Numbered from the stretch's first letter, positions 1-64,000 are shown. The stretch: DNA of 64,000 bases from Haliotis rubra (GCF_003918875.1 NW_025767446.1:310001-374000); one strand, 5' to 3'. Translations and numbers: made by a program. The notes: generated by a model not told the origin, from the letters alone.

Positions 1-734
1 TGGAATATTGCTAAAATCGGTTTAAAACTCAACTCACTCACTCACTCGAATCTGTAGATAGGGTTTTGTTGATTTTGTTTACACATTTAACAAAGTTATA
101 CCCCCATAAGGATATGGATAGTTATAGATATTCACTCGCTCACTCGTGTGAACAAAGTCACAGCATGATTGTGATTTGCATGAATTCCAGACCATAACGA
201 AAGGTGTCGGCGGCTTCATATCTACAGAATTACCTGATTATCAATCCCGAGTAGATTACCTCTTAACTTAAATCCCTAAGCATATATATTTCACACTACC
301 GACCTACGTATTTGCTTTGTATTAACTAAAGGGTATTTTTCAGAGAAAATGTTGAAATACGGGATTGTAAGAGACTCGTCACCTCATAAGTATTTAATGA
401 CGTCGTGTCCAGTTATTTGTATGATACGCAGTGAACTAATGGTTAAATGTCATAGAAGATTAACGATGACACCATCAAAGAAGACCAATTAGGTCCTACC
501 CGCGAAGGACATGTTCCCTTGTCTCACGAAGAAGTGATGTCAGATCATTTACACCTAAGTTTGAATTGTGAGTTTAGGTTATTATTTTATAAACTGTGTT
601 TCGACTGATTTCACATAAAGCAGTCTGCTAAACTCTAACGGAATAATATTTGCACGTACTCCTTGCGTTGCAGTTTCATGCACAGCAGTTGTAAAGTCAA
701 GTGAACCAGTTCCTGGAACTGAGAAAAATGACAC

Positions 735-945
735 CTTCTGGAATGGCAGGCCATTCTCCGTGAAGATTGTAGCGTAATTGATGCAGATTCTGTGGCTTTG
801 GTTGATGTTGACGTTCGTTCATCCCCCAGATGATCAACTGAATTAAGATCCGGTAACCTTGAAGGCCGCAGCATTATGTTCTGAGCTCTCAGGAAGGTAG
901 CTTGTGACGTGTTGGGGGCGAGCATTGTCATAATGGAAAATGGCG
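735..945 (-). mobile_element. Tc1/mariner transposase relic (catalytic DDE region, frameshifted)
   Basis: Joined minus-strand frames read HYDNARP...FLRAQNIML-RPSRLPDLNSVDHLGDE...PQNLHQLRYNLHGEWPAIP, matching the Tc1 motifs QDNARPH, WPSxSPDLNPIEHLW and EEWxxIP. Confidence 0.8.
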
Positions 946-1166
946 CATGATCACTTTGTGACCACGTGCAAAAATGTGATCACGGCTCGATCACATGTAC
1001 TATGGGGGATAACAATTTTTACATAAAACATTATGCCTAAAAAGTATGGGAAGGGGGGTTATTCTGTACATGACATGCAGGGGGAGTCACTTACCTTGTA
1101 CATAATTTTGGGGGAAGGGGGTCATTCACAATGTACATGCTTCTCCATAAAAGTCATCACCAACAC

Positions 1167-1268
1167 GATTCCCCACATAGGTACAATGTGTGAAGCCCAT
1201 GTGGTGTCCTCCGCCGTGATATTAATGGAATATTGCTAAAAGCGGCGTAAATCTAAACTTACTCACAC
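1167..1268 (+). mobile_element. SINE family 1, 5'-truncated copy (tail-only fragment also at 1-47)
   Basis: Contains the family body ggtacaatgtgtgaagccc and the tail tggaatattgctaaaagcggcgtaaa followed by cact-like repeats. Confidence 0.85.
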
Positions 1269-3287
1269 TATTTTCGACCTAAGTGAGTAGGTTAGATTTT
1301 ACGGCTTACTCACTCACTCAACAAGCATGGGCTGAATACCAAATAGAATTATTACCCTGATCGTTACGGGTTTGATTCTACAGGGTTACAAATAGCAGTG
1401 TTTCTCGCATTATCATGAGGCCCTGGCGTGACGATTTTGAAAGGTACCTTAGTTAGCTGAATAATTTCAGTGAAACGTACCCAAGACATGGGACAAATAA
1501 CGTGGAAATTGCTTTCCAGTTTCATAAGAAAACGAATATGTCCAATGTGATCGATATTAACTCTATCAAAGATATTAACATCATTGTATGAGACTGTATC
1601 AGTTAAAAATAAAATATACACTTCAGCAGTAGTACAATATGGAATACGTCTAACTCAGGAAATGTAATTTAATTAAGATTAATGTAAAGTATTGTAACCA
1701 CCATTGCGGGGTTTTCGGGTTGTTTTATTTTCTTTAAATTCTTTTTTTTCTCTTTTCTCTTTAATCGGAGTGTAAACTTAACACCAATTGGGCATCGAAG
1801 TTATAATCTTTATGCGCGTTTCCCGGTCAATGTATATTAAGTATTTCACATGATATTATTATATGCGCGATTAACTGATGACAGTTAATGATCATTTGTG
1901 GTAGAGATCACTTCGCAACGCAACCCAGAACATGTATAATCCATTAGCTCCAGCGAATTATTTCAAATATTACAGACATTAAACCATGTGGCGGAACTAA
2001 TTTATTGAATCACACTGTCTAAATGGTATATCTAGGAACAGCGAGGGTGGCTGTTAGTAATTAACAATGTGTTGCATGAGAAGTCAGTGAAAGGTTGATA
2101 CACAACTTGACATCACATAAATGTCATTGTTCAGCGTGACGTCATTGTACTGTTTGTATTACGTTGCGTTAATAGCTATACATGATAAAATCCTATTGGT
2201 TAGCTTGTTCTCAATTTACAATATGTAACCCTGAAGGGGGTTTATTGATATTTTGATAAGTTCAATATCGATTTGTGTAACTTTCTAAATGTTTTATTAG
2301 AGGAGTATGCAATGTATTGGCAAATATGTTTTGTATTGAGAAAATATGTGCACATGTGCGTTCACTATGTCAGATAACTGTACTTTAGTGTGCTTTTTAA
2401 CCTACCCATTATGTAGTAGACAAGTTGTTGTAAGACTGATAGAGGGTTTAGAGTGGATATGGGATTTTTCTAATGGGTCTCAGTGTATATGTAAGTGGCG
2501 TTTTAGAGACTGCAGTGTACATGAAGATATCTAGGTATTTAAACTTCGCTATTGATTCAAAGTAGCATTTTGGTATAGTGACTGACCGAGTTTCGTTTAA
2601 AAGCATTTTGAACAATATCTCATATATATAAGCGGTTGTAACTTCCACAGAACGGAATTGTTTTCAACTAACATAAACGCATCGGTCTGTTATTGTGAAA
2701 TCTTAATTTTTGAAATACTAAGCTATCTAGATTGGCTTAGTGCTAGAAATTGATACATGTACCAATGCAGGTTCCTTTTGGAATTTTATTCCAGCTGTGT
2801 ATCTAAAAACAACTCTTTTTTCGGGGAATCAACGTCGGTAAATGCATTTGTACATTGCATGGCTATTGTGTTAGATATTAGCAACATATTATTTATCAAA
2901 GAGATTGTAATTTCAATAATCCACAATATTAAAAAATACACACTTGACCTATCTTTAGTGAGATAGGTACCAGGAAAGTTCATTTCCCTCTTTCGGCGAA
3001 ACATTGACTAATCCCTATGGTGTCCATACACTTCGATTTCTCATGTTAAACGTCGAGTAGCTGTACCCCAGATGTTTATTTATACATTAATCTCAACAAT
3101 AAATAACGATAACCACTACATGAAAGCAGTTGAAGACATAGTTTATACATTTGCAGTCAGATATGAACAGTTTTTGTAAACGTGTACCAATTGCAAAGTT
3201 TTGTTGTTTACCCGATTTTATATAGTCAATATATAAAGACATGTCGGCTTAACTGCTTTCCTATTACGCCAGAATATGATGACAGGA

Positions 3288-3456
3288 CTGACTGACTGAC
3301 TGAATTTGGTTTTACGCCGCTTTCAGCAATATTCCAGCAACATCACGGCGGGGGACACCAGAAATGGGCTTCACACATCGTACCCATGTGGGGATTCGAA
3401 CCCGGGTCTTCGGCGTGACGAGCCAACGCTTTACCCACTAGGCTACCCCACCGCCC
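3288..3456 (-). mobile_element. tRNA-derived SINE family 1, full length with TSD
   Basis: Minus strand has an A box (tagcctagtgg), a B box (ggttcgaatccc) and a (cagt)n tail. It is flanked by tatgatgacagga (3275-3287) and tatcatgacagga (3457-3469). Confidence 0.95.
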
Positions 3457-6400
3457 TATCATGACAGGAAAGAATTTGACATCAATATATTTTTATCTTT
3501 TTGATTGACATCTCATAATAACATGAGTAACAAGAACTGTCTTGCATGACAACGGTATAACAATCTATACCAAAACGTCGCATCATGATATGCTAAAAAG
3601 TTACCAGTTCAGTTTGTTTCATAATAAATGACATAGAGTTTGTTTGGTGGATAGTCTGCATTATCCGGAGAACAATTCAGAAATCGTCATGAAAATAATC
3701 TGATTTGTTTATATAGGAGTATTATAGAAGTAGAAATGATTTTTACTTTGTACACAGTAAAGAGAACTTTTAAGGTTGAATTCATGAGAAAGACACACGA
3801 TAGATGTGTTTCCGTAAAGAATTTCATCTGATATTTTATAGTGACTGATTGTCCGAACATGTCTGTTTACGATGGGTCCCACCAGTGGGGGCAAGAAATA
3901 CTCGCCTTTTCGTCACAACCTGGTACCATAACTATTTCATAGTGATTTCTAAACAATGCATATGATGCTGTCGACATTATACATGGACATTGATATAAGT
4001 AGACGTTTCTTACGATTACGAAAATGTGTTTCATGCCTTTTCATGACCTTGGACATTACCAAAACGTTGCAGACCAATTATATGTGAAAATAATCAATTT
4101 TGCAATACACCATTCATTCGTGCAGTTTGAACAGTGGATTTCTTTCCACTTACTTCAATCATAACTCTCCGTCTGATACAATTAAACGTCCGAATCGTTG
4201 TTTGAAATAGAAACCACTAAACCCTTTCTACTTTCGTATTAAGAAATCTCAACGCAGGGTCGAACGGCAGACCTTATTCACTTACTTTCGCAATACCTCT
4301 TAATTTGATTCTGCTATACGTCCGAAATTAGTCTGTATAAGGAGACAGTGAGTGAATTTGGTTGAACGTCAACACACACTGTAATCTACCTAACAGTGAG
4401 TGAGTGAGCTGAGTTCATCCAAACAATAGCATTCCACTTATTCCTATATCGGTGTGTCAGCTTGATGTGTCAGGGAAGCTCGAAGTATGTCCCTAGACGT
4501 GAACCAGTTTGGTGGAACCCATGAGGACAGTACGATAGCATTGAAAACAACGAAGGTTTGCTGGCAATTTCATGAAAATGTTCCAAAATTCTCAAGACAA
4601 TATTTCAAATTTCTTTGCAGTTCTAAATGAAGACATTGCAAGTGGAGCCAAAACGCCCTCCTCCAAGCCTCCACACTTGCACCACACCACGGTATTTACA
4701 AATGTGATAAATATCACATATTGCAATATTTAAACTCTGTACAGTTTTCGTCACGTTCTTGAACCTGCTTTCCCAAGACAGACCAAAAAATGTTACTGAA
4801 ACTGTGAGATCTGTGAATGATGTTCCAGGGTGTGTATAGGATTCAAACATGGACGACCGTGAGATCCCAAACACGGACAAATCGCATACTGCACTTCGCA
4901 CCGAGTTGCTAAAACTGATAGCACAAATCTCTGTCAGGTTTCCAAAAAAGGACATTATTTCACTTTTGAAATCAGAAATCAGACCATTTTTGTAAACGTG
5001 TACCTATTGCAAGGTTTTTTTGGTTACTGTGTTTATCAATTGAATATTTGATTTTAACCTTTGTATAGTTAATGACTGTCTGTGGGTTCCAGCGGATTTA
5101 GTTTCAAACAATTGTTTCTAGCATATTTAAACTTATTACAACTTCAAAAAACCGTTAAGGATGATAGTTCTAGAACGTTATCAGAATCGGTATCAGTAAG
5201 AATTAATTGTTATAAAAGGAGTCATATATCAGTAATAGTAGGATAAACAATAAAGTATATTGTTGGCACGTGTTACGACATATTGGCACGTAAAGTCCAT
5301 GCAGGGTTTTTACTTTAAATGTGCCCAAGGGTGCAAATCCCGTATCTTAGTTCAAAATTGTCCATTACAGTCACATAATTCATTACAACATTGCGTGCTA
5401 CCTGCACATACTCTTCCCAATTAATATGCCTGAATAAAATATGGAGTTTATCAAAAGATGATCAAAGCACTTAACAGCTCTTTATGTGCACCTTTTAAAG
5501 TGGATTAACACCTTAGGCGTTAGGCCATCACAGGATTAGCAAGATAGTTAATCCTACAGAAAACTATGCAAGAGTCAACTAACCTTCCACATCTTGATGG
5601 CTAAGATGGTATCCTCTCTGCTCTCCCTGTGGTCAGTCAGCGAGGGCATGGGCAGCTACCCCCTTTTTAAACATAACAGAATTGGGCTAAATATAGAACC
5701 TTACATTAGCAACGTAAAATGTCAAGGAGTAGTCATTCGCTGATGATGGTCCCCCGCCCTGTTTTTAAAAATATCAATGAAAAGGCTGTAAATTTGTATT
5801 TGTGAGCCAGATAAAGATTTTCTCTAGCGGATTTAATTACTGAAGGGTAAATTTGGACAATAGGTTTACAACTGTGTCTTCCTATGCGTGACAGTTCCCC
5901 GCTATCTCAAACAGGGACAATCAATGTGATAAGTATCACAAGCTTCGTATAAAACATTGAATCGGAGCCTCTTTAATTTGTTAGTGAATAGCGATGCCCT
6001 GGCTTCTGACGTGATGTGTTTGTATGTGGGAGGACTTGCATTACCGCTCGTGAAGTATCAATTAACTTTCCCGCTGCGAAAAACGCCGGAGGTGACTTTG
6101 ACGTCTGCTACCTTGATCACGTGACACGAGTACCGCACAAATTGGTTGAAATCTATCTTCGATCCGATTGGGTAAATTCCTCAGAAAAATATTTAGATAC
6201 TTGACTCACTGGAGCTTGTCTTTTGAAACACAAGCATCTGAAGGTTTCCAAGGCCACGTAGTCGCCATTGGAGGGCTACAATTCCAGGCCGACGTGTTCT
6301 GCCCTTTGGTGTATCACGTGACATTGTCACAATATGAGACGATTGGAAAAACATGTAGTTTTCGATTTATGGCTTAACGTGCTAATATGCAAAAAGGAGC

Positions 6401-6867
6401 ACAACGCAATTATTGAAACGCTCTCTATAAATATTCTCATTCTGAACTTTAGCGTTGAATTTGAGAAACATAACGAAGGGACAATGCCAAGTGAAAACCA
6501 ACAAGGACTTCTTGAGCGACCAATTATTTGTTTTTTACACTTCTGTACGATCGGTTTTCAAAGTACAAAGTATTCCAAATGGGAAATCGTTTGCCAGTCA
6601 TTTACTTTGACATTTTTATCCCAGATCACACAGGCAAATGTCACATAACTTCCACATACCTTCAACAAAGAGGAAAGTTGCAGCCATCAATATTTCAACT
6701 ATGTCGTGCAAACGAAAGTTATATAACTAAACGGTAACACACAAGAAATGTTTAGTCGATGGTGATGAGTTCTATACAGGTATGGTGGTTGTCTTTATGG
6801 ATGTAAGTTTGCAGTGTTGCGAACACAACATTCAGCATTGTAACATTTGGAAAACGTTTGTACATGT

Positions 6868-7028
6868 GCATGGTCCTGGGTGTGTCGTGCGGGCACATGG
6901 TCCTGGGTGTGTCGTGCGGGCACATGGTCCTGGGTGTGTCGTGCCGGCACATGGTCCTGGGTGTGTCGTGCCGGCACATGGTCCTGGGTGTGTCGTGCCG
7001 GCACATGGTCCTGGGTGTGTCGTGCCGG
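6868..7028. repeat. 27-bp minisatellite, about 6 copies
   Basis: Unit gcacatggtcctgggtgtgtcgtgc(c/g)g; it explains the HGPGCVVPA-type ORFs. Confidence 0.95.
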
Positions 7029-7379
7029 GAAGGCTAAAGTGTATTTTTCAGATCTTCCGGGAACGCTAAAATTTATATTTCGGATTTCCCGGGTGAGCTA
7101 ATTTCCAAGGGTGTAGGGGAGTACCGCCAAAGCTAAAGATACGGTGCCGGGAGTATAATACATGTTGGGAGTAGATAGATTATCTTCTTCGCTTGTTTAG
7201 AACTTTATTTAACAGTGGCGTTTGTATTTCAGATGTATTTAATCATAAAAAAAACATTAGAATAATAGTCACAAGGCATAATCCATGAGTAGTTAGAATT
7301 CTTATCGAAACATTGTTATAAATCGAGTATTTTTCTTCTTCGCTTGTTTAGAACTTTATTTAAGTGGCGTTTGTATTGT

Positions 7380-7565
7380 GTCATACAGTGGCAGTATCAT
7401 AAATGTAAGCGTATCTTTGGCAAAAACAAATCCGATACAAACCACAAAATGTTTATTACGGCCTGTAAAAACTATAACAGAACTATAAAACAGTCAAATC
7501 AAGCCGACAAAAGGCAATGCGCAGAAAAAATACGCTTGGCACAAAAATCTAATCCTAAATTAAAA
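7380..7565 (+). mobile_element. LINE ORF2 fragment (region upstream of RT)
   Basis: YHKCKRIFGKNKSDTNHKMFITACKNYNRTIK...KSNPK resembles the basic endonuclease-RT linker of CR1-group LINEs. Confidence 0.55.
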
Positions 7566-8199
7566 TTATAATATATATCATAGAGCCCCCTGTCCACAGT
7601 GTAATGGATGCTTTCGATTTGACAAAAATATTCAGTATCTTACCAGAACCAATATGTCTGCACATGGCCCTGGGAATGATGATGACAGTGAGGACATGCA
7701 TCTTTAACGGATGACAGCGTGTCAGATATTTGTCAGCTAATCTCAAGGGTAATAGCTGCTCCTTCAGCAGGTGAACGCCAAGTACAGACTGCATCAAAAA
7801 GGAACCCGATTCAATAAATCACAAATGAAATGGAATTATCATCTTCCTCATTTCTTAAAAGACTTCACCTTGGTAATACATTTGTCAAGTTCCTGTCGTG
7901 TTGTGTCTTCTAGTGCCAGTGCCTCACCTTGGCTATGACAATAAATGGAACATTAGTAAAAAACATTTTATTTTAAGTGTCTAATTTCTCAATTCTTCTG
8001 TGGACAGCAACGTCAACTCCTGACAGAAACGAACCTTATAAATAAATGCAAATGTTGAAACAAATAGCAATTATGTTTCAAGAATTTAAGAAGTTTGTTC
8101 TTTGGGGAAAACAAACTGATGGAACTGTGTGACTGTCTGATTTCCTCCAACTGACACTGGAACATTGCTGCGGCTTATTCCAAGGTCGAAATGCCCCCA

Positions 8200-8270
8200 A
8201 AGTGCCATACATTAACATTAACGTACGTCTATCTTAGAGCTAAGAGAGCTTCGAAAAATCTAGGCCCAGG
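8200..8270. mobile_element. Right half of a palindromic MITE (GGGCC terminus, Harbinger-like)
   Basis: The end ctaagagagcttcgaaaaatctaggcccag is the near reverse complement of the left arm at 11822. Both halves share the core aagtgccatacattaacatt. Confidence 0.7.
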
Positions 8271-8444
8271 CTACTAGGCTGAAGACAGTCACTGAAACAC
8301 TGCACACTTCAGGTGCAGAACAGAACCATGGTACCTTTATCGTTAAATATTTTGTTTGTTTCAATATAATCCTCCTCTTGGCACTGATGTATAATGTCTT
8401 CGCATTTCATTTACACATATATTTGAAACATGGAGGTTATGTAA

Positions 8445-8602
8445 GTGGGTGTGTGCTTTTAGTTTTACACCGCATTTAGCAATATTCCCGACAGTAGGGG
8501 ACATCAGAAATGGGCTTCACACATTGTGCTCGTGTGGGTAATCGAACGTGGGTCTTTGGCGTGACATGCGAAAACTTTAGCCACTAGGCTACCCACCGCC
8601 CC
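8445..8602 (-). mobile_element. SINE family 1, diverged full-length copy
   Basis: Same head, body and tail as 3288-3456; ttatgtaagt occurs on both sides. Confidence 0.9.
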
Positions 8603-8914
8603 GGGATTATGTAAGTATTGTTCTTGTTTTAAATTGTTCATTATTAAATTAATTTATTGGAATCTATTCTGGAGTCACAAATTAGCGGCTCCGACGCAAA
8701 GGGATATCATGCATGTATTTGACGTCCGACAAGAACTCAATACCAAACTTGAACGTTATACCCAAAGGGTTAGTCTGTCATTGTGGCCATATGCCTACAA
8801 TGAATCTCTCCTTTGATCTTCCAATTTGTTCCTCAAGTTGGAAAACGCAATAAGTTTAAATTTAATTAAACTTTGACACATATGTCGTCGAGCAAATGAC
8901 GAAGAGTTTTTGTT

Positions 8915-9145
8915 ATGTTTGTTAGTTGTTTAACGCCGAACTCAGAAATATTCCAGCTCTATGACACTGGTCTAAATAATCGTGTCTGGACAAGATAATC
9001 CAGTGACTGACGTCATTAGCATCGATCTGCTCAAACGGGACAAGATGACATGCATCAACCAAGTCAGCGAGCCTGGCCATCCCGTTAATAGCCTCTTACG
9101 AGAAGAATGGGCTGCTGAAAACCAGTTGTAACCAGGATCTTCCCT
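8915..9145 (-). mobile_element. SINE family 2 (other copies ~10775-10922 -, 11130-11310 +, 13780-13968 +, 24440-24530 +)
   Basis: Recurrent blocks ggattgtctggtccagactcgattattta, caggctcgctgacttggtt and cttgtcgtaagaggcgactaa, with the tail gctggaatattgctgag..cggcgttaaac. Confidence 0.85.
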
Positions 9146-9236
9146 GTTCGTGGCAATGGCAATGCCTTTGGTGTTACTTTGGCCATAAAAAGTAAGGTGG
9201 CACAGGCCTGTTTTTCGAATTACGTCGTTGACTTAA

Positions 9237-10715
9237 AGGAGAATACTAACGCCAACTTTTCTTTGCATAAGGGTAAAACCATTCTAAAAGTAACCTTCCA
9301 TGATTATAATTAGAATTAAACAAAAAGTTTGTTCAACCGCAATAAACACGTAAAAAACGCACGCGTATTTCCCCCTCATTCGTAACTACTTGCCTCTTTT
9401 CGTCACGTTCAAGAAGTCTCACACCTGCATAGTACGCCATTATTGCCAAGAATCGTGGCAAACCAATCCAATCGTGCGTAGTAAAATGTGAAATGACGTC
9501 AAATAGTTGCGATTATCGATTTTCATTTTTATTTCCAAATTATCTTGTTACTAATATTTGTTAACGACATAAGAGACTTACTTAAAGTGACTTACGTGTT
9601 GTGTCATAAATCAACTGGCGTTTTCTAGCAGTGGTCATGTTTGGAAATTCGGAGTGCCCGCTTGCGCTTATACAACGACCAGTCGTGAACATGGCCTCGA
9701 GAGGGGTACGAGTCGCCATCCGGCTTGACGGAATGACACGAGTAGTCACGAATGATCTCCGCCTATTACGGAAACAACCGACAGTTAATGAGCAGAAAGC
9801 AGGTATCACGTGACAGGACGTCATACGTGCCTTTTGCCGATGGCGTCTCTCTGATTTTACCGGACAACTTGACAGTGGACATTAAACATGTTTCCGATGT
9901 AATTTTTACATGGATCTTAGAGCATATAAGTACGAGCTTATTTTACATCTTGCAAAAGAAACTTCCAGTCAAGATGAAGAAGAAGAATCAAGCGACACTG
10001 AGGCACTTTCAACCTGTTTGTTACACGTCCTCGATGCAATCGTTTTTTAACCGCTATGTGTTAAACATGAACGTATCTATCCCAAAAATGGCATAACGGT
10101 ACCTTAATAATGTATTATGGATCTGAAGTACTGTTTTATTGGACTACTATATTAGTACTGGTTCAAATTCAATGCAATACATACATAATATTGTTGATCG
10201 GATATGAGGCGCTCCACATCACTGTTTTACGAGATGCTAAATATGTATTCGTCTCGTGCGACTCGTGGTGACATTGCAGCTATTATTTGGCAACCTGTAA
10301 AGCCCGCGCATAGTGAAACGGGGAATCCCGTTACGTCATTAGGAAACCTTTTGACACTTGTGAATCCAAACATTTCTCCTGCCTAAATCTGTCTTTTCAC
10401 TTAAAAAACGGAAGAAAAATTGTGTCTCTTTCCATTGTTCGATGACGCCGTGCATCCCCAGGCAACACCATCTTACCACAAGCGGTTTACATTACTGTAG
10501 CACGTAGTCTTAGCAATATGGCCGACTTTAGTCACATATGACGTTACAAATGAAAAGGTCACGTGGTTGCATATATGCATAATGGCCGAAGCTGCGACAA
10601 CAGAAACCTTTTTCGCAATTAAAACATAAATAGAATAATTTTCGCTTTAAAAAGCATGCTTCTAATGACTTTATATTTCACCCAGTCATTTATTGCAATT
10701 TTCTAATATTCTCTT
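9237..10715. mobile_element. Kolobok-like non-autonomous DNA transposon
   Basis: TTAA at 9233-9236 and 10716-10719. Imperfect 12-bp TIRs aggagaatacta / taatattctctt match at 10 of 12. An internal THAP relic is present. Confidence 0.6.
10342..10479 (-). pseudogene. THAP zinc-finger N-terminal relic inside the Kolobok-like element
   Basis: With two frameshifts it reads VVR(C)VAWGCTASSNNGKRHNF-FRFLSEKTDLGRRNVWIHKC, fitting the THAP pattern CxxxxC...FfrFP...RRxxW. Confidence 0.6.
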
Positions 10716-11821
10716 TTAATGAAGATTTTGATATTGATACGTGTAACTGTATGACTGATGCAATATATGTAACGTTGTTTATTTGTTTATTTGTTGTTTA
10801 ACGCCGCGCTCAGCAATATTACAGTTAAATTGCTATAATTGTAAACAATCGAGTCTGGACCAGACAATCCAGTGATTGACACCATGAGCATCGATCTACG
10901 CATTTGGGATACGATGGCATGTTTTTAATTAAGAGCATGACCTTGACATATGCTGCAAATGACACCTTAAACTGAATGAATAATTTAATAACTTCGAACA
11001 AGCAAAAACATCATCAAGTGCTTGAATATCTATGGTATTCATTGTTAATTTCACCGTGACAGGCAAGTTGTCACATGAAAATGAGGCATGTTCATGCAAA
11101 TAGTTATTGGTACGTGTACCCAGAGTGGGGATCACGAGTTAGAATGGTTCCCTAGCAACATGTGCAGGGCGTCGAAATGAGTCGGCTTGTCTATGCCACT
11201 GACCTTGTAAACGTGGAACGTGCTCACAATATCAATCATTGGATTGTCAGGTCCTGATTCGATTATCGACACGCCTCGGCCATACAGACTACCACAGAAT
11301 GTGTCATTGGAACTAATAAAACTAATCATTACTGCAATCTGTGATCAGACGCTTTATGGTATTTCTGAACTTAACCACCGTTTGGTATATTGACGTTTGA
11401 ATAGGTCACGAAGAACCCGACCTCTAGCTTGCTCATAACTGAAGAATAGTTTTATTGGATGACAAGGTTGTCTTGAGGTCATAAGAGAGTTCCAGCTCAG
11501 CAAGTGCAACTAACTACATTATGTCTCTGTCCTTTCAGAAGGTGTGACCGTATTTCCATGCAGGGGTCCCAACCCTGTCTGGTGTTAGGCCATCCGTAAT
11601 TTATATGTGTTTCCCATCTCCAGCCTAAACCTGATAGAGAACGGGTGAGCGAATTAACAATAAACAAATATGAAAATATTTCCACTAATTGTGTCACTTA
11701 TTTTACGCAATTTTACAAATTGAATTCAATCACTTGGTATCGTTCTTTATATTAATTTACGATGCCGATCGAGTCGCTTTTCTTCGTAAACATATGTTAA
11801 TAAATATAGATACAGAAATTC

Positions 11822-11902
11822 CTGGGCCTAGATCTTCGAAGCTGTCTTATCGCTAAGATAGTCGTAAGTGCCATACATTAACATTTACTTACGACTATCT
11901 TC
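11822..11902. mobile_element. Left half of the same palindromic MITE as 8200-8270
   Basis: ctgggcctagatcttcgaagc...aagatagtcgtaagt-core-acttacgactatctt contains an internal inverted repeat. Confidence 0.7.
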
Positions 11903-12010
11903 TGGATCTCAATGGGTGTGTAAGGGTAAGAGTATTTTCAATCAATCAGTGCATAAATTACCTTTGCGCAGTTGTTGATAAAACCTTCTATTATTTCACG
12001 ACGGAATGAA

Positions 12011-12150
12011 TGAGCGAGTTTAGTTTTACGCCGCTTTTAGCAATATTCCAGCTACATCACGGCGGGGGACACCAGGAATGGGATTCACACATTGTACCCA
12101 TGTGGGGAATCGAACCCGAACGCTTTAACCACTAGGTTACCCAACCGCCC
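12011..12150 (-). mobile_element. SINE family 1 with internal deletion and TSD
   Basis: Family sequence flanked by acgacggaatgaa on both sides. Confidence 0.9.
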
Positions 12151-14084
12151 AACGACGGAATGAAAATTCGGTTGTCGGGAGATGGGGAACGCCGAAAACA
12201 ATAATGGGAGCCTTAGCGATATACTCTGTCGCTGTCAACTCGTATGCTAACGTTGAACAATGTACAGAACCATCATGGATACGTTAGCTTATTCTAAAAA
12301 CGTTTGGTTTTTGTTCAGTTTCAATAAATTTTCTTTTTTCTTTCGTCTTTCATTTTGTCGCTGTAAAGGTTTCAATTGGGAATTGAAACAGGGAGATACA
12401 TATATTGCAAAAGCAAGAGCGGAACTAAACTTGAAAAGAGAGAGGCTGTGTGTGTCCTCCTTTTAGACCCAGAGAAGGGAGATTGGAAATGAGGAATAGA
12501 AAGATGGGGCTCCGCTTGTGAGGAAGCCCCATTGATAATTTAACTCTTATAATGAAAAGAATTTTTTGGTTCACACGGTACTTAGCACTGAAGAAGTTCT
12601 TAGCCTTTGACTCCAAAATGCTATCTCTACGTTATATCATTATAGATGGTTCAGGGAAAAGCAAGAGTGCAACAACACTGGAGTAGGGAAGGTGTAGGTG
12701 AAGATGGGAGGGAGAGTGAAGAAGGGGTAAAGAGGGAATGGGGGAGGGATGGGGAGGTGGGAATGTTGTTGCCTAACGATAAACTGTTGGCACTTCCGTC
12801 GGCAGACAGGATGTCGTAAAATACCACGACCACTTTGAGGCAGGCACATGATAAAACAACACTTTCGCCTAATTGTTCATTAATACAAGCTCAGAGTACA
12901 CCGCATCAATGTAATGTCTTTCTTACATACACACACATCCTGAAGAATCATGTCATATACTAATATTCTATATACCCTAGAAACAAGTACCACGGAGATC
13001 CTAATAGATTAGCATTGATTTGGAAATACCTTCCTGCCAACCATCATAGTGAGCTGTTTCTTTGCAACCATTTGCTTTGTCAGAAAATGCATAATTTATA
13101 CTTGTTTCTTACTCAACGTTTGCAAGAAGTATATGATTGCTTGTGAGGCTGGAGAGTAAGTAAACCACTGTATTTGTTTGATGTAATAGTTGACTTTATT
13201 GTAAATTGGACATTAAGATGTGTTTTTTTTCAATGCATCAGATCTGAATGATACATGTACCAGACCACAATACACTCGGTCGACAATCCTCTCACTAACA
13301 CAATGATTTTAGGGGTTCATTTTCGAGTAAGTGTGCATATCATGTTGTATAAACATTAAAAATGAATTTCCAGCTGACAGACTAACTTCACTGGTAGTTA
13401 CATGAGAATAGGTTGCATTGTACACGTGTCATTCTGAAACATATTTTATAAAGACAGAATAACATGTTGTTACATTGATTCCACAAGTTGAAACTGAAAG
13501 TTAAGCTGGAATCAGAACTCGGTGTGACACCTACAGACAACAAAGACATGTGACGAAATTTACAATTGTATGCTAAACAACTAAGTTGACAAATCAATAT
13601 AATGGTATCACTAAGGCAGTACAAAACAGAGTTGCAGTACAAATTCAGAGGCACAATATTGTAAAAAGGGCCAAATATAGTAATAAATAACTTTTTGTTC
13701 ATTAGAAAAGCTTTCAGAAGAGGTTTTCTGTCAATGTACACCACAACCAGCAATTTAATATTCCAAGCAACAAACAACGGGATCGTTTGACATATGCCAT
13801 CGTATCCCAATTGCGTAGATCGATGCTCGTGCTGGTGATCACTGGATTGTCTGGTTCAGACACGATTGTTTACAGACCGACCGCATATAGCTGGAATACT
13901 GCTGAGCGTGGCTCACTCACTCACTCACTCACTCCACCACTCACTCACTCACTCACTCACTCACTCACTGTAACCAACATTCTGATTGGTTATAATCGCT
14001 TTTTCTCAAGTCATTTTGGCAAAGACATCTTGCAAAACACCACAGTGGACCTGCCATAATATAATATTCCAAGCAACAAACAAT

Positions 14085-14230
14085 AAATTGTAGCACTAAA
14101 ATATATGAACAATCGTTCCTACCTGACACAATTAAAATTTGGAATTCATTACCTGATAACTTCGTGCTTGCTAACTGAATCGGCGAATTCTCTGCCATAA
14201 TCAGACTATACTCTGAAGTGTACAAGCACT
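14085..14230 (+). mobile_element. CR1-type LINE 3' ORF2 fragment
   Basis: YEQSFLPDTIKIWNSLPDN matches the CR1 C-terminal motif SFxPxTxxxWNxLP. Confidence 0.7.
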
Positions 14231-17142
14231 GGACTGTTAATCCCAATCCGCTTGTAGCCAATTAAAGTGCAGGCTAAAAAGAAAATACACCTTAAAAATG
14301 ATGAATCAAATAATTATCTTGATCTGAATCTGGCAGTCGATTCTGTCAGATCGTACACAGTCGGCTTCAGCTCGGATTTAATCATTTGAACGTGGAAAAA
14401 GTAAATAGACACATTTCTAACAACCCTGAATGCGCTTGTGGATACCACAATGAAGACTCTGTTCATTATATTTTTTTATATGAATGAGCTTCACACATTG
14501 TACATTGTTGAGAATCGAACCCGGCCGTGGCGAACGAACGCCTCAACCACAGGGATACCCCACCGCTCTACATTTGGGGAAGTGTTTCAGCTTTCCCCAT
14601 ATTGTTTCTGAGGAATGATGTGTTTCTTTTTGCGCGTCGTGTGGGACAGTGTACTCTATTAATAACATATAGCAGAGACAGTGATATCTGGATTCATACA
14701 CAATCTGTTCTGTCCTTTTTAAACGACCAGTAACAGATGACAAGAAGAACATCAGCCCTCCCGTCTCTAAGGCAGCGTGATGATTTCAACCCAGAACTAC
14801 TTCATCATGCCTTTGCCTCTCGCATGAGTGTCTCAAACACAGAATAAGTCGGAGTGATATCTGATACTGCATTGTAAACAGGCTCGGCCCTCACAAACCA
14901 CAAGACGTCACGGAACAGTAAGAAAGCTGACCTGTCCAGTAATAGACATATCTGGTCTAGACCTTTGCGTCACTGATGAAGTGGGGGCTCACTCTACAAT
15001 AAACAACAATTAGTTTTATCGCCATTACGCTCCAAAAGAGGCTTGCCGGAACAGACATGGAACTCGAGCAGCCGTGATAGTTAGCGTTACGTTCTTATTT
15101 CGTAATGATAACGATCTGGATTAAGGGTATTTATCAGCTTCTACTTAGTGTTTGCATTGGCTGTAATATACTGATGTGCTGTTTGTCGGTTTCCTGTAGT
15201 TTCTGGGTCCGGTTTCATCAAGCGATGTCAGCTTACCATTGTCGAAACTTCTATACGTCAATCCAGACTTACTGGTGTCTTCGCGCATTTCTGTTTTCTG
15301 GAGCTGTGGGTAGTACTCAATGTTGCAATGTTGTAAACGTTGTATTTTCAACATTGTATTCAATCGTTGTTACAAAACACTGCCGGACACTTACAAAACA
15401 CTGTTTGGTCAAGGTTCGATTTCATACAAGTTACCGGCATCTGGCTTTAGAGACCACTACGTGCGACGTTTATATACACACACGCACACACAGACCTGTG
15501 AAATTCACACACACTCACACACACAATTGCACTTCCAGTCACACCCACACTACTACACAAACACACACACAAGAACCTGCCCGCGCGCGCACACACACAC
15601 GCACACAAACACACACATTCCACTTCCTCCATATCCAAATGCTGTACTGAGTGTGACACACTATAACTTGAATAATTTATCATGATTCCAGCAAGACACC
15701 AGCATGACTGCTGAGTCTGATGTATCGGCTAAGGTAAGTGTGAAACGTTGTTGGCAACACCTCACCACGTCACAACAGTCATTAAACCTGCACCAGAACA
15801 TGTATGTCTGACATTCACTGATGTGGAACAGAAGAAACTGCATGATGATGATCATTCATTATTTCCGGTTGGAATCAAGTTCAATTACTTTTAATGGACG
15901 TTTCGATGTTGGCATTGCAAGCTTCATTGTAACTGTTATGGTACAATGTCTTTCATTGATTGCAGGATTGTTCTCTCTCTCTCTAGATCTCTAGATCTCA
16001 ACCTTCGTGTCTCTCACATTATCAATATGTTCCAAGATTGAAAAATGTGCCCCAAACCATCTTTCAGTTTCTTGTTTTCACACCTCGATTTAACGTCTTA
16101 ATCAAAACTAAACCTCCAGTCACCGATGTTTTTCCGAACGTGGTCACTGTGTGAGAATTTGTTCCGCAGATCGATAGCAATAGCAGAGTCTAGGAACTTT
16201 CGTAAAACTGGACTCTTCCGTTAAATCACGTTTTCTATAACGACGGAAAATAATGTGGTTGTTACATTTGTTTCTGGAGAAAACCTTCACACGCTTAGGT
16301 GTTAATCCTATTAAACAGCTGATTATTATATTTTCAGGTGTCTTTAAAAAGTCCATGACACAGGTCAGACTAATCAATTCACAGCGTTTCCATAGAAAGT
16401 CAAAGAAATATCTGCCTTAAAGATCCAGACTGTATGGATATTGAACCAGAATACCAGAGTGAGCTGCCTATTTATTAACTTTATTCACGTTGAGAAAGCA
16501 TAATGTTGAAAGAAATTCCGAAAGGTCAAAAGTCGTTGCCCAAGAACAAAATATCTTGCTGAGTGACCAGATATAACAATCAGAGCTAATCTTCGATTAG
16601 AACCATGATCCGCAGATCCTGCCGCTCCTAAGGGGTGCAGATCATTTGGACGTAAATTAAATGATACTGACAAACTCTTAAATGGTCTTCAGATACCAGA
16701 ATTTATCTTACCTCCATGTAAAATACTTTACTTTCATTAGTCAATGACGGTTTAACAAGTTTCCGTGTCACACCCCCAGGAAAAGCTGAAGCGCTAACAA
16801 TCGTATGACGTCATAATATGACGCATGCAGTGCCCGGAGTTCGAAAACCGTTCGATCAGCTGTTTTTGTGTTCACTTTGTACAGATTTATTTTACCGACT
16901 TTCACTGCTTTATTTAAGTTATTTTATACATTGAGTGGTTTGCACACTCAGCTTAAACACAATTAACATTTTTTATAGCAGTTTTATGCTTGTCAGAAAA
17001 TGTTTCACTGATGTTAAAAATCCAGTCGAGAGGCAGATGCAATTTGGTTTGCATGTCATATAATCTGTAGCGACCTTTAAAAGATGATATTTTGTACATT
17101 TAACATGGCGGTAAGATAAATACGTTGTATGCTTCTCCCTCG

Positions 17143-17243
17143 GGTAATACGGTCTGATGTACGCCTCTTTGTAGCAGTGCCATCCCTCGTCTACCGGCTC
17201 GGTTGACACTCCTACAAAGAGGCGTACATCAGACCGTATTACC
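17143..17243. repeat. Perfect 32-bp inverted repeat (MITE-like hairpin)
   Basis: ggtaatacggtctgatgtacgcctctttgtag (17143-17174) and its exact reverse complement (17212-17243) enclose a 37-nt loop. Confidence 0.9.
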
Positions 17244-17574
17244 TTCGAGAGACTTATAATGTAAACACAGTAGCATTACGTTTAGCCACCCTTCTAAATA
17301 AGATGGGTTATGAAGCATCTCTACACCTGCACCCGACTGTGGCGCGTTGTACACGAGGCAGAAGTCGGGCGTTCTGTCGTCATACATTTGATGAATGAGG
17401 GGCATTTGTAAGGCACTGAACTCATAAAACATATAGCCCCTGACATAAGACAAATTGGATTTGAGTCTGGAGCTGTAGTGTCCACATAGCTGAGCCCGTT
17501 TGTGAATATGATGTCAGCATAATGGCTGGCACTAGATGAACTAACACTGGCTCAGTGGCTGATGCGAGCTTAAC

Positions 17575-18335
17575 AGTGGATACTAAGTGTTCGATACTGA
17601 CTACATAGCCCATACTGACTCTGCAGCTGATACTGATTAGCAGCTAAACTTAGCTGATACTCATTTAGTTTTAGATATTGACCAAGTAGCTGATACTGAC
17701 TAAATAGTTTACTGACGTAGTAGCCGATACTGGTTGGAAGCGAATAGAGACTATGTAGCTGATACTTACATAGTATCAAATATTGACCAAGTAGCTGATA
17801 CTGACTACATAGTTGTTACCTAATAATGATAGCTGGAATTAAATATCAGATATTAACTACCTTTCAGATATTTTAGTAACAGGTATTGATTAAGTAGGCG
17901 ATACTAAGTATGTATCAGACATTTAGGTAGTTAATATTATTACCTGATGCTGACAAGGTAGCGGATATCAAAACTAGTGGATGATACTGTATAGGTGGTT
18001 GATACTAGTACTGTGCATGATATATACTAAGTGCCTTCTACAAACTGAATGATACTAAGGCATAATTCGGATTAGGTGCATGATACTGACTAAGTGCATG
18101 ATACTAACTGCATGATACTGACTACGTGCGTAATGCTGGCTAAGATGATACTAAGCATGATACTGACTGGATGATACTGATTTCGTACGTAATACTAGCT
18201 GATATGAAACGAAGCATAATACTGACTGGATGCATGATACTAAGTACTTGTTACTGACTAAGAAGCTGATTTATTGAATACTAGCGACAAAACTAATCAT
18301 AGTTGATACTTCCAAAACTGATACTAAGTACCTGA
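17575..18335. repeat. Degenerate ~18-bp minisatellite (gatactgactaagtagct); shorter paralog at 26075-26450
   Basis: The gatact core recurs at roughly 14-18 bp spacing. Confidence 0.8.
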
Positions 18336-19344
18336 GTACACAGATAGAATATATTATTTCAGATTTAATAAACCTAGGTAAATTTTAATAAGTTGACAAA
18401 TTATAAGAACACGAAAGATTTATATGGAACGGTATACACGGTTTGTGTCCAGGGCATTACTGACAAAACATAATAGTGCCAGTCTCAGCAAAGAACACAA
18501 CATAATTATAGTCACAGTCAGGAAATATATCACATTATGTTCCAAACCTTTGAACAGGAATAAAGACGTGAAACGATAATTTGTACAATATGACAATACA
18601 TGTTAGAAAATGCTTTTAGAACTGGACATTGGTGGATAAGACATTTAATGCTCTTCTCTGTCACATGGAGGGGAATCGGGTGAAGACAAAATGTCAAGGT
18701 CACATTGAATGACATGAATGATAATATTTCTTATCTCCACAACCAAGAGAACTCTAGCTTCTGAAGGACAGCATAAGCCTTCATAGCAGTGACAGGCCGC
18801 CCACCTTACGATTGCTCAACGATTCTATTTGTTCATTGCACACTATTTCGGTCTTGTGGTTGCAGTCCTCGTGGGAAGGGGGACAGAGTGGGAGGGGGCC
18901 GGGGTATAAGGGACATTTATTAATGATACCGACTTGTCGAAATGTATACATGTTTTAGCATTTCAAAAAGAGAATACTTTTCTCTTTAGTTGACACTCGC
19001 ATCAAACGTAAAGCTGTATCCCACCATTCTCATTCAATACCAGACCAGCGTCTGAAGGCGTGTCCAAGCAATCCCTACTTACAGTTACACGATACTGCCC
19101 TGGGTTTGCTCACTGTTTATCTAACGTCAATGGTATTTTCGAAGCAAATCGAACGAGAACTAACAGACGCCTGTATCCGTCACCCCCACATTATTCTCAG
19201 ACTAACGTACCCAAACTCACATACATATGTACACATAATATATCAAATTCATCAACCCTCTCGAAACGGCCAGGGCACGGTGCCCCAAGCTACATTCCTA
19301 TATCAAACAGTCAGACAGTAACTTGCAGCTTAGCTGTGAGTAAC

Positions 19345-19655
19345 TACCCCCGTGATCTAGTGAAAGGAATGTATGCCTGAGAGCTGAAGATCTGGAGTTC
19401 GATCCCGTGTTGTGTTGTACTTAGACACTATGAAATATGGTTCCCTTTGTTACCCTGCCTGGCGCCCATTAAGGGAATAAAGCAAGGAGTGATCAGTTCC
19501 AAACAAGAACTCTTCAGCTGGGAATCGTTTCTACTTCGAGTTTTCATGTTAAACATATCGGTAGCCTTGCACTAAAAAACAAGCATTAGACCTGACAAGT
19601 ACAAGTTATATCAGTGCAATAATCTTGAAGGCGACGTTGAACCTCGTTTCACTTA
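19345..19655 (+). mobile_element. Old tRNA-headed SINE of a third family (paralog ~27940-28180)
   Basis: A B-box-like gagttcgatccc is followed by a central block (aaatatggtt...ccctgcctggcgc) and a tail ending ggcgacgttgaacc. Confidence 0.5.
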
Positions 19656-20789
19656 GCCTTAGCAGTGATTTAGCCTGGTTGTCATGTGGACATCAGTCGG
19701 ATTACCATCCACAATTCTATGGCAGTTTCATGCCATAAAGAAGGAACGTGATTGGGCTTTTTTGACAGTTGCTCGTAAAAGTAAATTAAATATTGATTAT
19801 TAGTTTTTAAAATTTACGGTAAGATGACAACCTTATAATAATATCGGAGCGCACACCGTCACCAAGATCTTTATTTAATGAAATATCTCTTCCGATTTCC
19901 GAAATATGAAAGTATTATTCATGTTACGAAAAACATGTTTGATATTGCGTAGCTGTGACCTCCCAACCTTCGTGGGCATTACTAGGGAATTCTAAGTGAA
20001 TTCTTCTTCTTCTTTTTAACGTGTTTTACAATAATTGTCCATGGACTCCAACACCTGTGAAATAAATCAATATTTGAAACAACGGGCATATATCTTCAGC
20101 TATTATTGATCCACATGTGATTCTAGGAAAGGATAAGTACCTTGTATACTATGCCTCTTGTGATCAATGTCCGGCCAAAAGACAGTGAAGTCTTGAAAAT
20201 TGGACCTTCTGCATAATCAAGATTGTTGTGCGTATCAGCGACAGGATCAAGAAAGTGATCCACATGATCAAGGTGGTGGTATCTACGTACCTACGTGATC
20301 AGGAGGGCGGTTGAATGCAGAGGTTTTTGCGGAGCAAACTTGATGTATGTCCGAAGCACTGTGTTACTGCAATACTCCTATCAAATACATCACACTCGCA
20401 AACCCATTGAAGTCCATGGTCCGATGCGATGAGCTGTGTGCCGACATTTCATCACTGCTTTTATTCATGATCAAGAGGATCGTATCATCGACATGAGCAA
20501 GAAGGTGGTTCCGTATCATCGACATGAGCTAGAAGGTGGTACCGTATCATTCACATGATCAAGATCGTGGTATCATAATATCGATCGTGGTACTGTACCA
20601 TGTTCGTTGCTATAACCAATGATTTTATGTTATATTACCATTGTACTTTCATTTTAATTACCGCTTAATGCACCGCTTTGTTTTTCTTTGCAGTAATTTC
20701 TATTAATATGTAAATCTTATTACTTTCAGAATACAACTGGTAATTTCTTTGTTGTAAATGGGTTTCACACATAATTCGTTTACGTGCAG

Positions 20790-21920
20790 ATTTTTCTTTC
20801 TTTTTTTTCTTTTTTTTTGTAATTTAAATTTTATTGCTGAATCCCTGTTACAGTCAAAACTAAGCAGCCAGGGGACAGCTCAGTCCGAAGACATACAGTA
20901 ATTTAATGAGATACAGGTGGAAATGTTTCCGAAACAAGACAATCCATTCACTCACCATTCACACAAATACAAGATCATTTTTAATTATCAAACATATTAA
21001 GAATATATTTAATCCAGTCGTCTTTGAATAAGAAATGATATAAGAGCCATTTAGAATAAAATTCGGCGTTACAGCTTTTGTTAAAGAAAATACATTTTTC
21101 AATACTATATCTCAATCTCAACTCACTTCTGAACTGAGCAATATTTGGTAAAACAGAATCCAGCTTGCATTTGTACAAGTAATATGTTCCCAATCATATG
21201 AACAAGTCAAAAACAGTCAGTAAAAAAAAATTTCTTACAGCCAAAACTTATCAGTTCCATAGATGTGGTCACAACCGTTAACTATGATAAAAAATTTGAC
21301 CAAAAGGTTTGCACATTCCCATAACAAGTGACAAATAGGTTCCTTTTCTTCATTACAGAATGAACATAAGTCCCAATCTTTTATTTTAATGTTTTAAAGA
21401 AATGTGTTGGTAGTTAAAATTCTATGGAGTATCCTGTGCTGAAACCATCTCAATTTGGTGTCTTGTGTTGATTTAAACGATTTTAGGAAAATACAGTTCC
21501 AGTCAAGACCACACTGAAAATCTTCTTGCCACTTTTACTGTGCTCTTGGTGTCCTATATGAAGAACAAAGGATATTGTTATAGGCTTTTGAGCCTTTATT
21601 AGTTGAAAGTAACAACCTAGTAATTGGTGTATTTCCTGCACATTGCCCAGTGTTCTTTTTCACAAATGACAAGCCAGCAAAATATTTTCTCATAGAGCCA
21701 ATGACACCATAGTATTCTGAAAAAGATACATTCAATTGATACCTTTCATTAAAATCAACCAGAGACAAATAACTGCCATTTCCATCAACAAGATCACAAA
21801 TTTTAGAGATACCCCTTTGAAACCACCCTTCATAAATAATAATGTTTTGATCAATATCAATATTGCTATTATAAAATATATGATCAGAAACGTGCAGATT
21901 TCTGGTTAACTTATTGATTC
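20790..21920 (-). mobile_element. L1/Tx1-clade LINE 3' fragment with poly(A) tail
   Basis: Reads WFQRGISKICDLVD, DTKLRWFQHRILHRILTTN, CSFCNEEKEPICHL (zf-RVT-like) and YYLYKCKL. AATAAA and an A-rich tail lie at 20790-20835 on the minus strand. Confidence 0.9.
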
Positions 21921-22070
21921 AGCTTGGAAATGAACACGTAACAACTTTTATTTGGAAAAAGAAGAATATGTGTATTAGATCATGGCGCTTTTAGCAATAT
22001 TCCAGCATTATCAAGATGGGGACACCAGAATGGGCTTCATACATTGTACCCATGTTGTGAATCGAACCCG

Positions 22071-22117
22071 GAATGAATGAATGAATGAATGAATGAATGA
22101 ATGAATGAATGAATGAA
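22071..22117. repeat. (GAAT)n microsatellite next to a SINE family 1 fragment (21983-22070)
   Basis: About 11 tandem gaat units. Confidence 0.95.
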
Positions 22118-22339
22118 TTTCCTCCAGAATCTACATCCGAAGATTTGCAATATCCCTGATGTTACTCAGAGCAAATACATGATGTTAATATATATATATG
22201 AATATAAATATGAGTTCTAGTGACACAAGCTGTATAAGTAAATAGTCGATATCACACATGTACACAAATGACAGCTATTGCTGCTCAGCAGATGAAAGAG
22301 AGGATGGTCTAATACATTTTTCAGATGAAGTACATATTT

Positions 22340-22650
22340 ACAGAAAAATAATTATATACTTTCCCAAGTTTTCTGGCTGACAATTCCAGCTACTGTTTGA
22401 GCCGAATCCCAAAATAGTGCAAGCACCCCTTTTTTATCCAAACGTTCAATTTGAACATAACTGTCAGCATCCAGTTTGTCAATGAAGGTGGAGAAGAACT
22501 CATTTCGTTCAGTTATATAATACTCGCAGCGTGAAAGTTCATGTCTGTCATAATCAAAAGCATGTCTGCCACATTTGGAACATTCTCGAGATGGAATTGG
22601 TCTGGAAGCTACCTTAAGAGAGTATTGGATGCAATATCTAAGATCATTGA
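22340..22650 (-). mobile_element. LINE ORF2 C-terminal zinc-knuckle fragment
   Basis: RECSKCGRHAFDYDRHELSRCEYYITERNEFF has the CxxC...H....C...R spacing typical of LINE C-termini. Confidence 0.55.
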
Positions 22651-23511
22651 AGAAGTATTTCAGCTTTTCACATATTGTTTTTGAGGAATAATGTGTTTCT
22701 TTAAGTTCGTCGTGTGGGACAGTGTACTCTTTTAATAACATATAGCAGAGACAGTGATATCTGGATTCATACACAATCCGCTCTATCCATTTTAAACGAC
22801 CAGTAACAGATGACAAGAAGAACATCAGCCCTCCCGTCTCTAAGGCAGCGTGATGATTTCAACCCAGAACTACTTCATCATGCCTTTGCCTCTCGCATGA
22901 GTGTCTCAAAACATAATAAGTCGGAGTGATATCTGATACTGCATTGTAAACAGGCTCGGCCCTCACAAACCACAAGACGTCACGGAACAGTAAGAAAGCT
23001 GACCTGTCCAGTAATAGACATATCTGGTCTAGACCTTTGCGTCACTGATGAAGTGGGGGCTCACTCTACTATAAACAACAATTAGTTTTATCGCCATTAC
23101 GCTCCAAAAGAGACTTGTCGGAACAGACATGGAACTCGAGCAGCCGTGATAGTTAGCGTTAAGTTCTTATTTCGTAATGATAACGAGTTGGATTAAGGGT
23201 ATTTATAAGCTTCTACTTAGTGTTTGCATTGGCTGTAATATACTGATGTGCTGTTTGTCGGTTTCCTGTAGTTTCAGGGTCCAGTTCCTTATCAGCTTAC
23301 CATTGTCGAAACTTCTATACGTCAATACAGACTTACTATCTTATTTGCGCATTTCTGTTTTCTGGAGCTGTGGGTAGTACTCAATGCTGTAATTTTTTAA
23401 ACGTTGTATTTTCAACATTGTATTCAATCGTTGTTACAAACACTGGTGGGCAAAAGACGATATATACTTGAAATGCATTTTCACCAAACATTATGAAGGC
23501 CGTAAACACTC

Positions 23512-23913
23512 GTGGGCAAAAGACCCGTCGAAGCCATCAAAATGAAATCAGTCGAATCGTCACCAGCGGCGGCGGCATGTCGCGATAAAACAGAGAAAAC
23601 ATTACCGGACCGGGTCAGCGTTAGGTACTTGTACCAGCAGGGCGAATACGAGGGAGACAGCAGAAAACGCGCCACCGATCCGATATGGTCCATGAAAATG
23701 TACAACGTAGACCTTGTCGACATCAAAGACGGCAAACCGAACTTGTACTACTTGAAAGACGGACCACCGAGAGCATTCGTCAGAGAGGAGTTGATGATCG
23801 TGCCTCACGACACAGTCCCTTACACATCACCCACCGTGTGGGCAAAAGACGCTATATACTTTAAAATGGATTTAACTAAACATAATAAAGGCTGTAAACA
23901 CTGCACACTTTAG
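23512..23913 (+). mobile_element. Polinton/Maverick-type integrase C-terminal fragment (similarity about 23512-23815)
   Basis: GKRPVEAIK...VRYLYQQGEYEG...RATDPIWS...YYLKDGPPRAFVREELMIVP matches, from recall, the C-terminus of integrases of invertebrate Polinton-like elements. It is GC-richer than its flanks, stop-free and lacks the DDE core. Confidence 0.75.
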
Positions 23914-26529
23914 AACAAAGTGATTAAAAGATTAAATCAGCATAGCTAATAATACCAATCACCAGATTGTTTGGTCAAGATTCTATTTCATACAAGTTAC
24001 GGGCATTTGGCTTGAGAGACTAGTAAGTGCGACGTTTATATACACACAGGCAAAAACACACAGACCTATACAAATTCACACACACATACACTCTCACTTG
24101 CAGCCACACCCACACATCTATCCAAGTGCTGTATTGACAGTGACATACAAAAACATGTATAATTTATCATGATTCCAGCAAGACATGAGATCTCGCATGA
24201 CTGCTGAGTCTTATCTATCGTTGTCACACACACACAAACAAGCACGCACATATGCACGTACGTACGCATGCACACACGGACACGTACACAACACACAGAC
24301 AACAAATATGCAAACACAGAGACACAGCCAGAGGGATATAAGCAAACTCGCAAACACACACACTCGTTCAAACACACACGCAAATACATGAACTTTTTGA
24401 AAAAATCTATCTAATCTTGTCGTTCGTCACTGAAACCAATGCAGATCCGTGTGAGGATTAGTCGTCAGCAAATCGGTGACTAGGTTAATCTGGTCCAGAC
24501 TCGATTATTCATATTTTGCCATCATATACAGAAAAAAGCAACTCTACTGGAAATTATACGGTCATTGGGTGTCAGTCTGAATTTGATTCGATGCCAACCT
24601 TCTGGAGGTTTCTATCCTTTGACGGTTTGTTAAACTATATAGGGCATTTTATATCACTATATTAATCAGATCGTGAGAGGCAGGGTACATATGTAACCTA
24701 GTGCATGAAGTGTTCGTCTAGTCACAAGCTGTTTTTCGATTCACAACATTCATACAATCAGAGAGGCTCATCTCTGTTGCCCATTAACATATGAGAATTA
24801 TGCTGAAAGCTTGATAAAACATCATTCACTCACTCACTAATTCATTCACACATGCACGCACTCACGCACGCACGCACTCACTCACATAGCCATGCACTTA
24901 CGTCTAGTCTCATGCGCAGAGTTCGATATACACAGTCGAATACATCAACATTATCTGATAAACTGAAACTCGAATCAGCCATGTGGAATGTTCAATGCAC
25001 CATTGCAGGCAGAGACACGTGGTGCCTGCTTCATTCAACCTTTGTGCCTCTTGCAATATCAATATTTTCCAAGATTGAAAAATGCGCCCCCAAGCCATCT
25101 TTCAGTTTCTTGTTTTCACACCTCGATTTAACGTCTTAATCAAAACTAAACCTCCATCCACCGATGTTTTTACGAACGTGGTCAATGTGTGAGACTTTGT
25201 TTCTACAGATCGATGGCAATAGCAGAGTCTAGGAACTTTCGTCAAACTGGATTCTTCCGTTAATCAAGTTTTCCATAACGCCTGAAAAATAATGTTGTTG
25301 TTGCATTTGTTTAATTATATAATATTCCATGGAGAAAACCATCGCACGCTTAGGTGTTAATCCTATTAAACAGCTGATTATTTTTTTTTTTCCGCTGACG
25401 TTTAAAAGTCCATGACTCAGGTCAGACTAATCAATGCACAGCGTTTCCATTGAAAGACAAAGAAATCTCTGCCTTAAAGATCCCGACTGTAAGGATATAC
25501 CAGAATAACAGAGTGAGCTGCCTATTTATTAACTTTATTCACGTTGAGAAAGCATAATATTTAAAGAAATTCCGAAAGATCAAAATTCGTTGACCACGAA
25601 CAAAATATCTTGCTGAGTGACCAGATATCACAATCAGAGCTAATCTTCGATTAGAACCATGATCCGCAGAGCCTGCCGCTTCTAAGGGGTGCAAATCATT
25701 GGGACGTAAAATAAATGATACTGACAAACTCTTAAATGGCCTTCATATACAAGAATATGTACATACAGTAGCATTACGTTGAACCACTCTTCTGTATGAG
25801 ACAGGTTGTGAATTATCTCTACACCTGCGCCCGACTGTGGCGCGTTGTACACGAGGCGGGAGTCGGGCGTTCTGTCGTCATACATTTGATGAATGAGAGG
25901 AATCTGTAACGCACTGAACTCATAAAACATGTAGCCCCTGACATAAGACAAATTGGATTTGAGTCTGGAGCTGTAGTGTCCACATAGCTGCGCCCGTTTG
26001 TGAATATGATATCAGCATAACGGCTGGCACTAGATGAACTCACACTGGCTCAGTGCTGATACGAGCTTAACAGTGGATACTAAGTGTTCGATACTTACTA
26101 AATAGCCCATACTGACTCGGCAGCTGATACTGATTAGCAGCTAATACTTAGAACTAAGCTGATACTCATTTAGTTTTAGATATTGACCAAGTAGCTGATA
26201 TGGACTAAATAGTTTACTGACGTAGTAGTTGATACTGGTTGGAAGCGAATAGAGACTATGTAGCTTATACTTACATAGTATCAAATATTGACCAAGTAAC
26301 TGATACTGACTAAAGGTATGATACTAAGTACATGATACTGACTTAGTGACTTATACTGGCTAAATAGCTGATATATTCATAGTATATACTATACTAGCAA
26401 CATAACTGATTCTAGCTTGGGAGTAGAACTGATACTAAGTAACTGAGTACAGAGATAGGATTTGGAAATGGCTACAGATTTGATCATCCTCGATGAATTT
26501 TGATTACTTGACGACTTTTCAGAATAGGA

Positions 26530-26700
26530 GTGAGTGAGTGCGTGAGTATGGTTTTACGCCGCTTTTTAGCAATATTCCAGCAATATCACGGCGGGGGACA
26601 CCAGAAATGGGCTTCACACATTGTACCCATGTGGGGAATCGAACCTGAGTCTTCGGCGTGACGAGCGAACGCTTTAACCACTAGGCTACCCCACCGCCCC
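26530..26700 (-). mobile_element. SINE family 1, young full-length copy with TSD
   Basis: Intact A and B boxes; TSD tcagaatagga at 26519-26529 and 26703-26713; absent from duplication copy 1. Confidence 0.95.
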
Positions 26701-28455
26701 CATCAGAATAGGAAAGGGTCATATGGAACAGTATGCATGCTGTTTATATCCGGGGGATTACTGGCAATACACAATGCTACCAGTTTCACAAAACAACACA
26801 ACAGAATTATAGACACAGTCAGGAAATATATCATATTAGCTTCACAACCTTTGCATATGGTTGAAGACGAGAAAGGATAATTTGTACATTGACATCACAT
26901 GTAAGAAAATACTTATAGAATTGGACATTGGTGGATAAAGTTAAGACATTCGATTCCCTTCTCTGTCACATGGAAGGGAATTGGGTGAAGACAAAAAGTC
27001 GAGATCACTTTTGAGTTGGGCCTAAAACGATTCTTCGATAACATTGCATTTCATAATAAAAGTTCAAATTAGATGGAAGTAGTTTTTGAATTTAATCTGG
27101 ATCTGAATGAGTGGGCGGGGGATTACACCGCTTTCGGCAATATTCAGAAGGATGCATGTTAGGATTCAGAAGTGCGATTTTTCTCTTAACCACATGGGAA
27201 CAGTACTAAGCGCTTTAGTTGGACAAGCAAACGCTTTAACCACTGGGCTACCCAGCACCCAACAGCCGGGTAAGGGTTTGGTCGAGTTTCCGGTAACAAA
27301 GTAGGCGCTATAGCAAACAATATATAATATTCATATTGCGTCATGCTTCTTTCACATGTTCACTCCATGAATGTCAAGGCATTGCAAGAGCAAACGTACG
27401 AAAGGTAAACTATGTCTTATCCCCACAGCCAAGAGAGTTCCAGCGTAAGCCCTCATACAACTAACAAGCCGTACACAGTAAGATTGTTCAACGGTTTAAT
27501 CCAAAGCTTGCTCAGAGCAATGAAATAGACTTGTCGAGATGGAACATGCTTTAGAGATGTTCAGAAAGAAAATACCTTTCTCTTTATATGTCAGTTATCA
27601 CACATGTCAGGCTGTATCTCAGTCCTATCACTCTCATTCAAAAACAAACCAGAGTCTGAAGCCTTGCCTACTTATAAATACATGATACTGGCCTCAGTTT
27701 TCTCACTGCTGATCTAACGTCAATGGTATTTTCTAAACAAATTGAACGAGAACTAACAGACGCCTGTATCCGTCACCCCTACATCACTCACAGACTAACG
27801 TACCCACACCCACATACATATGTACACGAAATATATCAAATGCATCAACCCTCTCGAAACGGCCAGGGCACGGTGCCCCAAGCTACATTCCTATATCAAA
27901 TAGTCAGACAGTAACTTGCAGCTTAGCTGTGAGTAACTACCCCCGTGATCTAGTGAAAGGAATGCATGCCTGAGAGCTGAAGATCTGGAGTTCGATCCCT
28001 TGTCGTGTTGTACTTAGGCACTATGAAATATGGTTCCCTTTGTTACCCTGCCTGGCGCCCTTTAAACTGATAAAGCAAGGAGTGATCAGCTCCAAACAAG
28101 AACTCTTCAGCTGGGAATCGTTTGACGAGTACAAGTTATATCAGTGCAATAATCTTGAATCCAACGTTGAACCTCATTTCACTTAGCCTTAGCAGTGATT
28201 TAGCCTGGTTGTCATGTGGACATCAGTCGGATTTACGTCCACAATTGTATGACAGCTTCATGCTATAAAGAAGGAACGTGATTGGGTTGTTTTGACAGTT
28301 GCTCGTAAAAGTAAATTAAATATTGATTATTAGTTTTTAAACATTTACGGTAAGATGACAACCTTATAATAATATCGGAGCGCACACCGTCACCAAGATC
28401 TTTATTTAATCAAATATCTCTTCCGATTTTCCGAAATATAAAAATATTATTCATG

Positions 28456-29112
28456 TTAGGAAATACGTCGTGATACTGCGTTGCTGTGACCTCCCAACAT
28501 TACTAGGAAACACATTATTAGGTGTGAAATTATCTTCTTTTTCAACAGGCATGTATCGTCAGTTGTAATTGATCTACAAGTGATTCCAAAGGAAAGGATA
28601 AGTACCTTGCATACTATGCTTCTTTTGATCAATTTCCGGGCAAAAGAAGTAAAGTCTTGAAAATTGGTCCTTCCACATGATAACTCCAAGACCCTTGAAA
28701 TAAACCAATGTTTGAAACAACAGGCATGTATCGTCAGTTGTAATTGATCTACAAGTGATTCCAAGAAGGGTAAGTACCAAGTATACCTAGTATACCATGC
28801 TTCTTGGTATAAACTTTCGGGTGAAAGAAAGTAAAGTCTTGAAAAAATGGATCCTGGGTAAGAATCATTTCCACACAATGCTGTTCTTCTTGTATCTTGA
28901 GATGTGATGTGAGGTAAGAGGCAAGAGTTACACTTTATATACCTTAGAAATATATTCCAGATCTTTCTCTGCGTCACTGATGAACCTTTTATAGATAGCA
29001 ACTTCTTGTATATTGTAAACAGCGACATTTCGGTGTACATTCTTACACCGTTATCAATGTAAGCAATTTCAGCTTCAAAACGGTGTGAGAATAACCAGAG
29101 CTTGTTATCCAT
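28456..29112 (-). pseudogene. Possible decayed Mab-21/cGAS-like C-terminal helical domain
   Basis: LWLFSHRFEAEI...IYKKLLSIK and (FKTLL)FLSPESLYQEAW...LVDQLQLTIHACCFKHWFI echo the Mab-21 motifs WRxSFS-xE, KTxLF-x10-W and PHYFI. This needs a local frameshift and was judged by eye only. Confidence 0.3.
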
Positions 29113-29794
29113 GAAGTTGCATGCTTCATTATTGTCTCACTAATTTCTCGAATGCCGATGAAACGATCAGGGAGGATATAGTACATTCCCAAACTCTGTC
29201 TAAATATAGGACACGTCTAACTATAGGACACCACTGTCCCTCAGTGAATAAGTACTTGTACAGTGTATTACACTTGTAACATTATTACACAGTGAATATC
29301 CCTGTCACATGTCAATAATAACGTGCATCTAATTCGGGTAGTGCCGATACTACTTTCAAATAGGACAAAAGACAAAGTGGCAGGTCATTGCATACACTGA
29401 AAAGTTTTGAACCTCATTCCAAAATACCAATAGGTAGGTATGCCAAGAAAGTATCACATTTGTAATGAATCGCACGAGTCGTTCAGTGGCGTTAGGAGTA
29501 AGTCTGTTTTCTCCTCTACTTCGTATGAAAAGGTAGCCTGTCTGGCCATCTTGAATCTGACGTATTTATCAGTGGCCAGTGGCAGAGAATAACGACTGTG
29601 ACAGTCAGAAATCTCCACTCGGGGAGGATACAGATGAGTTTTATTGCACATGGATGCACTGAGTTGGTAGTGAGACATAGCCCTCCACTGGTTTCGATTC
29701 CACAGTAGACATCAGTCCTAATAGTAACTTAAATTGCAGCAACAATTACCCCGATTTGCGTTGACAAAAACTAACCAACGAAATAACGTTTCGT

Positions 29795-29928
29795 NNNNNN
29801 NNNNNNNNNNNNNNNNNNNNNNNNNNNNNNNNNNNNNNNNNNNNNNNNNNNNNNNNNNNNNNNNNNNNNNNNNNNNNNNNNNNNNNNNNNNNNNNNNNNN
29901 NNNNNNNNNNNNNNNNNNNNNNNNNNNN
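29795..29928. other. Assembly gap
   Basis: Run of 134 N. Confidence 1.
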
Positions 29929-30429
29929 TCCTTGCTCTCTGTGTGCGCGCGCCTTAAATAGAGAGGGAGAAAGAGGGAGAGTGCTTGAGCTCGAGGATGT
30001 GTGTGTGCTCGCGCGCTTAAGTGAGTTTTTGTGTGTGCGTGTGTCTTGTGTTCTGTGTATGCATCTGTTTATGTATGTATGTGTGTGTTTGGCGTGTCTG
30101 TACGTGTATGTGTGCCCGTCTGAGGCTGTGTAGGCCTTTCTTTACCATCGTAACGAATGAGTCACTGAGTGTTTTGGAACAATATACAGTATTCAAAACA
30201 TCAAAATCAAGCTTAAGGGCCCACGACGACACACAGTCAGAAAGGTATTCAGCAGAAACGATCCGCTCGTATAGGGCTCTGTTTTACCAGTGACTGAAAT
30301 AAGACGCCACATGAGTCTCCCGACTCACAATATTGCTCAGTTGGGTGTGCATGTAATGAATGTCAGTCGAGGGAGCTCTAATAACGTGAAGTCCTTAGCT
30401 CATGGTGTCTGTCTACCAAGTAAAATGAC

Positions 30430-32400
30430 TTGTGTACATACCGGTTGAAACATGAACAATTGACTGTTTTAGCATTACTGAAATAACTGGTTGTCTGTGA
30501 ATATTAGACCATTTTAGCAAGACTGAAATATCGGGTCGTGTGTGCATATTAGACTGTTTAAGCATTACTGAAATATCGGGTCGTGTGTGCATAATAGACT
30601 GTTTTAGCATTACTGAAACATATCGGGTCGTGTGTGCATATTAGACTGTTTAAGCATTACTGACATATCGGGTCGTGTGTGCATAATAGACTGTTTAAGC
30701 ATTACTGACATATCTGGTCGAGTGTGCATATTAGATTGTTTAAGCATTACTGACATATCGGGTCGAGTGTGCATATTAGACTGTTTTAGCATTACTGAAA
30801 TATCGGGTCGTGTGTGCATAATAGACTGTTTAAGCATTACTGAAATATCGGACTGTTTAAGCATTACTGAAATATCGTGTGTGCATATTAGATTGTTTAA
30901 GCATTACTGAAATATCGGGTCGTGTGTGCATATTAGATTGTTTAAGCATTACTGAAATATCGGGTCGGTCGATGTGCATTACTGAAATATCGGGTGTTTA
31001 AGCATTATGAAATATCGGGTCGTGTGTGCATATTAGACTGTTTAAGCATTACTGAAATATCCGGTCGTGTGTGCATATTAGACCGTTTAAGCATTACTGA
31101 AATATCGGGTCGTGTGTGCATATTAGACTGTTTAAGCATTACTGAAATATCGGGTCGTGTGTGCATAATAGACTGTTTAAGCATTACTGAAATATCGGGT
31201 CGTGTGTGCATATTAGATTGTTTAAGCATTACTGAAATATCGGGTCGTGTGTGCATAATAGACTGTTTAAGCATTACTGAAATATCGGGTCGTGTGTGCA
31301 TATTAGACTGTTTAAGCATTACTGAAATATCGGGTCGTGTGTGCATAATAGACTGTTTAAGCATTACTGACATATCGGGTCGTGTGTGCATATTAGATTG
31401 TTTAAGCATTACTGAAATATCCGGTCGGTCGTGTGCATATTAGACTGTTTAAGCATTACTGAAATATCGGGTCGTGTGTGCATATTAGATTGTTTAAGCA
31501 TTACTGTTTAAGCATATCGGGTCGTGTGTGCATATTAGACTGTTTAAGCATTACTGAAATATCGGGTCGTGTGTGCATATTAGACTGTTTAAGCATTACT
31601 GAAATATCGGGTCGAGTGTGCATATTAGACTGTTTAAGCATTACTGAAATATCGGGTCGTGTGTGCATATTAGACTGTTTAAGCATTACTGAAATATCGG
31701 GTCGTGTGCATATTAGACCGTTTAAGCATTACTGAAATATCGGGTCGTGTGTGCATATTAGATTGTTTAAGCATTACTGAAATATCGGTTGTCGGGTGTG
31801 CATATTAGACTGTTTATAGGTCGTGTGCATATTAGACTGTTTAAGCATTACTGAAATATCGGGTCGTGTGTGCAGCATTACTGAAATATCGGGTCGTGTG
31901 TGCATATTAGACTGTTTTAGCATTAAGAAATATTGTCGTGTGTGATAGATAGCATTACTGAAATAACAGAATGTCGAGTGTGCATATTAGATTGTTTTAG
32001 CAGCATTACTGAAATATCGGGTCGTGTGTGCATATTAGACTGTTTAAGCATTACTGAAATATCGGGTCGTGTGTGCATATTAGACTGTTTAAGTAGCACT
32101 CTAATACCGGATGAAAGATGAACAATAGACTGTTGTAGCATAATTGTTATATCAGGCCGTGTGTGCATATTAGACTGTTTAAGTAGCACTCTAATACCGG
32201 ATGAAAGATGAACAATAGACTGTTGTAGCATAATTGTTATATCAGGCCGTGTGTGCATATTAGACTGTTTAAGCAGTACTGTAATACCGACTGAAACATG
32301 AATAGAAGACTGTTTTGTTTAGTACTATAATCCCGGTTGAAACATGCACATAATTGTGTTTTTGCAGTACTATAATATCGGGTTGAAGCATGCATATTAG
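30430..32400. repeat. 45-bp satellite, about 40 copies
   Basis: Unit gcattactgaaatatcgggtcgtgtgtgcatattagactgtttaa. The centre is homogeneous, the edges are diverged, and a 90-bp dimer occurs near 32090-32270. Confidence 0.97.
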
Positions 32401-34044
32401 CAGTACAGTACTCAGGGTTGTATTTAGTGAAATTGTGAGCTCAATCTTTATTGAGAAGCATCCTTCAAAATATTCATGAATCTTTTTTTGTCCGTTTAAG
32501 TATCATTTTAGAATAGTAAATGGGGATACAAAAAGCTTTGATTCCCACGAAGAATTAATCAATTTGTAGCGACCTGAACAAACATATGCATGATCTTCAA
32601 GTAATCTAGCGACAAATCTGTTTAAATCACCGTGACGAATAAAAGCAACAAACATACGACTGATCGCAATCTGTGAGGATCAATAAGACCTTATTGAATA
32701 ATCCTGTTTCAAATAATAATACGATGCCGCATTCATAATGCAAAACTGTGTTCATGACAATGTTCCCAAATCAAATCGAACACGTGCGTGGGCAGAATAT
32801 GCATTTATTTGTAAGTTTAAATTTATAAATATTGTATTCACGGAAACTACAGCGCTCTTTATCTCCTATCAACCCATCGATCCGCTCTTAAGAGCCAAGT
32901 GTGTGTGTGAGTGTTGTAGGGACAGCGTTCATGCGCATCACGTGACAAATCCTTGTAAGTTACTAATCATGTTAACACACTGATGTGTCTGGGGAATTCT
33001 TGTAGACACAACAACATGGCAGACGGACATGACCAGGCACGGAACCTATCGTCGCCAGAGGTGTCAGAAACTAAAGGTCAAGTTCAAACTTTGTTAGAAC
33101 AGTTTTTGTAAAGGCCATACTTTTTACAAGTGTTGTCGTTGGCATGTTCTCCAAACAGTTTCAGCAAACCCTGATTAACGCCCAGTATCTTCATTGAGTA
33201 CTGTCTGCACTCAAGCAATTTCAGATGATCTAACATGGTAGTCAAGTGGTTCAATCGTTCGCTGGTTACGTTGAAAGACCGGGTTCGAATCCCCACGGGC
33301 ACAACGTGTTAAGCGTATCAATATTTAGATGTAATTCAGTTAGTCAATCCGAAATTTTCTGACAGGAACGTCAGATTGATGCCTGTATTTCTTGTGCCTG
33401 CACCCGTGCGAGAATGACTGAGCGCGTGCGATTTAGTGAGTGAGTGAGTGAGTGAGAGAGTTAAAATCCAACTCACTTACTCATGTACATGTACTGCAAA
33501 AAAGAACCAAATCTGTTATATATATATAGTTTCCTGTTTATTAGACTACTGGCCAGCACTGGGGTGAAACTGCTACAACAAAAACAACTTATAAAAACTA
33601 TTGTGTTTCAGTTGCTTTTCTGATAGGAGAGAGAGTTCTAGTAAGGTATTAGAATGTTGAGGTTTTTGTGTTCGGGAAATTACAATTCTTACACGTTTCG
33701 AGGGGGCGGCAACGTCTGATTAGAAAACTAGGCCATATCAACAGGATGCACTAATGGCTACATTTTAAAACCTTTTCTTGTTAGTAATCATGATTTCAGT
33801 GAATTTTTCAGCATATAATTTTGAAAGAATATCTGAACTGAATTGTTTTATCACCGATATTTATGTGCGTGTGTGTGTAAAAATATTCCGTCATTTTCAA
33901 ACAGACATTTAAGGCTATTTCTGTACCCTTGTATAAGGTGAGTTATTAGACTTTCAACATAGGGGAAGAGCAAAATGAAAGGTTGAAACACAGGTAACAA
34001 TATGTGTATGTTAACACCAGACGCATATCTTACTTAACATTTCA

Positions 34045-34330
34045 CCGCAATGAGGTCACATATATTACTCACTTGTACACTTCTCTACAATGAGATCTAA
34101 TATATTGCTCACTTTTACACTACTCTGCAATGAGATAACATATTATTCACTGGTACACATATCTACACTGAGATTACAAATTACTTACTAGTACACTATT
34201 CTCAGTGAGATCTCATAGATGGCTCACTTGTACACTTCTCTGCAATGACAGCTAATATATTGTTCACTTATACACTACTCTGCAGTGAAAAGAACAGATT
34301 AATCACGTGTACACATCTCTGCAATGAGAT
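34045..34330. repeat. Degenerate ~40-bp minisatellite
   Basis: cacttgtacacttctctgcaatgagat-like units recur about 7 times. Confidence 0.75.
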
Positions 34331-35479
34331 GATAATAATAATAATTAATAATTAGTGAATTTATAAAGCGCTAAAATACTCCAGGCACTAAGTGTCTGCT
34401 CTAAGCGCTATGGTGAGTATATACACGGTATTTAAAATGAGTAGGAACACAGAAATCTAGCAGTGATAGTATTTTCGGAAAAGGAAAAGGAGATCTTATA
34501 TATTGTTCACTAGATCACATCTATTCGTCACGCGTACACAGTCCCTCACATTTACGAATCTACGACGAGTTTGGATGATTTCTTCGGTTGACAATTAGGA
34601 CAATATCGTGAACAATTTTTAAATACCATACACGATTTTATTCAACTAGCCAATAATATAACTGGGATTCTAATCGTTCAAAGTATTTTATATGTTTTCT
34701 TGCAAAGAGTGTATGTGTCTTTGTATTTAACATTGAGCTGGCTGACTCAGTGCTGCAGCAGCTTCAGGGTTGAATCAAACCCTCTCCGGCACGCTGCAGG
34801 AACATGTAGCAGAGATACTGAGGTTCCCCTATGTTCCCAAGTTGGATATCAGAACCTTGATTGCTGGCCATCTATACCTCGAACTATAGTTTGTTTGTTT
34901 TTAGAAAAAACGTTAAGATATTTTCCAATTAACTTAACCGGGTATCTATGAGATAGTGTTAATGGACACTTTACAGTCTATTCTTGATATGTTATTAAGA
35001 TAATAAGGATATAATGAAATAAGGAATGCTTAATTTATGGTATATCTTACATGTACACACATACACACACACTCACACACACTCTCTCTCACACAATTTT
35101 GGAACAGTTGTTTGCATTAGCAGTATTTTTCACAAGGATGGTTTTGTGTGTTACATTTCATAAGCACTACAAGCACGTTCCAAGTCATGATTCAAATTAT
35201 CTTAAAGACTCCAGGAAATGTATGTTCCTAACATACTAGTCATCCTTTAAAGATGTGAAATTTGAAAATGTATTTTGTGTAGTTCTTTATTTTCTGTGCA
35301 TTGGGAAACATAACCAGGAAAAATTGATTTTTAGTCTGGAGAGAAAACATGTTTCAGTCATTATACCTCTCACCAACTACAGATTACTTCAACTGATCCA
35401 TTTAAACAATTTACAACCAGTTAATTAATAACAACCTCTTTCGATATTCTATGAATAATTATCCTAAAATTGTTTGGTG

Positions 35480-36005
35480 AGATTTGCAATTCAAAAATGA
35501 TCTTCTTAATGACGTAATTTGTAAACTGGGTTAGCATTTCTATGGCGGCCAAAAAGACTTGATATTTTCTAATTATTCAAAGCAATATAATCTCGCCTGT
35601 TCTTCTAAAATATATCATGTAGTCTTTGTTTGAAAGAATAGATATAAAACTGTACATTTCAAACACTCTGTGAAATCCAAACAAAGGTATATCGGCAGTT
35701 TGAAAAAGCAAGGATCTGACTGTCAACACCCAGCTATATGTTTCATTATCATCTAACTGTTTTAAAAACTTATAACTTTGATATCGGTGTCTATTGGGTT
35801 GGTTTTTAACAATTTTATACAATATTTAATTACTCTTATCTGGTTATGAACAAACATATTACAATGACAGGAATCCCATATAATTGCCATATTTCATGCA
35901 TACTTAACCACGCCCATAAAACGTTTGAAATATAATTTTTCAACATTTTCATAGTAGCTAGCTCCCCATATCTCAGACCCATAATGCAGGATAGGTGAGC
36001 TTAAC
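35480..36005 (-). mobile_element. CR1/L2-group LINE ORF2 fragment
   Basis: SPILHYGSEIWG...ENVEKLYFKRFMGV matches the post-RT motif PILxYGxExWG. Confidence 0.7.
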
Positions 36006-37690
36006 AAGCAAGAATGAAATGAACTGATTTGTAGACCAGTATGAGTGTTAAATAGACTACCGTCACAGAACATACAACAACGAAAACGGCCGACCATTAA
36101 ACAGAACAAGGTATGTTTAAATGTAATGTATATTTCACGAGATTTGTTATATGAGCAAACCTTTACAAATCATTGTTAACGTCAACCATATGTGTGTAAA
36201 CGGATTACAATGTCCATTTTTACACTCGCATATTTTGCACGTGTCCAAAATAGCTGCTTTTAGAGGGGTTTTAAGGTGTTTACTTTTATTATTTGAACAC
36301 GAGCAAGTCTGTGACTCAATTAAGTTGATTACAAAAGTACAAATGTAGGGAAATACTTTGTCGTAGGGTACAGTCATGGTCAGTGAAATTGCCAGTTAGA
36401 TTTTCTCTTGAAGGTAGAGAAGTGTTTTCTCTCTTATAAGAGATTCTTTTGCATTTCATCATGTGAAACATCCCGTTTATGCACGCTTAAGAGAAATCAG
36501 TCACATAAGCATGTTATGCCAATTCTTCAAAGTTTTTCTGTAATTTTAATATTTAACATTCCCAGCGAGGTAAATGGTACATAAACACTCAGTATATTTA
36601 CGATTCTAAGACATTCAGTAGTATATTGAAGAGCAAATAAAGCTGTTCCTCGTAGCATTGTATCACATGCTTACTTCGCATTACAAAAATAACGTTAGTT
36701 CGTTAATAATTATCAGTATTGGCGCTAAACAAATACTTAAGTCTGCACTAAATAAATACGTCTACATCGTGCTCTCTCTACAGGTAACATACATGTACAA
36801 CTGCTGGTATATTTGACATCTTAGTTTGAAAAACATGGTTTATTTCCTATAAATCCAACTTGGTATACTTTCTTTTGCTCTTCAGTGTATTAATATTGAC
36901 CACAGCTAGTGTTGTCGGTGTGCGGACCCGGAGTGTTTATATTTTCCACGTCATCAAACGGCCATGCCCCGTTAAGCTACACAGTAGCATCGAAATGTCG
37001 TAATGAACGGCTGATTTATTAATTATGTTTTGTCTGCTACGATCTCCTTTACTTTATCAATGTCTATACACCAACGGCAAGACTTCGGAATACTCTGTGC
37101 GCTTCGGTGTGTCGAGAACCCATGGCGCCCTCCCAGCCATTATGAACGTCCCCGTTGCGACGTCGTGTTCCTGGCTTCACTGCATTTATTGCACACGTGG
37201 GCGAGAGATGGAAGGCATCGTGACGTCATGGTGGAAAGTCGTTGGAAGTAAAGTCTTTAGCATTGTTATGGGCTTTTACACAACTATATTGTTAGATTAC
37301 TGAGATTACCCGATCCCATCTATGGATTATCTTACCCACGTGGATAAAAAGAAACCCTTGAGAAATAATCGGTAATCCATTACACAGACGGGAAACCTAT
37401 TGAAAACACGTCTCCCGATATCCGTGCCCGAGTATTTGGGAAATAATACATGGATATCGAAACAATATTTTCAAAGCTCAAAGCAAAACGTTTAAGTAGA
37501 ACGTTTGCCTGATAAATCTGAATAAGTGAAGTAATAGTGTCGTCACACATGGCATGGTTTAGGGGTTTTGGGGTCTATAATTTTTAGTTTTGAATTACTC
37601 AACAGATCTAAAGACACTATTAGTCACTTTCTTTCAACACAACCTATGCTATGACAAAGCACCCGTGGGAAAACGGATTAAAACAGAGTG

Positions 37691-38035
37691 AGTGAATGAG
37701 TTTTGTTTTACGCCGCTTTTAGTAATATTCCAGCAATATCAAGACTGGGAACACCAAAAACGGGCTTCACACATTGTACCCATGTGAGGAATCGAACCCG
37801 GGTCTTCGGTGTGACGAGCGAACGCTTTAACCACTCGGGTACCCCACCGCCCCGATTAAAACTGACTGACTGACTGACTGAGTTTGGTTTTACGCCCTTT
37901 TTAGCAATATTCCAGCAACATCACGGCGGGGGACACCAGAAATGGGCTTCACACATTGTACCCATGTGAGGAATCGAACCCGGGTCTTCGGCGTGACGAG
38001 CGAACGCTTTAACCACTCGGCTACCCCACCGCCCC
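37691..38035 (-). mobile_element. Two tandem full-length SINE family 1 copies (37691-37853, 37863-38035)
   Basis: Two complete elements are separated by gattaaaac and enclosed by gattaaaacagagtg at 37676-37690 and 38036-38050. Confidence 0.95.
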
Positions 38036-38479
38036 GATTAAAACAGAGTGTAAAAGTCGGCGTATATGTTTGGCTATAAAGTTCGGTGACCAAGTGTCAA
38101 TTTACTCCGACGTCGAGGAAGGTGTTCATGGTATCAATCATCGTTTTGCTTTGCCGGGCTTGAATATGTAACAGGACGCCGCGATAAAGATGTTTCATGG
38201 CAGTGAGAGGCGTAAATGAATACATAAAGTGCACGAAATATAGCGGCTAGAAACAGTCATTTTACGAACGCTTTGTTTGCTCCACACTCGTGTCCATTTT
38301 GAGTGCATCGATGCCAAATGGTTGGTCAGAGTGGCATGCTCCAACATCCTTCATAGTGACGTTACGTTACACGAGACTGTACAGTTACAGTTACAAAGCC
38401 TTTAAATTATTTGAATTATTCTTCATGTGAGCTTGTTTTGACCCTCTGGTACCCATTAACTGCTGGGAGGGCGACTCAT

Positions 38480-38718
38480 CTTTGTTTGTTTGTTTGTCCC
38501 TGCATTCAGCAATATTCCAGCTATATGGCGGCGGTCTGTAAATAATCGAGTCTGGAACAGACAATCCAGTGATCGACATCATGTGCATCTATCTACGCAA
38601 TTGGGATACGCTAACATGTGTCAACCAAGTCAGCGAGCCTGACCACACGATCCCGTTAGTCGCCTCTTACGACAAGCATGGGTTACTTAAGAAAGTTCTA
38701 ACCCAGATCTTTAAGGGT
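38480..38718 (-). mobile_element. SINE family 2, well-preserved copy (another at ~50130-50330)
   Basis: Contains cttgtcgtaagaggcgactaacgggatcg, the shared tail and (aaac)n. Confidence 0.9.
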
Positions 38719-39196
38719 TGCTCATGTTGGAGAAACACATTCCCCAAAATTGTTAGTATCAGAACATCGCAGCCATACCCGTGTTCGTGAGTTCCACAAA
38801 AACGGAGGACGTTGATGAAACGACAGTGATAATATTTCTAAATCTACAGAGTTGGGTCTGATTGGTTAACGCTGATCAACTACGGTGTTATGCATTTACA
38901 ATTTAACTAAGATGGAAAATAATGATTAATTGATAGCCTTAGAATAATTGTCGTTAGCAGGAGTTGCCAACAATCTTGAATCAAACGAAAACTGTCCTGA
39001 ACTGACTCACATCAAACATGCTTGACCCGGATGTATGGCAGTGAGTGAGTGAGTTTAGTTTTTCGCTGCTTTTAGCAACATTCCAGCAATATCAGGAAGG
39101 TGTAGACCAGAAATGGGCTTCGGCGTGACAAGCATATGCTTTAACCATAGGCTACCCCACCGCCACCTGTATAACAGACACTATATGAGAACTGCA

Positions 39197-40605
39197 AACG
39201 TTGGGAACACATGTTGGTGGGGGCACTGTGATATGTAGGGAACACATGTTGGTGAGGGCAGTGTGATATGTTGGGAACACATGTTGGTGGGGGCAGTGTG
39301 ATATGTTGGGAAAACATGTTGGTGGTGGCAGTGTGATATGTTGGGAACACATGTTGGTGGGGGCACTGTGATATGTTGGGAACACATGTTGGTTGGGGCA
39401 CTGTGATATGCTGGGAACACACATGTTGGTGGGGGCACTGTGATATGTAGGGAACACATGTTGGTGGGGGCACTGTGATATGTAGGGAACACATGTTGGT
39501 GGGGCACTGTGATATGTTGGGAACACATGTTGGTGGGGGCACTGTGATATGTTGGGAACACATGTTGGTGGGGGCAGTGTGATATGTTGGGAACACATGT
39601 TGGTGGGGGCACTGTGATATGTTGGGAACACATGTTGGTGGTGGCACTGTGATATGTTGGGAACACATGTTGGTGGTGGCACTGTGATATGCTGGGAACA
39701 TATGTTGGTGGGGGCACTGTGATATGTTGGGAACACATGTTGGTGGGGGCACTGTGATATGTTGGGAACACATGTTGGTGGGGGCAGTGTGATATGTAGG
39801 GAACATATGTTAGGGAACACATATTTGGTGGGGGCACTGTGATATGTTGGGAACATATGTTGGTGGGGCACTGTGATATGTTGGGAACACATGTTGGTGG
39901 TGGCACTGTGATATGTTGGGAACGCATGTTGGTAGGGACACTGTCATATGTTGGGAACACATGTTGGTACGGGCACTGTGATATGTTGGGAACACATGTT
40001 GGTGGGGTCGCTATGATATGTTGGGAACACATGTTGGTGGGGGCACTGTGATATGTTGGGAACACATGTTGGTACGGGCAGTGTGATATGTTGGGAACAC
40101 ATGTTGGTGGTGGCACTGTGATATGTTGGGAACACATGTTGGTGGTGGCACTGTGATATGTTGGGAACACATGTTGGTGGGGGCACTGTGATATGTTGGG
40201 AACACATGTTGGTGGGGGTTCTGTGATATGTTGGGAACACATGTTGTTGGTGGCACTGTGATATGTTGGGAACACATGTTGGTGGGGGCACTGTGATATG
40301 TTGGGAACACATGTTGGTGGGGGCAGTGTGATATGTTGGGAACACATGTTGGTGGGGGCACTGTGATATGTTGGGAACACATGTTGTTGGTGGCACTGTG
40401 ATATGCAGGGAACACATGTTGTTGGAACACTGTGATATGAACACATGTTGTTGGTGGCACTGTGATATGCTGGGAACACATGTTGTTGGTGGCACTGTGA
40501 TATGTTGGGAACACATGTTGTTGGTGGCACTGTGATATGCTGGAAACACATGTTGGTGGTGGCACTGTGATATGCTGGGAACACATGTTGGTGGTGGCAC
40601 TGATA
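39197..40605. repeat. 35-bp G-rich satellite, about 40 copies
   Basis: Unit gttggtgggggcactgtgatatgttgggaacacat; the period is 35 (aacacatg at 40201 and 40236). Confidence 0.98.
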
Positions 40606-40804
40606 CATGTAGTCTCATTGGTCACCCAAGATAGAACACATGGCAACTAATTTCATGATGTCCTCCATTCTTTTAAATCAAAAATTACTTAGCCAGTAAT
40701 GAGCAATCAGTCAACTTATTGGCGGTTAATACTTTGATGGAAGGACGTTGTTTTTACACAAGTACTTTAAGACAGGGTGTATTCAGTATAGATTATCTCA
40801 AAGT

Positions 40805-41820
40805 GTGAGAGATCGCAGATCCAAATCGTGGTGATCGCAAGAGATATCCATGATCGTGAGGTATCGTGATAATCGTGGCAAAATATTAAACATGGTTAAT
40901 ATTTTGCTACGATCATGCCGATAGATTTAGCTATCGCACCAGAACGCGGTACTGCGTAGTAGAGAATATATGGAAAACATCGTATAAGAGCGTGAGTAAG
41001 CGTGGAGTGTGTGTGGATGATCGTAATACATCGTAATAACGAGTACCAGATGTTAGTTCCCATTGTCCCACGATTCTACCAAGATCTATTGCGATTCTAT
41101 AAAGATATATTACGATCTATTATGATTCTATGAAGATCTCCTACTCTATGTCACGTTGTACACAATCTATATCGCTCTAAAAAAATTACGATTCAATGCA
41201 TTTCTATGAACTTTTTAACACGCTGTACTACGAATAGCGTCCACGATCTATCACGATCTATGACGCTCCCTTGTGCTGCGACACGTTCTTCTGCGTTTGG
41301 TGTGCTTTCCTATAAATTGTGTCAAGCTGCCAGAAGAAATTCATTGTCATCCAACTGCAAGCCATATCACACTATTTCATCGTCATTTTCATTGTAAAGA
41401 TATAGGAGATGGGATCGAAAAAGGGCAAGGGGAAAGGAAAGGGCTCCAAAGTAGCTCATGCTGTCCGAGAATCATGTTATAATCGTGTTTAATCGCCCTT
41501 CTTTGTCTAAACAGAAGGTAACAAAAGAAAGCAGATCGTTATGAACGTTTCAAAGCCGACGAAATCGCAACAGATCGTATTCTCAAATCGTGATGGTCGT
41601 AAAAAAGTCGCTACAGATCGTAAATTAATCTCAACAGATCTTCATTGAAGCGTAACTGATCCAATATCCAATCGTAAGAATGCGTAACAGATCCAATCAG
41701 AGCTTATGAAATCGCGTCAAGAGCGTAAAGAAGGGGAAAAATATACAAAATGTTCCACCATCGTGAAGTTCTAATACGATATTTTGGTTCGCGTCAGATC
41801 GACATAATCGTGGCGCTCTC
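40805..41820. mobile_element. Degenerate non-autonomous DNA transposon (Harbinger-like, ATCGT-rich arms)
   Basis: Dense atcgt/acgat motifs in alternating orientation, plus the imperfect palindrome gcaaaatattaaacatggttaatattttgc at 40878-40907. Termini are not resolved. Confidence 0.45.
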
Positions 41821-42104
41821 TTCCCATAGGGAGAGCTTGGGATGTGTGTGTGGGGTGGGGTGGGTGGGGGTGGGGGTGGTGGTGTTTGAGGGATTACCTT
41901 CAAGTCGTACAAAGGCCATTCTATATTTTTACAGGCACAAGGTTGATAAGAAATGTTGAAGTGGTAAAGAACTGATATTTGACATTTTATGACATAATTT
42001 ATTTGGTGTCCCCATTAATAATCACAAGATAAAAACATATCACATGAAATATCAATAGATCAAATATTGCACCAAACATTACCAATTACAAATATATGAA
42101 AGGC

Positions 42105-42185
42105 AAGATTTATGGAAGTCAACTTCTTTATTGTGACTAACACGACGTTTCGGAGCGTATGCTTGCTCCTTCACCTGATGAAATG
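42105..42185 (-). ncRNA. Penelope-type minimal hammerhead ribozyme relic with disrupted core
   Basis: Minus strand shows stem II GGAGC-aagcatac-GCTCC, then GAAACGTC, then gtg and AATAAA. The CTGATGA box lies on the opposite strand (42175-42181). Confidence 0.6.
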
Positions 42186-43859
42186 CCCTTCAAAGATTTA
42201 ATTACGAATACATATTCTATGAAATGTACAATTCAATTCTGACATAGTTAAGTAATTACTTTTTCAGTATCACTATAAAGTCACAATTCATTTTACACAT
42301 ATTACATTATTTTAAGCAAGTACACGGAAGTAGGAAGAACTTGTAATTAAACTCTTATCTGTCCATGATACTAGCTATTGTAACTTGATGGTATTTATAC
42401 ACCATGTAAGACATGTATGTACTGAATGACACTGACTGAGTGAACACATTAATCAGTATCATTATAATCTCAGTGAGTAAACTCAAATTGAAATCATATT
42501 CCACAACATAGTTCAGAATTTCACATAACCCAGTGACTTAATCCCTTATAACAACACCGGCACAACATCAAGGAGACTATACTGTAACAACAAAATTCTA
42601 CTTCCCGGGAATACTAGTACCCCATCGTGGCCTAGTGTAAACGCAGCATTACATTAACACTAGCTTTTGACAAATCCGCTGTGCAAGATAAAAGTAATCA
42701 ATCAATAAGCGTATTATCGGTTAATCCTTTTGATCGATGTTTGTTTTTATAATTCAGGTGATAATTCCTCTTCCTGCACTTCCATGGGCATATTACATAA
42801 CATGTAATACATTTGTCGCATCAGACCTTAATTTATAATGTTGAGTATTTACTGCAGACACAGATGGGAACATTTGTCGGGTAATCTAAGTGGTGTTACC
42901 CCTAATGATATCTGTTATAAATTCATATATATAACTGACCATTAAGTGAATGATGACAAAGAACATGTGTATGTTTTATACCACCAAACACGAGTTACAG
43001 CCAGGGAGTAGTAGTCGTTGTATTAAACTTATGGCCGACAATGTTTTGAGGATACGAACGGAACTTCTTTGTTGCATAAGAAATACATATAAGCATTTGC
43101 TGGTCACATGCAACGCAAAACACAACTTTGCAGATTCTGATACCTTTCGGTATGGACTTACAGAAAATGCAATGCATCAAAAATGCAAATTCAACTTATA
43201 AAGTTGAAAAATAACGCGATGAAAAAAACCCAACCGATTCACTAATTTCACCACAGCGCTGGGGTGAAAAGTGGTTTCAACAGCTATGCTGCGCTGCGCT
43301 CATAACGCATGCGCAGTGAATAGGTTCGCATGCCCGGAATCTATTAGTTACATAAACAAACAACATATAAAAACCATGTTGATTGTGATAAGCAGCCTCT
43401 GTCACAGACAAAACTCAATGTATGTTATGTCTGCCTGTCTGCCTGCCTGTCTGCTAATAACAATATGCAATACACAACTTCAATCATTGACCACATGCAA
43501 TTTGAACTTATCGGGCTTATATGCCATAAACAAAGAGCCGGCTGAGCGTATGGGCAAACGAACCAGCCAATGAAAGACTTCGTTAGACTTGAGTGCATCC
43601 TCAAGGGGGGTTAAAGGGTTATGGCCCGGGAAAGCGAAATCTGGACCAAACCTCCTCATTTAGGTGTCGCTTTCACGGGAACTGTCAAGTTACAGTGAAC
43701 ACTGAATTTAGCGTTCCCGGGACTCTCAATACACAAGAAAAACAAAGAAATGTGAATCGTCGTCTGATACCATAGTCATGGTAGAAATTTAATAAATAAA
43801 TAAATAAAGACGTTTAACATTAGCAAGCCATGGTAAAGCATACATATTATTTTCAAGCT

Positions 43860-44195
43860 TGTGTGATAAAACATGGTGAATTATGACTGACATTTTATTT
43901 TGATGTACATTAGTAGCAAGTTTAAACCAAACTGAAATCATTCACTTTTTAATATATACAGAGATAGGAATTCGTCCAGTCTCTTCGTAGAGCATTTAGA
44001 ATGATGTACTCTTGCATAGTTTCAGGACAGATTTCATGAATAACCTGTGAACATTTTCTAAAATGTCTATATTTGAATGTCCCCACACCTCACAACCATA
44101 TAACATGATTGGTAGGATCATGCAGTCAAAACATCTAAACAAACAATCGAGAGGAATCTGGTGATTTGTAGCCTTTGAGGGGATAATAAACACGT
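43860..44195 (-). mobile_element. CR1/L2-group LINE ORF2 fragment
   Basis: Reads FDCMILPIMLYGCEVWGHSNIDILENVHRLFMKSVL...YEETGRIPI. Confidence 0.8.
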
Positions 44196-45923
44196 CCTTT
44201 TATGCTTTACGTCACATCGGCATTATGCCAGCCATTTAGTGACGAAATCAAGTCTGCATTCAAAAACATTTTAAGTACAAAATCCAAATGAGTTTTACTT
44301 TAAAAACATGTTTATTCATGACATTGTTATTTAAAAACAGAAAATGTCATAGCACTTAATTTAAGGCACTCAATTCGTTATTCGCATTACATAGTTACAA
44401 TTTATGATACAGATCAATTTCCCTAAGGCAGTTCACAATGATATGCCCGCTCACGCGGGAAAACGGATATCGGTGGTACATGAGTATATACAATATATAC
44501 AACAAGATGACTAAATCATACAGCAATTAAAGTCTTTACAAACAATCTTAAAATGAACTTGGAGACATCTTAAGAGTAGATATTTTGATGAAAAAGGTTG
44601 ACGAAACTTTGACAAATTCGGCCATGTAAGGTTCGTTTAACAATGACACTAATTCGTTACATGAATGAATAAAACTATAGATAAGTTGGGTCTGAAACTT
44701 GAAACAAAGTACTTCATCTCAGTTAAGCGGTTCACAGAAGGAGTATTGGGGTCGCGCGCTAATATGAAGTACGGTAATCCGATGGGTTAAGTCCCACACA
44801 GCCTACATCCCAAACTGCCAACAAAAATCTTGTAGGCACCGTGGGAAAACATGTTTTGCCCTGTAGAATAATGGAACAGCCCAATTATCAATGAAGAAGG
44901 GGTGCTTCGTTTGGAGTAAGGGATAATTAGGGGGATTATATTAGTATATATCTGTGCATCTACTTCTGTGTATAGTATGTTTTGAGTCTTCTCATCCAAT
45001 AAAGACTACAAGACAATTACAATGATATTGTTTAATTTTGTTTTGTGAAGATGTTAACATGCTTATATTGTAATCTCCAAAGCAGGATTTGGATTAAGTT
45101 GGGTAGGCTTGTATTAACTATGTTGTTACGGGCTTTGTCTGTCTTTGCCAGATTATGTCTAAAAACATGGTAAGGACTTAATTGTTGAGAAGATCTCGCC
45201 TTCTCAGTTAATTAAACTCCTAATAAATTAGAGTAAAACCACTGAAAGACAGTAAAACTTATCAGTTTTTCATGATAAATCCATGTCACCATGTTAAGAC
45301 TGAGAATTCTCAGAATGAATAAAGATGTCCTACCAACCAACACTTGTAATTTTTTTAAACTTCTGTAGGCAGAGTGGGAAGACACCATAGAATAGGTCAG
45401 TTCATTAACCAGCTAACTAGTCAAGTTCATTTTAGCAGGGGTAGAACAGGTCAGATCGGTGTATTCACTTCCTGATCACTGGACCGTATCATGTTGTTTT
45501 AACCTGTAGGCAGTTTGGAACTGTAGGCAGTATGGGAATACACCATTCGATGTTGTCATAGCAATTCCCTTTGGCGGCACTTCTAGCACAATTTTGGTTT
45601 TCGCATTACCAGGAATAGGGAATATTGAAATTTCGCTTTCCCGGGCCGACACGGGTTAAAGTATTGTAAAATGATTGTCCTCCTGAGAGGGTACGTAAGT
45701 CCCAAAACATTCAAATTAAATTTAAACTCTCCACTTTTTTAATCGTAGAATATGTGTATTTTAATGTATGGCTAGATGTGGGTACATTGCTAACAACTGA
45801 AGGGATGATGTAAATCCAGCTAGGGAAGCAAATGTATTGTAAGTCCCAATATGGTCCCTAGTATGGTGACCTACCTTCAGTTGTTGGCAATCTATAGCCT
45901 GTTTTTATATTGTGTTGTCATGT

Positions 45924-48900
45924 TGCGACATTTGACAAATCTTGCAATCTCGGGTTCTCGCGCTTTTGTGCCAATTGCCCATACAGGTCTATGTAACGAT
46001 TTTCAAAAACACAAAAACGCAAGAATGTGAGATTGTGACATTTCACAAATCTTGCACTTTTGTGCCAATTGTCCATACAGGTCTATGTAACGATTTTCAA
46101 AAACACAAAAACGCAAGAATGTGAGATTGCGACATTTCACAAATCTTGCACTTTTGTGCCAATTGCCCATACAGGTCTATGTAACGATTTTCAAAAACAC
46201 AAGAACGCAAGAACTTGAGATTGCGACATTTGACAAATCTTCCAATCTCATGTTCTCGCACTTTTGTGCCAATTGCCCATACAGGTCTATGTAACGATTT
46301 TCAAAAACACAAGAACGCAAGAACGCGAGATTGCGACATTTGACAAATCTCGCAATCTTGTGTTCTCGCGCTCTTGTGCCAATTGCCCATACAGGTTTAT
46401 GTAACAATTTTCAAAAATAAAAGAACGCAAGAACGCGAGATTGCGACATTTGACAAATATCGCAATCTCGCGCTTTTGTGCCAATTGCCCATACAGGTCT
46501 ATGTAACGATTTTCAAAAACACAAAAACGCAAGAATGTGAGATTGCGACATTTCACAAATCTTGCACTTTTGTGCCAATTGCCCATACAGGTCTATGTAA
46601 CGATTTTCAAAAACACAAAAACGCAAGAATGTGAGATTGCGACATTTCACAAATCTTGCACTTTTGTGCCAATTGCCCATACAGGTCTATGTAACGATTT
46701 TCAAAAACACAAGAACGCGAGAACGCGAGATTGCGACATTTGACAAATCTTGCAATCTCGAGTCTCGCGCTTTTGTGCCAATTACCCATACAGGTCTATT
46801 TAACGATTTTCAAAAACACAAGAACGCGAGAACGCGAGATTGCGACATTGGACAAATCTTGCAATCTCGCGCTTTTGTGCCAGTTACCCATACAGGTCTA
46901 TGTAACGATTTTCAAAAACACAAGAACGCGAGAACGCGAAATTACGACATTTGACAAATATCGCATTCTCGCGCTTTTGTGCCAATTGCCTATACAGCTC
47001 TATGTAACGATTTTCAAAAATATAAGAACGCAAGAACGCGAGATTGCGACATTTGACAAATCTCGCAATCTCGCACTTTTGTGCCAATTGCCCATACAGG
47101 TCTATGTAACGATTTTCAAAAACAAAAGAACGCGAGATTGCGACATTTGACAAATCTTGCGTTCTCGCGCTTTGATGCCAATTACCCATACAGTTCTATT
47201 TAAGGATTTTCAAAAACACAAGAACGCGAGAACGCGAGATTGCGACATTTGACAAATCTCGCGATCTCGCGTTCTCGTGCTTTTGTGCTAATTGCCCATA
47301 CAGTGTTTTTCTGTTTGTTTTTCTTTTGTTTTTTATTGTTTTTTTATTGTTCCCAATGTGATGAGTACAAGCATATAGAGGAATATGTGCACATACAAGC
47401 TAGTGGGCTCAAAAGCGATATAGTGCACTAAGTACATTGAATATCAATGTTAGTGATATGTTTTTTGTTTAATAGTCATTCAGGGTTAAATTCAGGGATG
47501 AGAGGAAACCATTTGACTCAAAAGCTTTCAACATTATTATTTCTTCTGGAGATGAATGATTCAGTGGTACATATGTCTTTCAATATCCTTAAGTAATTAT
47601 CAACTTTTGGAATTGTTTTTGTCAAAGAGCAAGTGTAAATATATCTCTTAGCAGATAAGATTATGTGGTTCAATAATGGGTTCTTACCTACAAACCCAAC
47701 CAAATCAAAGATTTTGTCAAATTAAGTGTTTGGATACGTTTCGTAATCCACTGTTCAAGTTTCTTCCAGAAAGTTTTGGTTTCATCACATTCCCAATATA
47801 CATGGCATAAGGTTTCAACAGAATCATTACACAAAGAACATATTGTATTGTCCACCAGATTCATTCTAAAAAGTTCTTTTTTGGTATAAACAATTCCGTG
47901 CAGTTTCACATCTCTTAAAATATATATTGAAAATCTAACAGTTTCACATCTCTTAAATTCTTTCTACAAGTATGAAAAATCAAATGCTAATCAAAATCAA
48001 TACAGTCAAATAATGTTTCCCATGTTTGGCACATTTGAGGTTTAACATTTTCAGATAACAATTTATCATAGAATAATCTTGAACCTTTTCTTGGGGATAT
48101 GAAATCCTTTTGGAGTGAATTTATTGTGAGGTCATTAATGTTTATATATCTATATTCCTTTAAAGTCTTTTTCCAAGGTTCAGGTAAAATATATATAACA
48201 TATCCAAGATCTAAGTGAGTACCTTTTATATCGAATTTAAGCTTCAATTGATCAAAGGATATAAACCCATGTTCATCACAAAGAGCTTTGATCGTCAAGA
48301 TTCCACTTTTAGACCAGTGACTAATGATGTGATTTGAGTTTTTGAAATTGTTATTCAACCATAAAGGTTGGGCTAAGATTTCATTAAGATTTCATTAAGA
48401 ACGCGAGATTGCGACATTTGAGAAATCTCGCAATCTCGCGTTCTCGCGCTTTTGTGCCAATTGCCCATACAGGTCTATGTAACGATTTTCAAAAACACAA
48501 GAACGCGAGAACGCGAGATTGCGACATTTGACAAATCTTGCAATCTCGCGTTCTTGGACTTTTGTGCCAATTGCCCATACAGGTCTATGTAACGATTTTC
48601 AAAAACAAAAGAACGCAAGAACGTGAGATTCCGACATTTGACAAATCTCGCAATCTCACGCTTTTGTGCCAATTGCCCATACAGGTCTATGTAACGATTT
48701 TCAAATACACAAGAATGCAAGAACGCGAGATTGTGACATTTGACAAATCTTGCAATCTCGGGTTTTCGCGCTTTTGTGCCAATTTCCCATACAGGTCTAT
48801 GTAACGATTTTCAAAAACACAAGAACGCAAGAATGTGAGATTGCGACATTTGACAAATCTCGCAATCTCACGCTTTTCTGCCAATTGCCCATACAGGTCT

Positions 48901-49888
48901 ATGTACCGATTTTCAAAAACACAAGAATGCAAGAACGCAAGATTGCGACTTTTGACAAATCTTGCGCTTTTGTGCCAATTGCCCATACAGGTCTATGTAA
49001 CGATTTTCAAAAACACAAGAACGCGAGATTGCGACATTTGACAAATGTCGCAATATCGCGTTCTCACGTTCTTGTGTTTTTGAAAATCGTTACATAGCCC
49101 TGTATGGGCAATTGGCACATGAATATGAGATCCTTTTGGAGTGAATTTATTGTGAGGTCATTAATGTTTATATATCTATATTCCTTTAAAGTCTTTTTCC
49201 AAGGTTCAGGTAAAATATATATAACATATCCAAGATCTAAGTGAGTACCTTTTATATCGAATTTAAGCTTCAATTGATCAAAGGATATAAACCCATGTTC
49301 ATCACAAAGAGCTTTGATCGTCAAGATTCCACTTTTAGACCAGTGACTAATGATGTGATTTGAGTTTTTGAAATTGTTATTCAACCATAAAGGTTGGGCT
49401 AAAATTTCATTAAGATTTCATTAAGAACGCGAGATTGCGACATTTGAAATCTCGCAATCTCGCGTTCTCGCACGTAATCTTGCGTTCTCGCGACATTTGA
49501 CAAATCTCGTAATCTTGCGTTCTCGCGCTTTTGTGCCAATTGCCCATACAGGTCTATGTAACGATTTTCAAAAACGCAAGAACGCGAGATTGCGACTTTT
49601 GACAAATCTTGCAATCTTGCGTTCCTGGACTTTTGTGCCAATTGCCCATACAGGTCTATGTAACGATTTTCAAAAACACAAGAACGCAAGAATGTGAGAT
49701 TGCGACATTTGACAAATCTCGCAATCTCACGCTTTTCTGCCAATTGCCCATACAGGTCTATGTACCGATTTTCAAAAAAAAGAACGCAAGAACGCGAGAT
49801 TGCGACATTTGACAAATCTTGCAATCTCACGCTTTTCTGCCAATTGCCCATACAGGTCTATGTAACAATTTTCAAAAACACAAGAACA
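45924..49888. repeat. Hairpin-forming satellite (94/102/110-bp units) interrupted by LINE fragments
   Basis: The anchor caggtctatgtaacg (allowing single mismatches) occurs at 45984, 46078, 46172, 46282, 46392, 46494, 46588 and 46682. Each unit carries inverted arms around atttgacaaat. Confidence 0.97.
47305..48390 (-). mobile_element. L1/Tx1-clade LINE 3' fragment inserted in the satellite; part duplicated at ~49122-49420
   Basis: Reads HWSKSGILTIKALCD, CSLCNDSVETLCHVYWEC and LNHIILSAKRYIY, with an A-rich tail at 47305-47350. Confidence 0.9.
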
Positions 49889-50749
49889 AGGAGGCGGGAA
49901 GGATATTAATTTACATTTAATTTTTTTCTAATCAAACTTTTTAAGGCACCTGTGTACATTTACTGTAGAAGGATTCGATTCACATGCATCATGCATGTTC
50001 AGTAGGGCTACGTTTGTGTAGCATTTCATCAAGTAAAGAAAGTAGGAATGTAACAGGGATGAATTAAGTGTTTGTATATTGTGTACGTAAATGAATAACT
50101 AATTATCAGTGAGTGAGTGATTGAGTCTAGTTTATATGGCGGCGGTATGTAAATAATCGAGTCTGGACCAGACAATCCAGTGATCAACATCATGAGCATC
50201 GATCTGCGCGATTGGGAACCGATGATATGTGTAAACCAAGTCAGCGAGCCTGACCACCCGATCCCTTTAGTAGCCTCTTACGACAAACATGAGTTCCTGA
50301 AGATACATTCTAACACGGACCTTCACGGGTGTCTTTGTGTTTCATGTACAGTTCTGTGTGGCAGTTTGGTCAGAATCAAAGGTTAGTTATTATACATTAT
50401 GATTTTACATACATAGTAAATTAAACCCTAATATTAATCATTATACAAAATAGGTATAAATATGCCCATGATAACAAAATAAAAGTCAATACACGATATA
50501 CCATTTAACGTGTATGAATGTGCTTATGGTTGTTTTCTATATGTCCAGTCAATATGCTGGCTAGTAGTTCTTGTTTGGTAACTATTTTCTGTATCATGTA
50601 AGATTGATATATCTCATCTATCATGTATATTGTATGTACTGACAAAGATTACATTTGATCAGTGTGTGGTGCTTATATGGGATTATTGCATGCGTTGACT
50701 GTGCGGCTGCTGGATGTACAGACACACTCTCGTGTCACACACAGGATAG

Positions 50750-53700
50750 GTTTATTGGCAGTTGTCCTCCCTCCGAAAGGATACTTGGTCCACTTCTGCC
50801 TTTGGGGTATCGTCTGGGGTATCCCTTGCCCTGCCTCTAAGGGACTTCAAGGTTCAAATCAGCCAGTAGGTCGTTTTCTTAGTGGTCACTTGGCTCGACA
50901 TGTTGGCAGTTATCCAGCTCAAAGAACAACACTTCGTCCACTTCTCCTTCTGGGATATCTTCCCGTCAGTCGTCCTGCCTCCGAAGGGCTTCAAGCTCCA
51001 TTTCTGCCCCTAAGGACGTATTCTTGGCAGGTCCTTGAATCCAGATGTCTTCTTGGCAGTCGCCCTGCCACTGAGGGACTTCAAGGTCCTTTTCTGTCTC
51101 CAGGAAGTCTTCTTAGTAGCTGCTTGTCTAAAGATGTCTTCTTGGCAGTCGGCAAGCCTCTGAGGGATTTCAAGGTCCACTTCTTCCCCCAGGACGTCTT
51201 CACAGTAATAAAATGCCACTCTATTTACGAGATCTCTTCTTGGCACTCCACAAGCCTCCAGAAGAGTACTTGGTGAAATTCTGGCTATGGGATATCTCTT
51301 TCTAAAATCGTCCACCCTCTGAAAATGCCACTATGTTTACGAGCTGTATTCTTCGCAGTCGGCAAGCCTCCAGAAGAGTACTTGATCCACTTCTTCCTAT
51401 GGGATATGTTCTTGGCAGTCGTCCTGCCTCTGAGGGATTTCAAGGTCCTTTTCTGTCTCCAGGATGTCTTCATAATAGCTGCTTTTCTCAATATGTCCTC
51501 TTGGCAGTCAGCAAACCTCCAGAAGAGTACTTCGTCCACTTCTGCCTATGGTATATCATCTTAGCAGTCCTGATGCATTTAAGGTATTTCAAGGTCCACT
51601 TCTGCCCCCAGAACGTCTCAGTAATAAAATGCAACTATGTTTACGAACTGTATTCTTGGCAGTCGGCAAGCCTCCAGAAGAGTACTTGATCCACATGTGC
51701 CTATGGGATATTTTCCTGGCAGTCTTTATGCATTTAAGGTATTTCAAGGTCCACTCCTAGCCCCAGGACGTATTCTCAGTAATAAAATGCCACTCTGTTG
51801 ACGAGATCTCTTCTTGGCAGTAGACAAGCCTCCAGAAGAGTACTTGGTCCACTTCTGCCTATGGGATATCTTCTTGGCAGTCATGCTGCCTCTGCGGTAT
51901 TTCAAGAGTACACTTCTGCCCTCAGGACGTCTTCTTAGTAGCTGCTTGTCTCCACATGTCTTCTTGGCAGTTCGCAAGCCCCCAGATGAGTACTTGCTCA
52001 ATTTTCACCTATAGGATTTCTTCTTGGCAGTCGTCCTGCCTCTGAGGTATTTCAAGGTCCACTTCTGTCCCCAGGAGGTCTTCTTGGTAGTAAAATGCCA
52101 CTATGTTTACGAGCTGTATTCTTGGCAGTCGGCAAGCATCCAAAAGAGTACTTGCTCTATTTTTAAAAATAACGAATGTTCTTGGCAGTCGTCCTGCCTC
52201 TGCTGTATTTCAAGGTCCACTTCTGCGCTCAGGACGTCTTCTTAGTAGCTGCTTGTCTCCAGATGTCTTCTTGGCAGTCGGCAAGCCTCCAGAAGAGTAC
52301 TTCGTCCACTTCTGCCTACGTGATATCTTCTTTGCAGTTCTTATGCATTTAAGGTATTTCAAGGTCCACTTCTGCCAACAGGACGTATTCTCAGTAATAA
52401 AATGCCACTCTGTTGACAAAATCTCTTCTTGGCAGTCGGCGAGCCTCCACAAGAGTACTCGGTCCACTCCTGCCTATGGGATATCTTCTTGGCAGTCATC
52501 CTGCCTCTGAAGGACTTCAAGATCCTTTTCCGTTTCCAGGATGTCTTCTTAGTAGCTGCTTGTCTCCAGATCTCTTCTTGGCAGTCGACGAGTCTCCAGA
52601 AGAGTACTTGGTCCACTTCTGACTATGGGATATCTTTTTGGAGTTGCCCTTCATCTGCGGTATTTCAAGGTCCACTTCTGCCCTCAGGACGTCTTCTTAG
52701 TAGCTGCTTGTCTCCAGATGTCTTCTTGGCAGTTGGGAGGCCTCCAAAAGAGTACTTGCTCCATTATCACCTATGGGATATCTTCTTGGCAGTCGCCCTG
52801 CCTCCGAGGTATTTCAAGGTCCACTTCTGTCCACTTGACGTGTTCTTGGTAGTAAAATGCCACAATGTTTACGAGCTGTATTCTTCGCAGTCGGCAAGCC
52901 TCAAGATACTTGGTCCACTCCTGCCTATGGGACATCTTTCTTGGCAGTCGTCCTGCCTCTGAGGGACTTCAAGGTCCTTTTCTGTTTCCAAGATATCTTC
53001 TCAGTAGCTGCTTGTCTCCAGATGTCTTCTAGGCAGTCGGCAAGCGTTCAGAAGAGAACTTCGTCCACTTCTGCCTAAGGGATATCTTCTTTGCTCTTCT
53101 TATGCATTTAAGGTATTTCAAGGTCCACTTCTGCCCTCAGGACATCTTGTTAGTAGCTGCTTGTCTCCAGATATCTTCTTGCCAGTTCGGAAGCCTCCAG
53201 AAGAGTACTTGGTCCACTTCTGCCAATGGGATATCTTCTTGGCAGTCGGCAAGCCTCCAGAAGAGAACATGGTCCACTTCTGCCTTTGGGATATCTTCTT
53301 GGCTGTCGTCCTGCCTCTGAGGTATTTCAAGGTCCACTTATGCCCTCAGGACGTCTTCTTAGTAGCTGCTTGTCTCCAGATGTCTTCTTGGCAGTCGGCA
53401 AGCCTCCAGAAGAGTGCTTGGTCCACTTCTTCCTATGGGATATCTTCTTTGCAGTTCTTATGCATTTAAGGTATTTCAAGGTCCACTTCTGCCCCCAGGA
53501 CGTCTTCTCAGTCATAAAATGCCACTCTGTTGACGATATCTCTTCTTGGCAGTCGGCAAGCCTCTAGAAGAGTACTTGGTCCACTTCTGCCAATGGGATA
53601 TCTTCTTGCCAGTTCGGAAGCCTCCAGAAGAGTACTTGGTCCACTTCTGCCTATGGGATATCTTTTGGCAGTCGTCCTGCCTCTGAGGTATTAGTAGCTG

Positions 53701-55370
53701 CTTGTCTCCAGACGTCTTCTTGGCAGTCGGCAAGCCTCCAGAAGAGTGCTTGGTCCACTTCTTCCTATGGGATATCTTCTTTGCAGTTCTTATGCATTTA
53801 AGGTATTTCAAGGTCCACTTCTGCCCCCAGGACGTCTTCTCAGTCATAAAATGCCACTCTGTTGACGATATCTCTTCTTGGCAGTCCACAAGCCTCCAGA
53901 AGAGTACTTGGTCCACTTCTGCCAATGGGATATCTTCTTGCCAGTTGAAGCAGTCGTCCACTTCTGCCTCTGGGATATCTTCTTGGGGATCTGCGGTATT
54001 TCAAGGTCCACTTCTGTCCCCAGGATGTCTTCTTAGTAGCTGCTTGTCTCCAGATGTCTTCTAGGCAGTCGGCAAGCTTTCAGAAGAGAACTTCGTCCAC
54101 TTCTGTCTATGGGATATCTTCTTTGCAGTTCTTATGCATTTAAGGTATTTCAAGGTCCACTTCTGGCCCCGGGACGTCTTTTCAGTAATAAAATGCCACT
54201 CTGTTGACGAGATCTCTTCTTGGCAGTCCACGAACCTCCAGAAGAGTACTTGGTCCACTTCTGCCAACTGGATATCTTCTTGGCAGTCGTCCTGCCTCTG
54301 AGGTATTTCAAGGTCCACTTCTGTCCACTTCTGTCCACTTGACGTCTTCTTGGTAGTAAAATGCCACTATGTTTACGAGTTGTTCTCTTGGAAGTCGGCA
54401 AGCCTCCAGAAGAGTATTTCATCCAGATGTGGATATGGGATATCTTCTTGGCAGTTGTCCTGCCTCTGAGGGACTTCAAGGTCCTTTTCTGTCACCAGGA
54501 TGTCTTCTAAGTAGCTGCTTGTCTCCACATGTCTTCTTGGCAGTGGGCAAGGCTCCAGAAGAGTACTTCGGCCACTTGTGCCTATGGGACATCTGTTTTG
54601 CAGTTCGTCCTGCCTCTGAGGTATTAGTAGCTGCTTGTCTCCAGACGTCTTCTTGGCAGTCGGCAAGCCTCCAGAAGAGTACTTGGTCCACTTCTTCCCT
54701 AAGGATAATCTTCTTTCCAGTTCTTATGCATTTAAGGTATTTCAAGGTCCACTTCTTCCTCAAGGAAGTCTTCTCAGTCATAAAATGCCACTCTGTTGAC
54801 GATATCACTTCTTGGCAGTCGGCAAGCCTGCAGAAGAGTACTTCGTCCACTTCTGCCAATGGGATATCTTCTTGGCAGTTGCCTGCCTCTGCGGTATTTC
54901 AAGGTCCACTTATGCCCACAGTACGTCTTTTTAGTAGCTGCTTGTCTCCAGATCTCTTCTTGGCAGTCGACAAGCCTCCAGAAGAGTACTTTGTCCACTT
55001 CTGCCTAAGGGATATCTTCTTTGCAGTTCTTATGCATTTAAGTTATTTCAAGGTCCACTTCTGCCCAGAGGACGTCTTCTTAGTAGTAAAATGCAACTCT
55101 GTTTACGAACTCTATTCCTGGTAGTTTCTGGAACGGTACTATGTTCGCATCTGCCTATGGCATTTCTTCTTGGCAGTCGTCCTGCCTCTGACGCACTGTA
55201 AGTTCCTCTTCTTTCTGCAGGATGTTTTCTCAGTGGCTGGTTGTCTTCAGATGTCTTTCTTGAAGCTTTCAGATGTGTTTTTCCATATCGCCCTTCCTCC
55301 AGAATGGCAGGTGGTCAACTTCTGAATCTTGGGGGACTTCAAGGTAAATTCCTTCCCCCAGGACGATGGT
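50750..55370. repeat. Modular complex repeat of 60-, 29- and ~38-bp modules derived from a 30-bp monomer
   Basis: Modules start cttct(t). Examples: cttcttggcagtcggcaagcctccagaagagtacttggtccacttctgcctatgggatat (60 bp) and cttcttagtagctgcttgtctccagatgt (29 bp). Confidence 0.95.
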
Positions 55371-55719
55371 CCTAATAGTAAAGGTAAAGAATATTTCACA
55401 TCATTGATACTTACTACATGAAAAATTTATACCAAAACTTTATGTTCAATAGTGAAAAAATGCCTTAACATGAAACAAAAGTTGTAAATATTAACAATAC
55501 GTTATAGTAAACAAGGATATTTTATCTTTTAGCCTAAAGATTATTTCAAGAACTTGCCTCCTTGGTCTTCTGTCTGCTGTTTGGCAATGGTACTGCCTCT
55601 AGAAGAGTCCTTCGTCCACGTCTGGCCATGGAATGTCTTCTTGGCAGTCGTCCTGCCTCTGGGGGACTTCAAGGTCCAATTCTGCCCCCAGGACGATGGC
55701 TTCCACGGTCCTAATAGTA

Positions 55720-57240
55720 AAGATAGATTAGTTTAATATTTTACATCATTGATACTTACTACACAGACAATGAATGCCAAATGTATATTTAAAAAGCTTT
55801 GACCCGAAACAATGTTGAAATGTGTCACAAGACATAAGTGTGAACAAGGATATATTTGATCTTTTCTTCAAAAAATACTTACTTGCCTACCTGGTCGACG
55901 GTCATAAAAGTAAAGGTGAAGAATGGATTACTGCACAGATTAGGACTGGGTGAGTGTAGTTTTACGCTACGTTTTTAAAATATTCAAGCAATTTCATATT
56001 AGGGACAACAAATATGGACTTCTCACATTGTACCCATATGGGAAATCGATCAGAGTCGTTTTCTGCGTGACGAGCGAACGTTTTAACCACAAGGTTACCC
56101 CCAGCGCCCCCGCAGGTTATGGATGTAAAAAGAATATGCAGGGTCGTGAAAAACATGATGTAACCTGAATATCAAGCCGAAAAGTTTGCAATACTTTACC
56201 AGCAGGTGGTCCCAGTCGGCCAGTACACTGCCCCAAAGTGACCATGCGGGATTTGCTCTGTCTGAGAACTACCTACTGAAGGAATACATGGTGGGTAAAC
56301 ACTAAGTTACGCCATCTCTATGACAGCATCATACAGGGCATGCATGAGGGGTCCCTATCTACCATACCACCTAAAATCCACCAGTCAAGTGCAGTCAGCA
56401 TTTTGCCTACTTGGGGATGCTGAGAAAGACTGGGAGGCACAGAGTGTAGCGACCCTAACTAGCTGGTCTGTTGCTGCAACAACCATCCTGACTGGACAGC
56501 CAGGCCCTAGCACCGAACCTCCTCCAAAGTACAGTCGGCGGGGACCTACGCGGAAGCCGAGAGACTATGGAGCCACCATTAGACAAAAACCCATCCCACC
56601 GGTCTCTCGGAAAAGCAGTGTACTGAAGTCCGTGTAGAAGAGGGATGGAGGGAGTCAACACCAAATCCAGACTGTGCCAGGGTTCCTGCGTCTGAAAGAG
56701 ATGAGTCATGCATAAGCATCAGGAATCACACTTCTCACATGTAGATTTGTTTCATAACAGTGCGGTTTTAGGTCGCGTTTAGCAATAATCCAACGGGGGA
56801 GTTTAGAAGTGGGCGGGGGTCACACATAGTAGCTATTTTTGGAATCGAACCGTGGCCCTCGGCATGGCGAGTCAACAATTCAACCACAAGGCTTCACCAC
56901 ATCCTCGTTTATATGCAGGAAATAGTACCGACATATACTGGGGCATTAAAAACAACAAACCTCTTTACCTGTTGCAGCTTTGGGCCAGGCAATTGATGTA
57001 TTATGCCATATATTGTATGTATGTCTTCACCTCTACGTACAGTTTGAATGGTACACCCGTGGTTGCTGAAAACACTGCTGAATTAGTGTGATCTGCCAAT
57101 GTACTTACACATGTATTTTGATAATGTTAAGATAAGAATCTTAAGTCCAGATATACGGTGACCACTTTTCTCAGCAGATCAAACTCGCCATCCACAATTC
57201 CTAACCTTGTCCAAATGGTTCTTTAACAAAAAAAAGAGTT
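55720..57240. repeat. ~1.5-kb spacer duplicated at ~62350-63890 (offset ~6630 bp); contains two SINE family 1 relics
   Basis: Near-identical sequence, for example 56320-56637 vs 62950-63267. Confidence 0.95.
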
Positions 57241-60200
57241 TGAAGAACTTGCCTCCTTGGTCTGCTGTTTGGCAGTGGTTCTGCCTCCAGAAGAGTCCTT
57301 GGTCCACGTCTATCCATGGAATGTCTTCTCGGCAGCCGTCCTGCCTCTGGGGAACTTCAAAGTCCAATTCCGCCCCCCTGGACGATGGCGTCCACGGTCC
57401 TAACAGTAAAGGTAAAAATTATTTTAATATTTCACATCATTGATACTTACTACACAGATAATGAATGCCCGATATATATGCTGAATCGTGAAAAACGATT
57501 CAACCTGAAACACAAGATTTAATGTTGCAAAAGACATTAGCGTGGAGACAACAAGGATGTATTTTATATTTTCCTCAAAAGATTGTTTGAAGAACTTGCC
57601 TCCCTGGTCCTCTGTCTGCTTTATGGCAGTCTTCCTGCCTCCAGAAGAGTCCTTGGTACACGTCTGTCCATGGAATGTCTTCTTGGCAGTCGTCCTGCCT
57701 CTGGGGGACTTCAAGGTCCGATTCTACCCCCTGGATGATGGCCTCTACAGTCCTAATCGTGAAAGTAAAGAATATTTAAATATTACACATCATTAATACT
57801 TACTACACAGATAATGTATGCCAAATGTATATCCTAAATGGTGAAAAACAATTCAACCTGAAACACAAGATGTAATGTTGCAAAAGACATAAGCGTGGAC
57901 AGAACAAGGATATATTTTATCTTTTCGTAAAAAGATTGTTTGAAGAACTTGCCTCCCTGGTCTTCTGTCTGCTTTTTGGCAGTCGTCCTGCCTCCAGAAG
58001 AGTCCTTGGTCCACCTCTGTCCATGGAATGTCTTCTTGGCAGTCGTCCTGCCTCTGGGGGACTTCAAGGTCCAATTCTGCCCCCAGGATCATGGCCTCCA
58101 CGGTCCTAATAGTAAAGGTAAAAAATATTTTAATATTACACATCATTGATACTTACTACACAGATAATGAAAGCCCGATATATATGCTGAATCGTAAAAA
58201 ACGATTCAACCTGAAACACAAGATTTAATGTTGCAAAAGACATTTGCGTGGACAGAACAAGGATATATTATATCTTTTCCTCAAAAGATTGTTTGAAGAA
58301 CTTGCCTCCCTGGTCCTCTGTCTGCTTTTTGGCAGTCGTCCTCCCTCCAAAAGAGTCCTTGGTCCACTTCTGTCAATGCAATGTCTTCTTGGCAGTCGTC
58401 CTGCCTCTGGGGGACGTCAAGGTCCAATTCTGCCCACAGGACGATCTCCTTCACGGTTCTAATAGTAAAGGTAAAGAACATTTAATTAATTCACATCATT
58501 CATAGTTACTACACAGATAATGAATGCCAAATGTATATCCTAAATCGTGAAAAACGATTTAACCTGAAACACAAGATTTAATGTTGCAAAAGACATTAGC
58601 GTGGACAGAACAAGGATATATTTTATCTTTTCCTCAAAAGTTTGTTTGAAGAACTTGCCTCACTTGTCCTCTGTCTGCTTTTTGGCAGTCGTCCTCCCTC
58701 CAGAAGAGTCCTTGGTCCACGTCTATCAATGCAATGTCTTCTTGGCAGTTGTCCTGCCTCTGGGGGACTTCAAGGTCCAATTCTGCCCCCAGGACGATTG
58801 CCTCCACAGTCCTAATAGTGAAAGTAAAGAATATTTTAATATTACACTTCATTAAAACTTACTACACAGATAATGAATGCCAAATGTATATCCTAAATCG
58901 TGAAAAACGACTCAACCTGAAACACAAGATGTAATGTTGCAAAAGATATTAGCGTGGACAGAACAAGGATATATTTTATCTTTTCCTCAAAAGACTGTTT
59001 GAAGAACTTGCCTCCCTGGTCCTCTGTCTGCTTTTTGGCAGTCGTCCTGCCTCCAAAAGAGTCCTTGGTCCATTTCTGTCAATGGAATGTCCTCTTGGCA
59101 GTCGTCCTGCCTCAGGGGGACTTCAAGGTCCAATTCCGCCCCAGGGACGATGGCGTCCACGGTCCTAATAGTAAAGGTAAAGAATATTTTAATATTTCAC
59201 ATCATTAATACTTACTACACAGATAATGAATGCCCGATATATATGCTGAATCGTGAAAAACGATTCAACCTGAAACACAAGATGTAATGTTGCAAAAGAC
59301 ATAAGCGTGGACAGAACAAGGATATATTTTATCTTTTCGTAAAAAGATTGTTTGAAGAACTTGCCTCCCTGGTCTTCTGTCTGCTTTTTGGCAGTCGTCC
59401 TGCCTCCAGAAGAGTCCTTGGTCCACGTCTGTCCATGGAATGTCTTCTTGGCAGTCGTCCTGCCTCTGGGGGACTTCAAGGTCCAATTCTGCCCCCGGGA
59501 TCATGGCCTCCACGGTCCTAATAGTAAAGGTAAAAAATATTTTAATATTACATATCATTGATACTTACTACACAGATAATGAAAGCCCGATATATATGCT
59601 GAATCGTGAAAAACGATTCAACCTGAAACACAAGATTTAATGTTGCAAAAGACATTTGCGTGGACAGAACAAGGATATATTATATCTTTTCCTCAAAAGA
59701 TTGTTTGAAGAACTTGCCTCCCTGGTCCTCTGTCTGCTTTTTGGCAGTCGTCCTCCCTCCAAAAGAGTCCTTGGTCCACTTCTGTCAATGCAATGTCTTC
59801 TTGGCAGTCGTCCTGCCTCTGGGGGACGTCAAGGTCCAATTCTGCCCACAGGACGATCTCCTTCACGGTTCTAATAGTAAAGGTAAAGAATATTTAAATA
59901 ATTCACATCATTCATAGTTACTACACAGATAATGAATGCCAAATGTATATCCTAAATCGTGAAAAACGATTTAACCTGAAACACAAGATTTAATGTTGCA
60001 AAAGACATTAGCGTGGACAGAACAAGGATATATTTTATCTTTTCCTCAAAAGTTTGTTTGAAGAACTTGCCTCACTTGTCCTCTGTCTGCTTTTTGGCAG
60101 TCGTCCTCCCTCCAAAAGAGTCCTTGGTCCACTTCTGTCAATGCAATGTCTTCTTGGCAGTCGTCCTGCCTCTGGGGGACGTCAAGGTCCAATTCTGCCC

Positions 60201-62350
60201 ACAGGACGATCTCCTTCACGGTTCTAATAGTAAAGGTAAAGAATATTTAAATAATTCACATCATTCATAGTTACTACACAGATAATGAATGCCAAATGTA
60301 TATCCTAAATCGTGAAAAAAGATTTAACCTGAAACACAAGATTTAATGTTGCAAAAGACATTAACGTGGACAGAACAAGGATATATTTTATCTTTTCCTC
60401 AAAAGTTTGTTTGAAGAACTTGCCTCATTTGTCCTCTGTCTGCTTTTTGGCAGTCGTCCTGCCTCCAGAAGAGTCCTTGGTCCACGTCTATCAATGCAAT
60501 GTCTTCTTGGCAGTTGTCCTGCCTCTGGGGGACTTGAAGGTCCAATTCTGCCCCCAGGACGATTGCCTCCACAGTCCTAATAGTGAAAGTAAAGTATATT
60601 TTAATATTACACTTCATTAAAACTTACTACACAGATAATGAATGCCAAATGTATGTCCTAAATCGTGAAAAACGATTCAACCTGAAACACATGATGTAAT
60701 GTTGCAAAAGACATTAGCGTGGACAGAACAAGGATATATTTTATCTTTTCCTCAAAAGACTGTTTGAAGAACTTGCCTCCCTGGTCCTCTGTCTGCTTTT
60801 TGGCAGTCGTCCTGCCTCCAAAAGAGTCCTTGGTCCATTTCTGTCAATGGAATGTCTTCTTGGCAGTCGTCCTGCCTCTGGGGGACTTCAAGGTCCAATT
60901 CCGCCCCAGGGACGATGGCGTCCACGGTCCTAATAGTAAAGGTAAAGAATATTTTAATATTTCACATCATTAATACTTACTACACAGATAATGAATGCCC
61001 GATATATATGCTGAATCGTGAAAAACGACTCAACCTGAAACACAAGATGTAATGTTGCAAAAGATATTAGCGTGGACAGAACAAGGATATATTATATCTT
61101 TTCCTCAAAAGATTGTTTGAAGAACTAGCCTCCCTGGACCTCTGTCTGCTTTATGGCAGTCGTCCTGCCTCCAGAAGAGTCCTTGGTCAACTTCTGTCAA
61201 TGGAATGTCTTCTTGGCAGTTCTCCTACCTCTGGGGGACGTCAAGGTCCAATTCTGCCCCCAGGACGATGGCGTCCACGAGTCCTAATAGTGAAAGTAAA
61301 GAATATTTTAATATTTCACATCATTAATACTTACTACACAGATAGTGAATGCCAAATGTATATCCTAAATGGTGAAAAACGATTCAACCTGAAACACATG
61401 ATGTAATGTTGCAAAAGATATTAACGTGGACAGAACAAGGATATATTTTATCTTTTCCTCAAAAGATTGTTTGAAGAACTTGCCTCCCTGGTCCTCTGTC
61501 TGCTTTTTGGCAGTCGTCCTGCCTCCAAAAGAGTCCTTGGTCCACTTCTGTCAATGGAATGTCTTCTTGGCAGTCGTCCTGCCTCTGGGGGACTTCAAGG
61601 TCCACTTCTGCCCCCGGGACGATGGCCTCCACGGTCCTAATAGTAAAGGTAAAGAATATTTTAATATTTCTCATCATTAATACTTACAACATAGATAATG
61701 ACTGCCCGATATATATGCTGAATCGTGAAAAACGATTCAACCTGAAACACAAGATTTAATGTTGCAAAAGACATTAGCGTGGACAGAACAAGGATATATT
61801 ACATCTTTTCCTCAAAAGATTGTTTGAAGAACTTGCCTCCCTGGTCCTCTGTCTGTTTATGGCAGTCCTCCTGCCTCCAGAAGAGTCCTTGGTCCACTTC
61901 TGTCCATGTAATGTTTTCTTGGCAGTTGTCCTGCCTCTGGGGCACTTCAAGGTCCAATTTTGCCCACAGGACGCTGGCCTCGACAGTCCTAATAGTGAAA
62001 GTAAAGAATATTTTAATATTACACATCATTAAGACTGACTACACAGATAATAAATGCCAAATGTATATCCTAAATGGTGAAAAACGATTCAATCTGAAAC
62101 ACAAGATGTAATGTTGCAAAAGACATTAGCGTGGACAGAACAAGGATATGTTATATCTTGTCCTCAAAAGATTGTTTGAAGAACTTGCCTCCCTGGTCCT
62201 CTGTCTACTTTTTTGGCAGTCGTCCTGCCTCCAAAAGAGTCCTTGGTCCACTTCTGTCCATGGAATGTCTTCTTGGCAGTCGTCCTGCCTCTGGGGGACT
62301 TCAAGGTCCAATTCTGCCCCCAGGACGATGTCGTCCACGGTCCTAATAGT
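57240..62350. repeat. 353-bp tandem array, about 15 units (diverged outlying units at ~55370-55720 and from ~63900)
   Basis: The anchor gtggacagaacaagg occurs at 57895, 58248, 58601, 58954, 59307, 59660, 60013, 60366, ~60719, ~61072, 61426, 61779 and 62131. Confidence 0.98.
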
Positions 62351-64000
62351 AAAGATAGATTAGTTTAATATTTTACATCATTGATACTTACTACACAGAC
62401 AATGAATGCCAAATGTATATTTAAGAAGCTTTGACCCGAAACAATGTTGAAATGGGTCTCAAGACATTAGCGTGAACAAGGATATATTTGATCTTTTCTT
62501 CAAAACATAATACTTGCCTACCTGGTCGACGATCATAAAAGTAAAGGTGAAGAATGGATTACTGCACAGATTAGGACTGGGTAAGTGTAGTTTTACGCTA
62601 CTTTTTTAAAATATTCCAGCCATTTCACATTGGGGACACCAAATATGGACTTCTCACATTGTACCCATATGGGAAATCGAGCAGGGTTGGTTTCTGCGTG
62701 ACGAGCGAACGCTTTAACCAAAAGGTTACCCCCACCGCCCCCGCAGGTTATGGATGTAAAAAGAATATGCAGGGTCGTGAAAACAAGATGTAACCTGTAT
62801 ATCGAACTGAAATATTGCAATACTTTACCAGCAGGTGGTCGCAGTCGGCCAATACACTGCCCCCAAAGTGACCTTGCGGGATTTGCTTTGTCTGAGAACT
62901 ACCTACTGAAGGAATATATGGTGGGTAAACACTAAGTTACGCCATCTCTATGACAGCATCATACAGGGCATGCATGAGGGGTCCCTATCTACCATACCAC
63001 CTAAAATCTACCAGTCAAGTGCAGTCAGCATTTTGCCTACTGGGGGATGCTGAGAAAGACTGGGAGGCACAGAGTGTAGCGACCCTAACTAGCTGGTCTG
63101 TTGCTGCAACAACCATCCTGACTGGACAGCCAGGCCCTAGCACCGAACCTCCTCCAAAGTACAGTCGGCGGGGACCTACGCGGAAGCCGAGAGACTATGG
63201 AGCCACCATTAGACAAAAACCCATCCCACCGGTCTCTCGGAAAAGCAGTGTACTGAAGTCCGTGTAGAAGAGGGATGGAGGAGTCAACACCAAATCCAGA
63301 GTGTGCCAGGGTTCCTGCGTCTGAAAGAGATGAGTCATGCATAAGCATCAGGAATCACACTTCTCACATGTAGATTTGTTTAATAACAGTGAGTGAGTGT
63401 GGTTTTATGCCGCTTTTAGCAATAATCCAACGGGGGAGATTAGAAGTGGGCGGGGGTCACACATAGTAGCTATTTTTGGAATCGAACCGTGGCCCTCGGC
63501 ATGGCGAGTCAACAATTCAACCACAAGGCTTCACCACATCCTCGTTTATATGCAGGAAATAGTACCGACATATACTGGGAGAAAATATTGCTGAGTGGGG
63601 CATTAAAAACAACAAACCTCTTTACCTGTTACACCTTTGGGCCAGGCAATTGATGTATTATGCCACATATTGTATGTATGTCTTCACCTCTACGTACAGT
63701 TTGAATGGTACACCCGTGGTTGCTGAAAATACTGCTGAATTAGTGTGATCTGCCAATGTACTTACACATGTATTTTGTTAATGTTAAGATAAGAATCTTA
63801 AGTCCAGATATACGGTGACCACTTTTCTCAGCAGATCTAACTCGCCATCCACCATTCCCAACCTTGTCAAAATGGTTCTTTACTTTGAAGAAAAAAATGT
63901 GCACGATACATACATAAGACATTAGCGTGAACAAGAATATTTTTAACAAAAAAAGAGTTTGAAAAACTTGCCTCCCTGGTCCTCTGTCGGCTTCTTCGCA

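Follow-up and report, generated by a model that had tools for sequence, protein, structure and literature searches.

Organisation of the locus

The window analysed here is a 64,000-nucleotide stretch of Haliotis rubra DNA (NW_025767446.1:310001-374000, on the contig termed C2556 below), within which positions are counted from the first letter. It contains a tandem array with a period of 353 bp, delimited by TRF to 57260-62420 (14.6 copies, 91% matches), that extends outside the window as far as about C2556:377731. Each unit consists, on the minus strand, of a 153-nt GC-rich segment and a 200-nt AT-rich spacer, the GC-rich segment being bounded by a pyrimidine-tract acceptor (TATTAG|G) and by the donor GAG|GCAAGT. 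A previous sequence-only reading had described the unit as having the shape of a 153-nt exon and a 200-nt GC-AG intron, and the TRF array, the motifs at the boundaries and the length of the spacer all agree with that description. Within 55372-63972 the minus strand carries the acceptor TATTAG|GAC 12 times and the donor AG|GCAAGT 17 times, and GAG|GCAAGT is present in 16 of the 20 units of the C2556 array. With GC at +1 and +2, a donor (AG|GCAAGT) that is near consensus and a normal acceptor, the spacer has the predicted form of a GC-AG intron; at the sequence level whole exon, both splice sites and intron are repeated head to tail through the 124 units aligned, as in an array of cassettes. The motif AG|GYAAGT was found, on either strand, in only 2.3% of shuffled units and the real donor lies exactly at the GC/AT boundary; the splice-like anatomy of the unit exceeds chance.

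The main array (57246-62342, minus strand) is made up of 15 units of 353 bp with spacers of 200-201 nt, 12 of the 15 exon-like segments ('exons' hereafter) being 153 nt long, and contains a recent higher-order duplication of four units (1412 bp). A representative exon at 59012-59164 (minus strand) measures exactly 153 nt, as first reported, and abuts a representative spacer of exactly 200 nt at 59165-59364 (minus strand, donor GAG|GCAAGT). At positions 143-171 of the spacer is a conserved island, TGTGTAGTAAGTAT.AATGATGTGA, followed by the pyrimidine tract and then by the TATTAG acceptor. The adjacent minisatellite has a 60-nt module, of which exon positions 24-134 make up about 1.85 copies. 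In the frame put forward by the sequence-only reading (the proposed frame) the in-window exons translate as TV[ED]AIVLGAELDLEVPQRQDDCQEDIPWTEVDQGLFWRQDDCQKADRGPG and the 153-nt exon is phase-symmetric, with a 2/1 codon split at both ends. Eleven of the 16 full exons in the window are 153 nt long and open in this frame, and ten intact exons follow in succession from 60929 to 57600. The indels and weakened donor that had been remarked upon are real: the exon at 57399-57246 has lost its donor, those at 61988-61837 and 62342-62189 are of 152 and 154 nt, and the unit at 61282 has a shifted acceptor and a stop. The 3' end of the next exon (64123-63972 on the contig) occupies 63972-64000 (minus strand), and outside the window the C2556 array adds five units, a third copy of the element T described below and one more unit.

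Element T, of about 1.3 kb, lies within one spacer at 55930-57240 (minus strand), and a second copy, 94% identical to the first, lies between two unit blocks at 62561-63882 (minus strand; C2556:372561-373882). At every locus examined the arrays carry it at the same place and in the same orientation, and its core is a high-copy repeat (3074 first-look candidates, a lower bound). T carries an acceptor-like site, ctctttcag|ACGCAGG, and the sequence after this site recurs as the C- or N-terminal part of Haliotis asinina gene models (P0002, P0010, P0011). Just 3' of the first copy is a 17-nt remnant exon, GACCGTCGACCAGGTAG|GCAAGT (55887-55903, minus strand), from which about 135 nt have been deleted. 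The last complete exon (55558-55710, minus strand, 153 nt, with an in-frame stop) is followed by the last spacer at 55557-55372.

After the last acceptor, at 55372, begins an intronless array of about 4.6 kb (50752-55371, minus strand), comprising about 30 units of ~150 nt that are colinear with exon positions 16-134 at 74-89% identity and are connected by linkers of 26-42 nt. It had been likened to a large terminal exon, and the same modules do continue to 50752 free of AT-rich spacers, but there is no long ORF, stops occurring every 27-44 codons in all frames both here and in the corresponding arrays of two other loci. Three loci, C2556, C291 and C87, have such an array 3' of their units. 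Directly past the last module is an AATAAA (50751-50756, minus strand) followed by a TG-rich stretch, a candidate poly(A) signal that is offered as a lead only; no AATAAA occurs inside the 4.6-kb array, the window background being 0.81 per kb. No host-gene exons were found around the array. Other satellites are present nearby (45956-49887 and 39100-40650) and the surroundings are repeat-dense.

Related loci in the H. rubra genome

The unit family is present on at least nine contigs. Its units are 76-97% identical and sort into four paralogous lineages, with identities of 90-97% within arrays as against 76-84% between lineages. In its long head-to-tail arrays, its occurrence at several loci and the greater likeness within arrays than between them it is a satellite; the array of the window has 14.6 copies and those of other loci have 20 or more. 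At C460 element T and four units form a higher-order unit of 2.5 kb. A first look at the genome gave 306 candidates for the spacer alone, 243 for the unit and 355 for the exon core, all of these being lower bounds. An introner or MITE-like intron-generating element was considered and rejected, as the copy number of the spacer tracks that of the unit and all 40 scored matches lie in arrays.

At the upstream end of the locus, just outside the window, is a 5' block of ~240 nt (C2556:377803-378039). One conserved low-copy block of this kind heads each array locus examined, with about 25 candidates genome-wide and an identity between lineages of 76-81%. Homology between loci continues upstream of the block into a common GGT-rich minisatellite, a pattern that favours segmental duplication. 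The block is followed by a putative leader donor that is weak and varies. Upstream, neither a start codon nor a signal peptide was found, and the ORF that runs through the block is not retained in the other lineages that were compared. The array loci are 17-45 kb long; a short solitary copy at C2104 (5526-7339 of stretch L026) consists of the 5' block, a partial unit, T and one unit. The family is best read as one of gene-like repeat loci that is restricted to the genus Haliotis and has at least eight array loci in the H. rubra genome.

Conservation of exon and spacer

If exon and spacer were parts of a mere repeat they might be expected to diverge equally, and the comparison proposed with the sequence-only reading found them unequal: the exon is the slower part, indels fall in the spacer and the splice dinucleotides are kept. 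Comparison of lineage consensus sequences gave differences of 2.6-10% for the exon part, which is free of indels, and of 14-23% for the spacer, which has all of them. Over the four lineages the spacer, element T and the 5' flank have evolved 2-6 times faster than the exon part. Since element T (79-87% identity between lineages) and the 5' block diverge like the intron, it is the exon that is the slow outlier. A McDonald-Kreitman-like contrast of fixed and polymorphic changes in exon and spacer gave an odds ratio of 0.39 (p = 3e-4). The exon's first 23 and last 19 nt, which fall outside the 60-nt module, are about as conserved as the core. Within arrays exon variability is only 0.69 times that of the spacer.

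Splice-critical bases show approximately three times fewer changes than the rest of the spacer. The acceptor AG is kept in 118 of 124 units (~95%) and a GT or GC donor in 121 of 124; donor positions +1G, +3A and +5G are invariant between lineages while +2 is T or C, the GT form (AG|GTAAGT) being found at C48, C71, C460 and C291 and the GC form at C2556, C2303, C2299 and C87. The pyrimidine tract is no better preserved than the rest within arrays. These patterns support the view that the 353-bp unit evolves as an exon and an intron would. The order of the lineages differs between exon-part and spacer distances, so that exon-specific gene conversion could mimic constraint. A 183-nt exon on the plus strand (58994-59176), which had been suggested as an alternative, can be drawn but is worse than the minus-strand reading: in the consensus sequences lineage D, which has CCCTTT, has lost the GT donor of this exon (the reverse complement of ACCTTT), and lineage B lacks the acceptor AG.

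Coding potential

It had been stated that one frame is open in most units. This holds in the window, as given above, but for only 62 of 124 exons across the family, and the exon consensus is, by its composition, open in five of six frames, so that one open frame is weak evidence for coding. The exon consensus is 153 nt in all four lineages and individual exons have this length in 78 of 124 cases. Among exon indel events, 38 of 73 are of 1-2 nt at homopolymers, and the assembly is a Nanopore hybrid (PMC6774278). Among full-length exons of lineage A the proposed frame is open in 33 of 36 and the next frame in 6 of 36.

Comparison of synonymous and non-synonymous changes by frame in the exon part, also proposed at the outset, revealed no coding constraint: synonymous, non-synonymous and stop variants match the neutral expectation in all six frames. 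For unique variants in the proposed frame there were 94 synonymous (96.7 expected) and 21 stops (22.2 expected), and between lineages there were six synonymous and 15 non-synonymous changes where 21% synonymous is expected. Exon variation has no 3-base periodicity, no Pfam family was matched, and a protein search of 1.84 billion representatives returned only five true matches, none with more than three units. The protein-coding reading of the family, in which the units would form a variable cassette array, is therefore not supported: variants are neutral in every frame, the intronless arrays have no long ORF and none of the 1.84 billion representatives is a long repeat protein.

Gene models in H. 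asinina

RefSeq models on at least six chromosomes of H. asinina connect units at ..PG|R|(T/N)VD.., which is exactly the predicted junction and frame. These models contain two or three joined units and are found on the minus-equivalent strand only, an opposite-strand ORF matching no protein; their core EVPQRQDDCQEDIPWTEVDQGLFWRQ is identical to that in H. rubra. The models are short, start within a spacer, read through donors, end in a repeat element and switch frame from exon to exon, and may be partly ab initio.

Nature and origin of the family

The 353-bp unit is colinear with an intronless module plus a 200-nt insert, which suggests a path by which it may have arisen. A ~150-nt module unit of the 60-nt-based minisatellite would have gained the 200-nt AT-rich insert, the pair would have been amplified in tandem and whole loci would later have been copied to other chromosomes. 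Read on the minus strand, the locus runs from the 5' block through blocks of 353-bp units, with an occasional longer intron bearing element T, to the intronless 4.6-kb array and the AATAAA. Transcription would proceed from the side of the 5' block and the AT-rich parts would be removed by splicing, giving as mature product a repeat-rich non-coding RNA of 153-nt modules. Selection or homogenisation would act on the module's nucleotide sequence and on the splice signals rather than on a reading frame. That the locus is transcribed and spliced, and that it has a promoter, a poly(A) site and an RNA with any function, is inferred here, and we consider it an even question whether these gene-like loci are transcribed and spliced into such an RNA. 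The stronger proposal, that these are functional spliced-repeat-RNA genes in which an insert with both splice sites turned a minisatellite into exons that were amplified hundreds-fold and copied to many chromosomes under selection on module and GY..AG, appears unlikely; were it true, a satellite would be maintained as a gene, and intron gain would have been followed by exon-by-exon amplification.

It is somewhat unlikely that the family is just a satellite, or a segmental duplication, that is present at many loci and gives rise to no transcript. The splice-like boundaries would be a by-product of joining a GC-rich module to an AT-rich insert, the slow GC-rich part would reflect gene conversion among related modules or GC-biased conversion, and the H. 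asinina models would be annotation artefacts. Hundreds of units in long arrays, higher-order repeats, concerted evolution, the neighbouring satellites, the neutrality of within-array variants in all frames, the disproportion of exon-part and spacer distances between lineages and the short, frame-hopping models that end in a repeat element are all consistent with this. It is harder to reconcile with a near-perfect donor and a tract-plus-AG acceptor at both composition boundaries in four lineages whose spacers differ by ~20%, with conservation of the exon's unique, non-module ends, with the threefold slower change of splice-critical bases, with models on one strand only and with the presence, at each array locus examined, of just one conserved 5' block of low copy number.

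The two remaining explanations are less probable. The family might be, or recently have been, protein-coding, with acidic, cysteine-containing repeats of 51 residues, one exon each, in the manner of SmPoMuc or DAZ, and with many of the apparent frameshifts being errors of the Nanopore-based assembly. An exon of 3 x 51 nt that is phase-symmetric in all lineages, the run of ten intact exons, the lineage A frame, the homopolymer indels and the core shared with H. asinina would fit, but the neutral synonymous and stop counts within and between lineages, the compositional openness and missing periodicity, the 5' block without a start codon, signal peptide or kept ORF, the near-empty protein searches and the frame changes between exons of the H. 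asinina models make it improbable. That the whole locus is a large composite mobile element with internal tandem repeats, spread by transposition after the model of the non-autonomous Helitron-type elements by which satellite-like repeats are spread in oysters, is highly improbable. The identical order and orientation of parts at many loci, the solitary copy at C2104 and the high-copy core of T are what such an element would leave, but homology runs past the 5' block, as segmental duplication would predict, and neither terminal repeats nor target-site duplications nor ORFs for a transposase or helicase were seen. The copy number is low (about 25 5' blocks) and the loci are 17-45 kb long.

Comparison with other repeat systems

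In Schistosoma mansoni SmPoMuc, exon 2 together with the introns on either side of it forms ~1-kb genomic tandem repeats that lie between a signal-peptide exon and 13 unique exons and are translated into a 9-residue VNTR, with both proteins and cDNAs demonstrated (PMC2576457). Both tandem units comprise a complete small exon, of a length (in abalone that of the consensus) that is a multiple of 3, and an intron, with up to tens of copies per gene, in a lineage-specific multigene family that has paralogous groups and frequent recombination. The abalone family differs in showing neither coding constraint nor unique coding exons and in its longer arrays, which give way at their end to copies of the module that have no introns.

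The FIRRE lncRNA has a repeating RNA domain of ~156 nt spread over its exons and derives from a single X-linked locus with established expression and protein partners. Like FIRRE, the abalone loci would have a ~150-nt module that recurs many times across the exons of a non-coding transcript, spliced as proposed here, with conservation of module sequence and not of frame; unlike it, they number at least eight and have a regular 353-bp periodicity. Amplified exon-intron arrays are found in human DAZ (72-bp exon, 2.4-kb unit), in LPA kringle IV-2 and in the spider Flag silk gene, all of which encode proteins, the introns of Flag being homogenised as strongly as its exons. Exon and intron are likewise amplified in tandem in abalone, with both evolving in concert and with variable copy number, but in contrast to Flag divergence between loci is much faster in the spacers than in the exons. 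Mirage minisatellites are also tandem repeats that multiply splice signals, but their unit is no more than a short intron/exon junction and they lie within an intron of the host gene; this assignment was rejected, as the abalone unit is a whole exon and a whole spacer with its own 5' block and no evident host gene. With complex satellites the family shares head-to-tail arrangement, hundreds of monomers, higher-order units, array-specific variants and presence on several chromosomes. It departs from them in a monomer of two compartments with rates that differ 2-6-fold between arrays, in conserved GY..AG boundaries and in a fixed polarity relative to unique flanking blocks.

Should the units really be spliced, nature would offer in this family a clear case of an array of satellite scale that is maintained as a transcription unit, in which the exon and intron compartments of a single monomer could be contrasted for a direct reading of selection, and also a dated example of a minisatellite becoming a multi-exon gene; if not, it would be an ordinary complex satellite with a misleading anatomy. 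The family also accounts for a set of 'uncharacterized protein' models in the abalone RefSeq annotation, which are probably not proteins. The set includes chimeric models, with a unit attached to a GH10 xylanase-like gene and, on visual inspection alone, to a glutamate-receptor-like fragment.

Anatomy of the 353-bp unit

The 353-bp array was reported by TRF at 57260-62420, with 14.6 copies and 91% matches. On the minus strand the same order recurs unit after unit, with TTCTTTACCTTTACTATTAG| followed by a 153-nt GC-rich segment, |GCAAGT and then 200 nt of AT-rich sequence (here termed exon and spacer). The sequence-only reading had drawn one such exon at 59164-59012 and named a frame open in most units; its length is exactly 153 nt, the frame is correct, and the indels placed at about 61278, 61857 and 62210 were located there, as was a weakened donor. 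An Arg codon (AG|G) straddles the junction, its first two bases closing one exon and its third opening the next, and the exon is therefore phase-symmetric. Within the window, 11 of the 16 full exons are 153 nt long and open, and ten consecutive intact exons run from 60929 to 57600. That the units have the shape of an exon and an intron is confirmed as real and beyond chance; when units are shuffled, just 2.3% of them carry AG|GYAAGT. The exon RNA folds with a z of only -2.4, due to two short GGCAG..CTGCC hairpins, a value that decides nothing.

Distribution and structure of the loci

The H. rubra assembly is a Nanopore/Illumina hybrid (PMC6774278). Genome-wide searches of its 1.378 Gb (2855 contigs) found units with 76-97% identity on at least nine contigs. 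The alignment comprised 124 full units drawn from 14 stretches of the less divergent arrays, the more divergent members being on contigs C2202, C2502, C413, C2622, C328 and C611. The arrays fall into lineages A (C2556, which contains the window, C48 and C71), B (C460 and C291), C (C2303) and D (C2299 and C87). C2299 and C87, like C460 and C291, have mirrored coordinates and a consensus divergence of 0-1.3% (stretches L014-L023), and these pairs may be unpurged haplotigs of the hybrid assembly and not separate loci.

Just upstream of the first unit, outside the window at C2556:377745-378045, lies a conserved block of ~240 nt (the 5' block), whose narrower bounds are L013 3803-4039 (C2556:377803-378039). 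One copy stands at the start of each array locus examined, with 76-99% identity and ~25 candidates genome-wide, and a core of 40 nt (GACTGGGATTAGGTTATGTAAGGTGTCTGGTTTGCCCTTTGT) is nearly invariant. Rfam gave no match to the 5' block, and an 83-codon ORF through it in lineage A was rejected, being lost in lineage D and in C2104. The block is a candidate for the promoter or leader of the family. Further upstream is a GGT-rich 42-nt minisatellite common to three paralogous loci (L013 4990-10000, which is C2556:378990-384000; L014 2805-5010; L020 9-397). Translated from the opposite strand it gives a 14-residue repeat rich in proline (SPPPETQPPSLL..) and stays open for 256-345 codons at a time; this may be coding sequence of a mucin- or extensin-like kind, or no more than a minisatellite.

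A solitary short copy in C2104 (L026; C2104:193526-195339) consists of the 5' block, a shortened exon, the ~1.3-kb element T, a remnant exon and one full unit, and stops at the donor position of the exon. Directly downstream (L026 7416-9737) are retroelement-like ORFs with a reverse-transcriptase-like motif (..YQFRVIPFGYITAPRVFTT..). Divergent relatives of the exon occur at C413:1965000-1977000, C2622:1994000-1997100 and C2202:985000-998000, and their peptides are 44-89% identical to the protein model P0001 of H. asinina. Their spacing differs (a ~541-bp period in C413), stop-free open frames of 124-203 codons were reported for them, and they may be the most gene-like members.

Element T was found at 55930-57240 and 62561-63882 in the window and at L013 2027-3347. 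At every locus examined the arrays have it at one and the same place within a spacer, with constant orientation; in C460 it is combined with four units in a higher-order repeat of 2.5 kb. The core of T (T positions ~314-1107) is repeated at high copy number, with 3074 first-look candidates. T comprises at least two pieces bearing tRNA-like box motifs, such as GGTTCGATTCC near 56880. ARAGORN called no tRNA, T included, and Rfam gave no match across 50000-64000, which also includes T. An acceptor-like site in T (ctctttcag|ACGCAGG, ~56690) is followed by sequence that is translated in the H. asinina models P0002, P0010 and P0011.

Evolution of exon and spacer

The division into exon-like and intron-like parts is borne out by their divergence: the rates are unequal, with the exon the slower (2.6-10% between lineage consensus sequences, against 14-23% for the spacer), and the splice dinucleotides are conserved. 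All indels between lineages lie in the spacer and none in the exon. Within arrays, substitutions per site amount to 4.3% in the exon and 6.3% in the spacer, and fixed versus polymorphic changes number 17 versus 412 in the exon and 71 versus 665 in the spacer (odds ratio 0.39, p = 3e-4). Both T (79-87% identity between lineages) and the 5' block (76-81%) diverge as the spacer does, which marks the exon as the slow compartment.

Across lineages the donor keeps +1G, +3A and +5G unchanged, with T or C at +2. The donor is GC in 16 of the 20 units of the C2556 array, and the canonical AG|GTAAGT is found in 22/22 units of C48 and 19/20 of C71, both close sister arrays. The acceptor AG is retained in 118 of 124 units. 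Within arrays, splice-critical bases are changed in 2.0-2.4% of units and the remaining spacer bases in 6.4%, the units being non-independent (higher-order repeats). Judged by such comparison of sequences, the arrays evolve as would an exon plus an intron. A plus-strand exon that can also be drawn was rejected: its GT donor is gone in lineage D, its acceptor AG is gone in lineage B and the opposite strand has no protein model.

Coding potential

The exon consensus is open in five of its six frames, so that openness carries little weight. Codon effects at both exon ends were included by scoring the phase-symmetric exon as cyclic, and exons were searched individually against databases. The 412 unique within-array exon variants are distributed as neutrality predicts, whichever frame is taken; in the one favoured by the sequence-only reading there are 94 synonymous variants where 96.7 are expected and 21 stops where 22.2 are expected. 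Between lineages, six changes are synonymous and 15 non-synonymous, the neutral expectation being 21% synonymous. Counted by frame, synonymous and non-synonymous changes thus give no coding signal to that frame or to any other, and 3-base periodicity of variation is absent in the aligned units. Among the 124 exons, 78 are 153 nt long and 62 are open in the favoured frame; about half of the exon indel events affect 1-2 nt and fall at homopolymer runs, and some of these may be assembly errors. In the arrays without spacers at three loci, stops fall every 27-44 codons in all frames, and on the unit strand no more than 162 codons stay open at a stretch. Neither the unit nor the module array has a Pfam match in any of its frames. 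These sequences give no sign that the units code for protein.

Protein models of Haliotis asinina

Comparison with H. asinina was made with protein models only. Four RefSeq 'uncharacterized proteins' (100-165 residues) came from a word search, and a profile of nine exon peptides, run against 1.84 billion representatives, found only five true relatives, all of them H. asinina XP_ models; the opposite-strand ORF as query found no protein at all. Unit-bearing models lie on at least six chromosomes. They link two or three units at exactly the predicted junction and in the favoured frame (..LPG|R|NVD.. against ..GPG|R|TVD.. in H. rubra), and as peptide the core EVPQRQDDCQEDIPWTEVDQGLFWRQ is identical between the two species. 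As evidence the models are plainly weak in several respects: they start from an ATG within the preceding spacer, and then either ignore a donor and run on into the spacer that follows or are spliced to T-derived sequence. P0004 and P0009 change frame along the model. P0011 is a CBM_4_9 and GH10 protein whose N-terminus has T-derived sequence and one unit, and in P0010 one unit and T-derived sequence are attached to what by eye is a glutamate-receptor-like fragment, Pfam finding no family in it. Coming from an independent annotation pipeline, the models suggest that the units are spliceable and strand-specific, yet they offer no convincing protein.

Origin of the unit

Past the last acceptor, 55371-50752 (4.6 kb) is filled by ~30 units that match exon positions 16-134 colinearly, with linkers of 26-42 nt between them. 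Exon positions 24-134 represent ~1.85 copies of the 60-nt module of the neighbouring minisatellite, and the unique exon ends (15 and 19 nt) sum to about one linker length. The colinearity and the end lengths argue that the 353-bp unit is a module unit of ~150 nt carrying an AT-rich insert of 200 nt, always at the same position. An introner or MITE origin of the spacer was rejected, all 40 scored hits being in arrays, with no dispersed solo copies among them, and the first-look genomic candidates (lower bounds) being similar in number for spacer alone (306), unit (243) and exon core (355).

At three loci the units are followed on their 3' side by an intronless array. At this locus it terminates with AATAAA (50756-50751), beyond which the sequence is TG-rich; the hexamer is missing from the 4.6-kb array itself, the window background being 0.81 per kb. 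Translated in frame +2, the modules of 50750-55370 give GRTTAKK.., a by-product of module sequence since the array has stops in all frames.

Interpretation

The proposal of a spliced repeat gene or lncRNA forming a variable cassette array was half right: comparative evidence upholds its exon/intron reading, which is well supported across the aligned units, and the coding 'cassette' finds no such support, the variants being neutral in all frames. We give about an even chance to a genus-restricted family of gene-like repeat loci that would be transcribed and spliced into a repeat-rich non-coding RNA. A plain satellite whose splice-like anatomy is accidental would suit the tandem arrangement and the neutral exon variants; set beside splice signals that are kept in four lineages and change less often than their neighbours, it is possible but rather unlikely.

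A coding repeat gene, decayed or mis-assembled, would fit the ten consecutive intact exons and the homopolymer indels, and the neutral pattern in every frame leaves it improbable. A composite mobile element, to which the high-copy core of T would belong, is highly improbable; homology between loci runs upstream into the GGT-rich minisatellite, which points to segmental duplication of whole loci over transposition. Loci of this kind have precedents: tandemly amplified exon-intron units are known from DAZ and Flag silk, and repeat-exon lncRNAs are another known kind. SmPoMuc (PMC2576457) likewise has tandemly amplified exon-intron units, of the same kind as this family. Literature searches found no match to the abalone family, which thus appears to be undescribed.

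Neighbouring repeats

A run of 134 N lies at 29795-29928 (a gap or masked). In another minisatellite (39100-40650; repeat ..HQHVFPTYHSAPTNMCSQHITVPPPTCVPNISQCP..), within a stretch of strong GC skew (38000-42000), several frames of the minus strand stay open, for up to 475 codons. A separate satellite of ~102-110 bp (consensus ..CTTTTGTGCCAATTGCCCATACAGGTCTATGTAACGATTTTCAAAAACACAAGAACGC..; 76-89% matches) forms three blocks in 45956-49887.
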